NCBI GenBank assembly: GCA_038142525.1
Contig: JAYQKE010000014.1
Coordinates: 7,309-71,308, forward strand
Origin: Rickettsiales bacterium
GTDB taxonomy: Bacteria; Pseudomonadota; Alphaproteobacteria; Rickettsiales; UBA1997
Direction: 5' to 3'
DNA: 64,000 nt
Shown here: one piece after another, positions 1 to 64,000 of the stretch
Numbering within the stretch: position 1 is the first letter of the stretch
How the letters are laid out: each line of letters begins with the position of its first letter
Notes under the pieces: model-generated
Told to the model about the DNA's origin: nothing
Databases searched by the model: none
The model's input: only the letters and a program-made list of their open reading frames with translations
Program-made: the position numbers and the translations under genes

Positions 1-38
1 AGGAAGAAAGTCAATGTTTTTTAATTTAAATTATTTTA

Positions 39-67
39 TTGACCAAGCCTAAAAAATATGGTACAAT
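39..67 (+). promoter_or_regulatory. candidate sigma70-type promoter
   Basis: TTGACC (39-44), a 17-bp spacer, then TG-n-TACAAT (59-67). It lies upstream of a short ATG ORF starting at 120 that is cut off by the IS end at 211. Confidence 0.3.
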
Positions 68-210
68 GTTACATTATTACAAATAATTATATGATATTTT
101 AAGTGAATTATGAAATAAGATGGGTGTTGAACTAGAATCGTATGAAGGTAGTGATGCTTCGTTAGAACTTAACCAATTAAGACAACAACTTTACAGAGAT
201 ACTACCTATA

Positions 211-641
211 GGAACCTCTGATTTTCCTATTTAATTTTGTCTATTTTTTCATTTTTCAGAAAAAATTTTTATAATTTGGATAAAGATTGCTAATTTTGTT
301 AAAAATTAACAATCTTTATCCAAATTTAGGCATTATTTGTGGTAATTTCTCTAGTTTCTTGTCTAATTTTACCATTTTTGGCTAAATTAGACACATTTAT
401 CCCTTGTTACGCTGTATTTGGTAGTATTTTTCTAACCATATAGAGATTAGCAAGGGATGATAGCATTTGTAATTGATTAGTATTCTTTTGTAAACCATTA
501 TATCTAACCTTTCTATAGCCCCAAAGATGCTTTATAATTTGAAATGGATGTTCAACTTTAGCTCGAACTGATGAAAATTGTTTATTCCTCTTTTTTTGCT
601 TATTTGAAAGTTTTTTGTTAGATTTAGCTCTATTGGTTATA
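211..641 (-). mobile_element. IS5-family element (type A), 3' fragment
   Basis: Begins with the terminal repeat GGAACCTCTGA and is colinear with the last ~431 bp of the full copies. It holds only the C-terminal 79 transposase codons (ORF 407-646). Homology stops at 641. Confidence 0.85.
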
Positions 642-699
642 GCCAACTAAATTAAGCTTGCATTTCTTGCGCCAGGAGAATAAAATTCTGGCAAAAACT

Positions 700-1323
700 A
701 TGCCAGTTCCATATTCTAATGATTTAAGAAAAAAGTTATTGATTTACTTGAGATCAACAAGAAGAGTCCAAAGGAGGTATCGTTATTGTTGAATATCCAT
801 CCAACGACTATAACTCGTTGGCACAAGAGATATAGAGAGGAAGGTCTTTATGAGTTTCGAGGCTATAACGATAATAAGGATAAGATTAAGATTAAAGATC
901 CTACGAAGATAAAGAAGATTATAGAAGAGAGTCCATTTATCAATTGTTACGAGATTGCAGAGATGATTGATGAGGATGTAACTGATGTAACAATATTGAA
1001 TTATATTAGAAGACTAGGATTGACCTTTAAAAAAACTCCAAGATATACAAAGAAAGGAATGAAAAACTTAGATCTGAATTCATAAAATCAATTGCCAATC
1101 TCGATCAAAAAAAGCTATATGATTTTGATGAGTCTGGTATCGATCTTGAGATTAACTGTGAATATGGATTTGCCAAAAAAGGAAAGAGGCTTGAAGTTCC
1201 AAGATCTGGTAGAAGAGGCAAAAGACTGAATATACTGGCGACAAGAAATCATAATAATGATTTAATATGTTCAAAAATATATGAATCATCAATTGATAAA
1301 CAAATATTTAAGGACTATCTTAA
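700..1323 (+). pseudogene. IS630/Tc1-mariner family transposase, N-terminal part, frameshifted and cut by an IS5 insertion
   Basis: ATG at 700 (MPVPYSNDLRKK..). The HTH part is ORF 786-1085, with an out-of-frame continuation (..DFDESGIDLE..GKRLNILAT..). The reading frame ends at the IS5 terminus at 1324. Confidence 0.7.
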
Positions 1324-2674
1324 GGAACCTCTGAAAAACCAATTATCTAATTTATAGATTTGAAACTGTTTAATTTTGTTATTTTTGCCAAAGTTTAGCA
1401 AAGTTATTTTATAAAATTTTGTTTGAATTTATTTGATAAAAATAGCCAGAAAAGCTTGATTTATCTAGCTTTTTTGCTTATTATTGATATATTAAATTCA
1501 AATAAAATATATAATTATGGCAACCCAGCAATCATTTTTTTCATTAGCAATTTCTGGTAGAAAATTAAGAGCGGAGAAGTTTCTTAATCAAATGACGGAT
1601 ATTATTCCATGGCAAAGATTGATTGATAAGATAGAGCCTTTTTATCCTAATGGTACTAGTGATTACGGTGGCAGGAAGGTGACAGATTTATTATTAATAT
1701 TTAAGATTCATTTGTTACAGCAGTGGTTTGGTCTTAGTGATCCAGCTATGGAGGATGCTATATATGATAGAATAAGTTTTCAAAAATTCTTAAATATTGA
1801 TATTGGTATTGATAATGTTCCGGATGAGACTGTGATATTGAGATTCCGTCATTTATTGGAAAAGCATAATTTATCGTCGATTATATTTAACGAGGTAAAT
1901 TCATATCTTGAAGAGAATGATCTTTTGTTGAAGGAGGGTACGATAACTGATGCGACATTAATATCTGCTCCAACTAGTACAAAAAACAAGAAGAGGAAAA
2001 GGGACCAAGAGATGTCTTCTACCAAGAAAGGGAAGAATTATTATTTTGGCATGAAGTCTCATATTGGTGTGCAAACTAAGGGTAAGCCAATTATTCATTC
2101 TATTGTCACGACGACAGCTAAAGATCATGATTCTACTAAAACAGAGGAGTTATTACATGGTGATGAAACTTCTTTATTTGGTGACAAGGCCTATGATGAT
2201 AAGGCAATAAAAAATTTTGTAGGAATCACAATATATTTTATGGTATAACCAATAGAGCTAAATCTAACAAAAAACTTTCAAATAAGCAAAAAAAGAGGAA
2301 TAAACAATTTTCATCAGTTCGAGCTAAAGTTGAACATCCATTTCAAATTATAAAGCATCTTTGGGGCTATAGAAAGGTTAGATATAATGGTTTACAAAAG
2401 AATACTAATCAATTACAAATGCTATCATCCCTTGCTAATCTCTATATGGTTAGAAAAATACTACCAAATACAGCGTAACAAGGGATAAATGTGTCTAATT
2501 TAGCCAAAAATGGTAAAATTAGACAAGAAACTAGAGAAATTACCACAAATAATGCCTAAATTTGGATAAAGATTGTTAATTTTTAACAAAATTAGCAATC
2601 TTTATCCAAATTATAAAAATTTTTTCTGAAAAATGAAAAAATAGACAAAATTAAATAGGAAAATCAGAGGTTCC
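1324..2674 (+). mobile_element. IS5-family element (type A), full length (1351 bp), transposase frameshifted
   Basis: GGAACCTCTGA at 1324-1334 and its reverse complement at 2664-2674. It is colinear with the 1352-bp intact copies apart from a 1-bp loss. Confidence 0.9.
1517..2478 (+). pseudogene. IS5-family (IS5 group) DDE transposase, 1-bp deletion
   Basis: The 243-aa ORF diverges at ..AIKNFVG, where intact copies read ..[14 protein letters not shown]. The remaining C-terminus is readable in another frame to the stop at 2476-2478. Confidence 0.9.
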
Positions 2675-2790
2675 TTTATTCTCATTTTAACTTAAATTGA
2701 CACAGTTAAAAAAACGCTCCCAAAGAAAAGTGTTAGATATGCCGCCTAAAAGTCTACTAATTTATGAAAGGGGTAATAGTTATATTTAAA
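2675..2790 (+). mobile_element. IS630-family element, 3' tail remnant
   Basis: Near-identical to the tail of the IS630 fragment at 52260-52332 (..aaagtgttagatatgccgcctaaaagtctactaatttatgaaaggg..). The middle of the element is missing. Confidence 0.55.
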
Positions 2791-2929
2791 GTTTTTCCCC
2801 ATTATTGAACATAATTTCAAAATTATGTCAATAAATTGTGATAAAGCAAAATTTCCAAAATCAAGAATTGCAAAATAATATTTAATTTTCTACAATCCAC
2901 CCTTTTAAGTATATCAAATTTAAGATTTA

Positions 2930-4101
2930 ATGTCTATAGAAATACAAGTTCCGGTTTTGGGTGAATCAGTTAGTGAAGCTACAATTGCAAAGATTTATAA
3001 AAATGTTGGTGAGACAGTTTCTGCTGATGAAATTTTGGTTGAATTAGAAACTGATAAAGTAACTTTAGAAGTTAATGCACCAGCAAATGGTACAATTACT
3101 GATCTGAAATTTACTGAAGGCGATAATGTTACAGTTGGACAGGTTTTAGCTCTTATGGAAGAAGGTGAAGGCGCGCGGTAAAGGTTGAAGCAGATGCTAA
3201 AGCGACAAATCAAGATGCACCAGTTCAAAATGCAACATCAGATAAAAAATCTGATCATTTATCTCCTGCTCCAAATAGGATTATTAATGAAAATAATCTT
3301 AATCAAAATTCAATCAAAGGTACTGGTAAGGATGGTAGAATAACTAAAGAAGATGCTTTAAATGCCAATAGTAAAGGTACTACTACAAATACTAACTCTG
3401 AAAAACCAGTTGAAAGAGTTAGAATGTCTAAGTTACGCCAAATTGTTGCTTCCAGACTTAAAGAATCTCAAAATACTGCAGCCATTTTAACAACTTTCAA
3501 TGAAGTGGATATGACTAATGTCATGGCGCTTCGTAGTGAATATAAGGATCAATTTTTAAAAAAACATGATGTAAAATTAGGTTTTATGTCTTTCTTTGTA
3601 AAAGCGACCATTGTCGCTTTAAAAGAAATTCCAGCAGTAAATGCTGAAATTGAAGGAACTGATATTCTTTATAAAAATTATTATGATATTGGTGTTGCAG
3701 TTGGATCACCTCAAGGTTTAGTTGTTCCCGTTCTTAGAAATTCTGATAAATTATCAGTTGCTGGCGTTGAATCTGGAATTTTAGATTTAGCCCTTAAAGC
3801 GAGAGATGGTAAATTATCTGTTCCAGATTTAACTGGTGCGACATTTACAATTTCTAATGGCGGTGTTTATGGCTCTTTAATGTCAACTCCAATCATTAAT
3901 CCTCCGCAATCTGGTATTTTAGGAATGCATAAAATTCAAGAAAGACCAATGGTTGTTAATGGCGAAATTAAGATTAGACCAATGATGTATTTGGCACTTT
4001 CTTATGATCACAGAATTATTGATGGTAAAGAAGCTGTTACTTTCTTAGTTAAAATTAAAGAATTAATTGAAGATCCAAGAAGATTATTATTAGATATATA
4101 A
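2930..4101 (+). pseudogene. sucB: 2-oxoglutarate dehydrogenase E2 (dihydrolipoyllysine succinyltransferase), one frameshift
   Basis: The lipoyl domain (ETDKV) is ORF 2930-3181. The E3-binding and catalytic domains (..DHRIIDG..) are in another frame that is open from 3169 to 4101. The shift lies inside ggcgcgcgg (3170-3178). Confidence 0.85.
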
Positions 4102-4174
4102 ATGTTACAGCAATTATCAATTTAAAATATTTTAAAGTTGATATTTGATATTATAAATAATTAATAAATAAATT

Positions 4175-4612
4175 ATGTTTGAAAATAACTCTCTTACAAC
4201 AAGAATAGGAATTGGTAAATTAGCTGGTTTTTCTATAGCGTTTTTTAGCATCTTATTATTTAATCTTTTTACAGGATATGAATTACCAACCATGTTTGCC
4301 TTTGGGGTAATTTTATGGTACACAACAATTGGTGCTATTATTGGGATTTTTGGGGTTTATAAATATCATCCTGTTCTAAAATTTCCTATGCCTTGGTGGT
4401 TTAGATCTTCTTTAATTGGAGCTTGGATGAATTTTGTCTTGGTATTATTATCTTATCAACAATTGGAAGAAATTATTATTGTAGCTCTTGGATTTGAGAC
4501 ATTTTTCCGTTCACCATTTTGGTTTGTAGCTGAAGGATTATTTGTAGGTTTAATAATTGGTTATCTTGCCACAAAATTTGGCGGTGAAGGTAGAAAAATA
4601 GTTGGAAAATAA
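4175..4612 (+). CDS. hypothetical integral membrane protein (about 4 TM helices)
   Basis: A 145-aa ORF with four hydrophobic stretches. No family recognised. Confidence 0.55.
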   Translation: MFENNSLTTRIGIGKLAGFSIAFFSILLFNLFTGYELPTMFAFGVILWYTTIGAIIGIFGVYKYHPVLKFPMPWWFRSSLIGAWMNFVLVLLSYQQLEEIIIVALGFETFFRSPFWFVAEGLFVGLIIGYLATKFGGEGRKIVGK

Positions 4613-4634
4613 CAATACTAAACAAATTCTTACC

Positions 4635-4655
4635 AAATGATCTTTGATCATTTTT
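4635..4655. terminator. bidirectional hairpin between convergent genes
   Basis: AAATGATC-ttt-GATCATTT followed by a T-run. It lies between the membrane-protein gene (+) and guaA (-). Confidence 0.45.
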
Positions 4656-4676
4656 GGTTGGGTTCACTATAGCAAC

Positions 4677-6212
4677 TCATTCCCACTCAATTGTTCCTGG
4701 TGGCTTAGAAGTCACATCATAAGTTACCCTATTAACTCCCCTAACCTGTGAGATAATTTTTCCAGAAAGTTGTGCTAAAAATTTAGTATCAAAATGATAA
4801 ATATCTGCTGTCATACCATCAATAGAAGTTACGGCACGAATAGATAAAACATATTCATAAGTTCTTTCATCACCCATAACGCCAACAGTTTTTACTGGCA
4901 ATAAAACACAAAAGGCCTGCCAAATTTCATCATAAAGATTATTTTTCTTTAATTCTGCAATATAAATAGCATCTGCTTTTTGTAAAATATCAATCTTTTC
5001 TTCAGAAATTTCTCCTAAAATCCTAATGGCCAAACCAGGACCTGGAAAAGGATGGCGTGCAATAATTTTATCAGGAAGCCCTAATTCTTTACCCAATTTT
5101 CTAACTTCATCTTTGAATAAAGTTTTTACTGGTTCAATTAATTTTAGCTTCATATCTTCTGGCAATCCACCAACATTATGATGTGATTTGATAGTTTTGC
5201 TATTACCAGAATTTGGATGAGAAGATTCAATAATATCAGGATATAAAGTTCCTTGTGCCAAAAATTTAGCATTAATTTTTGCTGACTCTACATCAAAAAT
5301 ATCAATAAAAGTCTTACCAATAATTTTTCTTTTTTTCTCAGGATCGGAAATTCCTGCTAAATTTTTTAAAAAAATATCCCGAGCATCAACATAAACTAAA
5401 TTAATTTTAAAATGATCCTCAAAAATTTCCTTAACCTCTTTACCCTCATCTTTTCTAAGAAGACCGTGATCAACAAAAATACAAATTAAATTATCAGCAA
5501 TTGCTTTATGGATCAAGGCTGCAACAACAGAAGAATCCACGCCACCACTAAGGCCGCAAATTACCTTTTCATTACCAACTTCATCTCTAATTTTGATAAT
5601 TTGTTCATTCATAAAATTACCCATATTCCAATCTTGCTGACAATTGGCGATCTTTAAGACAAAATTTGCAATGAGCTTTTCACCTTCTAATGAATGAGAT
5701 ACTTCAGGATGAAATTGCACACCATAGACTTTCCTCTTTTTACATTCAATAGCAGCAAAAGGTGCATTTTCGGTAGTTGCAATAATATCAAAATCATCAG
5801 GGATTTTGGTCATTACATCGCCATGAGACATCCAAACTTGACTTTTTTTAGAGTCAAAATTAGAAAAAAGATCAGAATCTAATTGAATATCAATAAAGGC
5901 TTGGCCAAATTCTCTATCACTTGCGGATTCAACCTTACCGCCAAGTAATTTAGCAATTAATTGTTGACCATAACAAATACCTAAAATTGGAATATCTAGA
6001 TCAAAAATTGATTTATCAATATGAGGGGAAAAATCTTCATTAACAGAATTTGGGCCACCAGAAAAAATAATAGCTTTTGGAGATAATTTTTTAATTTCCT
6101 CTAAAGTAATATTGCAATTTTTAACAATAGAAAAAACTGATAATTCTCTGACTCTTCTGGCAATTAATTCTGTAACTTGACTACCAAAATCGATTATTAG
6201 GACTGAATTCAT
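4677..6212 (-). CDS. guaA: GMP synthase (glutamine-hydrolysing)
   Basis: Full-length GATase plus ATP-pyrophosphatase domains (SGGVDSS motif, ..PPGTIEWE end). The start is taken at MNSVLIIDFGSQ because the longer ORF start at 6287 overlaps tRNA-Gly. Confidence 0.93.
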   Translation of the reverse strand: MNSVLIIDFGSQVTELIARRVRELSVFSIVKNCNITLEEIKKLSPKAIIFSGGPNSVNEDFSPHIDKSIFDLDIPILGICYGQQLIAKLLGGKVESASDREFGQAFIDIQLDSDLFSNFDSKKSQVWMSHGDVMTKIPDDFDIIATTENAPFAAIECKKRKVYGVQFHPEVSHSLEGEKLIANFVLKIANCQQDWNMGNFMNEQIIKIRDEVGNEKVICGLSGGVDSSVVAALIHKAIADNLICIFVDHGLLRKDEGKEVKEIFEDHFKINLVYVDARDIFLKNLAGISDPEKKRKIIGKTFIDIFDVESAKINAKFLAQGTLYPDIIESSHPNSGNSKTIKSHHNVGGLPEDMKLKLIEPVKTLFKDEVRKLGKELGLPDKIIARHPFPGPGLAIRILGEISEEKIDILQKADAIYIAELKKNNLYDEIWQAFCVLLPVKTVGVMGDERTYEYVLSIRAVTSIDGMTADIYHFDTKFLAQLSGKIISQVRGVNRVTYDVTSKPPGTIEWE

Positions 6213-6242
6213 GAATAGGATTTGAAACTTCTTGGAAACATC

Positions 6243-6317
6243 TGGAGCGGGCGAAGGGGTTCGAACCCTCGACCCCAACCTTGGCAAGGTTGTGCTCTAC
6301 CACTGAGCTACGCCCGC
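6243..6317 (-). tRNA. tRNA-Gly (GCC)
   Basis: Cloverleaf folded by hand: GCGGGCG acceptor stem, anticodon loop TTGCCAA, T-loop TTCGAAC, encoded CCA. Confidence 0.9.
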
Positions 6318-6412
6318 AAAAAAAATAATTATAATTTTTTAAAATAAAAAAACAATTAGTTATTTTTTAAAATTTTTGTGCTAAATTTAATTTTAAAATT
6401 ACATTATATTTA

Positions 6413-6489
6413 GCATCTGTAGCTTAACTGGATAGAGCACTGCCCTCCGAAGGCAGAGATTGCGGGTTCAAATCCCGCCAGATGCACCA
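6413..6489 (+). tRNA. tRNA-Arg (CCG)
   Basis: GCATCTG acceptor stem, anticodon stem-loop CTGCC-CTCCGAA-GGCAG, T-loop TTCAAAT, encoded CCA. Confidence 0.9.
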
Positions 6490-6521
6490 ATATGGTAAAA
6501 ATTAAGCTTGATTAAACCACT

Positions 6522-6551
6522 CCCCAAAAAACTAGTTCAGGTTTTTTAGGG
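6522..6551. terminator. hairpin between tRNA-Arg (+) and clpX (-)
   Basis: CCCCAAAAAAC / GTTTTTTAGGG form an 11-bp stem with one mismatch and an 8-nt loop. Confidence 0.45.
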
Positions 6552-6565
6552 TTTGTATAACTAAC

Positions 6566-7852
6566 TTAAGAGCTTTTAAATTCTAAAGTTTTTTTATCTT
6601 TAGATTTTTTAGATTCCTTATCAAACTCAATCTCAGGATCGCTATTATTTAAAACATTATCTTCAGAAATTTTAACCTTAGAAACATTTTTCATAGAAGG
6701 AACGCTATACATTGTTTCCAAAAGAACCTCTTCAAAAATAGCTCTTAAACCTCTAGCTCCCGTCTTATATTTAAAGGCTTTGGTAGCAAAAGCTTCAATT
6801 GCTTTATCAGAGAATTCTAATTTTATATCATCTAATTTGAATAATTTTTCATATTCTTTAACAATAGAGTTTTTAGGCTCAGTAAGAATTCTAACCAAAT
6901 CCGCCTCATCAAGATTATCTAAAGGTGCAATGATTGGTAATCTTCCTATTAATTCAGGAATAATACCAAAATCAATAATATCTTGAACTTTAACATTCTC
7001 AAAAATATCCTTGCCAATTTTTTCCTCTGACTTTACGTCAGCGGTAAAACCAATAGTACTACCTTGTTGCCTTTTTGCGATAATCTTTTCTAAACCATAA
7101 AAAGAACCACCGCAAATGAATAATATATTTTGAGTATCGATTTGAACATAATCACCAGTACCATTCTTCTTACCTGGAGTTGTAGGTATTGATGCAATAG
7201 TTCCTTCTATAATTTTTAACAATCCCTGTTGCACACCTTCACCTGAAATATCCTTAGGAGAAGATCCCTGACTTGATTTTTTAGTAATTTTGTCAATTTC
7301 ATCAATATAAACTATACCCCTTTGTGTTTTAGCAATATCATAATTAGCATCTTGGAATAATCTTGAAATAATATTCTCAATATCATCCCCAACATAACCA
7401 GCTTCAGTTAAAGAAGTAGCGTCAGCCATAGTAAATGGTACATCAAGAATTTTTGCTAAAGTTCTAGCAAGAAGAGTTTTACCGCAACCGGTAGGGCCAA
7501 TAAGTAAAATATTAGATTTATTAATATCCGCATCCGATTTGCTATCAGATTGAATTAGATCAATTCTTTTATAATGATTATAAACAGCAACTGATAAAAC
7601 TTTTTTAGCTAAATCTTGACCAATAATATAATCATCTAAAGTTTTAATAATATCTTTTGGTAAAACTTTTTTACCAGATTTTATTGAATAAGATTTTTTG
7701 TTATTTTCTTGGATAATTTCGTTACATAAAGCAACACATTCATCGCAAATAAAAACAGCAGGGCCAGCAATTAATTTCTTAACATTTTTTTGACTCTTAC
7801 CACAAAATGAGCAACTTAAATCTTGATCATCCTTTTTTTTATCTTTTGTCAT
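6566..7852 (-). CDS. clpX: ATP-dependent Clp protease ATP-binding subunit ClpX
   Basis: N-terminal C4 zinc finger (CSFCGK..CDEC), Walker A GPTGCGKT. Full length at 428 aa and directly downstream of clpP. Confidence 0.96.
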   Translation of the reverse strand: MTKDKKKDDQDLSCSFCGKSQKNVKKLIAGPAVFICDECVALCNEIIQENNKKSYSIKSGKKVLPKDIIKTLDDYIIGQDLAKKVLSVAVYNHYKRIDLIQSDSKSDADINKSNILLIGPTGCGKTLLARTLAKILDVPFTMADATSLTEAGYVGDDIENIISRLFQDANYDIAKTQRGIVYIDEIDKITKKSSQGSSPKDISGEGVQQGLLKIIEGTIASIPTTPGKKNGTGDYVQIDTQNILFICGGSFYGLEKIIAKRQQGSTIGFTADVKSEEKIGKDIFENVKVQDIIDFGIIPELIGRLPIIAPLDNLDEADLVRILTEPKNSIVKEYEKLFKLDDIKLEFSDKAIEAFATKAFKYKTGARGLRAIFEEVLLETMYSVPSMKNVSKVKISEDNVLNNSDPEIEFDKESKKSKDKKTLEFKSS

Positions 7853-7874
7853 AATTTAAAATTTAAGTTATAAA

Positions 7875-8471
7875 TTATTGGTCCTCACCCCTAACAGAGG
7901 CGATTTTGTCAATTAATCCAAATTTTAGAGCGTCTTCTGGAGACATAAAATTATCTCTTTCCATAGCTTTCTCAACAACAGGTAATTTTTGACCTGTATG
8001 TTTAACATAAATATCATTTAAACGTTTTTTTAAAGATATAGTCTCTCTAGCATGAATTTCAATATCAGTAGCCTGCCCTCTAAAACCGCCGGAAGGTTGA
8101 TGAATCATTACTCTAGAATTAGGCAAACAATATCTCTTACCTTTGGCACCAGCCATTAATAAAAGAGAGCCCATAGAGGCCGCTTGACCCATACAAAGAG
8201 TTGCTACATCAGGCTTAATATATTGCATGGTATCATAAATTGCCAAACCAGAAGTAACAACGCCACCTGGAGAATTTATATATAGATAAATATCTTTGTC
8301 TGGATTTTCTGACTCTAAAAATAATAATTGTGAAACAATTAAAGTTGAAATATTATCTTCAACTTGACCACTAAGAAAAATAATTCTTTCTTTTAAGAGC
8401 CTGGAATAAATATCAAAAGATCTTTCGCCCTTTGAAGTCTGTTCGATAACTATTGGTACTAAATTTGACAT
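7875..8471 (-). CDS. clpP: ATP-dependent Clp protease proteolytic subunit
   Basis: 198 aa with the catalytic context GQAASMGS / MIHQP / ERDNFM. Confidence 0.96.
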
Positions 8472-8552
8472 ATTCTATTTTAATATTAAATTAGGAATTG
8501 AAGATTAAACATACTAAAATGGAATTAATTATTTACAATTTAATTATTAAAA

Positions 8553-9122
8553 ATGGCAACAGAAAATTCACAAAATGATCAAGAAAACTTCGAAGATCAA
8601 ACTTCAAACGAAAATATTAATGATCAAAATGACTCTCAAGAAGAAATAGACTCTCTAAAGCAAAAAAATGCTGATTTAGAAGTAATAATTGGCGATTTAA
8701 ATAAAAAATTATTAATTAGAGCGGCAGATATTGAAAATTTAAGAAAAAGACATAAGGAAGAAATTGAAAAATCTCATAAATATGCCATTTCAAATTTTGC
8801 TGCTGATATAACTATAGTTTCTGAACAATTATTTTTAGCAGAAGAAAATATGCCAAAGGAAGAAATAGCCAAAAGTGAAAAAACTCAAAATTTTGCTGAT
8901 GCTGTTATCATGACTAAAAATGAATTATTAAAAACTCTTGAAAAATATCAAATTAATAGAATTTATCCATTAAATCAAAAATTTGACCATAATCTACATG
9001 AAGCAATTTCTAGAATAAAAGATGAGGGTGAAGAAGATATAGTAAAGCAAGTGATTCAAGCTGGATATAAAATTTCAGATCGATTAATAAAATCTGCTCT
9101 AGTTGCGGTATCAACAAAATAA
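8553..9122 (+). CDS. grpE: nucleotide exchange factor GrpE
   Basis: 189 aa with GrpE-like coiled-coil and C-terminal beta domains (..RKRHKEEIEK..GYKISDRLIKSALV..). Confidence 0.9.
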   Translation: MATENSQNDQENFEDQTSNENINDQNDSQEEIDSLKQKNADLEVIIGDLNKKLLIRAADIENLRKRHKEEIEKSHKYAISNFAADITIVSEQLFLAEENMPKEEIAKSEKTQNFADAVIMTKNELLKTLEKYQINRIYPLNQKFDHNLHEAISRIKDEGEEDIVKQVIQAGYKISDRLIKSALVAVSTK

Positions 9123-9124
9123 TA

Positions 9125-9988
9125 ATGTCAGAATTGCAATTAGCAAAATCACTAGAAGAAACTGGAGAAATAATTCAAAATAGAATAGATAGATTATTAA
9201 AAATTAATGAAAAAACCTATGCCCCAAAATTAGTTGAGGCCATAAGATATAGCTCTCTCATTAAAGGAAAAAACATTAGACCTTTCCTGACCATAACCAT
9301 TTCAGAGATTTTTGGCACTAAAAATCAATATGTAATAGATGTGGCAGTAGCAATTGAAATAATACATATCTATTCTTTAATACATGATGACTTACCGGCG
9401 ATGGATGATGATGATTATCGACGTAAACAACTTAGTTGCCATAAAAAATATGATGAAGCAACTGCAATTTTAGCAGGGGATTCATTGCTAACATTTGCCT
9501 TTGAAATATTATCAAATATTGAAGATTATAGCAATTCTTATAACAAATTAAAATTAATTAATATGATTGCCAAAAATATTGGCTTTCAAGGTATGGCTGG
9601 TGGTCAAATGTTAGATCTAGAAGCAAAGAATAGATCAAAATCAAAAAATATATCAAAAATTCATTTACTTAAAACTGGTAAATTATTTGCTGCAGCAATT
9701 GAAGCGGCCATTATTTTAAGTAATATATCCAGCAACAATAAAGAATATTTGCTATCATATGGCCATGAGCTTGGCTTGCTATTTCAAATCAAAGATGATA
9801 TATTGGACCATCATTGTGATGATCAACAAAATTTAGATCCTGTTAGCATTGTTGATAATATTGGTCTTGCAAATGCTGAAAAACAGATGGAATTAATATA
9901 TAACAAAACCCTATCTCACCTGGATCAATTTGGTAATGAAGTTTTTCTTTTAAGGGAATTGCCAAAATTTATCATTAATCAAAATTAG
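9125..9988 (+). CDS. ispA: farnesyl/geranyl diphosphate synthase (polyprenyl synthetase)
   Basis: First Asp-rich motif HDDLPAMDDDDYRR and second motif KDDILD. 287 aa. Confidence 0.88.
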   Translation: MSELQLAKSLEETGEIIQNRIDRLLKINEKTYAPKLVEAIRYSSLIKGKNIRPFLTITISEIFGTKNQYVIDVAVAIEIIHIYSLIHDDLPAMDDDDYRRKQLSCHKKYDEATAILAGDSLLTFAFEILSNIEDYSNSYNKLKLINMIAKNIGFQGMAGGQMLDLEAKNRSKSKNISKIHLLKTGKLFAAAIEAAIILSNISSNNKEYLLSYGHELGLLFQIKDDILDHHCDDQQNLDPVSIVDNIGLANAEKQMELIYNKTLSHLDQFGNEVFLLRELPKFIINQN

Positions 9989-10062
9989 CTGTCATAGCTC
10001 AGCGGTAGAGCACTTCATTGGTAATGAAGAGGTCGGGGGTTCAAGTCCCCCTGACAGCACCA
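9988..10062 (+). tRNA. tRNA-Thr (GGT)
   Basis: GCTGTCA acceptor stem, anticodon loop TTGGTAA, T-loop TTCAAGT, encoded CCA. It starts at the last base of the ispA stop codon. Confidence 0.9.
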
Positions 10063-10305
10063 GTATTATAGGGGTTAATAGCTTTCATATAATATTTTAT
10101 ATTTTATTGGTGCCGAATTTATCTCAAAATTCAATTAAGATAAAATAATTTTAATAAAACAACATAAAACTATTTGACTTTTTATTTTTATTGTTTATCT
10201 TTTACTTAACACTTTAAATATTTATTAATATCTATTTGATTTGTTAATTATAGTTTAATAGTGAAAAGTTATTAGGTAAAAAGTTAAAATAAGGGATAAA
10301 GGGCT

Positions 10306-10653
10306 ATGACAACAATAAAAAACGATATTCTTCAAAAGGGTTTTGGAGAAATTATAAGAAATAAAAGATTAGAAATGAAAATTGGATTAAGAGAATTTGC
10401 TGAAAAAGTAAAATTAAGTCCGACATTCATTTCTAAAATGGAGGTTGGAGAATTTAAGCCACCAAAAGAAGAAAATATTGTTAAAATTGCTAAAATTTTA
10501 GATCTTAATATTGATCTTCTAATGGCTAAGGCTGACAAGGTATCATCTGACTTAAAAAACATCATTAATAAAGAACCAGAATTATTTGCTTCTTTTTTAA
10601 GAAAAGCCTCCGAGAAAAAAAATTTAAAAGAATATTTAGAACAAATTAAATGA
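10306..10653 (+). CDS. XRE-family helix-turn-helix transcriptional regulator
   Basis: HTH_3-like N-terminus (..IRNKRLEMKIGLREFAEKVKLSPTFISKMEVGE..). There is a 4-bp ATGA overlap with the next ORF. Confidence 0.75.
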   Translation: MTTIKNDILQKGFGEIIRNKRLEMKIGLREFAEKVKLSPTFISKMEVGEFKPPKEENIVKIAKILDLNIDLLMAKADKVSSDLKNIINKEPELFASFLRKASEKKNLKEYLEQIK

Positions 10654-10848
10654 TAGTTGATTATTTAGAAAATTGGAGGATAGAAGATGAGGCAGAAAAG
10701 ATTTTACAAAAGGCAAAATCATTAGGATTTTATGATAATAATAAAACAACCCCACTAGATCAAATTGCAGAAATTATTTTGGATTGTAATATAATTTATG
10801 AAGATCTGGATCAATATCAATATGGTTTACTTGGTATTGCTGATTATA
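10650..10848 (+). pseudogene. ImmA/IrrE-like partner gene, 3'-truncated by an IS5 insertion
   Basis: Translationally coupled to the XRE gene. Only about 66 native codons remain before the IS terminus at 10849. The family assignment is tentative. Confidence 0.4.
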
Positions 10849-11041
10849 GGAACCTCTGAAAAACCAATTATCTAATTTATAGATTTGAAACTGTTTAATT
10901 TTGTTATTTTTGCCAAAGTTTAGCAAAGTTATTTTATAAAATTTTGTTTGAATTTATTTGATAAAAATAGCCAGAAAAGCTTGATTTATCTAGCTTTTTT
11001 GCTTATTATTGATATATTAAATTCAAATAAAATATATAATT

Positions 11042-12004
11042 ATGGCAACCCAGCAATCATTTTTTTCATTAGCAATTTCTGGTAGAAAATTAAGAGCGGA
11101 GAAGTTTCTTAATCAAATGACGGATATTATTCCATGGCAAAGATTGATTGATAAGATAGAGCCTTTTTATCCTAATGGTACTAGTGATTACGGTGGCAGG
11201 AAGGTGACAGATTTATTATTAATATTTAAGATTCATTTGTTACAGCAGTGGTTTGGTCTTAGTGATCCAGCTATGGAGGATGCTATATATGATAGAATAA
11301 GTTTTCAAAAATTCTTAAATATTGATATTGGTATTGATAATGTTCCGGATGAGACTGTGATATTGAGATTCCGTCATTTATTGGAAAAGCATAATTTATC
11401 GTCGATTATATTTAACGAGGTAAATTCATATCTTGAAGAGAATGATCTTTTGTTGAAGGAGGGTACGATAACTGATGCGACATTAATATCTGCTCCAACT
11501 AGTACAAAAAACAAGAAGAGGAAAAGGGACCAAGAGATGTCTTCTACCAAGAAAGGGAAGAATTATTATTTTGGCATGAAGTCTCATATTGGTGTGCAAA
11601 CTAAGGGTAAGCAAATTATTCATTCTATTGTCACGACGACAGCTAAAGATCATGATTCTACTAAAACAGAGGAGTTATTACATGGTGATGAAACTTCTTT
11701 ATTTGGTGACAAGGCCTATGATGATAAGGCAATAAAAAGATTTTGTAGGAATCACAATATATTTTATGGTATAACCAATAGAGCTAAATCTAACAAAAAA
11801 CTTTCAAATAAGCAAAAAAAGAGGAATAAACAATTTTCATCAGTTCGAGCTAAAGTTGAACATCCATTTCAAATTATAAAGCATCTTTGGGGCTATAGAA
11901 AGGTTAGATATAATGGTTTACAAAAGAATACTAATCAATTACAAATGCTATCATCCCTTGCTAATCTCTATATGGTTAGAAAAATACTACCAAATACAGC
12001 GTAA
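11042..12004 (+). CDS. IS5-family (IS5 group) DDE transposase, intact
   Basis: 320 aa, clearly similar along its length to E. coli IS5 InsH (..IIPWQRL..IEPFYP..AMEDA..RFRHLLE..DATLI.AP.STKN..HFGMK.HIG..VEHPF..). It has one substitution (KGKQII) relative to the other copies. Confidence 0.95.
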   Translation: MATQQSFFSLAISGRKLRAEKFLNQMTDIIPWQRLIDKIEPFYPNGTSDYGGRKVTDLLLIFKIHLLQQWFGLSDPAMEDAIYDRISFQKFLNIDIGIDNVPDETVILRFRHLLEKHNLSSIIFNEVNSYLEENDLLLKEGTITDATLISAPTSTKNKKRKRDQEMSSTKKGKNYYFGMKSHIGVQTKGKQIIHSIVTTTAKDHDSTKTEELLHGDETSLFGDKAYDDKAIKRFCRNHNIFYGITNRAKSNKKLSNKQKKRNKQFSSVRAKVEHPFQIIKHLWGYRKVRYNGLQKNTNQLQMLSSLANLYMVRKILPNTA

Positions 12005-12084
12005 CAAGGGATAAATGTGTCTAATTTAGCCAAAAATGGTAAAATTAGACAAGAAACTAGAGAAATTACCACAAATAATGCCTA

Positions 12085-12138
12085 AATTTGGATAAAGATT
12101 GTTAATTTTTAACAAAATTAGCAATCTTTATCCAAATT
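12085..12138. repeat. long near-perfect hairpin inside the IS5 3' untranslated part (representative copy)
   Basis: AATTTGGATAAAGATTG (12085-12101) pairs with CAATCTTTATCCAAATT (12122-12138). The inner TAATTTT/AAAATTA extends the stem to about 26 bp around a 4-nt loop. It is present in every full copy. Confidence 0.8.
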
Positions 12139-12200
12139 ATAAAAATTTTTTCTGAAAAATGAAAAAATAGACAAAATTAAATAGGAAAATCAGAGGTTCC

Positions 12201-13005
12201 CAAACAGGCCCTTTTGATTTATGACCTTAGCTATTTTCTCGTTATCAATATCTTGCTTATCATCTATTTTTTCAGATAAATAATTATTTACTAAATCAGC
12301 CTTTTTCTTTGGATCAAGCACAATATAGGCATAGGTCTTCTTCTTGTTTAGCTTAATCTCCTTTTCTTTAATAAATACCACTCTCTTTTTGGATACTTTT
12401 ACTGCATTAGATGCCAGATCTATTTTTTCATTATCAATTACTTCTTTGAATAATTTTCTGCCAGACGGAAGTCTAATTATAAAATTGATCTTATTTTTTT
12501 GTAATAATTCAATATTATCATTAGAATAAAAGCCCGCATCTAGCAGTACCGCTTTAGCTGTAGTGTTATGAGCCTTAAGTTCTTTGATAGTATTTGTGAG
12601 TGTTGAGATGTCCGCTATACTGCCTGCATTGTAGCGAAAGTACAGAGGTAGATTGTTATCGGCAGAAACAACTGACATAAATTTTATCTGCCTATCAATA
12701 GAGCCACTATTATAGCCAAACTCATTAATTGGAGTATTGATTTCATTTGGCATGCTACTTCCATCTACTATTAGACCTTCTTTGCTGTCTTTTGTTGCGA
12801 TAGGAAGATATTTTCTAAAAAAGTCTTTTTGAAGCTTTTCACTTCCCAGTTCTTTTAGGAAATTACTGATAGCTTGTGAGCTCATAGAAGAGCCTGGAAA
12901 TAAATGTTTAGATATATCGCCTTCATACCAATCATTAGCTAAATACATTGCAGATCCATTGATGAGACGATAGGATAGTAAGCTTTTTAATGTTTTAAGC
13001 TTTAC
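12201..13005 (-). pseudogene. IS1634-like (IS4 superfamily) transposase fragment
   Basis: ORF 12190-12948 matches residues of the copy at 38468-39274 and continues into the segment found at 31801. It is bounded on both sides by IS5 termini. Confidence 0.75.
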
Positions 13006-14356
13006 GGAACCTCTGATTTTCCTATTTAATTTTGTCTATTTTTTCATTTTTCAGAAAAAATTTTTATAATTTGGATAAAGATTGCTAATTTTGTTAAAAA
13101 TTAACAATCTTTATCCAAATTTAGGCATTATTTGTGGTAATTTCTCTAGTTTCTTGTCTAATTTTACCATTTTTGGCTAAATTAGACACATTTATCCCTT
13201 GTTACGCTGTATTTGGTAGTATTTTTCTAACCATATAGAGATTAGCAAGGGATGATAGCATTTGTAATTGATTAGTATTCTTTTGTAAACCATTATATCT
13301 AACCTTTCTATAGCCCCAAAGATGCTTTATAATTTGAAATGGATGTTCAACTTTAGCTCGAACTGATGAAAATTGTTTATTCCTCTTTTTTTGCTTATTT
13401 GAAAGTTTTTTGTTAGATTTAGCTCTATTGGTTATACCATAAAATATATTGTGATTCCTACAAAATCTTTTTATTGCCTTATCATCATAGGCCTTGTCAC
13501 CAAATAAAGAAGTTTCATCACCATGTAATAACTCCTCTGTTTTAGTAGAATCATGATCTTTAGCTGTCGTCGTGACAATAGAATGAATAATTGGCTTACC
13601 CTTAGTTTGCACACCAATATGAGACTTCATGCCAAAATAATAATTCTTCCCTTTCTTGGTAGAAGACATCTCTTGGTCCCTTTTCCTCTTCTTGTTTTTG
13701 TGCTAGTTGGAGCAGATATTAATGTCGCATCAGTTATCGTACCCTCCTTCAACAAAAGATCATTCTCTTCAAGATATGAATTTACCTCGTTAAATATAAT
13801 CGACGATAAATTATGCTTTTCCAATAAATGACGGAATCTCAATATCACAGTCTCATCCGGAACATTATCAATACCAATATCAATATTTAAGAATTTTTGA
13901 AAACTTATTCTATCATATATAGCATCCTCCATAGCTGGATCACTAAGACCAAACCACTGCTGTAACAAATGAATCTTAAATATTAATAATAAATCTGTCA
14001 CCTTCCTGCCACCGTAATCACTAGTACCATTAGGATAAAAAGGCTCTATCTTATCAATCAATCTTTGCCATGGAATAATATCCGTCATTTGATTAAGAAA
14101 CTTCTCCGCTCTTAATTTTCTACCAGAAATTGCTAATGAAAAAAATGATTGCTGGGTTGCCATAATTATATATTTTATTTGAATTTAATATATCAATAAT
14201 AAGCAAAAAAGCTAGATAAATCAAGCTTTTCTGGCTATTTTTATCAAATAAATTCAAACAAAATTTTATAAAATAACTTTGCTAAACTTTGGCAAAAATA
14301 ACAAAATTAAACAGTTTCAAATCTATAAATTAGATAATTGGTTTTTCAGAGGTTCC
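13006..14356 (-). mobile_element. IS5-family element (type A), full length (1351 bp), transposase frameshifted
   Basis: IS termini at 13006 and 14356. The flanks are two non-adjacent parts of the IS1634-like element, which implies an adjacent deletion of about 0.3 kb. Confidence 0.9.
13202..14163 (-). pseudogene. IS5-family transposase, 1-bp loss in an A-run
   Basis: Split into ORFs 13202-13669 and 13627-14163. It reads ..TSTKTRRGKG.. where intact copies read ..TSTKNKKRKRDQEM. Confidence 0.9.
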
Positions 14357-14491
14357 ATAGCTCATAATCGTGAGTAAAGAATTAATAATAGGCACGAGTA
14401 TATAGAACTAAAAAGTCGGTTGCAAGCTTTTATTTGCTTAGATTAATGTTTTTTTAAGGACTATCGTGGGTAAAGATATGGGAATTTAAGT
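14357..14491 (-). mobile_element. IS1634-like element, 5' end with terminal repeat
   Basis: Matches 38134-38262 in reverse complement. It ends with GGGTAAAGATATGGGAATTTAAGT, the same terminal repeat as at 32287-32310. Confidence 0.7.
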
Positions 14492-15298
14492 TCATGCAAT
14501 AAATATTAACATTTGGCAGTAATAGAGTAAATTCTTAAAAAAAAATTTTATGCATTTTATAAAGATAGAACTGTTATTATAGGAACCTCTGATTTTCCTA
14601 TTTAATTTTGTCTATTTTTTCATTTTTCAGAAAAAATTTTTATAATTTGGATAAAGATTGCTAATTTTGTTAAAAATTAACAATCTTTATCCAAATTTAG
14701 GCATTATTTGTGGTAATTTCTCTAGTTTCTTGTCTAATTTTACCATTTTTGGCTAAATTAGACACATTTATCCCTTGTTACGCTGTATTTGGTAGTATTT
14801 TTCTAACCATATAGAGATTAGCAAGGGATGATAGCATTTGTAATTGATTAGTATTCTTTTGTAAACCATTATATCTAACCTTTCTATAGCCCCAAAGATG
14901 CTTTATAATTTGAAATGGATGTTCAACTTTAGCTCGAACTGATGAAAATTGTTTATTCCTCTTTTTTTGCTTATTTGAAAGTTTTTTGTTAGATTTAGCT
15001 CTATTGGTTATACCATAAAATATATTGTGATTCCTACAAAATCTTTTTATTGCCTTATCATCATAGGCCTTGTCACCAAATAAAGAAGTTTCATCACCAT
15101 GTAATAACTCCTCTGTTTTAGTAGAATCATGATCTTTAGCTGTCGTCGTGACAATAGAATGAATAATTGGCTTACCCTTAGTTTGCACACCAATATGAGA
15201 CTTCATGCCAAAATAATAATTCTTCCCTTTCTTGGTAGGAGACATCGCTTGGTCCCTTTTCCTCTTCTTGTTTTTTGTGCTAGTTGGAGCAGATATTA

Positions 15299-16650
15299 GG
15301 AACCTCTGATTTTCCTATTTAATTTTGTCTATTTTTTCATTTTTCAGAAAAAATTTTTATAATTTGGATAAAGATTGCTAATTTTGTTAAAAATTAACAA
15401 TCTTTATCCAAATTTAGACATTATTTGTGGTAATTTCTCTAGTTTCTTGTCTAATTTTACCATTTTTGGCTAAATTAGACACATTTATCCCTTGTTACGC
15501 TGTATTTGGTAGTATTTTTCTAACCATATAGAGATTAGCAAGGGATGATAGCATTTGTAATTGATTAGTATTCTTTTGTAAACCATTATATCTAACCTTT
15601 CTATAGCCCCAAAGATGCTTTATAATTTGAAATGGATGTTCAACTTTAGCTCGAACTGATGAAAATTGTTTATTCCTCTTTTTTTGCTTATTTGAAAGTT
15701 TTTTGTTAGATTTAGCTCTATTGGTTATACCATAAAATATATTGTGATTCCTACAAAATCTTTTTATTGCCTTATCATCATAGGCCTTGTCACCAAATAA
15801 AGAAGTTTCATCACCATGTAATAACTCCTCTGTTTTAGTAGAATCATGATCTTTAGCTGTCGTCGTGACAATAGAATGAATAATTGGCTTACCCTTAGTT
15901 TGCACACCAATATGAGACTTCATGCCAAAATAATAATTCTTCCCTTTCTTGGTAGAAGACATCTCTTGGTCCCTTTTCCTCTTCTTGTTTTTTGTACTAG
16001 TTGGAGCAGATATTAATGTCGCATCAGTTATCGTACCCTCCTTCAACAAAAGATCATTCTCTTCAAGATATGAATTTACCTCGTTAAATATAATCGACGA
16101 TAAATTATGCTTTTCCAATAAATGACGGAATCTCAATATCACAGTCTCATCCGGAACATTATCAATACCAATATCAATATTTAAGAATTTTTGAAAACTT
16201 ATTCTATCATATATAGCATCCTCCATAGCTGGATCACTAAGACCAAACCACTGCTGTAACAAATGAATCTTAAATATTAATAATAAATCTGTCACCTTCC
16301 TGCCACCGTAATCACTAGTACCATTAGGATAAAAAGGCTCTATCTTATCAATCAATCTTTGCCATGGAATAATATCCGTCATTTGATTAAGAAACTTCTC
16401 CGCTCTTAATTTTCTACCAGAAATTGCTAATGAAAAAAATGATTGCTGGGTTGCCATAATTATATATTTTATTTGAATTTAATATATCAATAATAAGCAA
16501 AAAAGCTAGATAAATCAAGCTTTTCTGGCTATTTTTATCAAATAAATTCAAACAAAATTTTATAAAATAACTTTGCTAAACTTTGGCAAAAATAACAAAA
16601 TTAAACAGTTTCAAATCTATAAATTAGATAATTGGTTTTTCAGAGGTTCC
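15299..16650 (-). mobile_element. IS5-family element (type A), full length 1352 bp, intact, nested in another copy
   Basis: Both termini are intact and it is flanked by a 4-bp ATTA target duplication inside the host copy. Confidence 0.93.
15495..16457 (-). CDS. IS5-family DDE transposase, intact
   Basis: 320-aa ORF identical to the consensus of the copies. Confidence 0.95.
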   Translation of the reverse strand: MATQQSFFSLAISGRKLRAEKFLNQMTDIIPWQRLIDKIEPFYPNGTSDYGGRKVTDLLLIFKIHLLQQWFGLSDPAMEDAIYDRISFQKFLNIDIGIDNVPDETVILRFRHLLEKHNLSSIIFNEVNSYLEENDLLLKEGTITDATLISAPTSTKNKKRKRDQEMSSTKKGKNYYFGMKSHIGVQTKGKPIIHSIVTTTAKDHDSTKTEELLHGDETSLFGDKAYDDKAIKRFCRNHNIFYGITNRAKSNKKLSNKQKKRNKQFSSVRAKVEHPFQIIKHLWGYRKVRYNGLQKNTNQLQMLSSLANLYMVRKILPNTA

Positions 16651-17575
16651 ATTAATGTCGCATCAGTTATCGTACCCTCCTTCAACAAAAGATCATTCTC
16701 TTCATTCTCTTGGTAGAGATATGAATTTACCTCGTTAAATATAATCGACGATAAATTATGCTTTTCCAATAAATGACGGAATCTCAATATCACAGTCTCA
16801 TCCGGAACATTATCAATACCAATATCAATATTTAAGAATTTTTGAAAACTTATTCTATCATATATAGCATCCTCCATAGCTGGATCACTAAGACCAAACC
16901 ACTGCTGTAACAAATGAATCTTAAATATTAATAATAAATCTGTCACCTTCCTGCCACCGTAATCACTAGTACCATTAGGATAAAAAGGCTCTATCTTATC
17001 AATCAATCTTTGCCATGGAATAATATCCGTCATTTGATTAAGAAACTTCTCCGCTCTTAATTTTCTACCAGAAATTGCTAATGAAAAAAATGATTGCTGG
17101 GTTGCCATAATTATATATTTTATTTGAATTTAATATATCAATAATAAGCAAAAAAGCTAGATAAATCAAGCTTTTCTGGCTATTTTTATCAAATAAATTC
17201 AAACAAAATTTTATAAAATAACTTTGCTAAACTTTGGCAAAAATAACAAAATTAAACAGTTTCAAATCTATAAATTAGATAATTGGTTTTTCAGAGGTTC
17301 CCTTATTTAAAGCCTAAAATTTTTACAATGTCAATGACCATTAAAAAATAAATAATATATATTTACTTATTAAAATAAAATATTAGCCTTTATTGACCTG
17401 GTCACGAATTAATCACTATTTTAACTGCAATTTTTCAATTTAATTTTAACCTAAAAAAGTTAATTGTTAAAACAAGAAACTAGTTTGTGACCGGGTTAAT
17501 AAATATATCATACAACTAAATTAATCTTAAATTAGTTGGCTCTAATAAAATTAATCAACTTTCAATATAATAAAA

Positions 17576-18129
17576 ATGTTAACAATTGGTGATAAATTCC
17601 CAGCTTTTAAATTACAAGCTGTTCCTGGTGGTAAATATCCAAATTCTATGGATGAAGCTTTTACTGAAATTAGCAATGAAACTAATAAGGGTAAATGGCA
17701 AGTTATCTTCTTTTATCCGAAAGATTTTACTTTTGTTTGTCCAACTGAAATTGCCAAGCTTTTGCTAGATTAAATGAAGAATTTACTGATAGAGATGCAG
17801 TTTTAATGACTGCAAGTACTGATAGTGAATTTGTTCATCTTGCTTGGAAAAGAGATAATGAAGATTTAAAAGATCTTTCAATACCTATGCTTGCTGATGT
17901 TGGCGGTGTTTTATCTAAGGATTTGGGTATTTTAAATCCAGATGCTTTAGTCTCTAACAGAGCAACTTTTATTGCTGATCCAGATGGAATTATTAGATTC
18001 GTTTCGGTTACCGATCTTTCAGTTGGTAGAAATCCTGATGAAGTTTTAAGAGTTTTAGATGCTCTTCAAACTGACGAATTATGTCCTTGTAATTGGAAAA
18101 AAGGTGATGATGTAATTGAGGTTAAGTAG
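17576..18129 (+). pseudogene. ahpC: peroxiredoxin (AhpC/TSA family), one frameshift
   Basis: ORF 17576-17773 (..[10 protein letters not shown]) and ORF 17806-18129 (..CPCNWKKGDDVIEVK) are in different frames. The connecting peptide [20 protein letters not shown] is readable after a 1-nt shift near 17755. Confidence 0.85.
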
Positions 18130-18140
18130 CATTAAATAAG

Positions 18141-18161
18141 CTCCCCCTGAAAATGGGGGAG
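18141..18161 (+). terminator. intrinsic terminator-like hairpin after ahpC
   Basis: CTCCCCC-tgaaaat-GGGGGAG followed by taaatttctt. Confidence 0.55.
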
Positions 18162-18218
18162 TAAATTTCTTGTCAAACAAATATTTATTTAAAAGTAAAA
18201 TTTTTAATCACATTAGAC

Positions 18219-18731
18219 ATGACTATAGAATTTCAAGATTACGCTAAAGATATCAAGCTAAATCTTTCTAGCGTTTTAAAAATTGATCCAGAATCAGAAT
18301 TAAAAGAAAATCAAATTTTTGCTATTGCTCTTTCTTGTGCTTACGCTACTAAAAATAGTGAGATTGTTAATGATATTTTAGATAAAGCTGGTGATCAAAT
18401 AAGCAGTGAAGAAAAAAAAATCTTAAAAAAAGTCACGCTTCTCTTATGGCTATGAATAATATTTATTATCGTTTTGCACATTTGGTTAGCGATAAGGATT
18501 ATTTAACTATGCCGGCTAAACTTAGAATGAATTTTATTGGCAATCCTGGAATTGATAAAATCGATTTTGAGCTTTATTCTTTAGCAGTTTCGGCAATTAA
18601 TGGTTGCGGCCTCTGTATTGATTCTCATGTAAAACAAGTTTCTAATGCCGTTAATAAAAAGACCATTCAACATTCTATCAGAATTCTTCGCCACAATTAA
18701 TGCAGTTGCCCAAGCAATTTTTATAAATTAA
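18219..18731 (+). pseudogene. ahpD: alkylhydroperoxidase AhpD-family protein, two frameshifts
   Basis: CxxC core [10 protein letters not shown]. The first shift is in A9 (18412-18420) or A7 (18425-18431). The second is near 18680, after which [14 protein letters not shown] is readable. Confidence 0.8.
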
Positions 18732-18742
18732 ATCAATTCGTT

Positions 18743-19177
18743 ATGACTAAAAAAGTAACAGATTCATTAAAAATAGTATTAGCAGATAGCTATATCTTAT
18801 ATTTAAAAACCCAAAATTATCATTGGAATGTAACTGGTCCTAACTTCCATTCACTGCACTCAATGTTTGAGGAGCAATATAATGATCTATTTTCTGCAGT
18901 CGATTTAATAGCTGAAAGAATTAGGGCTCTTGGTGTAAAAGCTCCAGGAAGATATGCTAAATATATGGAGTTAACTAATCTTAAAGAAGGTGATGAAAAT
19001 TTAGATTCTAATTCTATGGTTTCTGATCTAGCAAAAGACCAAGATTTAATAGCTAAGAGTTTTAGTAATTTATTAAAAGAAGCTCAAGAAATTGGTGACG
19101 AAGTAACGGTTGGTATCGCAACTGATCGTATTGAAATTCATCAAAAAAATGCTTGGATGCTAAGAAGTAGTATTTAG
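18743..19177 (+). CDS. dps: Dps-family DNA-protection/ferritin-like protein
   Basis: 144 aa with ..YLKTQNYHWNVTGPNFHSLHSMFEEQY.. typical of Dps. Confidence 0.88.
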   Translation: MTKKVTDSLKIVLADSYILYLKTQNYHWNVTGPNFHSLHSMFEEQYNDLFSAVDLIAERIRALGVKAPGRYAKYMELTNLKEGDENLDSNSMVSDLAKDQDLIAKSFSNLLKEAQEIGDEVTVGIATDRIEIHQKNAWMLRSSI

Positions 19178-19378
19178 CTAAAAATATATAAATAATCTAA
19201 TAACTCCCTTCTATGGCGGAGTCAAAGTAACCTTAAATTACTTTGCTATAATCCCTAAAAAATTAGTTTAGATATAACATTTCAAACTTTGGGGGGGTAT
19301 TATACCTTACTCCCCTACATAATTATTGATCATTAATTTTCACGATATATCATATCCTCCTTAATCAAAATAAGGATC

Positions 19379-19932
19379 ATGAAAGAATTAATAAATCAAT
19401 ATTTCAGTGACTTTGGCAAAGTTCTTCCAAAGAGGTTAGTTAATATAACAACTGCGATAATGCGATGCGGTAGCGCTAATACTTACCAAATAGCCAGACA
19501 GCTTTCAAAGGAAAACAATAAAAGCTTTAAGACAAATGATATGGCTGTTTATAGATTATTACATAGCAAAGATTTCCAGATAGATGATTCCTTTTGGCGC
19601 AAACATGTGAAGCTAATATTTAGCTTGTTAGAGGAAAAAAATGTAATATTGAAAGGTCAAAGAATACAAATAAATATCGACTTCACAAGTCATGAAAATA
19701 ATTTCTTAATTCTTAGTGCTAAATTATTTTAAATGGTAAAGCAATTACCATATATTTTTCGATGCGCAAATATCCAAAAAAGAAGAATCAAATGTCACAA
19801 ATAAAAATGGAAGAAGCTTTTATAAAGGGTCTAAGGCATGTATTATCTAAGAAATATAGCTATGTAATAGTTGCGGATAGGGGTTTTGGAAATAATAGAT
19901 TCGCTAATCTTTGCAAGGAAAATAATTTTGAT
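19379..19932 (+). pseudogene. IS4-superfamily DDE transposase fragment (frameshifted, 3'-truncated)
   Basis: ..INIDFTS.. and ..VIVADRGFGNNRF.. motifs in two frames (19379-19732, 19762-). It is cut by the IS5 remnant at 19933. Confidence 0.6.
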
Positions 19933-20067
19933 TCTAATTTAGCCAAAAATGGTAAAATTAGACAAGAAACTCTGATTTTTCCTATTTTTGTTAATTTTTA
20001 ACAAAATTAGCAATTTTTTTCTGAAAAATGAAAAATAGACAAAATTAAATAGGAAAATCAGAGGTTC
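19933..20067 (+). mobile_element. IS5-family (type A) 3'-end remnant with internal deletions
   Basis: tctaatttagccaaaaatggtaaaattagacaagaaac ... aaataggaaaatcagaggttcc. About 135 bp remain where the full copies have about 190 bp. Confidence 0.8.
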
Positions 20068-20321
20068 CTTTGGTATAAGATATTATTAATAAGGATATAA
20101 AAAGCTCACAAAAAAGATGTAAGGATAATAAATTTAACGATATTTATATTATCAATTATCATTATTATATCAGTTTCCGTTTTTTTAACTTTCAGAATAC
20201 AAAGCTATTATGACTGGACACAAAAAAAGTTAAACTCGTGTCCGATAAGTGTGAAAGAATTGCTAAGGTTACTAATAACGCAAAGACAACTTATTTCAAC
20301 CTAGACGTTTCTTATAAATCT

Positions 20322-20896
20322 TTAAAGTTGGGAATTTCTATGATCAGAAGTAATAATTAAATCTAATTTTTTATCAAATTTTTCTATAGGTAATAATTTA
20401 TCATAATATTGTTCTTTATAGGAAGTTCCTATAAATTTTGTTTGATAATTATTTTTACGATATTTTTCTATTAAACGATCATAAAATCCACCACCCATTC
20501 CTATTCTATTATTATTTTTATCAAAACAAACTAATGGGCAAAATACTATATCCATTATATCATTAGTAACCTCTATTGGTTCAATAATTTTGGAAATTTT
20601 ATGGTTTCTTGTTAGATTTTCTTGAGAAAGATGACCAAATTCTAGTTTTTTTGCAATTATTTTTGGTAAAAATATTTGATAATTTTTATTTTGAAGAAAT
20701 TCTTCTATCAAACTTAACTCCACTTCGTTATTTATTGATGAATATAGGGCTATATTTTTAATATTTTTTTGTTCTGTAATATATTTAATGGCTTTGAGAC
20801 AAATTTTTTTGATTCTTTTGTCACAAAATCTTTAGAAAAAGACAATCTATGATCAAAGAAATATTGTCGAATTTTACTTTTCTGCTCTTGAGACAT
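20322..20896 (-). pseudogene. 5-formyltetrahydrofolate cyclo-ligase, probable single frameshift
   Basis: C-terminal ORF 20322-20723 contains ..RIGMGGGFYDR... The N-terminus MSQEQKSKIRQYFFDHRLSFSKDF starts at 20896 in another frame. The shift lies between about 20765 and 20836, possibly in the T7 run at 20804-20810. Confidence 0.65.
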
Positions 20897-21689
20897 AAAG
20901 CTGCATTATTTTTGCTGAAGTTTCTTCAACTGATCTTCTGGTAACATCAATTATTGGACATTTTAATTTAGAAAATAAAATTCTAGATTCTGCTATTTCT
21001 TCTTTTATTTTTTCTATTTTAATGTAATCCGTTTCAATATTAGTGTCACCCATTGAATTAACTCTTACTTTCCTTACTTGTAATAATTTTTCAGGATTAA
21101 TCATTAGCCCAACAATTAACGGTTTTTTTACTTCATAAATCTCTTTGGGAAAGGATTTTAAATCAACAAAAGGAATATTTGCTGTTTTATAGCCACGACA
21201 AGATAAAAAGACTGATGTAGGTGATTTAGATGTGCGAGAAACACCAACAATAATAATATCCGCCGAATCAAGATCTCTTACTTTTTGTCCATCATCATGT
21301 TCTATAGTATAATTAATTGCTTCAACTTTAGAGAAATATTCTTCATCTAAAATATGTTGCCTACCAATAGAACCAGTTACATCCATTTTTAGATATCTAG
21401 AAAATTGTCCAATTATTCTGGCAAGAGCGGAAATACAAGGCAAACCCAACTCTTCGCAATAATTTTTTAAATTACTAATTAAGTCATCTTTTAAAATGGT
21501 ATAAAGTACAATTCCAGGGTTTTTAGCAATTGATTCTTTTATTTTTTCTATTTGATTTTCACTGCGGGTTAGTGGCCAAATAAATTCTTCAACTTCTAGA
21601 TCTTCAAATTGAGATATTATTGCGCGAGAAATTGCCCCTAATGTTTCTCCAGTTGAGTCTGATATAAGATGAATATTAAGTTTTTTCAT
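20874..21689 (-). CDS. pyruvate,phosphate dikinase / PEP synthase regulatory protein (DUF299 kinase-phosphorylase)
   Basis: 271 aa with N-terminal ..HLISDSTGETL.. and P-loop GVSRTSKSPTS. Confidence 0.88.
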   Translation of the reverse strand: MKKLNIHLISDSTGETLGAISRAIISQFEDLEVEEFIWPLTRSENQIEKIKESIAKNPGIVLYTILKDDLISNLKNYCEELGLPCISALARIIGQFSRYLKMDVTGSIGRQHILDEEYFSKVEAINYTIEHDDGQKVRDLDSADIIIVGVSRTSKSPTSVFLSCRGYKTANIPFVDLKSFPKEIYEVKKPLIVGLMINPEKLLQVRKVRVNSMGDTNIETDYIKIEKIKEEIAESRILFSKLKCPIIDVTRRSVEETSAKIMQLYVSRAEK

Positions 21690-21709
21690 AATATTAAATA
21701 TTATTTTTT

Positions 21710-23118
21710 TTAACGCAGATTCCGGACAGTACCTTTATGAGTTTTTTTTGAAAATTTCTTATATTTGATATCCTTATAAGGATTCTCACTTTTTTTAATT
21801 ATCAGTCTAATAACTACCATTTCTAAACCAAAAAATTCACGTATAGAATTTTTAAGATATCTTTCATAACTACCCTTAATTGCCTTTGGGTGATTAGTGA
21901 AAATAACAAAAGTTGGAGGATTCTTTTTGGCCTGAGTAATATATTTTATTTTAGCTTCTTTGCCTTTAACCATAATTGGCTGATGATGATCTTTAGCATG
22001 TTGTAAAAATTCATTCAATTTAGCCGTTGTAATATATTTTTGCCACTGATCAAAAACTATAAAGGAAAATTTTAATAATTTATCAATATTAAAGCCACTT
22101 TTTGCTGAGATTCCAACTATTGGAATAGTTGAAATTTCTGGCATTGATATTGCCAATTTCTCACGAGTTTTTTTTATAAAAAACTCAGGATCATCTATTA
22201 AATCCATTTTATTAACACCAATAACCAAACCTCGACCCTCTTTGACTACAATATTAGCAATTGCCAAATCCTGATGATCAATAGCATGATTAGCATCGAT
22301 TAATAAAATAACAATTTGAGCATAATTTATAGCACGAAAACTATCTTCGAGAGAAAATTTTTCTAATTTTTGAGTAATATTGGATTTTTTCTAATTCCTG
22401 CAGTGTCAATAAAACGAATTTGTCTTTTTTCAAATTCATAATCAATTGCTATTGAATCTCTGGTAATTCCTGCCTCTGGGCCTGTTATCAAGCGATTTTT
22501 ACCAAGAATTTTATTAAGAAAGGTTGATTTTCCAGCATTGAAGTGACCAATAACAGCAATTTGGAGTTTTTTATCGGCATTTTTCTTTAATTCCTCCTCA
22601 ATAGCACCATATTTTTCCTGATATTTTTGATAAAAAGGTAGAATTTTCTCATATAAAAAATGAATTCCTTCCTTATGTTCAGCAGAAATAGCAATGGCCC
22701 CTTCAAAACCTAAACGATAATATTCTTTATCAAAAATTTCTCCCTCATTTCCATCTCTTTTATTAGCAATTAAAATTACATCCTTATTTTTTTCTCGAAG
22801 CCATTTGGCAAAGTAAAAATCTATGTTATTTATACCCTCACGACCATCAACCACAAAAAAGCAAAGATCAGCATCGTAAACAGCAATCTCTGTTTGTTCG
22901 AGCATTTTTTCTGATAAATTTCCTTTGGCTATTTCATTTTCTAATCCTGCCGTATCAATTAATTTAAATTTTATGTCAGCAAGTGCGACTTCTGCCTCTC
23001 TTCTATCTCTAGTAACTCCTGGAGTATTGTCAGTAATAGCAAAAGATTTACCAACTAATTTATTAAAAAGGGTTGATTTACCAACATTTGGCCTACCAAT
23101 AATTGCAATTGAGAACAT
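21710..23118 (-). pseudogene. der: ribosome-associated GTPase Der/EngA, one frameshift in a homopolymer
   Basis: GTPase domain 1 (GRPNVGKS) and the start of domain 2 are in ORF 22363-23118. The rest is in ORF 21710-22267. One extra A in the A6 run (T6 on the plus strand, 22385-22390) would restore ..DTAGIRKKSNITQKLEKFSLEDS... Confidence 0.85.
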
Positions 23119-23172
23119 CTTATTATATCTATAATCAACCCCCCACCGAAGAAAATAGCGATTCGGTAGAGG

Positions 23173-24567
23173 TTATTTTTTAGCCAAATTTACTTTAGCT
23201 ATTTTTATTTGTTTTTCTATTTCATTAAAGCCTGTTCCACCATAACTTTCTCTGGAAGCAACGGAGTTTTCGATTTTTAAAATATCAAAAATTTTGTTAG
23301 AAATTTTTGGTTCAATATTTTGCATTTCGGCTAGAGATAGATCAGCTAAATCGCATCCTTTATCCTCAGCAATTTTAACTAAAGATCCAGTTATATGATG
23401 GCATTTTCTAAATGGAATATTCAAATCCTTAACTAAAAAATCAGCTAAATCAGTTGCTAAAGAAAAATCAGCATCAGCCATTTTTAGCATATTTTCTTTT
23501 TTAGCTTTAAGATTTTTAAGCATCCCAGACATCGCCAAAAGACAAGTTTTGATAGATTTGAAAGAATCAAAAACGGGTTCTTTATCTTCTTGCATATCTT
23601 TAGAATAAGTTAAAGAAAGACCTTTTAAAACTATTAATAAATTATTAAGAGAGGAGAAAATTCTACCACTCTTTGCTCGAACCAATTCTGCAGCATCAGG
23701 ATTTTTCTTTTGTGGCATAATTGAGCTTCCGGAACAAAAATCATCACTAATTGATATAAAATCAAAACCTTTACTCATCCAAATAACAATTTCTTCTGCA
23801 AATCGTGATAAATGCATAGCTATTACAGAATTATTATAGGTAAAATCCAGTGCAAAATCACGATCAGCCACGGCATCTAGTGAGTTATTGCAAGGTTTTT
23901 GAAAACCAAGTTCTTTAGCGGTAAATTCACGATCAATTGGAAAGGAGGTTCCTGCAAGAGCGGCAGAGCCAAGAGGAGATTGATTAAGGCGATTAATAGA
24001 ATCTTCAATTCTAGATTTATCCCTTTCAAACATTTCAAAATAAGCCAGGAGATGATGAGCAAAAGAAATTGGCTGAGCCGTTTGCAAATGGGTAAAGCCG
24101 GGCATAATAGTTTTAATATTTTCCTGAGCTTTTTCTATAAGAATTTTTTGTAAATTAGATAATAAATCATAAATTTGCTTTGATGCATCTTTAACATAAA
24201 GTTTGAAATCCGTTGCCACTTGGTCATTTCTTGATCTAGCAGTGTGTAATTTTCCAGCAACATCGCCAATAATTTCAGATAAACGATTTTCAATATTCAT
24301 ATGAATATCTTCTAACTCCTGTTTAAACTGAAAATTGTCAGATTCTATTTCTTCTTCGATTTGTTTTAGGCCAGAAATAATTTTCTGAGATTCTTCATTG
24401 GTAATGATTTTCTGCTTAGCCAGCATTTTGCAGTGAGCAATTGAGCCAGCAATATCATATTTATAAAGATTCTTGTCAAAATCAATTGAGGAATTGATTT
24501 CTAGCATTATTTCAGAAGAGGCTTGATCAAAACGACCGCCCCACATTTTATTGGAATTATTCATCAT
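23173..24567 (-). CDS. argH: argininosuccinate lyase
   Basis: 464 aa with N-terminal ..WGGRF.. and the fumarate-lyase signature GSSIMPQKKNPD. Confidence 0.92.
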   Translation of the reverse strand: MMNNSNKMWGGRFDQASSEIMLEINSSIDFDKNLYKYDIAGSIAHCKMLAKQKIITNEESQKIISGLKQIEEEIESDNFQFKQELEDIHMNIENRLSEIIGDVAGKLHTARSRNDQVATDFKLYVKDASKQIYDLLSNLQKILIEKAQENIKTIMPGFTHLQTAQPISFAHHLLAYFEMFERDKSRIEDSINRLNQSPLGSAALAGTSFPIDREFTAKELGFQKPCNNSLDAVADRDFALDFTYNNSVIAMHLSRFAEEIVIWMSKGFDFISISDDFCSGSSIMPQKKNPDAAELVRAKSGRIFSSLNNLLIVLKGLSLTYSKDMQEDKEPVFDSFKSIKTCLLAMSGMLKNLKAKKENMLKMADADFSLATDLADFLVKDLNIPFRKCHHITGSLVKIAEDKGCDLADLSLAEMQNIEPKISNKIFDILKIENSVASRESYGGTGFNEIEKQIKIAKVNLAKK

Positions 24568-26502
24568 TATAACAATCCTAGAGAAAACATTAAAATAAAG
24601 ATAAATATAATCACCCCAAGATATAAAATTAATGAATAATCATAAATATAACCGGTTTGAATTCTGGTAATAAGTTTTGGCAATCTATTTTTACATATAG
24701 AGGCTAATAAATTAGGCACCCCATCAACTATTCTACTATCCCAAAATTTCCAGAAATTTAGACTTAATTTTTGAATAGTTTTAACAAAAACTATATTATA
24801 AATTTCGTCAAAATAATATTTATTAAATGATAATTTATATAAAATTCTTATTTTGCCTGCTATTATTTTTGGCAGATTTGGTTTAGCTATATAAAATATA
24901 TAGGATAAAAGGATTGCAAAGAACAGAAACTATCACAGGTAGTAATTTAACAAATAATGAAACATGATACGCTTCTTCTAAAATATTGTTATCCTTAGCT
25001 AAAAATATAGCATCATCAAAGAAATTTCCTTCTTGAGATACCATTCCCCAAAATTTGTAACCAATAAATCCAACAATAACTGATGCAACTGCAAGTAAAA
25101 TCAAAGGAATAGACATTATTTTTGGAACTTCTGTAACATGATCAAAATCCTTTTTTGAAAGATTTGTTTTTCCATAAAAAACAACAAATAATAATCTCCA
25201 AGAATAAAAAGCGGTAAGAAAAGCCGCCAAAATTCCCATATAAAAAGCATATGGTCCAAAATTAGAATCAGACATATAAGCTGTCTCTAAAATCATATCT
25301 TTAGAATAAAATCCAGCAAAAGGAGGAAGGCCAGCAAGGGCTAATGATCCAATCCACATAATTGCAGTAGTTATTGGCAATTTTTTGGCAATTCCACCCA
25401 TTTTACGAATATCTTGTTCATGATGCAGGGCGTAAATTACAGCACCAGCACCAAGGAATAATAGAGCTTTGAAAAAGGCATGAGTGAAAAGATGAAAAAT
25501 TCCAGCACTATAAGCTCCAACACCACAAGCAAAGAACATATAACCTAATTGACTGCAAGTTGAATAAGCGATAATTCTTTTAATATCATTTTGGGTGAGG
25601 GCGATTGTAGCGACAAATATTGCTGTCGTAGCACCAATTATTGTTACAAAATTTAAGGCAATTTGTGAATGTTCAAAAATAGGAGAGCATCTAGCAATCA
25701 AAAATACACCAGCAGTTACCATTGTTGCAGCATGAATTAAAGCAGAAACAGGAGTTGGACCCTCCATAGCATCAGCAAGCCAAACATGAAGAATAATTTG
25801 AGCTGATTTACCCATAGCGCCAACAAAAAGCAAAATAGCAATAAGATCAATAGAAGTTAAATTCCAGAAAGTAATATTTTCTGACTTTAGAATGGTTGTC
25901 TGTGCAAAAATTTCAGCAAAATTAACTGAATTAAAAGATAAAAATATTAAAGCAATTCCTAAGATAAAACCAAAATCTGACACACGATTAACTATAAAAG
26001 CCTTCATGGAAGCAAGATTGGCTGATAATTTATGATGATAAAAACCAATTAGTAAATAAGATGCCAAACCAACTCCTTCCCAACCAACAAATAATTGTAA
26101 AAAATTATCAGCAGTCACCAAAATCAACATAAAAAAGGTAAAAAGTGATAAATATGACATAAATCTTGGTATAGATTTATCGCCCTTCATATAGCCTGCA
26201 GAATAAATATGAACCATTGAAGATATATAAGTTACGACAACTAACATCACTGCACTTAAAGAATCAATTTTTAAGGACCAGTCAGCTGAGAAATTACCAA
26301 CTTTCATCCAATTAATAATATGAACATTTTTACCAATACCATTTAAGCCATATTGATAAAAAATAATAGTGGCAAATATAGCTGATAAAACTAGCAAAGA
26401 AGAATTAAGAATTTGGGAGGTTTTATCAGATATTTGTTTTGAGAAAATACCAGAAATAACAGCTCCAACAAGGGGTAATAACAAAATTAATTTTACCAAC
26501 AT
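24567..26502 (-). pseudogene. nuoL: NADH-quinone oxidoreductase subunit L, frameshift near the C-terminus
   Basis: The 539-aa ORF (24883-26502) is NuoL-like (..FVGWEGVGLASYLLIGF..). The C-terminal ~105 aa (..NKYYFDEIY..IVDGVPN..IQTGYIYDY..) are readable in another frame down to a stop that overlaps the argH ATG. The shift is near 24.90-24.93 kb. Confidence 0.85.
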
Positions 26503-26747
26503 AAATTTTTATAATTATTATAATAAATAAGGATTATTTATACATATTAAAAATTTTATATCAATAATTTAATTATGGTACTGTCCGAAATCTTTTTCCT
26601 TTGATTTTTTAGGTAATTTTTAGACAAAATCATTAAAACTAAACAGACCTAGTTTTTAGATCTTAAAAATGAATAATAATATTAAAATTTGACCCTGGAA
26701 AAGTGCCTGTTAATATTTTTTAGCAAATCTATTTGAATATTTTATTT

Positions 26748-28057
26748 ATGATTAAAGAATATACAGTTTCAGAAGTTTCTAAAGCAATAAAACTTTTAAT
26801 TGAAGACCAAATAGGTTATGTTAAGATTAAAGGAGAGATTTCTGGTTTTAAAAGAGCTAGCTCTGGTCATTTATATTTCTCTTTAAAAGATTCTAATGCT
26901 TTAATTTCAGCAGTTTTATTTCGTGGTGCGACCAGCTCTATTAAATTTGAAATTGAAGATGGTTTAGAGGTTTTTGCTCTTGGTCGCGTTACAACTTACG
27001 CTGGTAGAAGTAATTATCAAATTATCGTTGAAAAATTAGAAATTGCAGGTGTTGGTGCTATAATGGAGATGATTGAAAAAAGGCGTCAAAAATTTTTAAA
27101 ACTTGGATATTTTGATGAAAAGCACAAAAAACAATTGCCTTTTTGGCCAAAAGAAATTGCCGTTATTACTTCTAAAACTGGAGCGGTAATTCATGATATT
27201 TTACATCGTATTCAAGACCGTTTTCCAACAAAAATTTCTCTTTATCCAGTTGCCGTTCAGGGTGAAAAAGCCCATCAGGAAGTTGTAACCGCCATAAAAT
27301 ATTTTGAAAATTTAGAACATAAACCAGACTTAATAATCATTGCTCGTGGCGGTGGTTCTTTTGAAGATTTACTACCTTTTAATGAAGAAGAATTGATTGA
27401 AGCTGTTTTTACAGCAAAAATTCCAATAATCTCAGCGATTGGACATGAAACTGACACTTCTTTGATTGATTATGTTAGTGATTTTAGAGCTCCAACTCCA
27501 ACTGCAAAGAAATGACTGAAATTGCTACACCATTACTTTTGGATCTAAAAAATACTTTAGAAAATATTGATTTAAGACTTCAAAATCGAATTAGAGATTT
27601 CATAGAAAGAAAAGAACAGGATTTAGATAGAATTGATCAATTTTTAACCAACCCAACTGATTATATTGATAAATTACAGATAAAAATCAATGATTTTGGT
27701 AGTTTTCTTGATCTTAATTTACAAAATAATATTCAAAAATATCAACAAAGAATGAATTTAATTGAAACTTCTTTTAAGGATTTTGATTATAAAATTTTGG
27801 AAATAGAGCAAAATCTAAAAGATATTTTTGACAAAATATCACAAAAATTTCAGGAAAATATCAAAAATTGTGAAAATCAATTAGAAATCTCTAGTAAATT
27901 ATTAGTAAATTGTGATTATAAAAATGTTTTAAAAAGAGGATATGCCTTACTTTCTAATAAGGAGGGTGAGTTTATCAAATTTATTGCTGATTTAGAAGGA
28001 AAAGATCAAGTAATTATCGAAATGCAAGATGGCAAGAAAGATTTAAAAATTGGATGA
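26748..28057 (+). pseudogene. xseA: exodeoxyribonuclease VII large subunit, one frameshift
   Basis: The OB-fold and catalytic part is ORF ..27515 (..RAPTPTA). The C-terminal coiled-coil part is ORF 27512-28057. The shift is near 27505. Confidence 0.85.
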
Positions 28058-28978
28058 AAATTATTAGAAATATCGATAAAAAACAACAAAAAATTCCAGA
28101 TATAGCTTTAACCATTGGCAATTTTGATGGAATTCATTTAGGTCATAAAAAGATTCTAGAAAAATTAAAATCAGAAGGAAAAAAAGGAATCTTAAAACTG
28201 GGCTTTTAACTTTTGAACCACATCCCGCTAAAATCTTTAATAATGATTCAAAAAATAGAATTTATAATTTATCTGAAAAAATTAGAATTTTAAAGGCAGA
28301 AAATCTAACTGATTTTCTTTTTATCATCCACTTTAATTATAATCTTGTTAATCTTAGCGCTGATGAGTTTTTGCAAAATATTTTATTAAAAAACATTAAA
28401 ATGAAATATCTTTCAATCGGTTATGATTTTTGTTTTGGCAAAGATAGGTTGGGTAATGTAGAGTTTTTGCAAAAAAAATCAAAAGAATTAAAATTTGATT
28501 TCGAACAAATTTCTGAGCAAAAATTTGACAATAAAACCTATTCTTCCAGCTTGATTAGAAAATTAATTCAAAATGGAAAAATTTCTGAGGTAAATAATAT
28601 TTTAGCAAGAAAATTCTCAATTTCTGGTACTGTAATTCAGGGCAGGGGGTTAGCTAATAAAATTAATTACCCAACAGCAAATATTTTGCCAAAAAAATAT
28701 CAGATTTATCCTAAATTTGGAGTTTATAAAGTAGAAATTTCAATAGAGGAAAATATATTTTTGCCAGCAATTTTGAATTTTGGTATAAAACCTACTTTTT
28801 CTAAAGATTTAAAACCTATTTTTGAAGTTCATATATTTAATTTTAATAAAAATATTTATAGCAAAAAGGTTAGGGTTAGATTTTTAGATTTTATTCGTGA
28901 GAAAAAAAATTTGACAATATAGAAGAATTAAAAAAACAAATCTCTTTCGATATAGCAACTATAAATGACAAGTTCTAA
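28054..28978 (+). pseudogene. ribF: bifunctional riboflavin kinase / FMN adenylyltransferase, two frameshifts in A-runs
   Basis: N-terminus MKIIRNI..GNFDGIHLGHKKIL from the ATG at 28054. The shifts are in A7 (28179-28185) and A8 (28902-28909). The restored tail reads ..REKKKFDNIEELKKQISFDIATINDKF*. Confidence 0.85.
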
Positions 28979-28984
28979 TGCTAA

Positions 28985-29561
28985 GGAACCTCTGATTTTC
29001 CTATTTAATTTTGTCTATTTTTTCATTTTTCAGAAAAAATTTTTATAATTTGGATAAAGATTGCTAATTTTGTTAAAAATTAACAATCTTTATCCAAATT
29101 TAGGCATTATTTGTGGTAATTTCTCTAGTTTCTTGTCTAATTTTACCATTTTTGGCTAAATTAGACACATTTATCCCTTGTTACGCTGTATTTGGTAGTA
29201 TTTTTCTAACCATATAGAGATTAGCAGGGATGATGATAGCATTTGTAATTGATTAGTATTCTTTTGTAAACCATTATATCTAACCTTTCTATAGCCCCAA
29301 AGATGCTTTATAATTTGAAATGGATGTTCAACTTTAGCTCGAACTGATGAAAATTGTTTATTCCTCTTTTTTTGCTTATTTGAAAGTTTTTTGTTAGATT
29401 TAGCTCTATTGGTTATACCATAAAATATATTGTGATTCCTACAAAATCTTTTTATTGCCTTATCATCATAGGCCTTGTCACCAAATAAAGAAGTTTCATC
29501 ACCATGTAATAACTCCTCTGTTTTAGTAGAATCATGATCTTTAGCTGTCGTCGTGACAATA
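28985..29561 (-). mobile_element. IS5-family (type A) 3' fragment
   Basis: The terminus GGAACC at 28985 lies 6 bp after the ribF stop. The fragment is cut at 29561 by the terminus of the next copy and contains small indels. Confidence 0.85.
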
Positions 29562-30898
29562 GGAACCTCTGATTTTCCTATTTAATTTTGTCTATTTTTT
29601 CATTTTTCAGAAAAAATTTTTATAATTTGGATAAAGATTGCTAATTTTGTTAAAAATTAACAATCTTTATCCAAATTTAGGCATTATTTGTGGTAATTTC
29701 TCTAGTTTCTTGTCTAATTTTACCATTTTTGGCTAAATTAGACACATTTATCCCTTGTTACGCTGTATTTGGTAGTATTTTTCTAACCATATAGAGATTA
29801 GCAAGGAATGATAGCATTTGTAATTGATTAGTATTCTTTTGTAAACCATTATATCTAACCTTTCTATAGCCCCAAAGATGCTTTATAATTTGAAATGGAT
29901 GTTCAACTTTAGCTCGAACTGATGAAAATTGTTTATTCCTCTTTTTTTGCTTATTTGAAAGTTTTTTGTTAGATTTAGCTCTATTGGTTATACCATAAAA
30001 TATATTGTGATTCCTACAAAATCTTTTTATTGCCTTATCATCATAGGCCTTGTCACCAAATAAAGAAGTTTCATCACCATGTAATAACTCCTCTGTTTTA
30101 GTAGAATCATGATCTTTAGCTGTCGTCGTGACAATAGAATGAATAATTGGCTTACCCTTAGTTTGCACACCAATATGAGACTTCATGCCAAAATAATAAT
30201 TCTTCCCTTTCTTGGTAGAAGACATCTTCCCTTTTCCTCTTCTTGTTTTTTGTACTAGTTGGAGCAGATATTAATGTCGCATCAGTTATCGTACCCTCCT
30301 TCAACAAAAGATCATTCTCTTCAAGATATGAATTTACCTCGTTAAATATAATCGACGATAAATTATGCTTTTCCAATAAATGACGGAATCTCAATATCAC
30401 AGTCTCATCCGGAACATTATCAATACCAATATCAATATTTAAGAATTTTTGAAAACTTATTCTATCATATATAGCATCCTCCATAGCTGGATCACTAAGA
30501 CCAAACCACTGCTGTAACAAATGAATCTTAAATATTAATAATAAATCTGTCACCTTCCTGCCCCCGTAATCACTAGTACCATTAGGATAAAAAGGCTCTA
30601 TCTTATCAATCAATCTTTGCCATGGAATAATATCCGTCATTTGATTAAGAAACTTCTCCGCTCTTAATTTTCTACCAGAAATTGCTAATGAAAAAAATGA
30701 TTGCTGGGTTGCCATAATTATATATTTTATTTGAATTTAATATATCAATAATAAGCAAAAAAGCTAGATAAATCAAGCTTTTCTGGCTATTTTTATCAAA
30801 TAAATTCAAACAAAATTTTATAAAATAACTTTGCTAAACTTTGGCAAAAATAACAAAATTAAACAGTTTCAAATCTATAAATTAGATAATTGGTTTTT
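29562..30898 (-). mobile_element. IS5-family (type A) copy lacking its 5' terminal repeat; transposase carries an internal deletion
   Basis: ORFs 29758-30225 and 30158-30715. A few bp are lost in ..KRKRDQEMSS... The left terminal ~11 bp are missing at the junction with the next fragment. Confidence 0.8.
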
Positions 30899-31800
30899 TT
30901 CTAAAATATATTGGATTCCTACAAAATCTTTTTTTTGCCTTATCATCATAGGCCTTGTCACCAAATAAAGAAGTTTCATCACCATGTAATAACTCCTCTG
31001 AATAGAGATCTTTAATTGGACAATAGAATGAATAATTGGCTTACCCTTAGTTTGCACACCAATATGAGACTTCATGCCAAAATAATAATTCTTCCCTTTC
31101 TTGGTAGAAGACATCTCTTGGTCCCTTTTCCTCTTCTTGTTTTTTGTACTAGTTGGAGCAGATATTAATGTCGCATCAGTTATCGTACCCTCCTTCAACA
31201 AAAGATCATTCTCTTCAAGATATGAATTTACCTCGTTAAATATAATCGACGATAAATTATGCTTTTCCAATAAATGACGGAATCTCAATATCACAGTCTC
31301 ATCCGGAACATTATCAATACCAATATCAATATTTAAGAATTTTTGAAAACTTATTCTATCATATATAGCATCCTCCATAGCTGGATCACTAAGACCAAAC
31401 CACTGCTGTAACAAATGAATCTTAAATATTAATAATAAATCTGTCACCTTCCTGCCACCGTAATCACTAGTACCATTAGGATAAAAAGGCTCTATCTTAT
31501 CAATCAATCTTTGCCATGGAATAATATCCGTCATTTGATTAAGAAACTTCTCCGCTCTTAATTTTCTACCAGAAATTGCTAATGAAAAAAATGATTGCTG
31601 GGTTGCCATAATTATATATTTTATTTGAATTTAATATATCAATAATAAGCAAAAAAGCTAGATAAATCAAGCTTTTCTGGCTATTTTTATCAAATAAATT
31701 CAAACAAAATTTTATAAAATAACTTTGCTAAACTTTGGCAAAAATAACAAAATTAAACAGTTTCAAATCTATAAATTAGATAATTGGTTTTTGAGGTTCC
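30899..31800 (-). mobile_element. IS5-family (type A) 5' fragment with internal deletion
   Basis: ORF 30875-31609 is N-terminally identical to the transposase and then diverges. The terminal repeat is degenerate (..tttttgaggttcc). Confidence 0.8.
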
Positions 31801-32310
31801 TATATTGATGCTTGATCCAAAGAAAAAGGCTGATTTAGTAAATAATTATTTATCTGAAAAAATAGATGATAAGCAAGATATTGATAACGAGAAAATAGCT
31901 AAGGTCATAAATCAAAAGGGCCTGTTTGTAATAATATCTTCAAAGAAGCAGGAAACAGAAAATATCCTAAATTTATACTACACCAGACAAAAGGTTGAGA
32001 GAATGTTCGCTTTCTCGAAGTCAGATCTAAACCTGCTACCACTAAGAGTGCATAGCGAGGAAACTCTCAGAGGACATTTATTTTTACTATTTTTATTATC
32101 TTACTTTTTTATGAAAATTCATCAGAAATTAAACAAAGAATTTACTGTGGATCAAGCATTTATTATACTTTCGGCACAAAAGGCAAAAATATATGAAAAG
32201 CAGATATTTGTACAAGAGGCTTGATAAAAAAGCAAAAACAAATTTTTGAGCTTTTTGGTTATGATATTCCTGAGGAGATGGCTCGTGGGTAAAGATATGG
32301 GAATTTAAGT
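31801..32310 (+). mobile_element. IS1634-like element, 3' part with right terminal repeat
   Basis: ORF 31784-32224 (..LDPKKKADLVNNYL..YYTRQKVERMF..) gives the transposase C-terminus. It ends with GGGTAAAGATATGGGAATTTAAGT at 32287-32310. Confidence 0.75.
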
Positions 32311-32453
32311 TTAAGCCATCGAACAAGCAATCAATATTAGAGAAAATTTATACCTCTATTTTGTAAATCAGTTAAAATATTAAGCCAAAAATTAGCTCCC
32401 TCTGACTTTGAAGATAAATTAATAAAATATCTTTTTAAGAAACTTCTTAGAAC

Positions 32454-32813
32454 CTATTCCCATATCTTTATTGGATAGTCCTTAAAAAAACATTAATTAA
32501 GCAATTAAAAGCTTGCAACCGACTTTTTAGTTCTATATACTCGTGCCTATTATTAATTCTTTACTCACGATTATGAGCTATATCAGATAAAAAAAAGTTG
32601 ACAAGACAGGGAATATTTCTATATGAAATAACGGCCTATTGGGATAAAAATCAAACAACATTCCAAGATAAATCTATAAAAATATCTTAATTTTCCTAGA
32701 TAAAGAATTGGAATATTTCAGGATAAAAAGAAGAAAGAGAGATTTAAATGGAAAAGTTATTTCCAATCCAAAATTCAAGGGTTATGGCACAACCATTTAA
32801 GGAGAGGGAAATT
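32454..32813 (+). mobile_element. IS1634-like element, divergent 5' part, cut by an IS3 insertion
   Basis: Colinear with 38134-38505 but degenerate. It ends at ..ggagagggaaatt, where the IS3-type end begins. Confidence 0.65.
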
Positions 32814-32944
32814 ATGCCCCCTAAAATTCAGACCATTAATTTTTAAATTTCATAGACTATAATTTCTTTAAATTTTGATTTGGAAGATGGAAAAATATGC
32901 TAATATTTTTTCATCTGTTAATTAAAAATTTAATTTAATAAATT

Positions 32945-33253
32945 ATGTCAAAAGAAATTAAAAAATATAATTCTGATTTTAAGTTTAAAGTTGTAATGAA
33001 ATATTTATCCGAAAATTATACAATTTATCAGATTTGTAGCGAATATGATATTGCTAAATCAACATTACATAAATGGGTTAAGCAGTTTAAAGCTAGCGGT
33101 AATGATATATTTTCTGATTCTAAGTTATCTAAAGAAGAAAAATTAAGTAAAAAAGAACAAAAAAAGAAGGATAAAGAAATTGATAAATTATATAAGAAAA
33201 TAGGTCAATTAACAATGGAAAGAGATTTCTTAAAAAAGTTTCTGGACAGTTAG
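32945..33253 (+). CDS. IS3-family transposase OrfA (HTH)
   Basis: 102 aa with an HTH (..[24 protein letters not shown]..) and a leucine-zipper-like tail. Confidence 0.9.
   Translation: MSKEIKKYNSDFKFKVVMKYLSENYTIYQICSEYDIAKSTLHKWVKQFKASGNDIFSDSKLSKEEKLSKKEQKKKDKEIDKLYKKIGQLTMERDFLKKFLDS
33232..33238 (+). other. programmed -1 ribosomal frameshift heptamer A_AAA_AAG
   Basis: A AAA AAG in the orfA frame, 15 nt before the orfA stop. The -1 frame is open from here into orfB (..[27 protein letters not shown]..). Confidence 0.7.
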
Positions 33254-33294
33254 ATTATTCTAAGAAAATCAAATTTCTAAAATTATCATCAGAT

Positions 33295-34131
33295 ATGTAT
33301 AATTTAGCTGTCAGAAATAGATGTAGATTGTTAGATATTAATAGATCTAATTTTTATTATAAATCTAGGATTGATATTTCTAAGATTAATAGTTTATGCA
33401 AAGATATTCATAATATCTGGAGTAAATATCAATTTTTCGGATATAGAAGAATTACAGAAATAATCAATCAAGATAGAAATCATAATAATAAAATTAATCG
33501 CAAGAAGATTCTTAGAATAATGAGAGTTCTAAAGATTAAAGCTCTTTATCCAAAGAAAAAGACAACAATCATCAATAAAAAAGATTACAAATATCCTTAT
33601 TTATTAGAAGATAAATCTAAAATAGATAAGCCAAATCACACTTGGGCAATTGATATAACTTACATCAAAACACCAGTAGGATTTGTTTATTTAATGTCGC
33701 TAATTGATTGGAGTTCTAGATTTGTTGTTGCATCAAAATTATCAATTTCTATGGAAACTAATAATTGTGTTGAAATATTAAAAAAGGGAATAAAAAATCA
33801 TAAAATTATTCCAACAATTATTAATACTGATCAAGGATCTCAATTTACCAGCGGTAATTGGATAAATGAATTAAAAAAACGAAATATTCAAATATCAATG
33901 GATGGAAAAGGTAGGTGGGTAGACAATGTAATTATTGAAAGATTCTGGAGAACTGTAAAATATGAACAAATTTTTCTCAATCCTCCTGATAATATAGAAG
34001 AATTAAAGAGGCAAATAACAAGATTTATCCATTTTTATAATTATCAAAGACCTCATCAATCTTTGAATTACAAAACTCCTAGTCAAATTTACTATAATGA
34101 TGACAGTAAGAGAAAAAGAATTAGATTTTAA
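33295..34131 (+). CDS. IS3-family transposase OrfB (rve integrase core)
   Basis: 278 aa with a DDE context (WAIDITY / NTDQGSQF / ERFWRTVK). It is in the -1 frame relative to orfA. Confidence 0.9.
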   Translation: MYNLAVRNRCRLLDINRSNFYYKSRIDISKINSLCKDIHNIWSKYQFFGYRRITEIINQDRNHNNKINRKKILRIMRVLKIKALYPKKKTTIINKKDYKYPYLLEDKSKIDKPNHTWAIDITYIKTPVGFVYLMSLIDWSSRFVVASKLSISMETNNCVEILKKGIKNHKIIPTIINTDQGSQFTSGNWINELKKRNIQISMDGKGRWVDNVIIERFWRTVKYEQIFLNPPDNIEELKRQITRFIHFYNYQRPHQSLNYKTPSQIYYNDDSKRKRIRF

Positions 34132-34409
34132 AATAAAAAATAATTAAAATCTAAAATATGAAATACGAAATTTTATAATTTTCCAGAAATTTCTACGAAT
34201 TTGGCTATTTAGGGCCATTCTAAAATTTCAGAAAATTCAAAAATTTCTACACCGAATTTTAAAGAAAAAGTCTATGACTTTTAAAGAGGTAATGGTCTAA
34301 CAAATGGGTGCAGTTCTATAGATATGCAAAAGAATTCATCAACTTCGTTGTTGGCGACAGATCTACAAGAACTGGAAAAGAACTTTGGGAAGGAGTTAAA
34401 GGCATTATA

Positions 34410-35761
34410 GGAACCTCTGAAAAACCAATTATCTAATTTATAGATTTGAAACTGTTTAATTTTGTTATTTTTGCCAAAGTTTAGCAAAGTTATTTTATAA
34501 AATTTTGTTTGAATTTATTTGATAAAAATAGCCAGAAAAGCTTGATTTATCTAGCTTTTTTGCTTATTATTGATATATTAAATTCAAATAAAATATATAA
34601 TTATGGCAACCCAGCAATCATTTTTTTCATTAGCAATTTCTGGTAGAAAATTAAGAGCGGAGAAGTTTCTTAATCAAATGACGGATATTATTCCATGGCA
34701 AAGATTGATTGATAAGATAGAGCCTTTTTATCCTAATGGTACTAGTGATTACGGTGGCAGGAAGGTGACAGATTTATTATTAATATTTAAGATTCATTTG
34801 TTACAGCAGTGGTTTGGTCTTAGTGATCCAGCTATGGAGGATGCTATATATGATAGAATAAGTTTTCAAAAATTCTTAAATATTGATATTGGTATTGATA
34901 ATGTTCCGGATGAGACTGTGATATTGAGATTCCGTCATTTATTGGAAAAGCATAATTTATCGTCGATTATATTTAACGAGGTAAATTCATATCTTGAAGA
35001 GAATGATCTTTTGTTGAAGGAGGGTACGATAACTGATGCGACATTAATATCTGCTCCAACTAGTACAAAAAACAAGAAGAGGAAAAGGGACCAAGAGATG
35101 TCTTCTACCAAGAAAGGGAAGAATTATTATTTTGACATGAAGTCTCATATTGGTGTGCAAACTAAGGGTAAGCCAATTATTCATTCTATTGTCACGACGA
35201 CAGCTAAAGATCATGATTCTACTAAAACAGAGGAGTTATTACATGGTGATGAAACTTCTTTATTTGGTGACAAGGCCTATGATGATAAGGCAATAAAAAG
35301 ATTTTGTAGGAATCACAATATATTTTATGGTATAACCAATAGAGCTAAATCTAACAAAAAACTTTCAAATAAGCAAAAAAAGAGGAATAAACAATTTTCA
35401 TCAGTTCGAGCTAAAGTTGAACATCCATTTCAAATTATAAAGCATCTTTGGGGCTATAGAAAGGTTAGATATAATGGTTTACAAAAGAATACTAATCAAT
35501 TACAAATGCTATCATCCCTTGCTAATCTCTATATGGTTAGAAAAATACTACCAAATACAGCGTAACAAGGGATAAATGTGTCTAATTTAGCCAAAAATGG
35601 TAAAATTAGACAAGAAACTAGAGAAATTACCACAAATAATGCCTAAATTTGGATAAAGATTGTTAATTTTTAACAAAATTAGCAATCTTTATCCAAATTA
35701 TAAAAATTTTTTCTCAAAAATGAAAAAATAGACAAAATTAAATAGGAAAATCAGAGGTTCC
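34410..35761 (+). mobile_element. IS5-family element (type A), full length 1352 bp, intact, with TSD
   Basis: Both termini are intact. TATA is duplicated at 34406-34409 and 35762-35765. Confidence 0.93.
34603..35565 (+). CDS. IS5-family DDE transposase, intact
   Basis: 320 aa with a single substitution (YYFDMK) relative to the other copies. Confidence 0.95.
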   Translation: MATQQSFFSLAISGRKLRAEKFLNQMTDIIPWQRLIDKIEPFYPNGTSDYGGRKVTDLLLIFKIHLLQQWFGLSDPAMEDAIYDRISFQKFLNIDIGIDNVPDETVILRFRHLLEKHNLSSIIFNEVNSYLEENDLLLKEGTITDATLISAPTSTKNKKRKRDQEMSSTKKGKNYYFDMKSHIGVQTKGKPIIHSIVTTTAKDHDSTKTEELLHGDETSLFGDKAYDDKAIKRFCRNHNIFYGITNRAKSNKKLSNKQKKRNKQFSSVRAKVEHPFQIIKHLWGYRKVRYNGLQKNTNQLQMLSSLANLYMVRKILPNTA

Positions 35762-36152
35762 TATAGCAACGGATTATTGGAAACCGTATGAGAAATTTGT
35801 TCCTAAGGATAAGCATATTCAATCCAAGGCACATACTTATACTATCGAGGGCTATAATAGCTTGTTCAGACACTTCTTGGCTAGAATGAGAAGAAAGAGC
35901 AAATGCTACTCTAAATCAATAAAGATGCTTGAATATTAAGTAAAAATATTGATTTTAAAGAGAAATGGCTTATTATCTATTTTGGATTAACAATGTCTGA
36001 AAATTATTGAAGTATTTTATGATTTGCAACTGAGATTATAGGAAAATCTAGCAGATGCGACAGAACCCTTGATCCTCCTTGAATTTTAGGCACTAGAATA
36101 TCATAAATAAATATCCTGCAAACACCCCCAATATGGCAATAATTAGAAAGAA

Positions 36153-37189
36153 TTATTGCAATGCTAATTTTAGGCTAAAAGTTCTATAAATAATTAAAAA
36201 CGAATAAATAGAATAAGAACCCAAACAAAATAAAATAGTCATCACTGCTGGCATAGGCAAGCCAGAAAACATCAGAGCTTGAGCCAATAATATATCTACC
36301 GCAATTGGCATTGGTAAAAAAGTTGCAATCAATGCAACAGTTAATAGAAGGGTAAACGAAACATATCCACCTGATAAAAACTCCATATTAAATAAATGAC
36401 TAGCAATTGAACCTAAAGTACCAGCCAAGACCATTAATGGTACAACCCTTACAAAGATATAGATGAAATTACTAAAATAGCTTAAAATAGATCCTTTAAA
36501 AGCTTTGCAACCAGCTTTCTTTTTGAATTTTATTTTTATCAAAATCTATTTCACATGCTTCACCTCCAATAGTTCTGGTTTTAATATTCTGCATTGCAAG
36601 TAGAGGAACAATGACCAAAACCAATAATAAGGTTAAAATAACTTTAATTAATGCTAATTTAAGCGGAAAAACTGTAAATAGCATAGTTAAAACGACTATA
36701 TTCAAAGTTGGAGAAGAAAACATCAGAGCTAAAGCTGATTCCATTTTTCCACCACCCTGAAAAAAACCTCTAGCAACAGGCGCAACACAATTAGAGCAAA
36801 CTCCTAGAGGAGCGCCCAGCAAACATTCCAATAGCACTATTAAGGAATTTATTTTTAACATGTCTTCTCTTAAAATATTTTAGTAAGGTTAAAAAAGAAG
36901 CAACTATTATAAGACCAAAGCTCATTCCTTTAAGATTTGCTGAAATCCAATTTAGTGTAGTTTTAAATATTTTTAGTGATAAATTATCATCCTTATCTAT
37001 CTTGTGCTTAACCCTATGACCAAAAGTACCTTCCATTACCGAAGTTTCATTAATATTTTGTGTTTGAGAAATATGAGACTTACTACCAAGAGCTGGATAT
37101 CTTGAAGAATACCAAAAACTCACCGCAATAATAAGGGTAAATAATGTAATGATAATTGCTCTTTTATTTCTTATATTATTTAAATTCAT
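36153..37189 (-). pseudogene. predicted permease (ArsP/YraQ-type, PF03773-like), two frameshifts
   Basis: Three overlapping ORFs (36791-37189, 36496-36861, 36153-36542) together form one multi-TM protein containing ..GAPLGVCSNCVAPVARG... Confidence 0.65.
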
Positions 37190-37407
37190 GAAAGTGAAAT
37201 TACAGTTAATGAATATTTAAAAACCCAATGTCCCATTAAAAGACAAATTCTTATTGTTTTTTAACAACTTGAATTGTATAGTTGATTTTATTAGGAATCA
37301 ATTAGTTAATTTTTATGATTATTTTTGCAAAAATATTTCGCTGGATTTCTGATGTGGCTACCTTTTTCCGGACACCCAATTTAAGCAGATGCTGAATATT
37401 TTTTCAA

Positions 37408-37949
37408 TTATCTGTTTCTTTTTTCGAATTCAACTGGTGCTAGGTAATTATTAGCAGAATGAATTCTTATTCTATTATAGAAAACTTCAATATATTCAAA
37501 TATTATATTTTTTGCTTCCTTTCTATTTTTAAAATTATGATGATGTGTTAATTCAGTTTTCAGGGTATGAAAAAATGATTCTGCAACGGCATTATCCCAG
37601 CAATTACCTTTTCTACTCATACTTTGGATAATATCATGATCTTTTAAAATATCTCTGTGAGATTCAGAAGCATATTGGCTACCTTGATCAGTATGATAAA
37701 TTAATCCTTTTTTGGGCTTTCTTTGAAATAATGCCATAGTTAAAGCATCATTAACTAATTTTGATTTCATATTATCAGACATAGACCAGCCAATGATATT
37801 TCTAGAATAAAGATCAATTACAGTTGCTAAATATAACCATCCTTCCTGGGTTGGAATGTAGGTAATATCACCAACCCAATATTTATTTGGAACTAAACAA
37901 TCAAAATTTCTATTTAATAAATTAGGTGAAATTGGTTTATTATGTTTAG
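37408..37949 (-). pseudogene. IS3-family (type B) OrfB fragment, 5'-truncated
   Basis: ..YWVGDITYIPT..HTDQGSQYAS..AESFFHTLKTE..YNRIRIHSANNYLAPVEFE... It is unrelated at the nucleotide level to IS3 type A. Confidence 0.75.
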
Positions 37950-38133
37950 AATTCCCATATCTTTACCCAGTAATCTTGAATTTCATCTTGGTTTTGCAAG
38001 AAATATTTGCCAATCTCATCAAAAATCTGCTTTTCATATATTTTTGCCTTTTTTCCGAAAGTATAATAAAATGCTTGATCCACAGTAAATTCTTTGTTTA
38101 ATTTTTTTGAAAATTCATAAAAAAAGAAGATAA
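37950..38133 (-). mobile_element. IS1634-like right-end fragment (divergent)
   Basis: The reverse complement matches 32100-32310, including the terminal repeat (gaattcccatatctttaccc at 37949-). Confidence 0.6.
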
Positions 38134-39225
38134 ACTTAAATTCCCATATCTTTACCCACGATAGTCCTTAAAAAAACATTAATCTAAGCAAATAAAAGCT
38201 TGCAACCGACTTTTTAGTTCTATATACTCGTGCCTATTATTAATTCTTTACTCACGATTATGAGCTATATCAGATACAAAAAAGTTGGAGACAGGGAATA
38301 TGCATATGAAATAACGGCCTATTGGGATAAAAAGAAACAACATTCCAAAAAGCAAAGACAGCAAATATCTTGGAATTGTCCTAGATAAAGAAGCTGGAAT
38401 ATTTCAGGAGGTAAAAAGAAGAAAGAGAGATTTAAATGGAAAAGTTATTTCCAATCCAAAAAGGGTTATGGCACAACCATTTAAGGAGAGGGAAATTGTA
38501 TCTTTTGGTAGTGGCTACTTAACCAAGAAACTAATTGATGAAGATGATGTTGGAAAAATCTTTGCAGACTTACTGCCTCATGTAAAGCTTAAAACATTAA
38601 AAAGCTTACTATCCTATCGTCTCATCAATGGATCTGCAATGTATTTAGCTAATGATTGGTATGAAGGCGATATATCTAAACATTTATTTCCAGGCTCTTC
38701 TATGAGCTCACAAGCTATCAGTAATTTCCTAAAAGAACTGGGAAGTGAAAAGCTTCAAAAAGACTTTTTTAGAAAATATCTTCCTATCGCAACAAAAGAC
38801 AGCAAAGAAGGTCTAATAGTAGATGGAAGTAGCATGCCAAATGAAATCAATACTCCAATTAATGAGTTTGGCTATAATAGTGGCTCTATTGATAGGCAGA
38901 TAAAATTTATGTCAGTTGTTTCTGCCGATAACAATCTACCTCTGTACTTTCGCTACAATGCAGGCAGTATAGCGGACATCTCAACACTCACAAATACTAT
39001 CAAAGAACTTAAGGCTCATAACACTACAGCTAAAGCGGTACTGCTAGATGCGGGCTTTTATTCTAATGATAATATTGAATTATTACAAAAAAATAAGATC
39101 AATTTTATAATTAGACTTCCGTCTGGCAGAAAATTATTCAAAGAAGTAATTGATAATGAAAAAATAGATCTGGCATCTAATGCAGTAAAAGTATCCAAAA
39201 AGAGAGTGGTATTTATTAAAGAGAA
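38134..39225 (+). mobile_element. IS1634-like element, 5' two-thirds, cut by an IS3 insertion
   Basis: Left terminal repeat ACTTAAATTCCCATATCTTTACCC. The transposase starts at 38260 (MSYIRYKKVGDREYAYEITAYWDKK..) and is frameshifted before ORF 38468-39274. Confidence 0.75.
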
Positions 39226-40710
39226 ATGCCCCCTAAAATTCAGACCATTAATTTTTAAATTTCATAGACTATAATTTCTTTAAATTTCGATTTGGAAGAT
39301 GGAAAAATATGCTAATATTTTTTCATCTGTTAATTAAAAATTTAATTTAATAAATTATGTCAAAAGAAATTAAAAAATATAATTCTGATTTTAAGTTTAA
39401 AGTTGTAATGAAATATTTATCCGAAAATTATACAATTTATCAGATTTGTAGCGAATATGATATTGCTAAATCAACATTACATAAATGGGTTAAGCAGTTT
39501 AAAGCTAGCGGTAATGATATATTTTCTGATTCTAAGTTATCTAAAGAAGAAAAATTAAGTAAAAAAGAAAAAAAAAGAAGGATAAAGAAATTGATAAATT
39601 ATATAAGAAAATAGGTCAATTAACAATGGAAAGAGATTTCTTAAAAAAGTTTCTGGACAGTTAGATTATTCTAAGAAAATCAAATTTCTAAAATTATCAT
39701 CAGATATGTATAATTTAGCTGTCAGAAATAGATGTAGATTGTTAGATATTAATAGATCTAATTTTTATTATAAATCTAGGATTGATATTTCTAAGATTAA
39801 TAGTTTATGCAAAGATATTCATAATATCTGGAGTAAATATCAATTTTTCGGATATAGAAGAATTACAGAAATAATCAATCAAGATAGAAATCATAATAAT
39901 AAAATTAATCGCAAGAAGATTCTTAGATTAATGAGAGTTCTAAAGATTAAAGCTCTTTATCCAAAGAAAAAGACAACAATCATCAATAAAAAAGATTACA
40001 AATATCCTTATTTATTAGAAGATAAATCTAAAATAGATAAGCCAAATCACACTTGGGCAATTGATATAACTTACATCAAAACACCAGTAGGATTTGTTTA
40101 TTTAATGTCGCTAATTGATTGGAGTTCTAGATTTGTTGTTGCATCAAAATTATCAATTTCTATGGAAACTAATAATTGTGTTGAAATATTAAAAAAGGGA
40201 ATAAAAAATCATAAAATTATTCCAACAATTATTAATACTGATCAAGGATCTCAATTTACCAGCGGTAATTGGATAAATGAATTAAAAAAACGAAATATTC
40301 AAATATCAATGGATGGAAAAGGTAGGTGGGTAGACAATGTAATTATTGAAAGATTCTGGAGAACTGTAAAATATGAACAAATTTTTCTCAATCCTCCTGA
40401 TAATATAGAAGAATTAAAGAGGCAAATAACAAGATTTATCCATTTTTATAATTATCAAAGACCTCATCAATCTTTGAATTACAAAACTCCTAGTCAAATT
40501 TACTATAATGATGACAGTAAGAGAAAAAGAATTAGATTTTAAAATAAAAAATAATTAAAATCTAAAATATGAAATACGAAATTTTATAATTTTCCAGAAA
40601 TTTCTACGAATTTGGCTATTTAGGGCCATTCTAAAATTTCAGAAAATTCAAAAATTTCTACACCGAATTTAAAGAAAAAAGTCTATAGACTTTTAAAGAG
40701 GTAATGGTCT
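39226..40710 (+). mobile_element. IS3-family element (type A), copy 2; orfA frameshifted, right end truncated
   Basis: The same left end as copy 1. orfA (39357-) is shifted in the aaaaaagaaaaaaaaagaagg run. The right repeat is cut after ..ggtaatggtct. Confidence 0.8.
39706..40542 (+). CDS. IS3-family transposase OrfB (copy 2; its orfA partner is broken)
   Basis: 278 aa, one substitution relative to copy 1. Confidence 0.8.
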   Translation: MYNLAVRNRCRLLDINRSNFYYKSRIDISKINSLCKDIHNIWSKYQFFGYRRITEIINQDRNHNNKINRKKILRLMRVLKIKALYPKKKTTIINKKDYKYPYLLEDKSKIDKPNHTWAIDITYIKTPVGFVYLMSLIDWSSRFVVASKLSISMETNNCVEILKKGIKNHKIIPTIINTDQGSQFTSGNWINELKKRNIQISMDGKGRWVDNVIIERFWRTVKYEQIFLNPPDNIEELKRQITRFIHFYNYQRPHQSLNYKTPSQIYYNDDSKRKRIRF

Positions 40711-41586
40711 ATTACGGTGGCAGGAAGGTGACAGATTTATTATTAATATTTAAGATTCATTTGTTACAGCAGTGGTTTGGTCTTAGTGATCCAGCTATGG
40801 AGGATGCTATATATGATAGAATAAGTTTTCAAAAATTCTTAAATATTGATATTGGTATTGATAATGTTCGGATGAGACTGTGATATTGAGATTCCGTCAT
40901 TTATTGGAAAAGCATAATTTATCGTCGATTATATTTAACGAGGTAAATTCATATCTTGAAGAGAATGATCTTTTGTTGAAGGAGGGTACGATAACTGATG
41001 CGACATTAATATCTGCTCCAACTAGTACAAAAAACAAGAAGAGGAAAAGGGACCAAGAGATGTCTTCTACCAAGAAAGGGAAGAATTATTATTTTGGCAT
41101 GAAGTCTCATATTGGTGTGCAAACTAAGGGTAAGCCAATTATTCATTCTATTGTCACGACGACAGCTAAAGATCATGATTCTACTAAAACAGAGGAGTTA
41201 TTACATGGTGATGAAACTTCTTTATTTGGTGACAAGGCCTATGATGATAAGGCAATAAAAAGATTTTGTAGGAATCACAATATATTTTATGGTATAACCA
41301 ATAGAGCTAAATCTAACAAAAAACTTTCAAATAAGCAAAAAAAGAGGAATAAACAATTTTCATCAGTTCGAGCTAAAGTTGAACATCCATTTCAAATTAT
41401 AAAGCATCTTTGGGGCTATAGAAAGGTTTAGACAAGAAACTAGAGAAATTACCACAAATAATGCCTAAATTTGGATAAAGATTGTTAATTTTTAACAAAA
41501 TTAAAAATTTTTTCTTTATCCAAATTATAAAAATTTTTTGAAAAATGAAAAAATAGCCAAAATTAAATAGAAAAATCAGAGGTTCC
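40711..41586 (+). mobile_element. IS5-family (type A) copy, 5'-truncated with internal deletions
   Basis: Begins inside the transposase (..attacggtggcagg..). It has a 1-bp deletion, a ~130-bp deletion near the 3' end, and a degenerate hairpin. It ends with cagaggttcc at 41586. Confidence 0.85.
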
Positions 41587-41955
41587 TTTATACTGCGGCA
41601 AGCAAAGAAGTAGCCGAAGAAAAACTGCTTCTAATTGAAGAAAAATGGGGCAAAAAATATCCAATAATATTCAAATCTTGGAATAATAACTGGGATAATT
41701 TATCTAATTATTTTAAATATCCAAAAGAGATAAGAAAGCTAATTTATACTACTAATTCTGTTGAAGGGTTTCATAGGCAAGTCAGAAAAATTACCAAAAC
41801 TAAAGGCTCTTTTCCATCTGATCAATCATTAGAAAAGTTACTCTATCTTGCTATACAAAACATTAAGAAAAAATGGACTATGCCAATACCAAATTGGAGC
41901 TTGATAATTAGCCAATTTGCTATAAAATTTGAGGATAGAATCAAATTAGATTTAG
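41587..41955 (+). pseudogene. IS256-family (mutator-type) transposase C-terminal fragment
   Basis: ..LIYTTNSVEGFHRQVRKITKTKGSFPSDQSLEKLLYLAIQNIKKKWTMPIPNW... Confidence 0.7.
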
Positions 41956-42230
41956 CTCCATCTTTTAAAGCCTCAATTGTTTTGGCAACTCTATCATTAA
42001 TGGGTAAATTGGGATCAATTTCACAAATTGACTTTCCTTCACCTTTTAACTTTTGCAAATATGCCTTTTCGTGCTCTATACCTTTTTCTTGAAGTAATTT
42101 GCTTGAACTATCCTGTTCTTTTTTAGTTAAATCTTCACTTAAACTTTTAAAATCCAAAAAACTAGCTTGATGACAAGCAAGAAAGGTGGTTAAATCAGAT
42201 GGTGAAAATAGATATTTATTCTTTGCCAGT
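41956..42230 (-). pseudogene. RecB-family (TM0106-like) nuclease N-terminal fragment
   Basis: ..KYLFSPSDLTTFLACHQASFLDF..KGIEHEKAYLQKLK..TIEALKDGA. No clear start codon. It is truncated by the IS256 fragment. Confidence 0.4.
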
Positions 42231-42386
42231 CTTTTGCATTAAAATTATATTTGATTAAAAATAGAAGAAACTAAGACAATTTCTAAAATTATCTTTCTTT
42301 CACCTTGTTTTCAATTATTTTCATTTATAAAATAAAGGCAATAGTTTCCACTAAAAATTTGTTAATTTTTTAAAAAATACAAAAAT

Positions 42387-42569
42387 ATGACAAGCGAAAG
42401 CGACATAATGACAGTTAAAGATTTGGCCACATATCTAAAGATAGCCGAAAAAACAGCATATCGTTTTGCGTCTGATAAAAAGATTCCTGGATTTAAGGTT
42501 GGTAATGCTTGGAGATTTAGAAAAAGCGAAATTGATAATTGGATTAAGAAACAGGAAAAAACGAAATAG
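42387..42569 (+). CDS. excisionase-family helix-turn-helix DNA-binding protein (HTH_17-like)
   Basis: 60 aa with ..MTVKDLATYLKIAEKTAYRFASDKKIPGFKVGNAWRFRKSEIDNWI... Confidence 0.75.
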   Translation: MTSESDIMTVKDLATYLKIAEKTAYRFASDKKIPGFKVGNAWRFRKSEIDNWIKKQEKTK

Positions 42570-42577
42570 ATTTTTTT

Positions 42578-45543
42578 ATGACAGAGCAACTAATTGAACA
42601 GGACCTAATCAGAAAACTCACAGATCTCAAATATTCCTATCGCCCAGATATTCGCGATAGAGCTACATTGGAAGCAAACTTTCGTAAAAAATTTGAAGAG
42701 CTTAATCGAGTAAATTTAACGGACGATGAATTCATTCGTTTACTTGAGCAAATTATCGTTCCAGACACTTTTGCAGCATCGCGCATTTTACGTGAGAGAA
42801 ATAGCTTTGAGCGTGATGACGGAACACCTCTTTCTTACACTTTAGTTAACATTAAAGATTGGTGCAAAAATACTTTTGAAGTAATTAATCAGCTACGCAT
42901 AAATACCGATAATAGCCATCATCGTTACGATGTGATTTTGTTAATTAATGGTGTGCCAGTAGTTCAAATTGAACTAAAAACTTTGACCATTAGCCCTAGT
43001 CGAGCAATGCAACAAATTGTTGAATATAAGAATGATCCAGGCAATGGCTACAGCAAAACTTTAATGTGCTTTATGCGACTTTTTTATTGTCAGTAATCGT
43101 AGTGACACTTGGTATTTTGCCAACAATAACAGTCGTCATTTTAATTTTGATGCTAATGAGCGTTTTTTACCTTTATATCAGTTTGCTTCTGAAGATAATA
43201 AAAAAATTACACAACTTGATAATTTTGCTGAAAAATTCTTAGCTAAGTGCACGCTTGGTCAAATGATTAGCAGATATATGGTTTTGGTAGCTAGCGAGCA
43301 AAAGCTAATGATGATGCGACCATATCAAATTTATGCGGTTAAGGCTATCGTAGAATGCATTCACCAAAATTGTGGAAATGGTTATATTTGGCATACTACT
43401 GGTAGCGGTAAAACATTAACCTCTTTTAAGGCTTCTACCTTACTTAAAGATAATCCAGATATTGAGAAATGCTTATTTGTTGTTGATAGAAAAGATCTAG
43501 ATAGGCAAACACGTGAAGAGTTTAATCGCTTTCAAGAAAACTGCGTTGAAAAAAATACCAATACTGGAAAATTAGTTGAGAGATTACTATCAGATGATTA
43601 TACCGATAAGGTAATTGTTACTACAATCCAAAAACTTGGATTAGCACTCGATGGATCAAATAAGAATAATTACAAAGAGCAATTAAAGCCTTTAAGCAAC
43701 AAAAGACTAGTCTTCATCTTTGATGAATGCCATCGCTCACAATTTGGTGAAAATCATAAAGCTATAAAAGAATTCTTTCCTAATGCTCAGCTTTTTGGTT
43801 TTACTGGAACGCCAATTTTTGATGAAAATGCTAACTATCAAAAAGTTGAAGATGGTCAAGCCTCATACAAAACAACGGGTGATATATTTCAAAAAGAATT
43901 ACATTCTTACACAATTACCCATGCTATTGAAGATCGCAATGTTTTGCAATTCCGTATTGATTACTACAAGCCAGAAGGAAATAATAAGCCAAAAGCAGGA
44001 AAGTCTCCACCTAAAAAAGCTGTTGTTGAGGAAATATTAGAAAAGCATAACGGGGCTACTGCAAATCGTAAGTTTAATGCAATATTTGCAACCGCTTCCA
44101 TTAACGAAGCTATTGCTTATTATGACCTCTTTAAAGTCATTCAGTCAGAAAAATTAGCCTCAAATCCTGATTTCCAAGCGCTAAATATTGCTTGCCTATT
44201 CTCACCGCCAGCCGAAGGAAATAAAGATGTTAAACAACTTCAAGAAGATTTACCTCAAGAAAAAATTGATAACAGGGTAGCTCCAGATGAAAAGAAAAAT
44301 GCTTTAAAAGCCATCATCAAAGATTACAACTCAAACTATAAAACTAATCACAGATCAATGAATTTGATCTTTACTATCAAGATGTGCAAAAGCGCATTAA
44401 GGATCAGCAATATCCTAACCAAGATCTATCTCACGCAGAAAAAATTGATGTAATGATCGTTGTTGATATGTTGCTTACTGGTTTTGATTCTAAATTCTTA
44501 AATACCCTCTATGTTGATAAAAATTTAAAATATCATGGTCTTATTCAGGCTTTTTCTCGTACCAATAGGGTTCTAAATGACACCAAGCCTTATGGAAACA
44601 TCCTTGATTTTTGTGGGCAAGAATCTGCCGTTAATGAGGCAGTAGCATTATTTTCTGGCGAAAAAGACGAAAATCAAGCAAGAGAAATTTGGCTAGTTGA
44701 TAAGGCGCCAGTGGTTATTGAAAAATTAGGAATTGCAGTAAAAAAACTTGAGCAATTTATGCTCTCTCAAGATTTAGAGGCAAAGCCAGAAGAGGTGGTA
44801 AATTTAAAAGGTGACGAAGCTCGAGGTCAGTTCATTAATTTATTTAAAGAAGTACAACGCCTTAAAACTGGCCTTGATCAATATACTGATTTAACCGAAG
44901 GTAATAAAAATACTATTGAGCAAGTAATTCCAAAAGAAAACTTACAAGGATTTAAAGGTGTTTATATTGAAACCATATGCGTCTTAAGACTCAGCAAGAT
45001 AAAGATAATGGAAATATAAGTGAAGAGGTTCAACAACTTGATTTTGAATTTGTATTATTTGCCTCCACCGTTATCGATTATGATTACATAATGGGGTTAA
45101 TTGCCAAATATTCTGGCGGAAAGCCAGGTAAGCACAAAATGACCCGATCTCAGTTGATTGGTTTGATACGATCTGATGCAAAATTTATGGATGATGGCGA
45201 AGATATTGTGCAATATATTAACTCACTAAAAGAAGGTGAAGCCTTAAGCGAAAAGTTAATTCGTCAAGGCTATGAAGATTTTAAAACACAAAAAAATGCC
45301 AAACAACTTGAAGAAATTGCCATCAAGCACGGAATTGAAATTAATTCACTACAAAGCTTTATCGACAATATTTTGCAAAGAATGATTTTTGATGGTGAAA
45401 AGTTAAACTATCTTTTAGCGCCTCTTGAATTAGGCTGGAAAGCCAGAACCCAAAAGGAATTAGCGCTAATGGAGGATTTAATTCCGCTTCTTAAGAAAAG
45501 AAGTAATGGGCGAGATATTTCAGGGTTGAGTGCTTATGAGTAA
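42578..45543 (+). pseudogene. hsdR: Type I restriction enzyme R subunit, at least 3 frameshifts
   Basis: Four consecutive ORFs in frames 2/3/2/1. They contain an N-terminal nuclease-like part, helicase motifs (HTTGSGKT, DECHRSQ) and a C-terminal domain. The first shift is in the T6 run at 43080-43085. Confidence 0.88.
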
Positions 45544-46735
45544 TAAAGTTAAAATAACAAAAATGAATCAAAATAAGCAGGAATTAGTGCCTAAGTTGAG
45601 ATTTCCTGAGTTTCGTGATTCTGGGGAGTGGAAAGAGAAATCGCTTAAAGATTTATTTACCATAGGAAGTGGAAGAGATTATAAGCATTTAGATAATGGC
45701 GAGATACCAGTTTATGGAACTGGTGGCTATATGTTGTCTGTAAATGATTATTTATACGATGGTGAAAGCGTGTGCATTGGTAGAAAGGGTACAATTGACA
45801 AGCCTGTTTTGTTAACTGGGAAATTTTGGACTGTAGATACGCTGTTCTATACTCATTCTTTCAAAGAATGTTTGCCAAGGTTTGTTTTATCTATATTTCA
45901 GAATATTGATTGGAAAAAACATAATGAAGCTGGAGGCGTTCCAAGTTTATCTAAAACTAATATTGAGAAGCTAAATGTAGTTATTCCAAAGCTTAAAGAG
46001 CAACAAAAAATAGCTGACTGCCTTTCTTCTATTGATGATTTAATAACAGCAGAATCTAAAAAACTTGAATCTATCAAGAATCACAAAAAAGGTTTGATGC
46101 AAAACCTATTTCCATCTGAGGGAAAAACCACTCCAAACTTTCGTTTTCCTGAATTTAAAAATGATGGTGAGTGGGAAGTAAAGCCTCTTGGTAAAATATG
46201 TAAATATTCCAATGGAGGAGGTAATGAAAATAATGTTGTAGATAATGGTAAGTACTATTTAATTTCTTTAAACAGTATTGATACCGAAGGTAATCTAAAG
46301 CCTAATATGAAAAGAGTAAATCATATAGATAATTCATTAATTAAAAATGACTTAGTAATGGTGCTGAGTGATGTTGCATATGGCAATTTTTTAGGCTTAT
46401 CAGCAATAATCCCTAACAATAACTATGTTCTAAATCAAAGAATGGCAGGTCTAAGAGTAAGGTCTAATCAAAATATTAATATTGAATATTTAAGATTATT
46501 CATAAATAACAATCAAAAATATTTTAAGCAAAAAGGTCAAGGCTCTTCTCAACAAAATCTTTCAAAACCTTCAGTGGAAAGATTTCCTATTTTTTTACCA
46601 AATAACCCAAAAGAGCAACAAAAAATAGCCGACTGCCTTTCTTCTATTGATGATTTAATTACATCGCAAGGGCAAAAAATTGAAGCACTAAAAACTCACA
46701 AAAAAGGCTTAATGCGCGACTTTTTCCAAATATAG
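45536..46735 (+). CDS. hsdS: Type I restriction-modification specificity subunit, intact
   Basis: Two target-recognition domains are separated and followed by the conserved repeat (K/P)KEQQKIADCLSSIDDLIT. The ATG overlaps the hsdR stop. Confidence 0.88.
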   Translation: MSNKVKITKMNQNKQELVPKLRFPEFRDSGEWKEKSLKDLFTIGSGRDYKHLDNGEIPVYGTGGYMLSVNDYLYDGESVCIGRKGTIDKPVLLTGKFWTVDTLFYTHSFKECLPRFVLSIFQNIDWKKHNEAGGVPSLSKTNIEKLNVVIPKLKEQQKIADCLSSIDDLITAESKKLESIKNHKKGLMQNLFPSEGKTTPNFRFPEFKNDGEWEVKPLGKICKYSNGGGNENNVVDNGKYYLISLNSIDTEGNLKPNMKRVNHIDNSLIKNDLVMVLSDVAYGNFLGLSAIIPNNNYVLNQRMAGLRVRSNQNINIEYLRLFINNNQKYFKQKGQGSSQQNLSKPSVERFPIFLPNNPKEQQKIADCLSSIDDLITSQGQKIEALKTHKKGLMRDFFQI

Positions 46736-46754
46736 ACCAAAACCACAAATCAAA

Positions 46755-47760
46755 ATGACCAAAACCCAAGAAGAAAAACAAATAATCATTTATCAAGCCC
46801 CTGACGGAAAAAGCCAAGTTTCGCTTTATGCAAAAGATGGTAATATTTGGCTTAGTCAAAAACAAATTTCTGAACTTTTTGACACCTCTTTGCCAAATAT
46901 CAATATGCATATTTCTGTAATCTTGAAAGAAGGCGAGCTGGAGAAAAATTCAGTTATTAAGTATTTCTTAACAACTGCCAAAGACGGCAAAAATTATAAT
47001 GTTGCCTTCTATTCTTTAGAAATGATTTTAGCGATTGGGTTTAGAATTCGCTCTAAAAGAGGAACGCAATTTAGAATTTGGGCAAATGGGAACCTTAAAG
47101 AATATATGATTAAAGGATTTGTGATGGATTCTAATCGCCTTAAAAACCCCGATGGAAGACCAGATTATTTTGATGAATTACTTGAGCAGATTCGTGATAT
47201 TCGCGCTTCTGAAAAAAGATTTTATCAAAAAGTTCGCGATCTTTTTGCTTTAAGCTCTGATTATGACAAAAGCGACAAAGCAACCCAAATGTTTTTTGCC
47301 GAAGCGCAAAATAAATTAATTTATGCCTCAACTGGTAAAACCATGCCCAGAATTAATTATTGCAAGGGCTGATGCCAAAAAGCCAAATATGGCTCTAACC
47401 TCTTTCAAGGGTAAAATTGTAAGAAAACAAGATATTATAATTGCCAAAAACTATTTATCTAAAGATGAGCTAGATACCCTTAATCGTTTAGTAGTAATCT
47501 TTTTAGAAACCGCAGAACTTCGTGCTAAAAACCGCCAAGATATTACTATGAAATTTTGGCAAGAAAATGTTGATCGGGTTTTATCTTCAAATGACTATAA
47601 AATTCTTAATCACAAAGGTAAAATTTCAAATAAAAAAATGGAAGAAAAGCTAAATGAAATTTATGAAGATTTTGACAATAAAAGAAAAGAATTTGAAGCA
47701 AAAATTGCCGATGAAGAAGATTTAAAAGAATTAGAAAATTTAATTAAAAATAAAAAATAA
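46755..47760 (+). pseudogene. RhuM-family protein, one frameshift
   Basis: ORFs 46755-47372 and 47323-47760 join into a RhuM-like protein (..IAIGFRIRSKRGTQFRIWAN..IRASEKRFYQKV..). It is embedded between hsdS and hsdM. Confidence 0.7.
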
Positions 47761-47764
47761 AATT

Positions 47765-49375
47765 ATGACTGAACAACAAAAAGAATTAGGAAAAACACTT
47801 TGGGCAATTGCTGATGGTTTGAGAGGGGCTATGAATGCGGATGATTTTCGTGATTATATGCTTTCCTTTCTTTTCTTGAGATATCTTTCTGATAATTATG
47901 AAGCGTGACAAAAAAAGGAGTTAGGGAAAGATTATCCTGAAAAAAATGGACATACCACTCCTTTGCAACGCTTTTACGAAGAAAATTCTGAGGATGTGAA
48001 AGATTTTGAAGATTTAATGCGTCGTCGTGTCCATTATGTTATTGAGCCGGACTACCTTTGGGGGAATATTTCCCAGATGGCCAGAATCCAAGATGGTGAA
48101 TTGCTAAATACACTTCAAGATGCCTTTAAATATATTGAAAATGAGTCTTTTGATAAAGCATTTCAAGGTCTCTTTTCTGAAATTAATTTGAATTCTGAAA
48201 AACTTGGTAAACATAACACAGAACGAAATAATAAACTATGCACTATCATCACCAAGATTGCTGAAGGATTATTAAAATTCTCTACTGCTACAGATATTTT
48301 AGGCGATGCTTATGAGTATTTAATAGGTCAATTTGCTGCTGGCTCTGGAAAAAAAGCGGGAGAATTTTATACGCCACAAGAAATTTCAACAATTTTGTCT
48401 GAACTTGTGACATTAGATGGACAAGAGCCTGCTAACGGAAAGAAAAAATATTTAGAAAGCGTGTTTGATTTTGCCTGCGGTTCTGGATCTTTGCTTTTAA
48501 ATGTTAGAGGTCAACTTGGCTCTAATGGTGTTGGTAAAATTTACGGACAAGAAAAAAATGTCACTACCTACAATTTAGCAAGAATGAATATGTTGCTACA
48601 TGGAGTAAAAGATTCTGAATTTGAAATTTACCACGGCGATACTTTAACAAATGATTGGGATATTTTAAGAGAAGCCAATCCAGCTAAAAAACCTTATTTT
48701 GATGCAATAGTTGCCAATCCACCATTTAGCTATCGTTGGAAACAAAGTGATACACTTGCAGATGATGTTCGCTTTAAAAACCATGGCTTAGCACCAAAAT
48801 CTGCTGCTGATTTTGCCTTTTTATTACATGGGTTTAACTATTTGAAGCAAGAAGGAACTATGGCAATTATATTGCCACATGGAGTTTTATTTCGTGGTGG
48901 CGCAGAAGAAAGAATTCGTCGTAAGCTTTTAGAAGACGGGCATATTGATACTGTGATTGGATTACCTTCAAATCTATTTTATTCTGCAGGAATTCCTGTT
49001 TGTATTTTGGTGGTAAAAAAATGCAAAAAACCTGACGATGTTTTATTTATTAATGCAAGCGAGGGCTTTGAAAAAGGAAAGAGGCAAAATCAGCTATTGT
49101 CTGAACATATAGAAAAAATAGTTAGCACTTATCAATTCCGCAAAGAAGAAGATCGCTACTCTAGACGCGTATCAATGGAGGAGATCAAATCCAATGATTA
49201 TAATTTGAATATTTCTCGCTATATTAGCACCGCTATCCCAGAAGAGGAAATTGATTTGGCAAAAACAAATGAAGATTTAAAGGTTATTGAAGAAAAAATA
49301 AAAACAGCGACCAATAAACATAATGCATTCTTGCAAGAGTTGAATTTGCCAATTTTACCTAGATTTAATAAATAA
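47765..49375 (+). pseudogene. hsdM: Type I restriction-modification N6-adenine DNA methyltransferase subunit, in-frame TGA at codon 48
   Basis: The ATG at 47765 (MTEQQKELGKTLWAIADGLRG..) is in the same frame as ORF 47963-49375 (..NPPF motif VANPPFSY). The TGA at 47906-47908 interrupts it. Confidence 0.88.
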
Positions 49376-49389
49376 AAAGTAATTAAAAA

Positions 49390-50255
49390 ATGTTAGAAAG
49401 ACTCAAAAAAATTGACTTGAGAAAAGCTTGGAAATCTGAAGACCAAGAATTTACTCCTTGGCTTGCAGGTGAAGAAAATCTTGAATTACTGGGTGATACG
49501 ATTGGAATTGAGCTAGAATTAGTTGGCAGGGAAAAAGATATGGGGCCTTTTAGGGCTGATATTTTATGCAAAAATGTCGAGGATGATTCTTGGGTATTGA
49601 TAGAAAATCAAATTGAAAAAACAGATCACAAGCACCTTGGTCAATTAATGACTTATCTTGCCGGATTGCAGGCGGCAACCATAATATGGATTGCATCAAG
49701 ATTTACCGAAGAACATAGAAAATCTTTAGATTGGTTAAATGAAATAACTGACAAAAGATTTAAGTTTTTTGGTCTTGAAATTGAGTTATTTCAAATTGGG
49801 AATTCTCCATATGCTCCAAGGTTTAATGTTATCTCAATGCCAAATAATTGGGGTAAGTCAGTTTCATAAGCGACTAAAAATATCAGCGAAAGTATTGAGT
49901 CGGAAACCAAGGCTTTGCAATATAAATATTGGCAACAATTGGTTGATTTTATAAAAGAATCAGGGTCAAAGCTAAAACCACATGATCCAAGACCAAGGAA
50001 TTGGCAAACTTTTGCTATTGGTAGGAGCTTGACTTTCATTTATCTGCAAAAATTAATACTCAAAATAATAAGGTTGCAATTGAGCTTTGGATCACAAATA
50101 GAGATCATGCAAAGGCATTCTTTAAATTGCTTGAATTGGAAAAGTCTGAGATAGAAATTGAAATGGCCAGTAAGCTTGAATGGAGAGAAAATTCTGAAAA
50201 AACATCTTCTCAAATTGCATTATTTGATGATTTTGAGCTTTCTAAGCAGGATAAA
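49390..50255 (+). pseudogene. DUF4268-type protein (N-terminal PD-(D/E)XK-like): nonsense, frameshift and 3' truncation
   Basis: ORF 49390-49869 ends at an in-frame TAA. The same frame continues (..QYKYWQQLVDFIKE..). There is a further shift near 50030, and the C-terminus is cut by the IS at 50256. Confidence 0.65.
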
Positions 50256-51632
50256 AGACCTTTGCATAGATCATTAAAATTTCCCTAACTTTCTCTTGGT
50301 TTTTTCTTAATTTCATCAATTTTTTCTTGAATAAAACAGCAATAAAGCTAGTATTTATCTAGCTTTATTGCTGTTTATTATAATGAAATATTAATAAATT
50401 ATGGTTACTTTTGCTTCTATTTCCATTCAAGAGAGATTAAAAAATGACAGTAAATTGTTAAAGTTAGATAAATTAATAAATTGGGAGAGGTTGAGATCTT
50501 ATTTGGTCAAGATTCACAAAAAAGACTTTAATGAAAATAGCGACAGAGGTAGAAAATCTTATGATAAAATATCTATGTTAAAGCTTGTTCTACTTGGTCA
50601 ATGGAATAGTTTAAGCGATGAAGAATTAGAATATGCTGTAAAGGTAAGGCTTGATTTTATATCATTTTGTGGCTTTGATATTAGTGATAAGGTGCCAGAT
50701 CATTCAACTATCTGTAGATTCAGAAATAAATTAATTGAAAGAGATTTGTTAGATAAATTATTATCTGAGATTAATAATCAATTATCAGAGAATAATCTCA
50801 AAGTTAAAAAAGCTAATCTTGCAGTAATAGATGCTACATTGATTGAGTCTAATTCTAGACCAAATAGGACAAAGACAATAGAAGATAATATTACTAAAGA
50901 CAGGAATGAATCAAATTTCTAATAATAAAATAGGAAACTTAACTATTGAGCAATCAGAATCGGCAGATCCAGATGCCACTTGGCTAAAGAAGGGAAATAA
51001 ATATCATTTTGGATTTAAATCATTTGCCACAACAGATGAAGAAGGATTTATCAATAAAACCAAAACAATTCCAGCCAATCAATCTGAGATTAATCAAATG
51101 GAGGATATGGTAACGGATTGTGATAAATTTTCTGGAGATAAGGGTTATGATTCTAAAGGAAATAGAGATATCTTACGAAAAAAAAGGCATCAAAACCAGA
51201 TTGATGTATAAAAAGCCAAAAGGAAAACCCATGACCAAATGGCAAAAAAGATTTAATAAAGCTGTATCAAAAAGAAGATTTATTGTTGAACAATCTTTTG
51301 GAACTCTAAAAAGAAGATTTAAATTCAATAAAGCTTCTTATTTTACAACAAAAAAAGTAAATGCTCAATTTACTCTAAAAGCTATTTGTTTAAATCTACT
51401 CAAAGCAGTTAATAAAATAAAAGCATTGGTGCCACCAAAACAACTGGAATTAGGATAATTGTGTCCAAAATCCACAAAACAACAAAGAATACCACAAAAA
51501 CACCGAAATAACCAATATTTTTGCCAATAAATTGTCAAAAATATCAAAAAATACAGTTTTTTCCAAAAATTTCCTTCAAAAAAATATTCTGAAGGAAAAT
51601 TAGAGAAAAATCAATGATTTATGCAAAGGTCT
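50256..51632 (+). mobile_element. IS5-family element (type B, ~1377 bp), transposase in three frames
   Basis: Terminal inverted repeats AGACCTTTGCATAGATCATT / AATGATTTATGCAAAGGTCT. The InsH-like N-terminus is ORF 50401-50922. Further pieces are 50906-51211 and 51120-51458, with the second shift in the A8 run at 51178-51185. Confidence 0.8.
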
Positions 51633-52332
51633 TAGAAATAGGGATTCACTCCACAAAGACCATTAACCAAAGCGTTTAACAAAGACCCAAAAAGAGTAAC
51701 TAAATTTTTACAAGAAGATTACCCTTTAATTAAAAATAAATGTAAAAAAGAAAAAGGAGAAATTCATTTTCTTGATGAGATGGGAATAAATAACAATAGC
51801 CACTCTTTTCTTAGAGGATATGGAATAAAAGGAAATAAAGAATATCAGCCAGTCTTAACAAAATCAGTTAAAAGAGTAAGTACAAATATGGTTTCAACAA
51901 TCAATAATAATGGTCATTTCAGATTTATGGTCTATGAAGAAAATATGAATATTGAAATATTTCTTAAATTTCTTAGACAATTAATTAAAAACCAAGATAA
52001 GAAAATATTCTTAATATTAGATAATCTAAGAGTTCATCATGCTAAAAAAGTAAAAGAATGGCAACAAAAACATAAAGATAAAATAGAGTTCTATTTTCTT
52101 CCAGCATATTTCACCTGAATTAAATCCAGATGAATTGGTTAATCAAGATGTTAAGGCAAATGCAGTAAAACATAGGTTAATTCATACAAAAGAAGAATTA
52201 AATAAAATAGTCAGATCATATTTATATTCTCTACAGAGAGATAAGCAAAAAATAAGAAATTTTTTCAAAAAGAAAAGTGTTAGATATGCCGCCTAAAAGT
52301 CTACTAATTTATGAAAGGGATAATATTTAAAG
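51633..52332 (+). pseudogene. IS630-family transposase, C-terminal (DDE) part, frameshifted
   Basis: ..FLDEMGINN..VSTNMVSTINNNG..FLILDNLRVHHAKKV..ELNPDELVNQDVK..KKSVRYAA*. The 5' part is missing. Confidence 0.75.
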
Positions 52333-52348
52333 ATAGGAATTAGTATTA

Positions 52349-52568
52349 TAATAATGACGGTAAAAGAAAAAAGATTAGATTTTAAAATTAAAAACATTAA
52401 AATTTAAGATATTACCTTACTACCATAAACGAAATTTTAGAATTTTTCAGAAATTTCTGCGAACAGAGATTCTTACGATCTCAACTCAAAATTTCAAAAA
52501 TTTCTACACCGAATTTGAAGAAAAAAGTCTATGATTTTTAAAGAGGTAATGGTCTAACAAATGGGTGA
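52349..52568 (+). mobile_element. solo right-end remnant of an IS3 type A-like element
   Basis: Colinear with 34095-34312 with some divergence. It ends ..aagaggtaatggtctaacaaatgggtga. Confidence 0.65.
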
Positions 52569-52605
52569 AGTTCTCATTTCTTTAGAAAATGAAAAATATT
52601 AAAAC

Positions 52606-53585
52606 ATGACAAAAATTATACTAATAAAAGAAATAATTACTGATATACGTGAAATAGCAAAATTAAGAGAATATATGTTTGATAATTCATGTAAGATTGT
52701 ATCAAAAGATAACAGATCTTATGATATTAACGACGAAATCCCTCTAAATCTAATGGCAGAAGAATCTTTGAACATGGTTGCAAAGCCCCCATCTCCAGAA
52801 AAAATAGCAGATGACATAATATATAAAAATCCTCATTTAACTGAAGAGCAAAAGAATATTATTAGACAGAAATTGCCAGGGGATAAAAAAGAAGATCTAA
52901 GAGCTACCAATGTACTTGACTTACATGATTTTGGCATTAAAGAGCTACCAAAATCAATTGGAGATCTTTGGAATTTAGCGCTATTAGATTTGGCTGATAA
53001 CCAACTAGAAAGTCTGCCAAAAGAAATTGAAGGTCTTGAGTCTTTAAGGATTTTAATGTTACAGGGTAACAAACTAAACAGTGTGCCAGCAGGAATTGAA
53101 AAACTTATGAATTTAAGGGTTTTAGATTTATCTAGGAACGAACTAAAAATTCTGCCAGAAGAAATTGAAGGTCTTGAGTCTTTAGAGACTTTAGCTTTAT
53201 CTGATAACCAACTAGAAATTCTGCCAGAAAAAATTGAAAAACTTATGAATTTAAGGCGTTTACTGTTAGACGGTAACCAACTAAACAGTGTGCCAGCAAG
53301 ACAATTGAAAAACTTATGAATTTAAGGGTTTTAGATTTATCTCATAACAAACTAAACATTGTGCCAGAAGCAATTAGATATATTTGGAATCTAGAGCGTT
53401 TACTGTTAGGCTATAACGAACTACAAAATGTGCCAGAAGACATTATAAGGCATGGGAGTTTAGAGGAATTAGATTTGACTGGTAACCCACTAACTGATAC
53501 TGATATTGAACCCAGGATATATAGAGACCTGGGTCTAGCTATATTAAAAGGCTCACTTCCTCGTCCTAAGCCAGATGTAGCCAAA
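52606..53585 (+). pseudogene. leucine-rich repeat protein (23-aa LRR units), frameshifted and probably 3'-truncated
   Basis: About 95 non-repeat residues are followed by 10 or more LxxLxLxxNxLxxLPxxI units. ORFs 52606-53319 and 53316-53669 are in different frames, with a 2-nt indel inside a repeat unit near 53300. The end is approximate. Confidence 0.7.
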
Positions 53586-53922
53586 GCCCGAGCAATTAAT
53601 ACATCAGACAAAGGATCTTTGCACCGTACTTTAAAAAAAAAAAGAAACAACAAAACCAGCGAAGTTTAATCATCTTCAACAACAAGAAAGATTTGATGAA
53701 TTTATTGATTATTACAACAATAAAAGACCTCATCAAGCAATTAATATGAAGTATCCGGCAGAAATATATCAACCATCAGTAAGACAATATAATGGCTTAC
53801 CAGAAATAGATTATCCCTACCATGACAGAACTGTAACTGTTACTCATTGCGGTAGAATATGCATAAAGAAAAGAAAGATTAATTTATCACAAGCTTTATC
53901 TGGCCAAAATATAGGAATAAAA
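53585..53922 (+). pseudogene. IS481-like (rve integrase) transposase C-terminal fragment
   Basis: ..DKGSLHRTLKKK, then a shift in an A11 run, then ..QERFDEFIDYYNNKRPHQAINMKYPAEIYQPS..YPYHDRTVTVTHCGRICI..LSQALSGQNIGIKV. The start coordinate is approximate. Confidence 0.55.
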
Positions 53923-55040
53923 GTCTTTGATAATTATAAAAATGGATAAATCTTGTTATTTGCCTCTTTAATTCTTCTATATTATCAGGAGGATTGAGAA
54001 AAATTTGTTCATATTTTACAGTTCTCCAGAATCTTTCAATAATTACATTGTCTACCCACCTACCTTTTCCATCCATTGATATTTGAATATTTCGTTTTTT
54101 TAATTCATTTATCCAATTACCGCTGGTAAATTGAGATCCTTGATCAGTATTAATAATTGTTGGAATAATTTTATGATTTTTTATTCCCTTTTTTAATATT
54201 TCAACACAATTATTAGTTTCCATAGAAATTGATAATTTTGATGCAACAACAAATCTAGAACTCCAATCAATTAGCGACATTAAATAAACAAATCCTACTG
54301 GTGTTTTGATGTAAGTTATATCAATTGCCCAAGTGTGATTTGGCTTATCTATTTTAGATTTATCTTCTAATAAATAAGGATATTTGTAATCTTTTTTATT
54401 GATGATTGTTGTCTTTTTCTTTGGATAAAGAGCTTTAATCTTTAGAACTCTCATTAATCTAAGAATCTTCTTGCGATTAATTTTATTATTATGATTTCTA
54501 TCTTGATTGATTATTTCTGTAATTCTTCTATATCCGAAAAATTGATATTTACTCCAGATATTATGAATATCTTTGCATAAACTATTAATCTTAGAAATAT
54601 CAATCCTAGATTTATAATAAAAATTAGATCTATTAATATCTAACAATCTACATCTATTTCTGACAGCTAAATTATACATATCTGATGATAATTTTAGAAA
54701 TTTGATTTTCTTAGAATAATCTAACTGTCCAGAAACTTTTTTAAGAAATCTCTTTCCATTGTTAATTGACCTATTTTCTTATATAATTTATCAATTTCTT
54801 TATCCTTCTTTTTTTGTTCTTTTTTACTTAATTTTTCTTCTTTAGATAACTTAGAATCAGAAAATATATCATTACCGCTAGCTTTAAACTGCTTAACCCA
54901 TTTATGTAATGTTGATTTAGCAATATCATATTCGCTACAAATCTGATAAATTGTATAATTTTCGGATAAATATTTCATTACAACTTTAAACTTAAAATCA
55001 GAATTATATTTTTTAATTTCTTTTGACATAATTTATTAAA
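53923..55040 (-). mobile_element. IS3-family element (type A), copy 3, truncated at both ends
   Basis: orfB lacks its last ~17 codons at the junction with the IS481 fragment. The left ~130 bp, including the terminal repeat, are missing at the junction with sucA. Confidence 0.8.
54721..55029 (-). CDS. IS3-family transposase OrfA (copy 3, in a truncated element)
   Basis: 102 aa, identical to the copy 1 OrfA. Confidence 0.8.
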
Positions 55041-57779
55041 GGCAATTCTACCAACATATTTTAAACGAAGATTAATCTTTGATTCTTCTAAAATTTCATC
55101 AAGATAATCACGAATAAAAAACCAGCTACCCATATTTTTTGGCTCTTCCTGGCACCAGATTATTTCGGTTAATTTATATTTTTGTAATTCTTTTTTAATC
55201 AATTCTGATGGAAAAGGATAAATTTCTTCCAATCTAATAATAGTAATATGATCTAATTTTTTAGCTTCTCTAGCCTCAATTAAATCATAATAGATTTTAC
55301 CAGAACATAAAATTGCCTTTTTAATTTTTTTAGTGTTAGAATTTTCAGTTAAGATTGGCTGAAATTTAGTTTTTGGAGCAAATTCTGACAATTTTGAAAC
55401 TGCTAATTTATGACGAAGTAATGATTTTGGTGACATTACAATCAAAGGTTTTCTATCTTTAGAATGAATTTGACGACGCAGGGCGTGGAAGAAATTTGCT
55501 GGATTTGTAATATTGCAAATTCTCATATTATTATCATCAGCCGCTAATTGTAAAAACCTTTCTAACCTAGCAGAAGAATGTTCTGGACCTTGTCCTTCAT
55601 AACCATGAGGAAGTAAACAAACTAAGCCAGATTTTCTCAGCCATTTCACTTCACTTGAAGCAATAAATTGATCAAAAATAATTTGTGCGCCATTAGCAAA
55701 ATCACCAAATTGTGCTTCCCAAATGGTTAAGTGTATCAGGCGAAGATAAACTATAACCATATTCAAAACCTAAAACTGCATATTCTGAAAGAATAGAATC
55801 ATAAACTTCATATCTAGCACCTTTAATATTATTTAAGGTGTCAATTCTATTACCAGTTTCATAATCGGTTAAAACAGAATGACGGTGACTAAATGTTCCC
55901 CTTCCGGCATCTTGGCCAGTAATTCTAACATTTGAACCTTCCTCAATTAAAGAGCCAAAAGCCAAAGATTCAGCAATGCCCCAATTGATTTTTTCTTCTG
56001 AATTAAATATTTCTATTTTTTGTTGAAATTGTTTAGAAATCTTAGGATTAATATTAAAATCTTCTGGAATTTCACTAATTTTAGCGAAAATATCTTTTAA
56101 TTTTTTAGTCTCAATACCAGTTTCTGGAATTTTATTATCACCATTTTTAACATTTTTCCATTCCCCTTCAAGCCAATCACCTTTTTTAGCTTGAAATTTT
56201 TCTGCTTCAGTGAAGGATTTTTCTAAATGAGAATTAAATTCATCATTTAATTTTTTAAATTCCTCCTGAGATATAGCGCCAGCAGAAATCAATTTTTCAG
56301 AATAAAGTTTCTTTAATGTAGGGTGGTTTTTAATAATTTTATACATTACTGGCTGAGTATATAAAGGCTCATCCGCCTCATTATGGCCATATCTTCTATA
56401 AAACATAATGTCTAAAATAATGTCTTTTTTGAATTTCTGACGATACGCAGCTGCTAATTTGGTAATTTTTACAACCGCCTCTACATCATCACCATTAACA
56501 TGGAAAATTGGTGCATCAATTGCTTTAGCAAGGTCGGAAGCATAGGTTGTACTACGAGAATCTTCAGGATTAGCAGTAAAACCAATTTGATTATTGGTGA
56601 TAATATGAATTACACCCCCAGTATTATATCCTTCCAAACCATTCATCATAAGATTTTCAGCAACTGAACCCTGGCCAGCAAAAGCGGCGTCGCCATGAAT
56701 TAAAATTGCCAGGGCAGAATTACGATCAGAATCATTATAAAAATCTTGTTTAGCTCTGACCCTACCACAAACAACAGAATTTACAGCTTCCAAATGGGAA
56801 GGATTAAAAGCCAAAGAAAGATCAATTTTATTGCCAGCAATTTCACGAGAATTGGCATAACCCATATGATATTTTACATCGCCAGATTTAGTGATTTCTT
56901 TTGGAATTCCAGGAGCGCCTTTAAATTCAGCAATCATTTGGGAATAGGGCTTGCCCATAACTCCAGTTAAAACATTAAGACGGCCTCTATGAGCCATACC
57001 AATGATAATTTTTTTGACTTTATTTTTGGCAGAATTATCAATAATTTCTTCAACAGCATTAATTGAACTATCGCCACCTTCAACCGAAAATCTCTTAGCA
57101 CCAGGAAATCTTTTATGCAAAAATTGTTCAAAATTTTCAGTACGAATAATATCTTTTAAAATACGAATTTGATCATCTTTAGAAATTTTTTCTGCGGTTA
57201 AATTTTCAATTTTTTCTTCCAAAAATCTTTTTTGTTCAAAATTTCTAATATATTCAAACTCAGAAGCGATTTTAGAACAATAAGTTTGATTTAATTTATT
57301 AATAATATCAGAAATTTTAGCTTTTTTAAGACCTAATTTACCTTGAAGATCGATCTCTTTATTTAATTCTTCTGGAGAAATATTATGAAATTTGGGATCA
57401 ATTTCAATTGGAAATTCTTTTTGGGCTAATTTTAAAGGATCTAAATCGGCATTTAAATGACCAAAATTTCTATAAGCTGTAATGAGATTATTGATTTTAA
57501 TTTCAAGATCAGCAGATTTACTAGTTTTTTTTGATTTTTTTCTTCAGGCTTGGCCATTGAAGAAATATCATAATTAAAATTTAAAATAGAGATATCTTTC
57601 TTGGACCAAGAAGCTCCATCCTTATCATCAATTAATTTTTCAATATCTTCTTGATTTTCATTAAAAAAATTAACCCAACTAGTGTCAATTGAAGATGGGT
57701 TTTCAAGATATTTTTGATAAATCTCGATTATAAAGGGTAAATTTGAACTAAAAAAAACTGTTTTATCTAAATGCATCAA
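55041..57779 (-). pseudogene. sucA: 2-oxoglutarate dehydrogenase E1 component: two frameshifts and loss of the last ~30 codons
   Basis: N-terminus MMHLDKTVFFSSNLPFIIEIYQKYL... The first shift is in A8/A7 runs (plus-strand T8 57525-57532, T7 57535-57541). The second is at ..[16 protein letters not shown] (~55725). The frame runs from ..KYVGRIA straight into IS3 sequence. Confidence 0.88.
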
Positions 57780-57862
57780 ATACTAAATTTATTTATTTTA
57801 TTGCTTAATTTGCAAGCAACAGATTGTAAAATATAAAATAAAATTTTCAACTATTGAGTTGT

Positions 57863-58351
57863 TCATATTCGGCGTTTATATACTTCTTTCCCCTTAGCAA
57901 GGTTAATTAAAATTTCCCAATTTTCTTTATAATCTTGTAATTTGTTTAATGATTTGTTTTCGCCCCAATTTTCTAAGTCTTCAACTGGTATTATGTAGCA
58001 ATCTCCGTTGTTAGAATCAACACCTATTATTAAATCACAATCTTTCTTAGTATATTTATACTTTCTATTTTCAGCTTGCCTAGATATTTGCTGTCCGCTT
58101 CTTGTGCCACCCGTAAAATTTAAAGAATTGTTACCAGTTCCCTTAATTTGAATCCTTAAAAGCTTTTGATAACCTCCAATATCAACTATTGCATCATATT
58201 TTGCATTCGTTACATCAACTCTTGAGCAAGGAAAGCCTGCTTTAATAACTCTTCCTACAGCTATTAATTCGTCCGCATTTCCATTCATTGGCCTAAATAA
58301 ACCTTGTTCAATATTTGTAATATTGATTATCCATTTATTATTTTCAGTCAT
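57863..58351 (-). CDS. putative Type II restriction endonuclease (small PD-(D/E)XK-like protein)
   Basis: 162 aa starting 3 bp downstream of the MTase gene. E28 .. D53/D57 .. Q68-I-K70 show PD-(D/E)XK-like spacing. The ORF reads through the element's inverted repeat and stops in the duplicated target. The function is inferred from context. Confidence 0.55.
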   Translation of the reverse strand: MTENNKWIINITNIEQGLFRPMNGNADELIAVGRVIKAGFPCSRVDVTNAKYDAIVDIGGYQKLLRIQIKGTGNNSLNFTGGTRSGQQISRQAENRKYKYTKKDCDLIIGVDSNNGDCYIIPVEDLENWGENKSLNKLQDYKENWEILINLAKGKEVYKRRI

Positions 58352-58354
58352 TAT

Positions 58355-59386
58355 TTAAGATTTTAAGGCTTTTAGAATTTCTTTTGCGATAGCTTGTATA
58401 ACAGGAACGCTTACACTGTTGCCAAATTGCTTATAAAGCGCCGATTTTGGCATATCACTTGGCAATTTAAAACTATCATTAAAACCTTGAAATCTTGCAC
58501 ATTCTCTAGGAGTTAACTTTCTAATATCTTTGTCATCAAGCACTAAAGGCACATTATGTCCGCCAGTTCCCATATTTGCGGTTAATGTAGGGCATAAATT
58601 ACTTTTATTTTCTCTTACATATTGCCTGCGCCATTGATAACAAGTATCTTGGCTTTTCATTTCTTGCTTTAAAGTATCATAATACTTTGTTTTGTTATAA
58701 TAATATGAATTGTCATTAACTTTTCTGTCAACTAAATCTTTTATAGAAAGTCTTTTATCTGTTTTTTTAGGAAATTCAAAATTATCATAATCTTTTTGAT
58801 TTAAAAAACATACAATATAAATTCTCTCTCTGTTTTGCGGTATATTTGAATATTCGCAAGTGTTCATTACTTGATATTTTATTTTATAACATAGTTCTTC
58901 CACATAACTTACAATATGTTTAAATGTTTGCCCTTGATGATGTGATTTTAAATTTTTAACATTTTCTAAAAATAAAACTCTTGGCTTTATTTCTTTTGCA
59001 ATCTTCATTAGATCAAAAAATATTGAACCCCTATCATCTTCAAAACCTTTTCTATAACCAGCAATAGAAAAAGCCTGACAAGGAAAGCCTGCTGTCAAAA
59101 TATCAACCTTTTCTAGCTTTTTAGGGTTTAAGTTTTTTATATCATCGCAAATAACTTTATGAGAAAAGTTTGCTCTGTATGTTTTACAGGCTTTTTCATC
59201 AATTTCATTTGCCCATTTTATGCTAAATCCAGCATTTTCAAAACCCAAATCAACGCCACCAATTCCCGCAAAAAGGCTCGCTACTGTAAAATGTTTTTTT
59301 CTTGCTTGATTGGTTAATTTATTCATCACTTCTCCAAAGCTATAATCCCTATCCTGTATTTCAGGTATTCTAATTGCCTGTTTCAT
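58355..59386 (-). CDS. DNA (cytosine-5)-methyltransferase
   Basis: 343 aa with motifs FAGIGG (I), GFPCQAFS (IV), ENVKNL (VI), QNRERIYIV (VIII), TPRECARFQGF (IX) and GNSVSVPV (X). Specificity unknown. Confidence 0.92.
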   Translation of the reverse strand: MKQAIRIPEIQDRDYSFGEVMNKLTNQARKKHFTVASLFAGIGGVDLGFENAGFSIKWANEIDEKACKTYRANFSHKVICDDIKNLNPKKLEKVDILTAGFPCQAFSIAGYRKGFEDDRGSIFFDLMKIAKEIKPRVLFLENVKNLKSHHQGQTFKHIVSYVEELCYKIKYQVMNTCEYSNIPQNRERIYIVCFLNQKDYDNFEFPKKTDKRLSIKDLVDRKVNDNSYYYNKTKYYDTLKQEMKSQDTCYQWRRQYVRENKSNLCPTLTANMGTGGHNVPLVLDDKDIRKLTPRECARFQGFNDSFKLPSDMPKSALYKQFGNSVSVPVIQAIAKEILKALKS

Positions 59387-59391
59387 AGTTT

Positions 59392-60345
59392 TTAGTTTAT
59401 TAAGTTATTATAGGTAATTTTAGTATTGCTTATATTTTTCAAGCAATCAACAAATCTTTCATTATTTTGTAAATGTCTTGTGTCGTATTTATAAACAAAC
59501 TCATTGCAGTATTTTTGAATATGCTTATGGCTTACCCAGTGATAAACGCCGTTAATTCCTCGCTTCAAGTGAGACCAAAAGCCCTCAATGCTGTTTGTAT
59601 GAATCTTAAAGGCTTTTCGCTCTTCATTTTGTTTATTGGTAAATCCTTGTTTTGAATATTCGCCTTGACTGTGATTTACTCTTTGGTGATTAAATCTAAA
59701 GTTCGATATTGAGTGATAAGCTTTTGACTCGTCTGTAATTAAAATATCGCCCTCTTTAAGGTTTTTATAAACCTCATTTTGCAGGGTATTAGCTTTTGCA
59801 TCTTCAACTTTAATTGCTTTAACTTTCTTGCTTTCTCTGTCAATTAAGCCAATGACGACTGCTTTTTTCTTAACTCCTTTTATTCTATCTTTCATATGGC
59901 GATTTTGTTCTTTGCCGCCAATATAAGCCTCATCAACTTCAATAATTTCACCGCTAAAAGGTTTGTTGAAATCTTTTGATTTGCAAGCCTCTCTTATTCT
60001 TTGCAAAACAAACCAAGCCGACTTTTGCGTAATTCCAACTTGATTAGCTAATTGGCAACTTGAAATTCCTTTTTTGTTTGAATTGATTAAGAATATACAC
60101 ATAAACCATTTTTGTAAACTTAATCGTGAGTCATCAAAAATTGTACCTTTTCTTATTGAGAAGTCTTTTTTGCAATCATAACAACGATTTTTCTTGAAGT
60201 TTGATTTATATTCGTTGATATGAGTTGAGCCACAAAAAGGGCAGTATTTGCTTTCGCTCCATAAGATAGATTTTAAATATTCGTGACATTTCTTTTCTGT
60301 TTTGAAAAATGCCATAAAATCCATTAAGTTTTTAAAGTTTTTCAT
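59392..60345 (-). CDS. IS1595-family (ISXO2-like) DDE transposase with N-terminal zinc ribbon
   Basis: 317 aa with CPFCGS..CYDCKKDFS (Zn ribbon), ..VDEAYIGGKE.., ..ILITDESKAYHS.. and ..HTNSIEGFWSHLKRGINGVYHWVSHKHIQKYCNEF... Confidence 0.88.
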   Translation of the reverse strand: MKNFKNLMDFMAFFKTEKKCHEYLKSILWSESKYCPFCGSTHINEYKSNFKKNRCYDCKKDFSIRKGTIFDDSRLSLQKWFMCIFLINSNKKGISSCQLANQVGITQKSAWFVLQRIREACKSKDFNKPFSGEIIEVDEAYIGGKEQNRHMKDRIKGVKKKAVVIGLIDRESKKVKAIKVEDAKANTLQNEVYKNLKEGDILITDESKAYHSISNFRFNHQRVNHSQGEYSKQGFTNKQNEERKAFKIHTNSIEGFWSHLKRGINGVYHWVSHKHIQKYCNEFVYKYDTRHLQNNERFVDCLKNISNTKITYNNLIN

Positions 60346-60381
60346 ATACTTTTTAAATAAGTTAAGTTTTATCTAATCCTT

Positions 60382-60410
60382 ATTTTACAATAGTTTAAGG
60401 TATATGTCAA
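60382..60410 (-). promoter_or_regulatory. candidate promoter for the tnp-MTase-nuclease operon, just inside the inverted repeat
   Basis: On the minus strand: TTGACA (60405-60410), a 17-bp spacer, TAAAAT (60382-60387). It is about 37 bp upstream of the transposase ATG. Confidence 0.5.
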
Positions 60411-60456
60411 GAGAAAAAAGGGGAAATAAGTATATAAACGCCTCATATTCTCTTAA

Positions 60457-61809
60457 GGAACCTCTGATTTTCCTATTTAATTTTGTCTATTTTTTCATTT
60501 TTCAGAAAAAAATTTTTATAATTTGGATAAAGATTGCTAATTTTGTTAAAAATTAACAATCTTTATCCAAATTTAGGCATTATTTGTGGTAATTTCTCTA
60601 GTTTCTTGTCTAATTTTACCATTTTTGGCTAAATTAGACACATTTATCCCTTGTTACGCTGTATTTGGTAGTATTTTTCTAACCATATAGAGATTAGCAA
60701 GGGATGATAGCATTTGTAATTGATTAGTATTCTTTTGTAAACCATTATATCTAACCTTTCTATAGCCCCAAAGATGCTTTATAATTTGAAATGGATGTTC
60801 AACTTTAGCTCGAACTGATGAAAATTGTTTATTCCTCTTTTTTTGCTTATTTGAAAGTTTTTTGTTAGATTTAGCTCTATTGGTTATACCATAAAATATA
60901 TTGTGATTCCTACAAAATCTTTTTATTGCCTTATCATCATAGGCCTTGTCACCAAATAAAGAAGTTTCATCACCATGTAATAACTCCTCTGTTTTAGTAG
61001 AATCATGATCTTTAGCTGTCGTCGTGACAATAGAATGAATAATTGGCTTACCCTTAGTTTGCACACCAATATGAGACTTCATGCCAAAATAATAATTCTT
61101 CCCTTTCTTGGTAGAAGACATCTCTTGGTCCCTTTTCCTCTTCTTGTTTTTTGTACTAGTTGGAGCAGATATTAATGTCGCATCAGTTATCGTACCCTCC
61201 TTCAACAAAAGATCATTCTCTTCAAGATATGAATTTACCTCGTTAAATATAATCGACGATAAATTATGCTTTTCCAATAAATGACGGAATCTCAATATCA
61301 CAGTCTCATCCGGAACATTATCAATACCAATATCAATATTTAAGAATTTTTGAAAACTTATTCTATCATATATAGCATCCTCCATAGCTGGATCACTAAG
61401 ACCAAACCACTGCTGTAACAAATGAATCTTAAATATTAATAATAAATCTGTCACCTTCCTGCCACCGTAATCACTAGTACCATTAGGATAAAAAGGCTCT
61501 ATCTTATCAATCAATCTTTGCCATGGAATAATATCCGTCATTTGATTAAGAAACTTCTCCGCTCTTAATTTTCTACCAGAAATTGCTAATGAAAAAAATG
61601 ATTGCTGGGTTGCCATAATTATATATTTTATTTGAATTTAATATATCAATAATAAGCAAAAAAGCTAGATAAATCAAGCTTTTCTGGCTATTTTTATCAA
61701 ATAAATTCAAACACAATTTTATAAAATAACTTTGCTAAACTTTGGCAAAAATAACAAAATTAAACAGTTTCAAATCTATAAATTAGATAATTGGTTTTTC
61801 AGAGGTTCC
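60457..61809 (-). mobile_element. IS5-family element (type A), full length (1353 bp), intact, with TSD
   Basis: Both termini are intact. TTAA is duplicated at 60453-60456 and 61810-61813. There is one extra A in a non-coding run. Confidence 0.93.
60654..61616 (-). CDS. IS5-family DDE transposase, intact
   Basis: 320 aa, identical to the copy at 15495-16457. Confidence 0.95.
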   Translation of the reverse strand: MATQQSFFSLAISGRKLRAEKFLNQMTDIIPWQRLIDKIEPFYPNGTSDYGGRKVTDLLLIFKIHLLQQWFGLSDPAMEDAIYDRISFQKFLNIDIGIDNVPDETVILRFRHLLEKHNLSSIIFNEVNSYLEENDLLLKEGTITDATLISAPTSTKNKKRKRDQEMSSTKKGKNYYFGMKSHIGVQTKGKPIIHSIVTTTAKDHDSTKTEELLHGDETSLFGDKAYDDKAIKRFCRNHNIFYGITNRAKSNKKLSNKQKKRNKQFSSVRAKVEHPFQIIKHLWGYRKVRYNGLQKNTNQLQMLSSLANLYMVRKILPNTA

Positions 61810-61960
61810 TTAAGAATTAATAATTGCTTTTATAATAAAAAAATTTACCATCACTTTCAAGTGAACCAGAACATATGACAGATTAGAGTCTTTATGTCTT
61901 TAATCTTTGTTTTGCGATTATTGTCTTTGGCAATAATATTAGAATATCAAAAGTCATAAT

Positions 61961-62176
61961 TTAGGTTTAATGGAGCAATTTTTCTGTTTAATGAAGTAAA
62001 TTTCGATTAAATTTTTATCAAATGAAAGCCCTTCATTTAGGTTTAATGGAGTTTTTTATCAAACTGAAAGACCATCTTCCTTTTCTAATTTTACGATTAA
62101 TCAATAGAAAGTTTTTATCAAATGATAGATCATAGCAATTATCATTTAAAAGTTATTTTAAATTGATAATTGCTAT
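61961..62176. repeat. direct repeats and a 45-bp palindrome upstream of the PKS gene
   Basis: TTAGGTTTAATGGAG occurs twice (61961, 62036). TTTTTATCAAA(T/C)TGA(A/T)AG occurs three times (~62012, 62053, 62112). ATAGCAATTATCA (62132-62144) pairs with TGATAATTGCTAT (62164-62176). Confidence 0.7.
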
Positions 62177-62305
62177 AAATCTACTATTTAACCTTAGTTT
62201 TAAGAGATTCTGATTTTATAAAAAATTGATGAATTTCTTATATTATTAAGGATAAAAAATGCTTATTATCATTAATAAAATTTATCCAAATTTATCGTTT
62301 ATTTT

Positions 62306-64000
62306 ATGAGCTACAATAATAAATCCTCAATTAATAGATTCCCAATAGCAATAATTGGCATGGGAGTCAGATTTCCTGGTAATATTTACGGTGCTGATGG
62401 TCTCTGGCAAGCATTGTCTGAAGGTAGAGATTGTATAACTGATATTCCTTCTGATAGATGGAATATAGAGAAATATTACGATCCAGATCCCAATAAATCA
62501 GGTAAGATCAAAACCAAAAAAGGTGGCTTTATTAGTGGTATGAAGGAATTTGATGCTGAGTTTTTTGATATTTATCCTAATATCGCAGAAAAACTTGATC
62601 CCAGACAAAGACATTTATTAGAAGTAGTCTATGAATCTTTAGAAGATGCTAATATTACAATAGATCAGATAAATAATACCAAAACATCTGTAATAGCTGG
62701 AATCTTCCTTGGGGATGAGGGTAAAAAATATGCTGGATCTGATATTGATCATATTGGCTCTCATAGTTTAATGGGTAGTTCTGATGTTACTATTCCTGCT
62801 AGAATTGCTTATCAATTTAACTTAAAGGGCCCAGTTCTATCTGTTGATACTGCCTGTTCTTCATCTCTTGTTGCTGTACAGATTGCTTGTAATAATATTT
62901 GGACTGGTGATGCCAATATGGCTATTGCTGGCGGTGTTAATATTATGTCTAGTCATGAGCATTTTATTGGCCTGTCTAAAGGCGGCTTTTTAAGTCCCGA
63001 TGGATATTGCAAAAGTTTTGATGCTGATGGTAAAGGTTATGTTCGTGGTGAAGGTGCTGGTGTTGTTATTTTAAAACCATTAGATCAGGCAGAAAAGGAT
63101 GGAGATAATATTTATGCAGTAATAAAAAATGCTATAGTTAATTTTGATGGTTACACTGCAGATGGTATGACAGTACCAAATGAATTTGCCCAGCAAGAAA
63201 TGCTAGAGAATATCTATCAAGGAGCTAACATTAATCCCAAAGATGTCGATTTTATTGAAGCTCATGGTACTGGAACCATAGTTGGTGATCCTAAAGAATG
63301 TACAGCTTTTGGTAATGTTTTTGCTAAGGATAGAGATCCTAAAAACCCACTTATCATAGGATCAATAAAAAGTAATATTGGTCATGCAGAAGCAGTTGCC
63401 GGTATTGCTGGTTTAACCAAATTAGCACTTTGCATCAAAAACAAACAAATTCCCCAAAATCTCCACTTCAATAATCCTAACCCTAAAATTAAATTTGATG
63501 AGTGGAAATTAAAAGTTCCAACTAAATTAATGAAATGGCCAAATAAAGATGGCAAAAAAGCCCTTGGCGGAGTTAATTCATTTGGTGCTGGCGGTACTAA
63601 TGCTCATATCATATTGGAAGAATATGTTTCGGACAATAAATCAATCAATGAAGCAAAAGCAAGGCAAGAAAAAAGCCAATATAATTTCCCCCATATTTTT
63701 GCATTATCAGCAAATTCAGAGGAATCTCTAAAAGGATTAGCAGAAAAATATCTAAAATTCACTCAAAATGATAAGAATGATCTAACAGATATTTGTTATT
63801 CTATAATTAAAAATCGCTCACTCTTTGAAGAAAAGTTAATAATCATTTGTAATTCAAAAGAGGATTTAATCAAAAAATTATCTCTGTATATCAAAGGAAA
63901 ACTAAATCCACAAATTATTACTGGCAGAACTAAGAAAAATGAAAAACTAAAGATAGCCTTCATCTGCTCAGGTCAAGGTCCTCAATGGTATGGAATGGGA
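62306..64000 (+). CDS. type I polyketide synthase (KS domain, linker, start of AT domain), 3'-partial at the window edge
   Basis: The open frame from the ATG at 62306 to the window end is absent from the ORF track because it has no stop. KS catalytic context DTACSSS, EAHGTGT, NIGHAEAVAG. The AT-type GQGPQWYGMG is at the very end. Confidence 0.9.
   Translation, partial: MSYNNKSSINRFPIAIIGMGVRFPGNIYGADGLWQALSEGRDCITDIPSDRWNIEKYYDPDPNKSGKIKTKKGGFISGMKEFDAEFFDIYPNIAEKLDPRQRHLLEVVYESLEDANITIDQINNTKTSVIAGIFLGDEGKKYAGSDIDHIGSHSLMGSSDVTIPARIAYQFNLKGPVLSVDTACSSSLVAVQIACNNIWTGDANMAIAGGVNIMSSHEHFIGLSKGGFLSPDGYCKSFDADGKGYVRGEGAGVVILKPLDQAEKDGDNIYAVIKNAIVNFDGYTADGMTVPNEFAQQEMLENIYQGANINPKDVDFIEAHGTGTIVGDPKECTAFGNVFAKDRDPKNPLIIGSIKSNIGHAEAVAGIAGLTKLALCIKNKQIPQNLHFNNPNPKIKFDEWKLKVPTKLMKWPNKDGKKALGGVNSFGAGGTNAHIILEEYVSDNKSINEAKARQEKSQYNFPHIFALSANSEESLKGLAEKYLKFTQNDKNDLTDICYSIIKNRSLFEEKLIIICNSKEDLIKKLSLYIKGKLNPQIITGRTKKNEKLKIAFICSGQGPQWYGMG

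Follow-up and report, generated by a model that had tools for sequence, protein, structure and literature searches.

For the most part, the way in which restriction-modification (R-M) systems pass from one genome to another has been deduced from their loose linkage to mobile elements. The concept of the transporter insertion sequence (IS) reportedly goes back to Siguier, Gagnevin and Chandler in 2009. Within the IS1595 family, tISCpe8 and MTnSag1 are transporter ISs that carry passenger genes (PMC5704250; PMC3129680). In the literature on IS1595 elements with R-M or defense cargo, the only direct precedent found was that of Furuta, Abe and Kobayashi (2010), and ISfinder may already catalogue some such elements. 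In that study, R-M genes of N. gonorrhoeae NCCP11945 and X. oryzae were described as bounded by imperfect inverted repeats and accompanied by an 8-bp duplication (PMC2853133). The Neisseria unit has 26-bp repeats, a Type IIG gene with an S subunit, and, as its third gene, one bearing a COG3677 transposase motif. This transposase-like gene was judged probably inactive, and the authors did not decide whether the insertion was due to it or to the R-M genes (PMC2853133).

The locus reported here lies in a window of 64,000 nucleotides, which is the whole stretch of DNA that was analyzed. Similar to tISCpe8 and MTnSag1, it combines one IS1595-type DDE transposase, repeats of about 25 bp and an 8-bp duplication with passengers inside the repeats. 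However, the passengers of those two elements are lincomycin resistance and mobilization functions, whereas those of the window clade are R-M pairs, and the clade further differs in a slot refilled with many pairs and in a leader peptide at the junction. Unlike the units of Furuta et al., the transposase in the window is intact, and the element family is shown by many independent insertions and cargo swaps. We consider it very probable that the locus is a transporter IS with a Type II R-M module, arranged as one operon, transposed whole, and belonging to a clade that refills its cargo slot and marks its R-M versions with a leader.

The element upstream of sucA and its mobility

The initial annotation had described a self-contained IS1595-family element carrying a Type II R-M pair, and this architecture was confirmed and found repeated in related elements. 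Its features in the window are as follows.

57863-57870, unstranded: target-site duplication, cargo-end copy, TCATATTC, the identical 8-mer abutting both repeats
57871-57895, unstranded: IRR, the transposase-distal terminal inverted repeat, with a single mismatch at 57886 that corresponds to a lost stop codon
57863-58351, minus strand: PD-(D/E)XK nuclease, 162 aa, presumed restriction endonuclease (PDDEXK_5, 4.5e-9)
58355-59386, minus strand: C5-cytosine DNA methyltransferase, 343 aa, a core of about 310 aa plus an N-terminal leader
59291-59386, minus strand: leader, methylase codons 1-32, MKQAIRIPEIQDRDYSFGEVMNKLTNQARKKH, common to unrelated cargo methylases
59392-60345, minus strand: IS1595-family transposase, 317 aa, with zinc ribbon C35, C38, C55, C58 and residues D138, D205, E254, K261
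60382-60410, minus strand: promoter-like site TTGACA-17-TAAAAT, immediately internal to the transposase-proximal repeat
60418-60442, unstranded: IRL, the transposase-proximal terminal inverted repeat, pairing with IRR
60443-60450, unstranded: target-site duplication, transposase-end copy, TCATATTC, matching the cargo-end copy at 8 of 8 positions

The transposed unit comprises 2,572 bp (57871-60442) and, as its structure and comparison show, was transposed whole into its present position in a spacer, some 85 bp upstream of sucA, where CAACTATTGAGTTGT, TCATATTC and TCTTAAGGAACC in succession would be the sequence expected without the element. The terminal repeats, previously given as 23 bp with 22 of 23 positions identical (57871-57893 and 60420-60442), were recomputed as claimed and can be extended to 25 nt (57871-57895 and 60418-60442) with 24 of 25 identical, and the 8-bp direct repeat reported to flank both ends is likewise present; both properties are those of the IS1595 family. 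IRL and IRR form the longest inverted repeat of the region, and the 23-mer pattern, with up to three mismatches allowed, occurs exactly twice in the 64 kb, compared with an expectation of zero from 100 shuffles. No copy at up to three mismatches was found between transposase and methylase, which agrees with the initial annotation in ruling out an internal inverted repeat in a spacer of only 5 nt; the junction was also considered as a vestigial internal repeat and rejected, its partial similarity being apparent by eye only. The window contains a single copy of the transposase and no more than two of the repeat, which does not fit a composite transposon. As befits a transporter IS, the terminal repeats bracket the methylase and the nuclease, and in relatives the cargo likewise falls between the target duplications.

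Between the repeats are three co-directional minus-strand ORFs of 317, 343 and 162 aa, whose coordinates agree with the gaps of 5 and 3 nt noted before. The transposase, earlier called IS1595/ISXO2-type, matches DDE_Tnp_IS1595 (PF12762, 3.8e-35, covering 4-153 of 153), Zn_ribbon_IS1595 (PF12760, 5.9e-9) and the NCBIfam model transpos_IS1595 (NF033547, 2.4e-51, 174.7 bits with a cut-off of 75), which supports that call. The catalytic motif of the IS1595 family consists of D, D and E/N/H, followed by K/R seven residues on. By their position and this motif, we take D138, D205, E254 and K261 to be catalytic, and the DDE-K motif is intact. Across 13 relatives, these columns are kept except in two loci, L029 (D205Y) and L019 (E254K), and the four zinc-ribbon cysteines are invariant.

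The near-consensus promoter proposed inside the transposase-proximal repeat is the best promoter-like site of the region (11 of 12 positions), and L001, L017, L018, L019 and L029 have TTGAC at an equal spacing from the repeat; promoter-like sites overall are no more numerous in the region than in shuffles. All three genes would be transcribed from this site as one operon, and the methylase would presumably be made before the nuclease, because it starts 5 nt past the transposase stop and the nuclease follows 3 nt past the methylase stop. Stop-codon read-through fusing the transposase to the methylase was considered and rejected, the two genes being in frame in L001 and L002, but out of frame in the window owing to the 5-nt gap. 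In the proposed mechanism, the single DDE transposase would recognize the 25-nt terminal repeats and insert with an 8-bp target duplication, and the putative two-gene R-M cargo, a C5 methylase and then a small PD-(D/E)XK endonuclease, would ride between the transposase stop and the far repeat.

Further copies of the element, for which the initial annotation had proposed a search, did not emerge: the exact element was seen at one site only, next to sucA (23 contigs, reported as five places), and as a single copy in the window, so that nothing here supports current mobility of the element in its host. It is a tenable, if somewhat doubtful, possibility that the element transposed in and is now immobile, kept, if at all, for a useful or addictive R-M pair with the transposase as a passenger. 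The constant sucA site in all places examined, the single window copy and the point mutation in the distal repeat agree with such a fossil state, and two clade members show that immobilization with retention of the R-M genes does occur, namely L019, which has E254K, a degenerate repeat and no duplication, and L029, which has D205Y in its transposase. However, the transposase ORF of the window is intact with its catalytic and zinc-ribbon residues complete, the repeats still match at 24 of 25 positions, the target duplication is still perfect, and within the element the window has no private differences compared with the five metagenome contigs.

In metagenome contigs that are 99.7% identical to the window, the same element adjoins an intact 937-aa sucA, so the frameshifts in sucA belong to this record alone. 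The initial annotation had taken intact genes in a decayed locus as a sign of recent arrival or selection; the decay is at least partly private to the record, and the argument is weakened accordingly.

The methylase and nuclease pair

The methylase matches the whole PF00145 model (1.5e-94, 1-324 of 324) and TIGR00675 (7e-101), and its closest solved relative is M.HhaI (4.8e-60, query residues 36-338), in an alignment that takes in the FxGxG, PCQ, ENV and QxRxR regions, as expected from the canonical motifs assigned to it earlier. The 162-aa protein, which had been called PD-(D/E)XK-like from residue spacing, matches PDDEXK_5 above the Pfam cut-off (4.5e-9), and its homologues conserve E28, D53, Q68-x-K70, R84, G86 and D106 in the pattern E...D...(Q/E)xK. 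The element has a separate methyltransferase with a complete catalytic domain and an adjacent predicted nuclease of restriction-type fold, in constant pairing with it, two features of a Type II R-M system, in which the nuclease would cut the sequence that the methylase protects. According to general R-M biology, the resident pair should restrict unmethylated incoming DNA and penalize loss of the element, and we infer restriction activity and addiction on this basis.

It is very improbable, in our estimation, that the nuclease is instead of the homing type or otherwise non-restricting, or inactive through its C-terminal extension, which would leave the methylase as an orphan or epigenetic enzyme. 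The intron-encoded I-Ssp6803I is the protein on which the PDDEXK_5 family is based and is also the best fold match of an AlphaFold model (E 2.3e-4; a moderate model, mean pLDDT 66), and the NCBI name of the homologues is "group I intron-associated PD-(D/E)XK endonuclease". In addition, a methylase-null variant is present in the population. However, neither a group I intron nor any other Rfam family (E <=1) was found in 56500-61800, hairpin noise excepted, and the nuclease gene is placed in an operon after a methylase, which is not the setting of a group I intron homing endonuclease. In all contexts examined, the nuclease is immediately 3' of, or overlaps, a C5 methylase, and its identity of 60-88% over Helicobacter, Rickettsiales and Gracilibacteria is what R-M pairs spread by horizontal transfer typically show. 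As well, the metagenome variant with the methylase nonsense mutation (S227*, L032 type) also carries the nuclease missense change P41H, a combination that would fit a harmful nuclease. Under the R-M reading, the nuclease family is now mislabelled as intron-associated in annotation.

Orthologous cargo in the same gene order, a C5 methylase followed by a PDDEXK_5 nuclease, occurs in H. pylori and Ca. Xenolissoclinum, and nuclease orthologues of 154-156 aa stand directly 3' of the C5 methylase in these two and in L018. The H. pylori methylase (309 aa) is 59% identical to that of the window from residue 35 on, and the nucleases of H. pylori and Xenolissoclinum are about 72-73% identical to the window's, the H. 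pylori cluster having 449 member sequences. Unlike the window pair, these pairs are chromosomal, without transposase or repeats at the loci examined and without the 32-residue leader. The comparison shows that the methylase and nuclease are a conserved two-gene module outside ISs as well.

The recognition site was sought via similarity to M.HhaI, and this candidate was rejected, as the alignment covers the catalytic core but fails over the recognition region, and GCGC is not depleted. ACGT shows a strong depletion in the window that is not seen around the orthologous pairs of L018 and L024, and it may serve as a lead to the recognition site. The H. pylori pair is located in the order lepA-M-R-flgG, which presumably does not match the neighborhoods of the GCGC (hp1121/jhp1050) or ACGT (jhp0435) systems. 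Both of these H. pylori systems have been listed previously (PMC3936762).

The nuclease ORF traverses the distal repeat and ends with a TGA stop within the duplicated target, as the initial annotation had pointed out, but this end is not a designed feature, since in relatives the ORF is closed by a TAA that lies within the repeat. Their repeat, GGGGAAATAAG, contains the in-frame TAA (GGG-AAA-TAA), whereas the window repeat, GGGGAAAGAAG, has the codon GAA, and the read-through arises because one T-to-G change, the sole mismatch between the two repeats, removed the repeat-embedded stop codon. The last eight residues, given as EVYKRRI together with the stop codon of the target duplication, are thus a stop-loss extension, and the ancestral nuclease stop probably lay inside the repeat.

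Related elements, cargo exchange and the leader

About 20 loci of related elements were examined, which are denoted by L-numbers, with WIN for the window element. A search with the transposase gave about 6,300 homologues. The elements are 2.6-3.8 kb long, with a single DDE transposase and usually two cargo genes. Perfect 8-bp duplications surround the transposase together with the cargo in L001 (GAAAAGTT), L014 (CACAAAAC), L004 (ATAAAAAA), L006 (GTTATAGC), L018 (GGAATTAT) and L025 (ATTTTTAT), and these six are independent insertions, which bears out the initial proposal that the unit moved as one piece. No cargo-less copy, that is, one with the same repeats but without methylase and nuclease, was found among the roughly 20 loci, a check that had also been suggested. 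The notion that an IS1595 element landed beside an existing R-M pair, the distal repeat and 8-bp repeat being coincidental or a solo leftover, could appeal to the commonness of short AT-rich repeats in an AT-rich genome and to L002, which has no target duplication, but is effectively refuted by the zero expectation for the 23-mer in shuffles, by the 5-nt, repeat-free spacer between transposase and methylase, and by the recurrence of architecture and perfect duplications in six independent insertions with different cargo.

In the clade, the cargo slot is occupied by at least eight different pairs of methylase and nuclease, or else by toxin-antitoxin-like genes. According to the identity matrix, transposases with unrelated cargo are 91% (WIN/L017), 92% (L001/L004) and 88% (L018/L029) identical, and those of WIN and L018, which have the same cargo, are just 63% identical; between WIN and L017, DNA homology ends at the transposase stop codon. 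The nucleases of sister elements match the restriction-enzyme families NgoBV, MwoI, IceA and, weakly, BsaWI, and the cargo of L006 and L027 is a Type IIG gene with an S subunit, resembling that of the Neisseria unit. These comparisons suggest that the slot has been repeatedly refilled with different R-M pairs or other addiction or defense genes.

Nearly all R-M cargos of the clade open with a conserved leader of about 30 residues, which is joined to methylases of unrelated classes and is lacking in orthologues outside ISs, as seen in the H. pylori methylase (309 aa vs. 343 aa in the window). Non-synonymous differences in the leader are about 0.2-0.3 per site, compared with 0.6-0.9 for synonymous ones. 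Searches with the leader against Pfam and PDB gave no significant match, and a padded leader profile run against an index of 5.8 billion proteins returned only six short ORFs, missing even the window's own methylase. By inspection only, the leader resembles DNA-binding domains of the ribbon-helix-helix or XRE type at their beginning. Our guess is that it is an element-specific regulatory or adaptor peptide, tying the expression or action of the methylase to the IS backbone.

Defense cargo platforms such as Tn7-like transposons are described as a conserved mobility backbone with a slot that exchanges unrelated modules (PMC8649781). Similar to these and to integron cassettes, the window clade has a conserved backbone and a defined slot for unrelated defense or addiction modules, but it is far smaller (2.6-3.8 kb) and employs a single DDE transposase. 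Integron cassettes, an analogous case, are expressed from a promoter of the platform. Inspection by eye alone revealed neither a recombinase gene nor an attC-like site in the elements. A stronger reading, which we consider unlikely but worth stating, is that the clade acts as a plug-and-play R-M carrier with integron-like exchange, in which the leader would be a platform-specific adaptor and the stop in the repeat would close any nuclease gene. Such an adaptor might repress the promoter in the terminal repeat or contact the transposase, coupling methylation, expression and transposition. If true, this would be a miniature exchange system for R-M modules, spreading via endosymbiont-like bacteria and their phages.

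Under the transporter IS reading itself, one transposase gene, a methylase and a nuclease in one repeat pair make up the smallest possible autonomous R-M vehicle, which several independent insertions document. They offer a definite path, open to experiment, by which R-M systems could spread and turn over in small genomes rich in AT and in ISs. The leader shared by unrelated methylases could show how such an R-M pair and its IS, both selfish, are regulated together. New here are the diversity of the cargo slot, the leader peptide on unrelated methylases and the T-to-G origin of the nuclease read-through.

Finally, no relatives were found in a phage record collection, and further scans of viral contigs gave nothing new. 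In a plasmid record collection, all transposase relatives were below 40% identity, including three distant copies with other genes downstream. Some copies of the elements were observed on phage-like contigs.

Anatomy of the element and its insertion site

The 2,572-bp element (57871-60442) carries the following features:

60418-60442, transposase-proximal (near) inverted repeat
60410-60382, promoter-like site TTGACA-17-TAAAAT, the top promoter-like match of the region
59392-60345, minus strand, IS1595-family transposase, 317 aa (DDE_Tnp_IS1595 and Zn_ribbon_IS1595; NCBIfam transpos_IS1595)
58355-59386, minus strand, C5 DNA methyltransferase, 343 aa (PF00145 full-length, 1.5e-94; TIGR00675)
57863-58351, minus strand, PD-(D/E)XK nuclease, 162 aa (PDDEXK_5, exceeding the curated cut-off)
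57871-57895, cargo-end (far) inverted repeat

The repeats, 8-bp direct repeat, packed minus-strand ORFs and promoter-like site described in the initial annotation were all borne out by re-reading of the sequence and by ORF, family and promoter searches, and Pfam and NCBIfam matches agreed with its three gene families. In the reading of 57700-60650, GGCGTTTATATACTTCTTTCCCC occupies 57871-57893 and recurs as the reverse complement, with a single mismatch, at 60420-60442; the match runs on for two further bases to 25 nt (24/25). This is the longest inverted repeat of the region. With up to three mismatches allowed, the 64-kb window contains exactly two instances of its pattern, and 100 shuffles contain none. 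The direct repeat TCATATTC adjoins the outer side of both inverted repeats. The three ORFs, separated by spacers of 5 and 3 nt, fill the interior, and no terminator-like site was found in the element region.

Another promoter-like site, TTGAAA-16-TACAAT (57823-57850, minus strand), lies 13 bp beyond the cargo end of the element, upstream of sucA. The insertion point is just upstream of this possible sucA promoter, towards which transcription of the element is directed, and no terminator-like site lies between the two. On the other side, the stretch that separates the element from an IS5-family copy contains a near-perfect 25-nt hairpin with a 4-nt loop (60520-60573); four ORFs of equal length (320 aa) are present in the window (11042-12004, 15495-16457, 34603-35565 and 60654-61616), at least one of them annotated as IS5 family. 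On the public contigs with the element, the sequence always breaks off upstream of the transposase, at a distance of about 110-250 nt and no more than roughly 200 nt from the IS5 copy, possibly due to this copy being repeated.

Related elements and the cargo slot

About 20 loci (denoted by L numbers) with transposases 49-91% identical to that of the window came from transposase scans of contigs from genomes, metagenomes and viruses, and from contig look-ups for its protein homologues. At all of them further genes directly follow the transposase, usually 1-5 nt past its stop codon or overlapping it (19 nt at L017), and at none of the loci does the far repeat follow the transposase directly, as it would in a cargo-less copy. 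At loci with both ends present on the contig, the same kind of inverted repeats flank transposase and cargo together. Perfect 8-bp target duplications were found at six independent insertions, namely L001 (GAAAAGTT), L014 (CACAAAAC), L004 (ATAAAAAA), L006 (GTTATAGC), L018 (GGAATTAT) and L025 (ATTTTTAT); the duplication of L029 is T-rich and matches at 7/8 positions, and L002, L019 and L027 have none. The initial annotation had proposed that the unit transposed as one piece, to be tested by a search for cargo-less copies with the same repeats, and this test favours it, since repeats and 8-bp duplications enclose the cargo. The finding is real and its first interpretation essentially right. At L002 (150-260), the near repeat adjoins a remnant of another copy, consisting of a transposase 3' end and the first 14 codons of the leader peptide discussed below, which suggests a nested insertion or an IS-mediated rearrangement.

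Table. Cargo genes that follow the transposase
C5 methylase (343 aa) and PDDEXK_5 nuclease: window, L018
C5 methylase (307 aa) and weakly BsaWI-like protein of 200 aa: complete in L001, L014 and L009; L008 and L012 end within the methylase
D12-class adenine methylase and 263-aa protein: L002, L004
N6_Mtase/Eco57I-type protein and S subunit-like protein: L006, L027
C5 methylase (452 aa) and NgoBV-family nuclease: L019, a JGI contig
C5 methylase (366 aa) and IceA-family nuclease: L025
C5 methylase (419 aa) and MwoI-like nuclease: L029
N4/N6 methylase and HNH nuclease: L005
SocA/Panacea antitoxin-like gene, not restriction-modification (R-M): L017, L005
M78 peptidase gene, not R-M: L030

Similar transposases are followed by unrelated cargo in window/L017 (91% identity), L001/L004 (92%), L018/L029 (88%) and L030/L005 (92%); conversely, the window and L018 have their cargo in common behind transposases only 63% identical. 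DNA homology between the window and L017 is 80-95% across the stretch that begins with the near repeat, and it ceases where the transposase gene ends. Because unrelated cargo sits on similar transposases and homology ends with the transposase, the cargo, as judged from these sequence comparisons, has been exchanged repeatedly on a conserved IS backbone. Several copies have phage-type neighbours (Bro-N, RusA and lysozyme genes at L018, a terminase on the JGI contig, and L014 from IMG/VR), which would offer a route between cells.

The methylase/nuclease pair and its leader peptide

The nearest solved structure to the window methylase is M.HhaI (4.8e-60, query residues 36-338). Several hundred nuclease homologues, many of them 60-88% identical, occur in Helicobacter pylori, Rickettsiales, Gracilibacteria and others, and in H. 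pylori and Ca. Xenolissoclinum the nuclease gene directly follows, with an overlap, the gene for a 309-aa C5 methylase that is 59% identical to the window methylase from residue 35 to its end. Among diverse nuclease homologues, D53, R84 and G86 are invariant, E28, K70 and D106 nearly so, and position 68 is Q or E; among 29 close homologues, all seven (E28, D53, Q68, K70, R84, G86 and D106) are invariant. An AlphaFold model of moderate quality (pLDDT 66) best matched the PD-(D/E)XK endonuclease I-Ssp6803I (E 2.3e-4). The NCBI name "group I intron-associated endonuclease" is read here as a family-level label unfit for this context, because of the methylase-nuclease context, the conserved residues and the lack of any intron or other Rfam family in the element region. 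The pair thus looks like an ordinary Type II R-M module that has spread horizontally. In L032 (ENA ERZ27284446), a metagenome population variant of the window element, the methylase has a nonsense change (S227*) and the nuclease P41H, while the transposase is unchanged; this single observation is consistent with a nuclease harmful without its methylase.

That the nuclease ORF reads through the far repeat into the duplicated target, as initially annotated, was observed as well, and is explained by the loss of one stop codon that relatives have within the repeat. The last cargo gene of L001, L014, L002 and L004 terminates in GGG-AAA-TAA, the TAA being part of the far repeat (GGGGAAATAAG), and in L018 a TAG adjoins the repeat. 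In the window far repeat (GGGGAAAGAAG), T-to-G at plus-strand position 57886, the sole mismatch between its two repeats, converts TAA to GAA and adds eight residues, up to a TGA in the duplicated target (162 aa vs 154-156 aa in orthologues). The 162-aa nuclease is listed at all five public places of the element, so these appear to share the stop loss.

A conserved leader of about 30 residues (consensus M-K-Q-(R)-A-I-R-I-P-E-I-Q-D-R-x-(Y/M)-(S/N)-F-x-E-V-(I/M)-x-x-L-(T/C)) opens the first cargo gene of almost every element that carries R-M genes. It is fused to five kinds of C5 methylase and to the D12 adenine methylase; at L006 it is encoded by a small ORF of its own that precedes the N6 methylase. 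The leader is not apparent in the R-M-type cargos of L027 and L005, and is absent from elements with non-R-M cargo as well as from the non-IS orthologues of H. pylori and Xenolissoclinum, whose first residue corresponds to window residue 33-35. Between elements, leaders show 0.6-0.9 synonymous differences per site, near saturation, vs 0.2-0.3 non-synonymous ones, and the constraint therefore acts on the peptide and not on DNA only. No match was found in Pfam or PDB. Translational coupling alone would leave this amino-acid-level conservation unexplained. Some methylases with N-terminal extensions exert feedback on their promoter, and our preferred guess for the leader is an element-specific regulatory or adaptor function, e.g., feedback on the conserved near-repeat promoter.

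Known systems, the host locus and possible recognition sites

Passenger genes are well established in the IS1595 family, as in tISCpe8 and MTnSag1, which have 25-bp repeats and 8-bp duplications (PMC5704250); the term "transporter IS" is used in PMC3129680. R-M genes enclosed by inverted repeats and 8-bp duplications were reported by Furuta, Abe and Kobayashi (PMC2853133). One of their units, from Neisseria gonorrhoeae, has 26-bp repeats and combines a Type IIG gene with an S-subunit gene and a COG3677 transposase-like gene that is probably inactive; the authors left open what moved it. The window element fits this kind, but its single transposase is intact. The combination of an intact single transposase, many independent insertions, systematic R-M exchange in one slot, a shared leader and a repeat-embedded stop was not found in the searchable literature; ISfinder and REBASE lay outside this scope, so "not described" is to be read in that sense. 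The element does not represent a novel type of system; what makes it of interest is its family-level pattern, together with the unexplained leader.

A public collection indexes the exact transposase sequence in 93 blocks, and 23 contigs from it, reported as five places, were read. Further copies elsewhere, which the initial annotation had proposed to look for, did not appear, as all 23 contigs carry the element at one site, upstream of sucA. Within the element, no difference is private to the window relative to five aligned metagenome contigs. These contigs, 99.7% identical to the window, encode sucA (2-oxoglutarate dehydrogenase E1) as a single 937-aa ORF, whereas in the window it (54978-57779, minus strand) is split into several ORFs by private frameshifts and substitutions, for example in an A-run at 57542 and by an extra base at 55733, reflecting either strain-specific decay or assembly error in the record. 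The element genes are indeed intact, but the contrast drawn earlier with a decayed locus is weakened, since the sucA damage makes it at least partly record-specific. By comparison with a 988-aa relative, hsdR of the Type I R-M locus (42578-49375) falls into four frame pieces, which that relative matches at 91-96% amino-acid identity; the locus also holds hsdS (401 aa), hsdM (470 aa) and a RhuM-family gene, all three apparently intact. Immobilisation with retention of cargo does occur in the clade, since two sister elements whose transposase has lost a catalytic residue keep intact methylase and nuclease genes: L019 (4915-7980), with E254K, where the far repeat is also degenerate and a target duplication is lacking, and L029 (4415-7462), with D205Y.

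ACGT is strongly under-represented in the 64-kb window, with 8 sites (7035, 8022, 9421, 20305, 21839, 42790, 43511 and 52647), none of them within the element, where dinucleotide-preserving shuffles give 40.7 +/- 6.4. No comparable depletion is seen for other 4-bp palindromes, GCGC included. ACGT could mark the recognition site of some R-M system acting on this genome. ACGT is not depleted at L018 and L024, which carry the orthologous pair, and is depleted in the phage-like contigs L030, L005 and L027. CCGG is depleted on L008 and L009 (1 observed vs about 10 expected), the contigs with the 307-aa C5 methylase, which hints at a CCGG-type specificity for this cargo. L009 also encodes the weakly BsaWI-like protein, and L008 ends before that gene.
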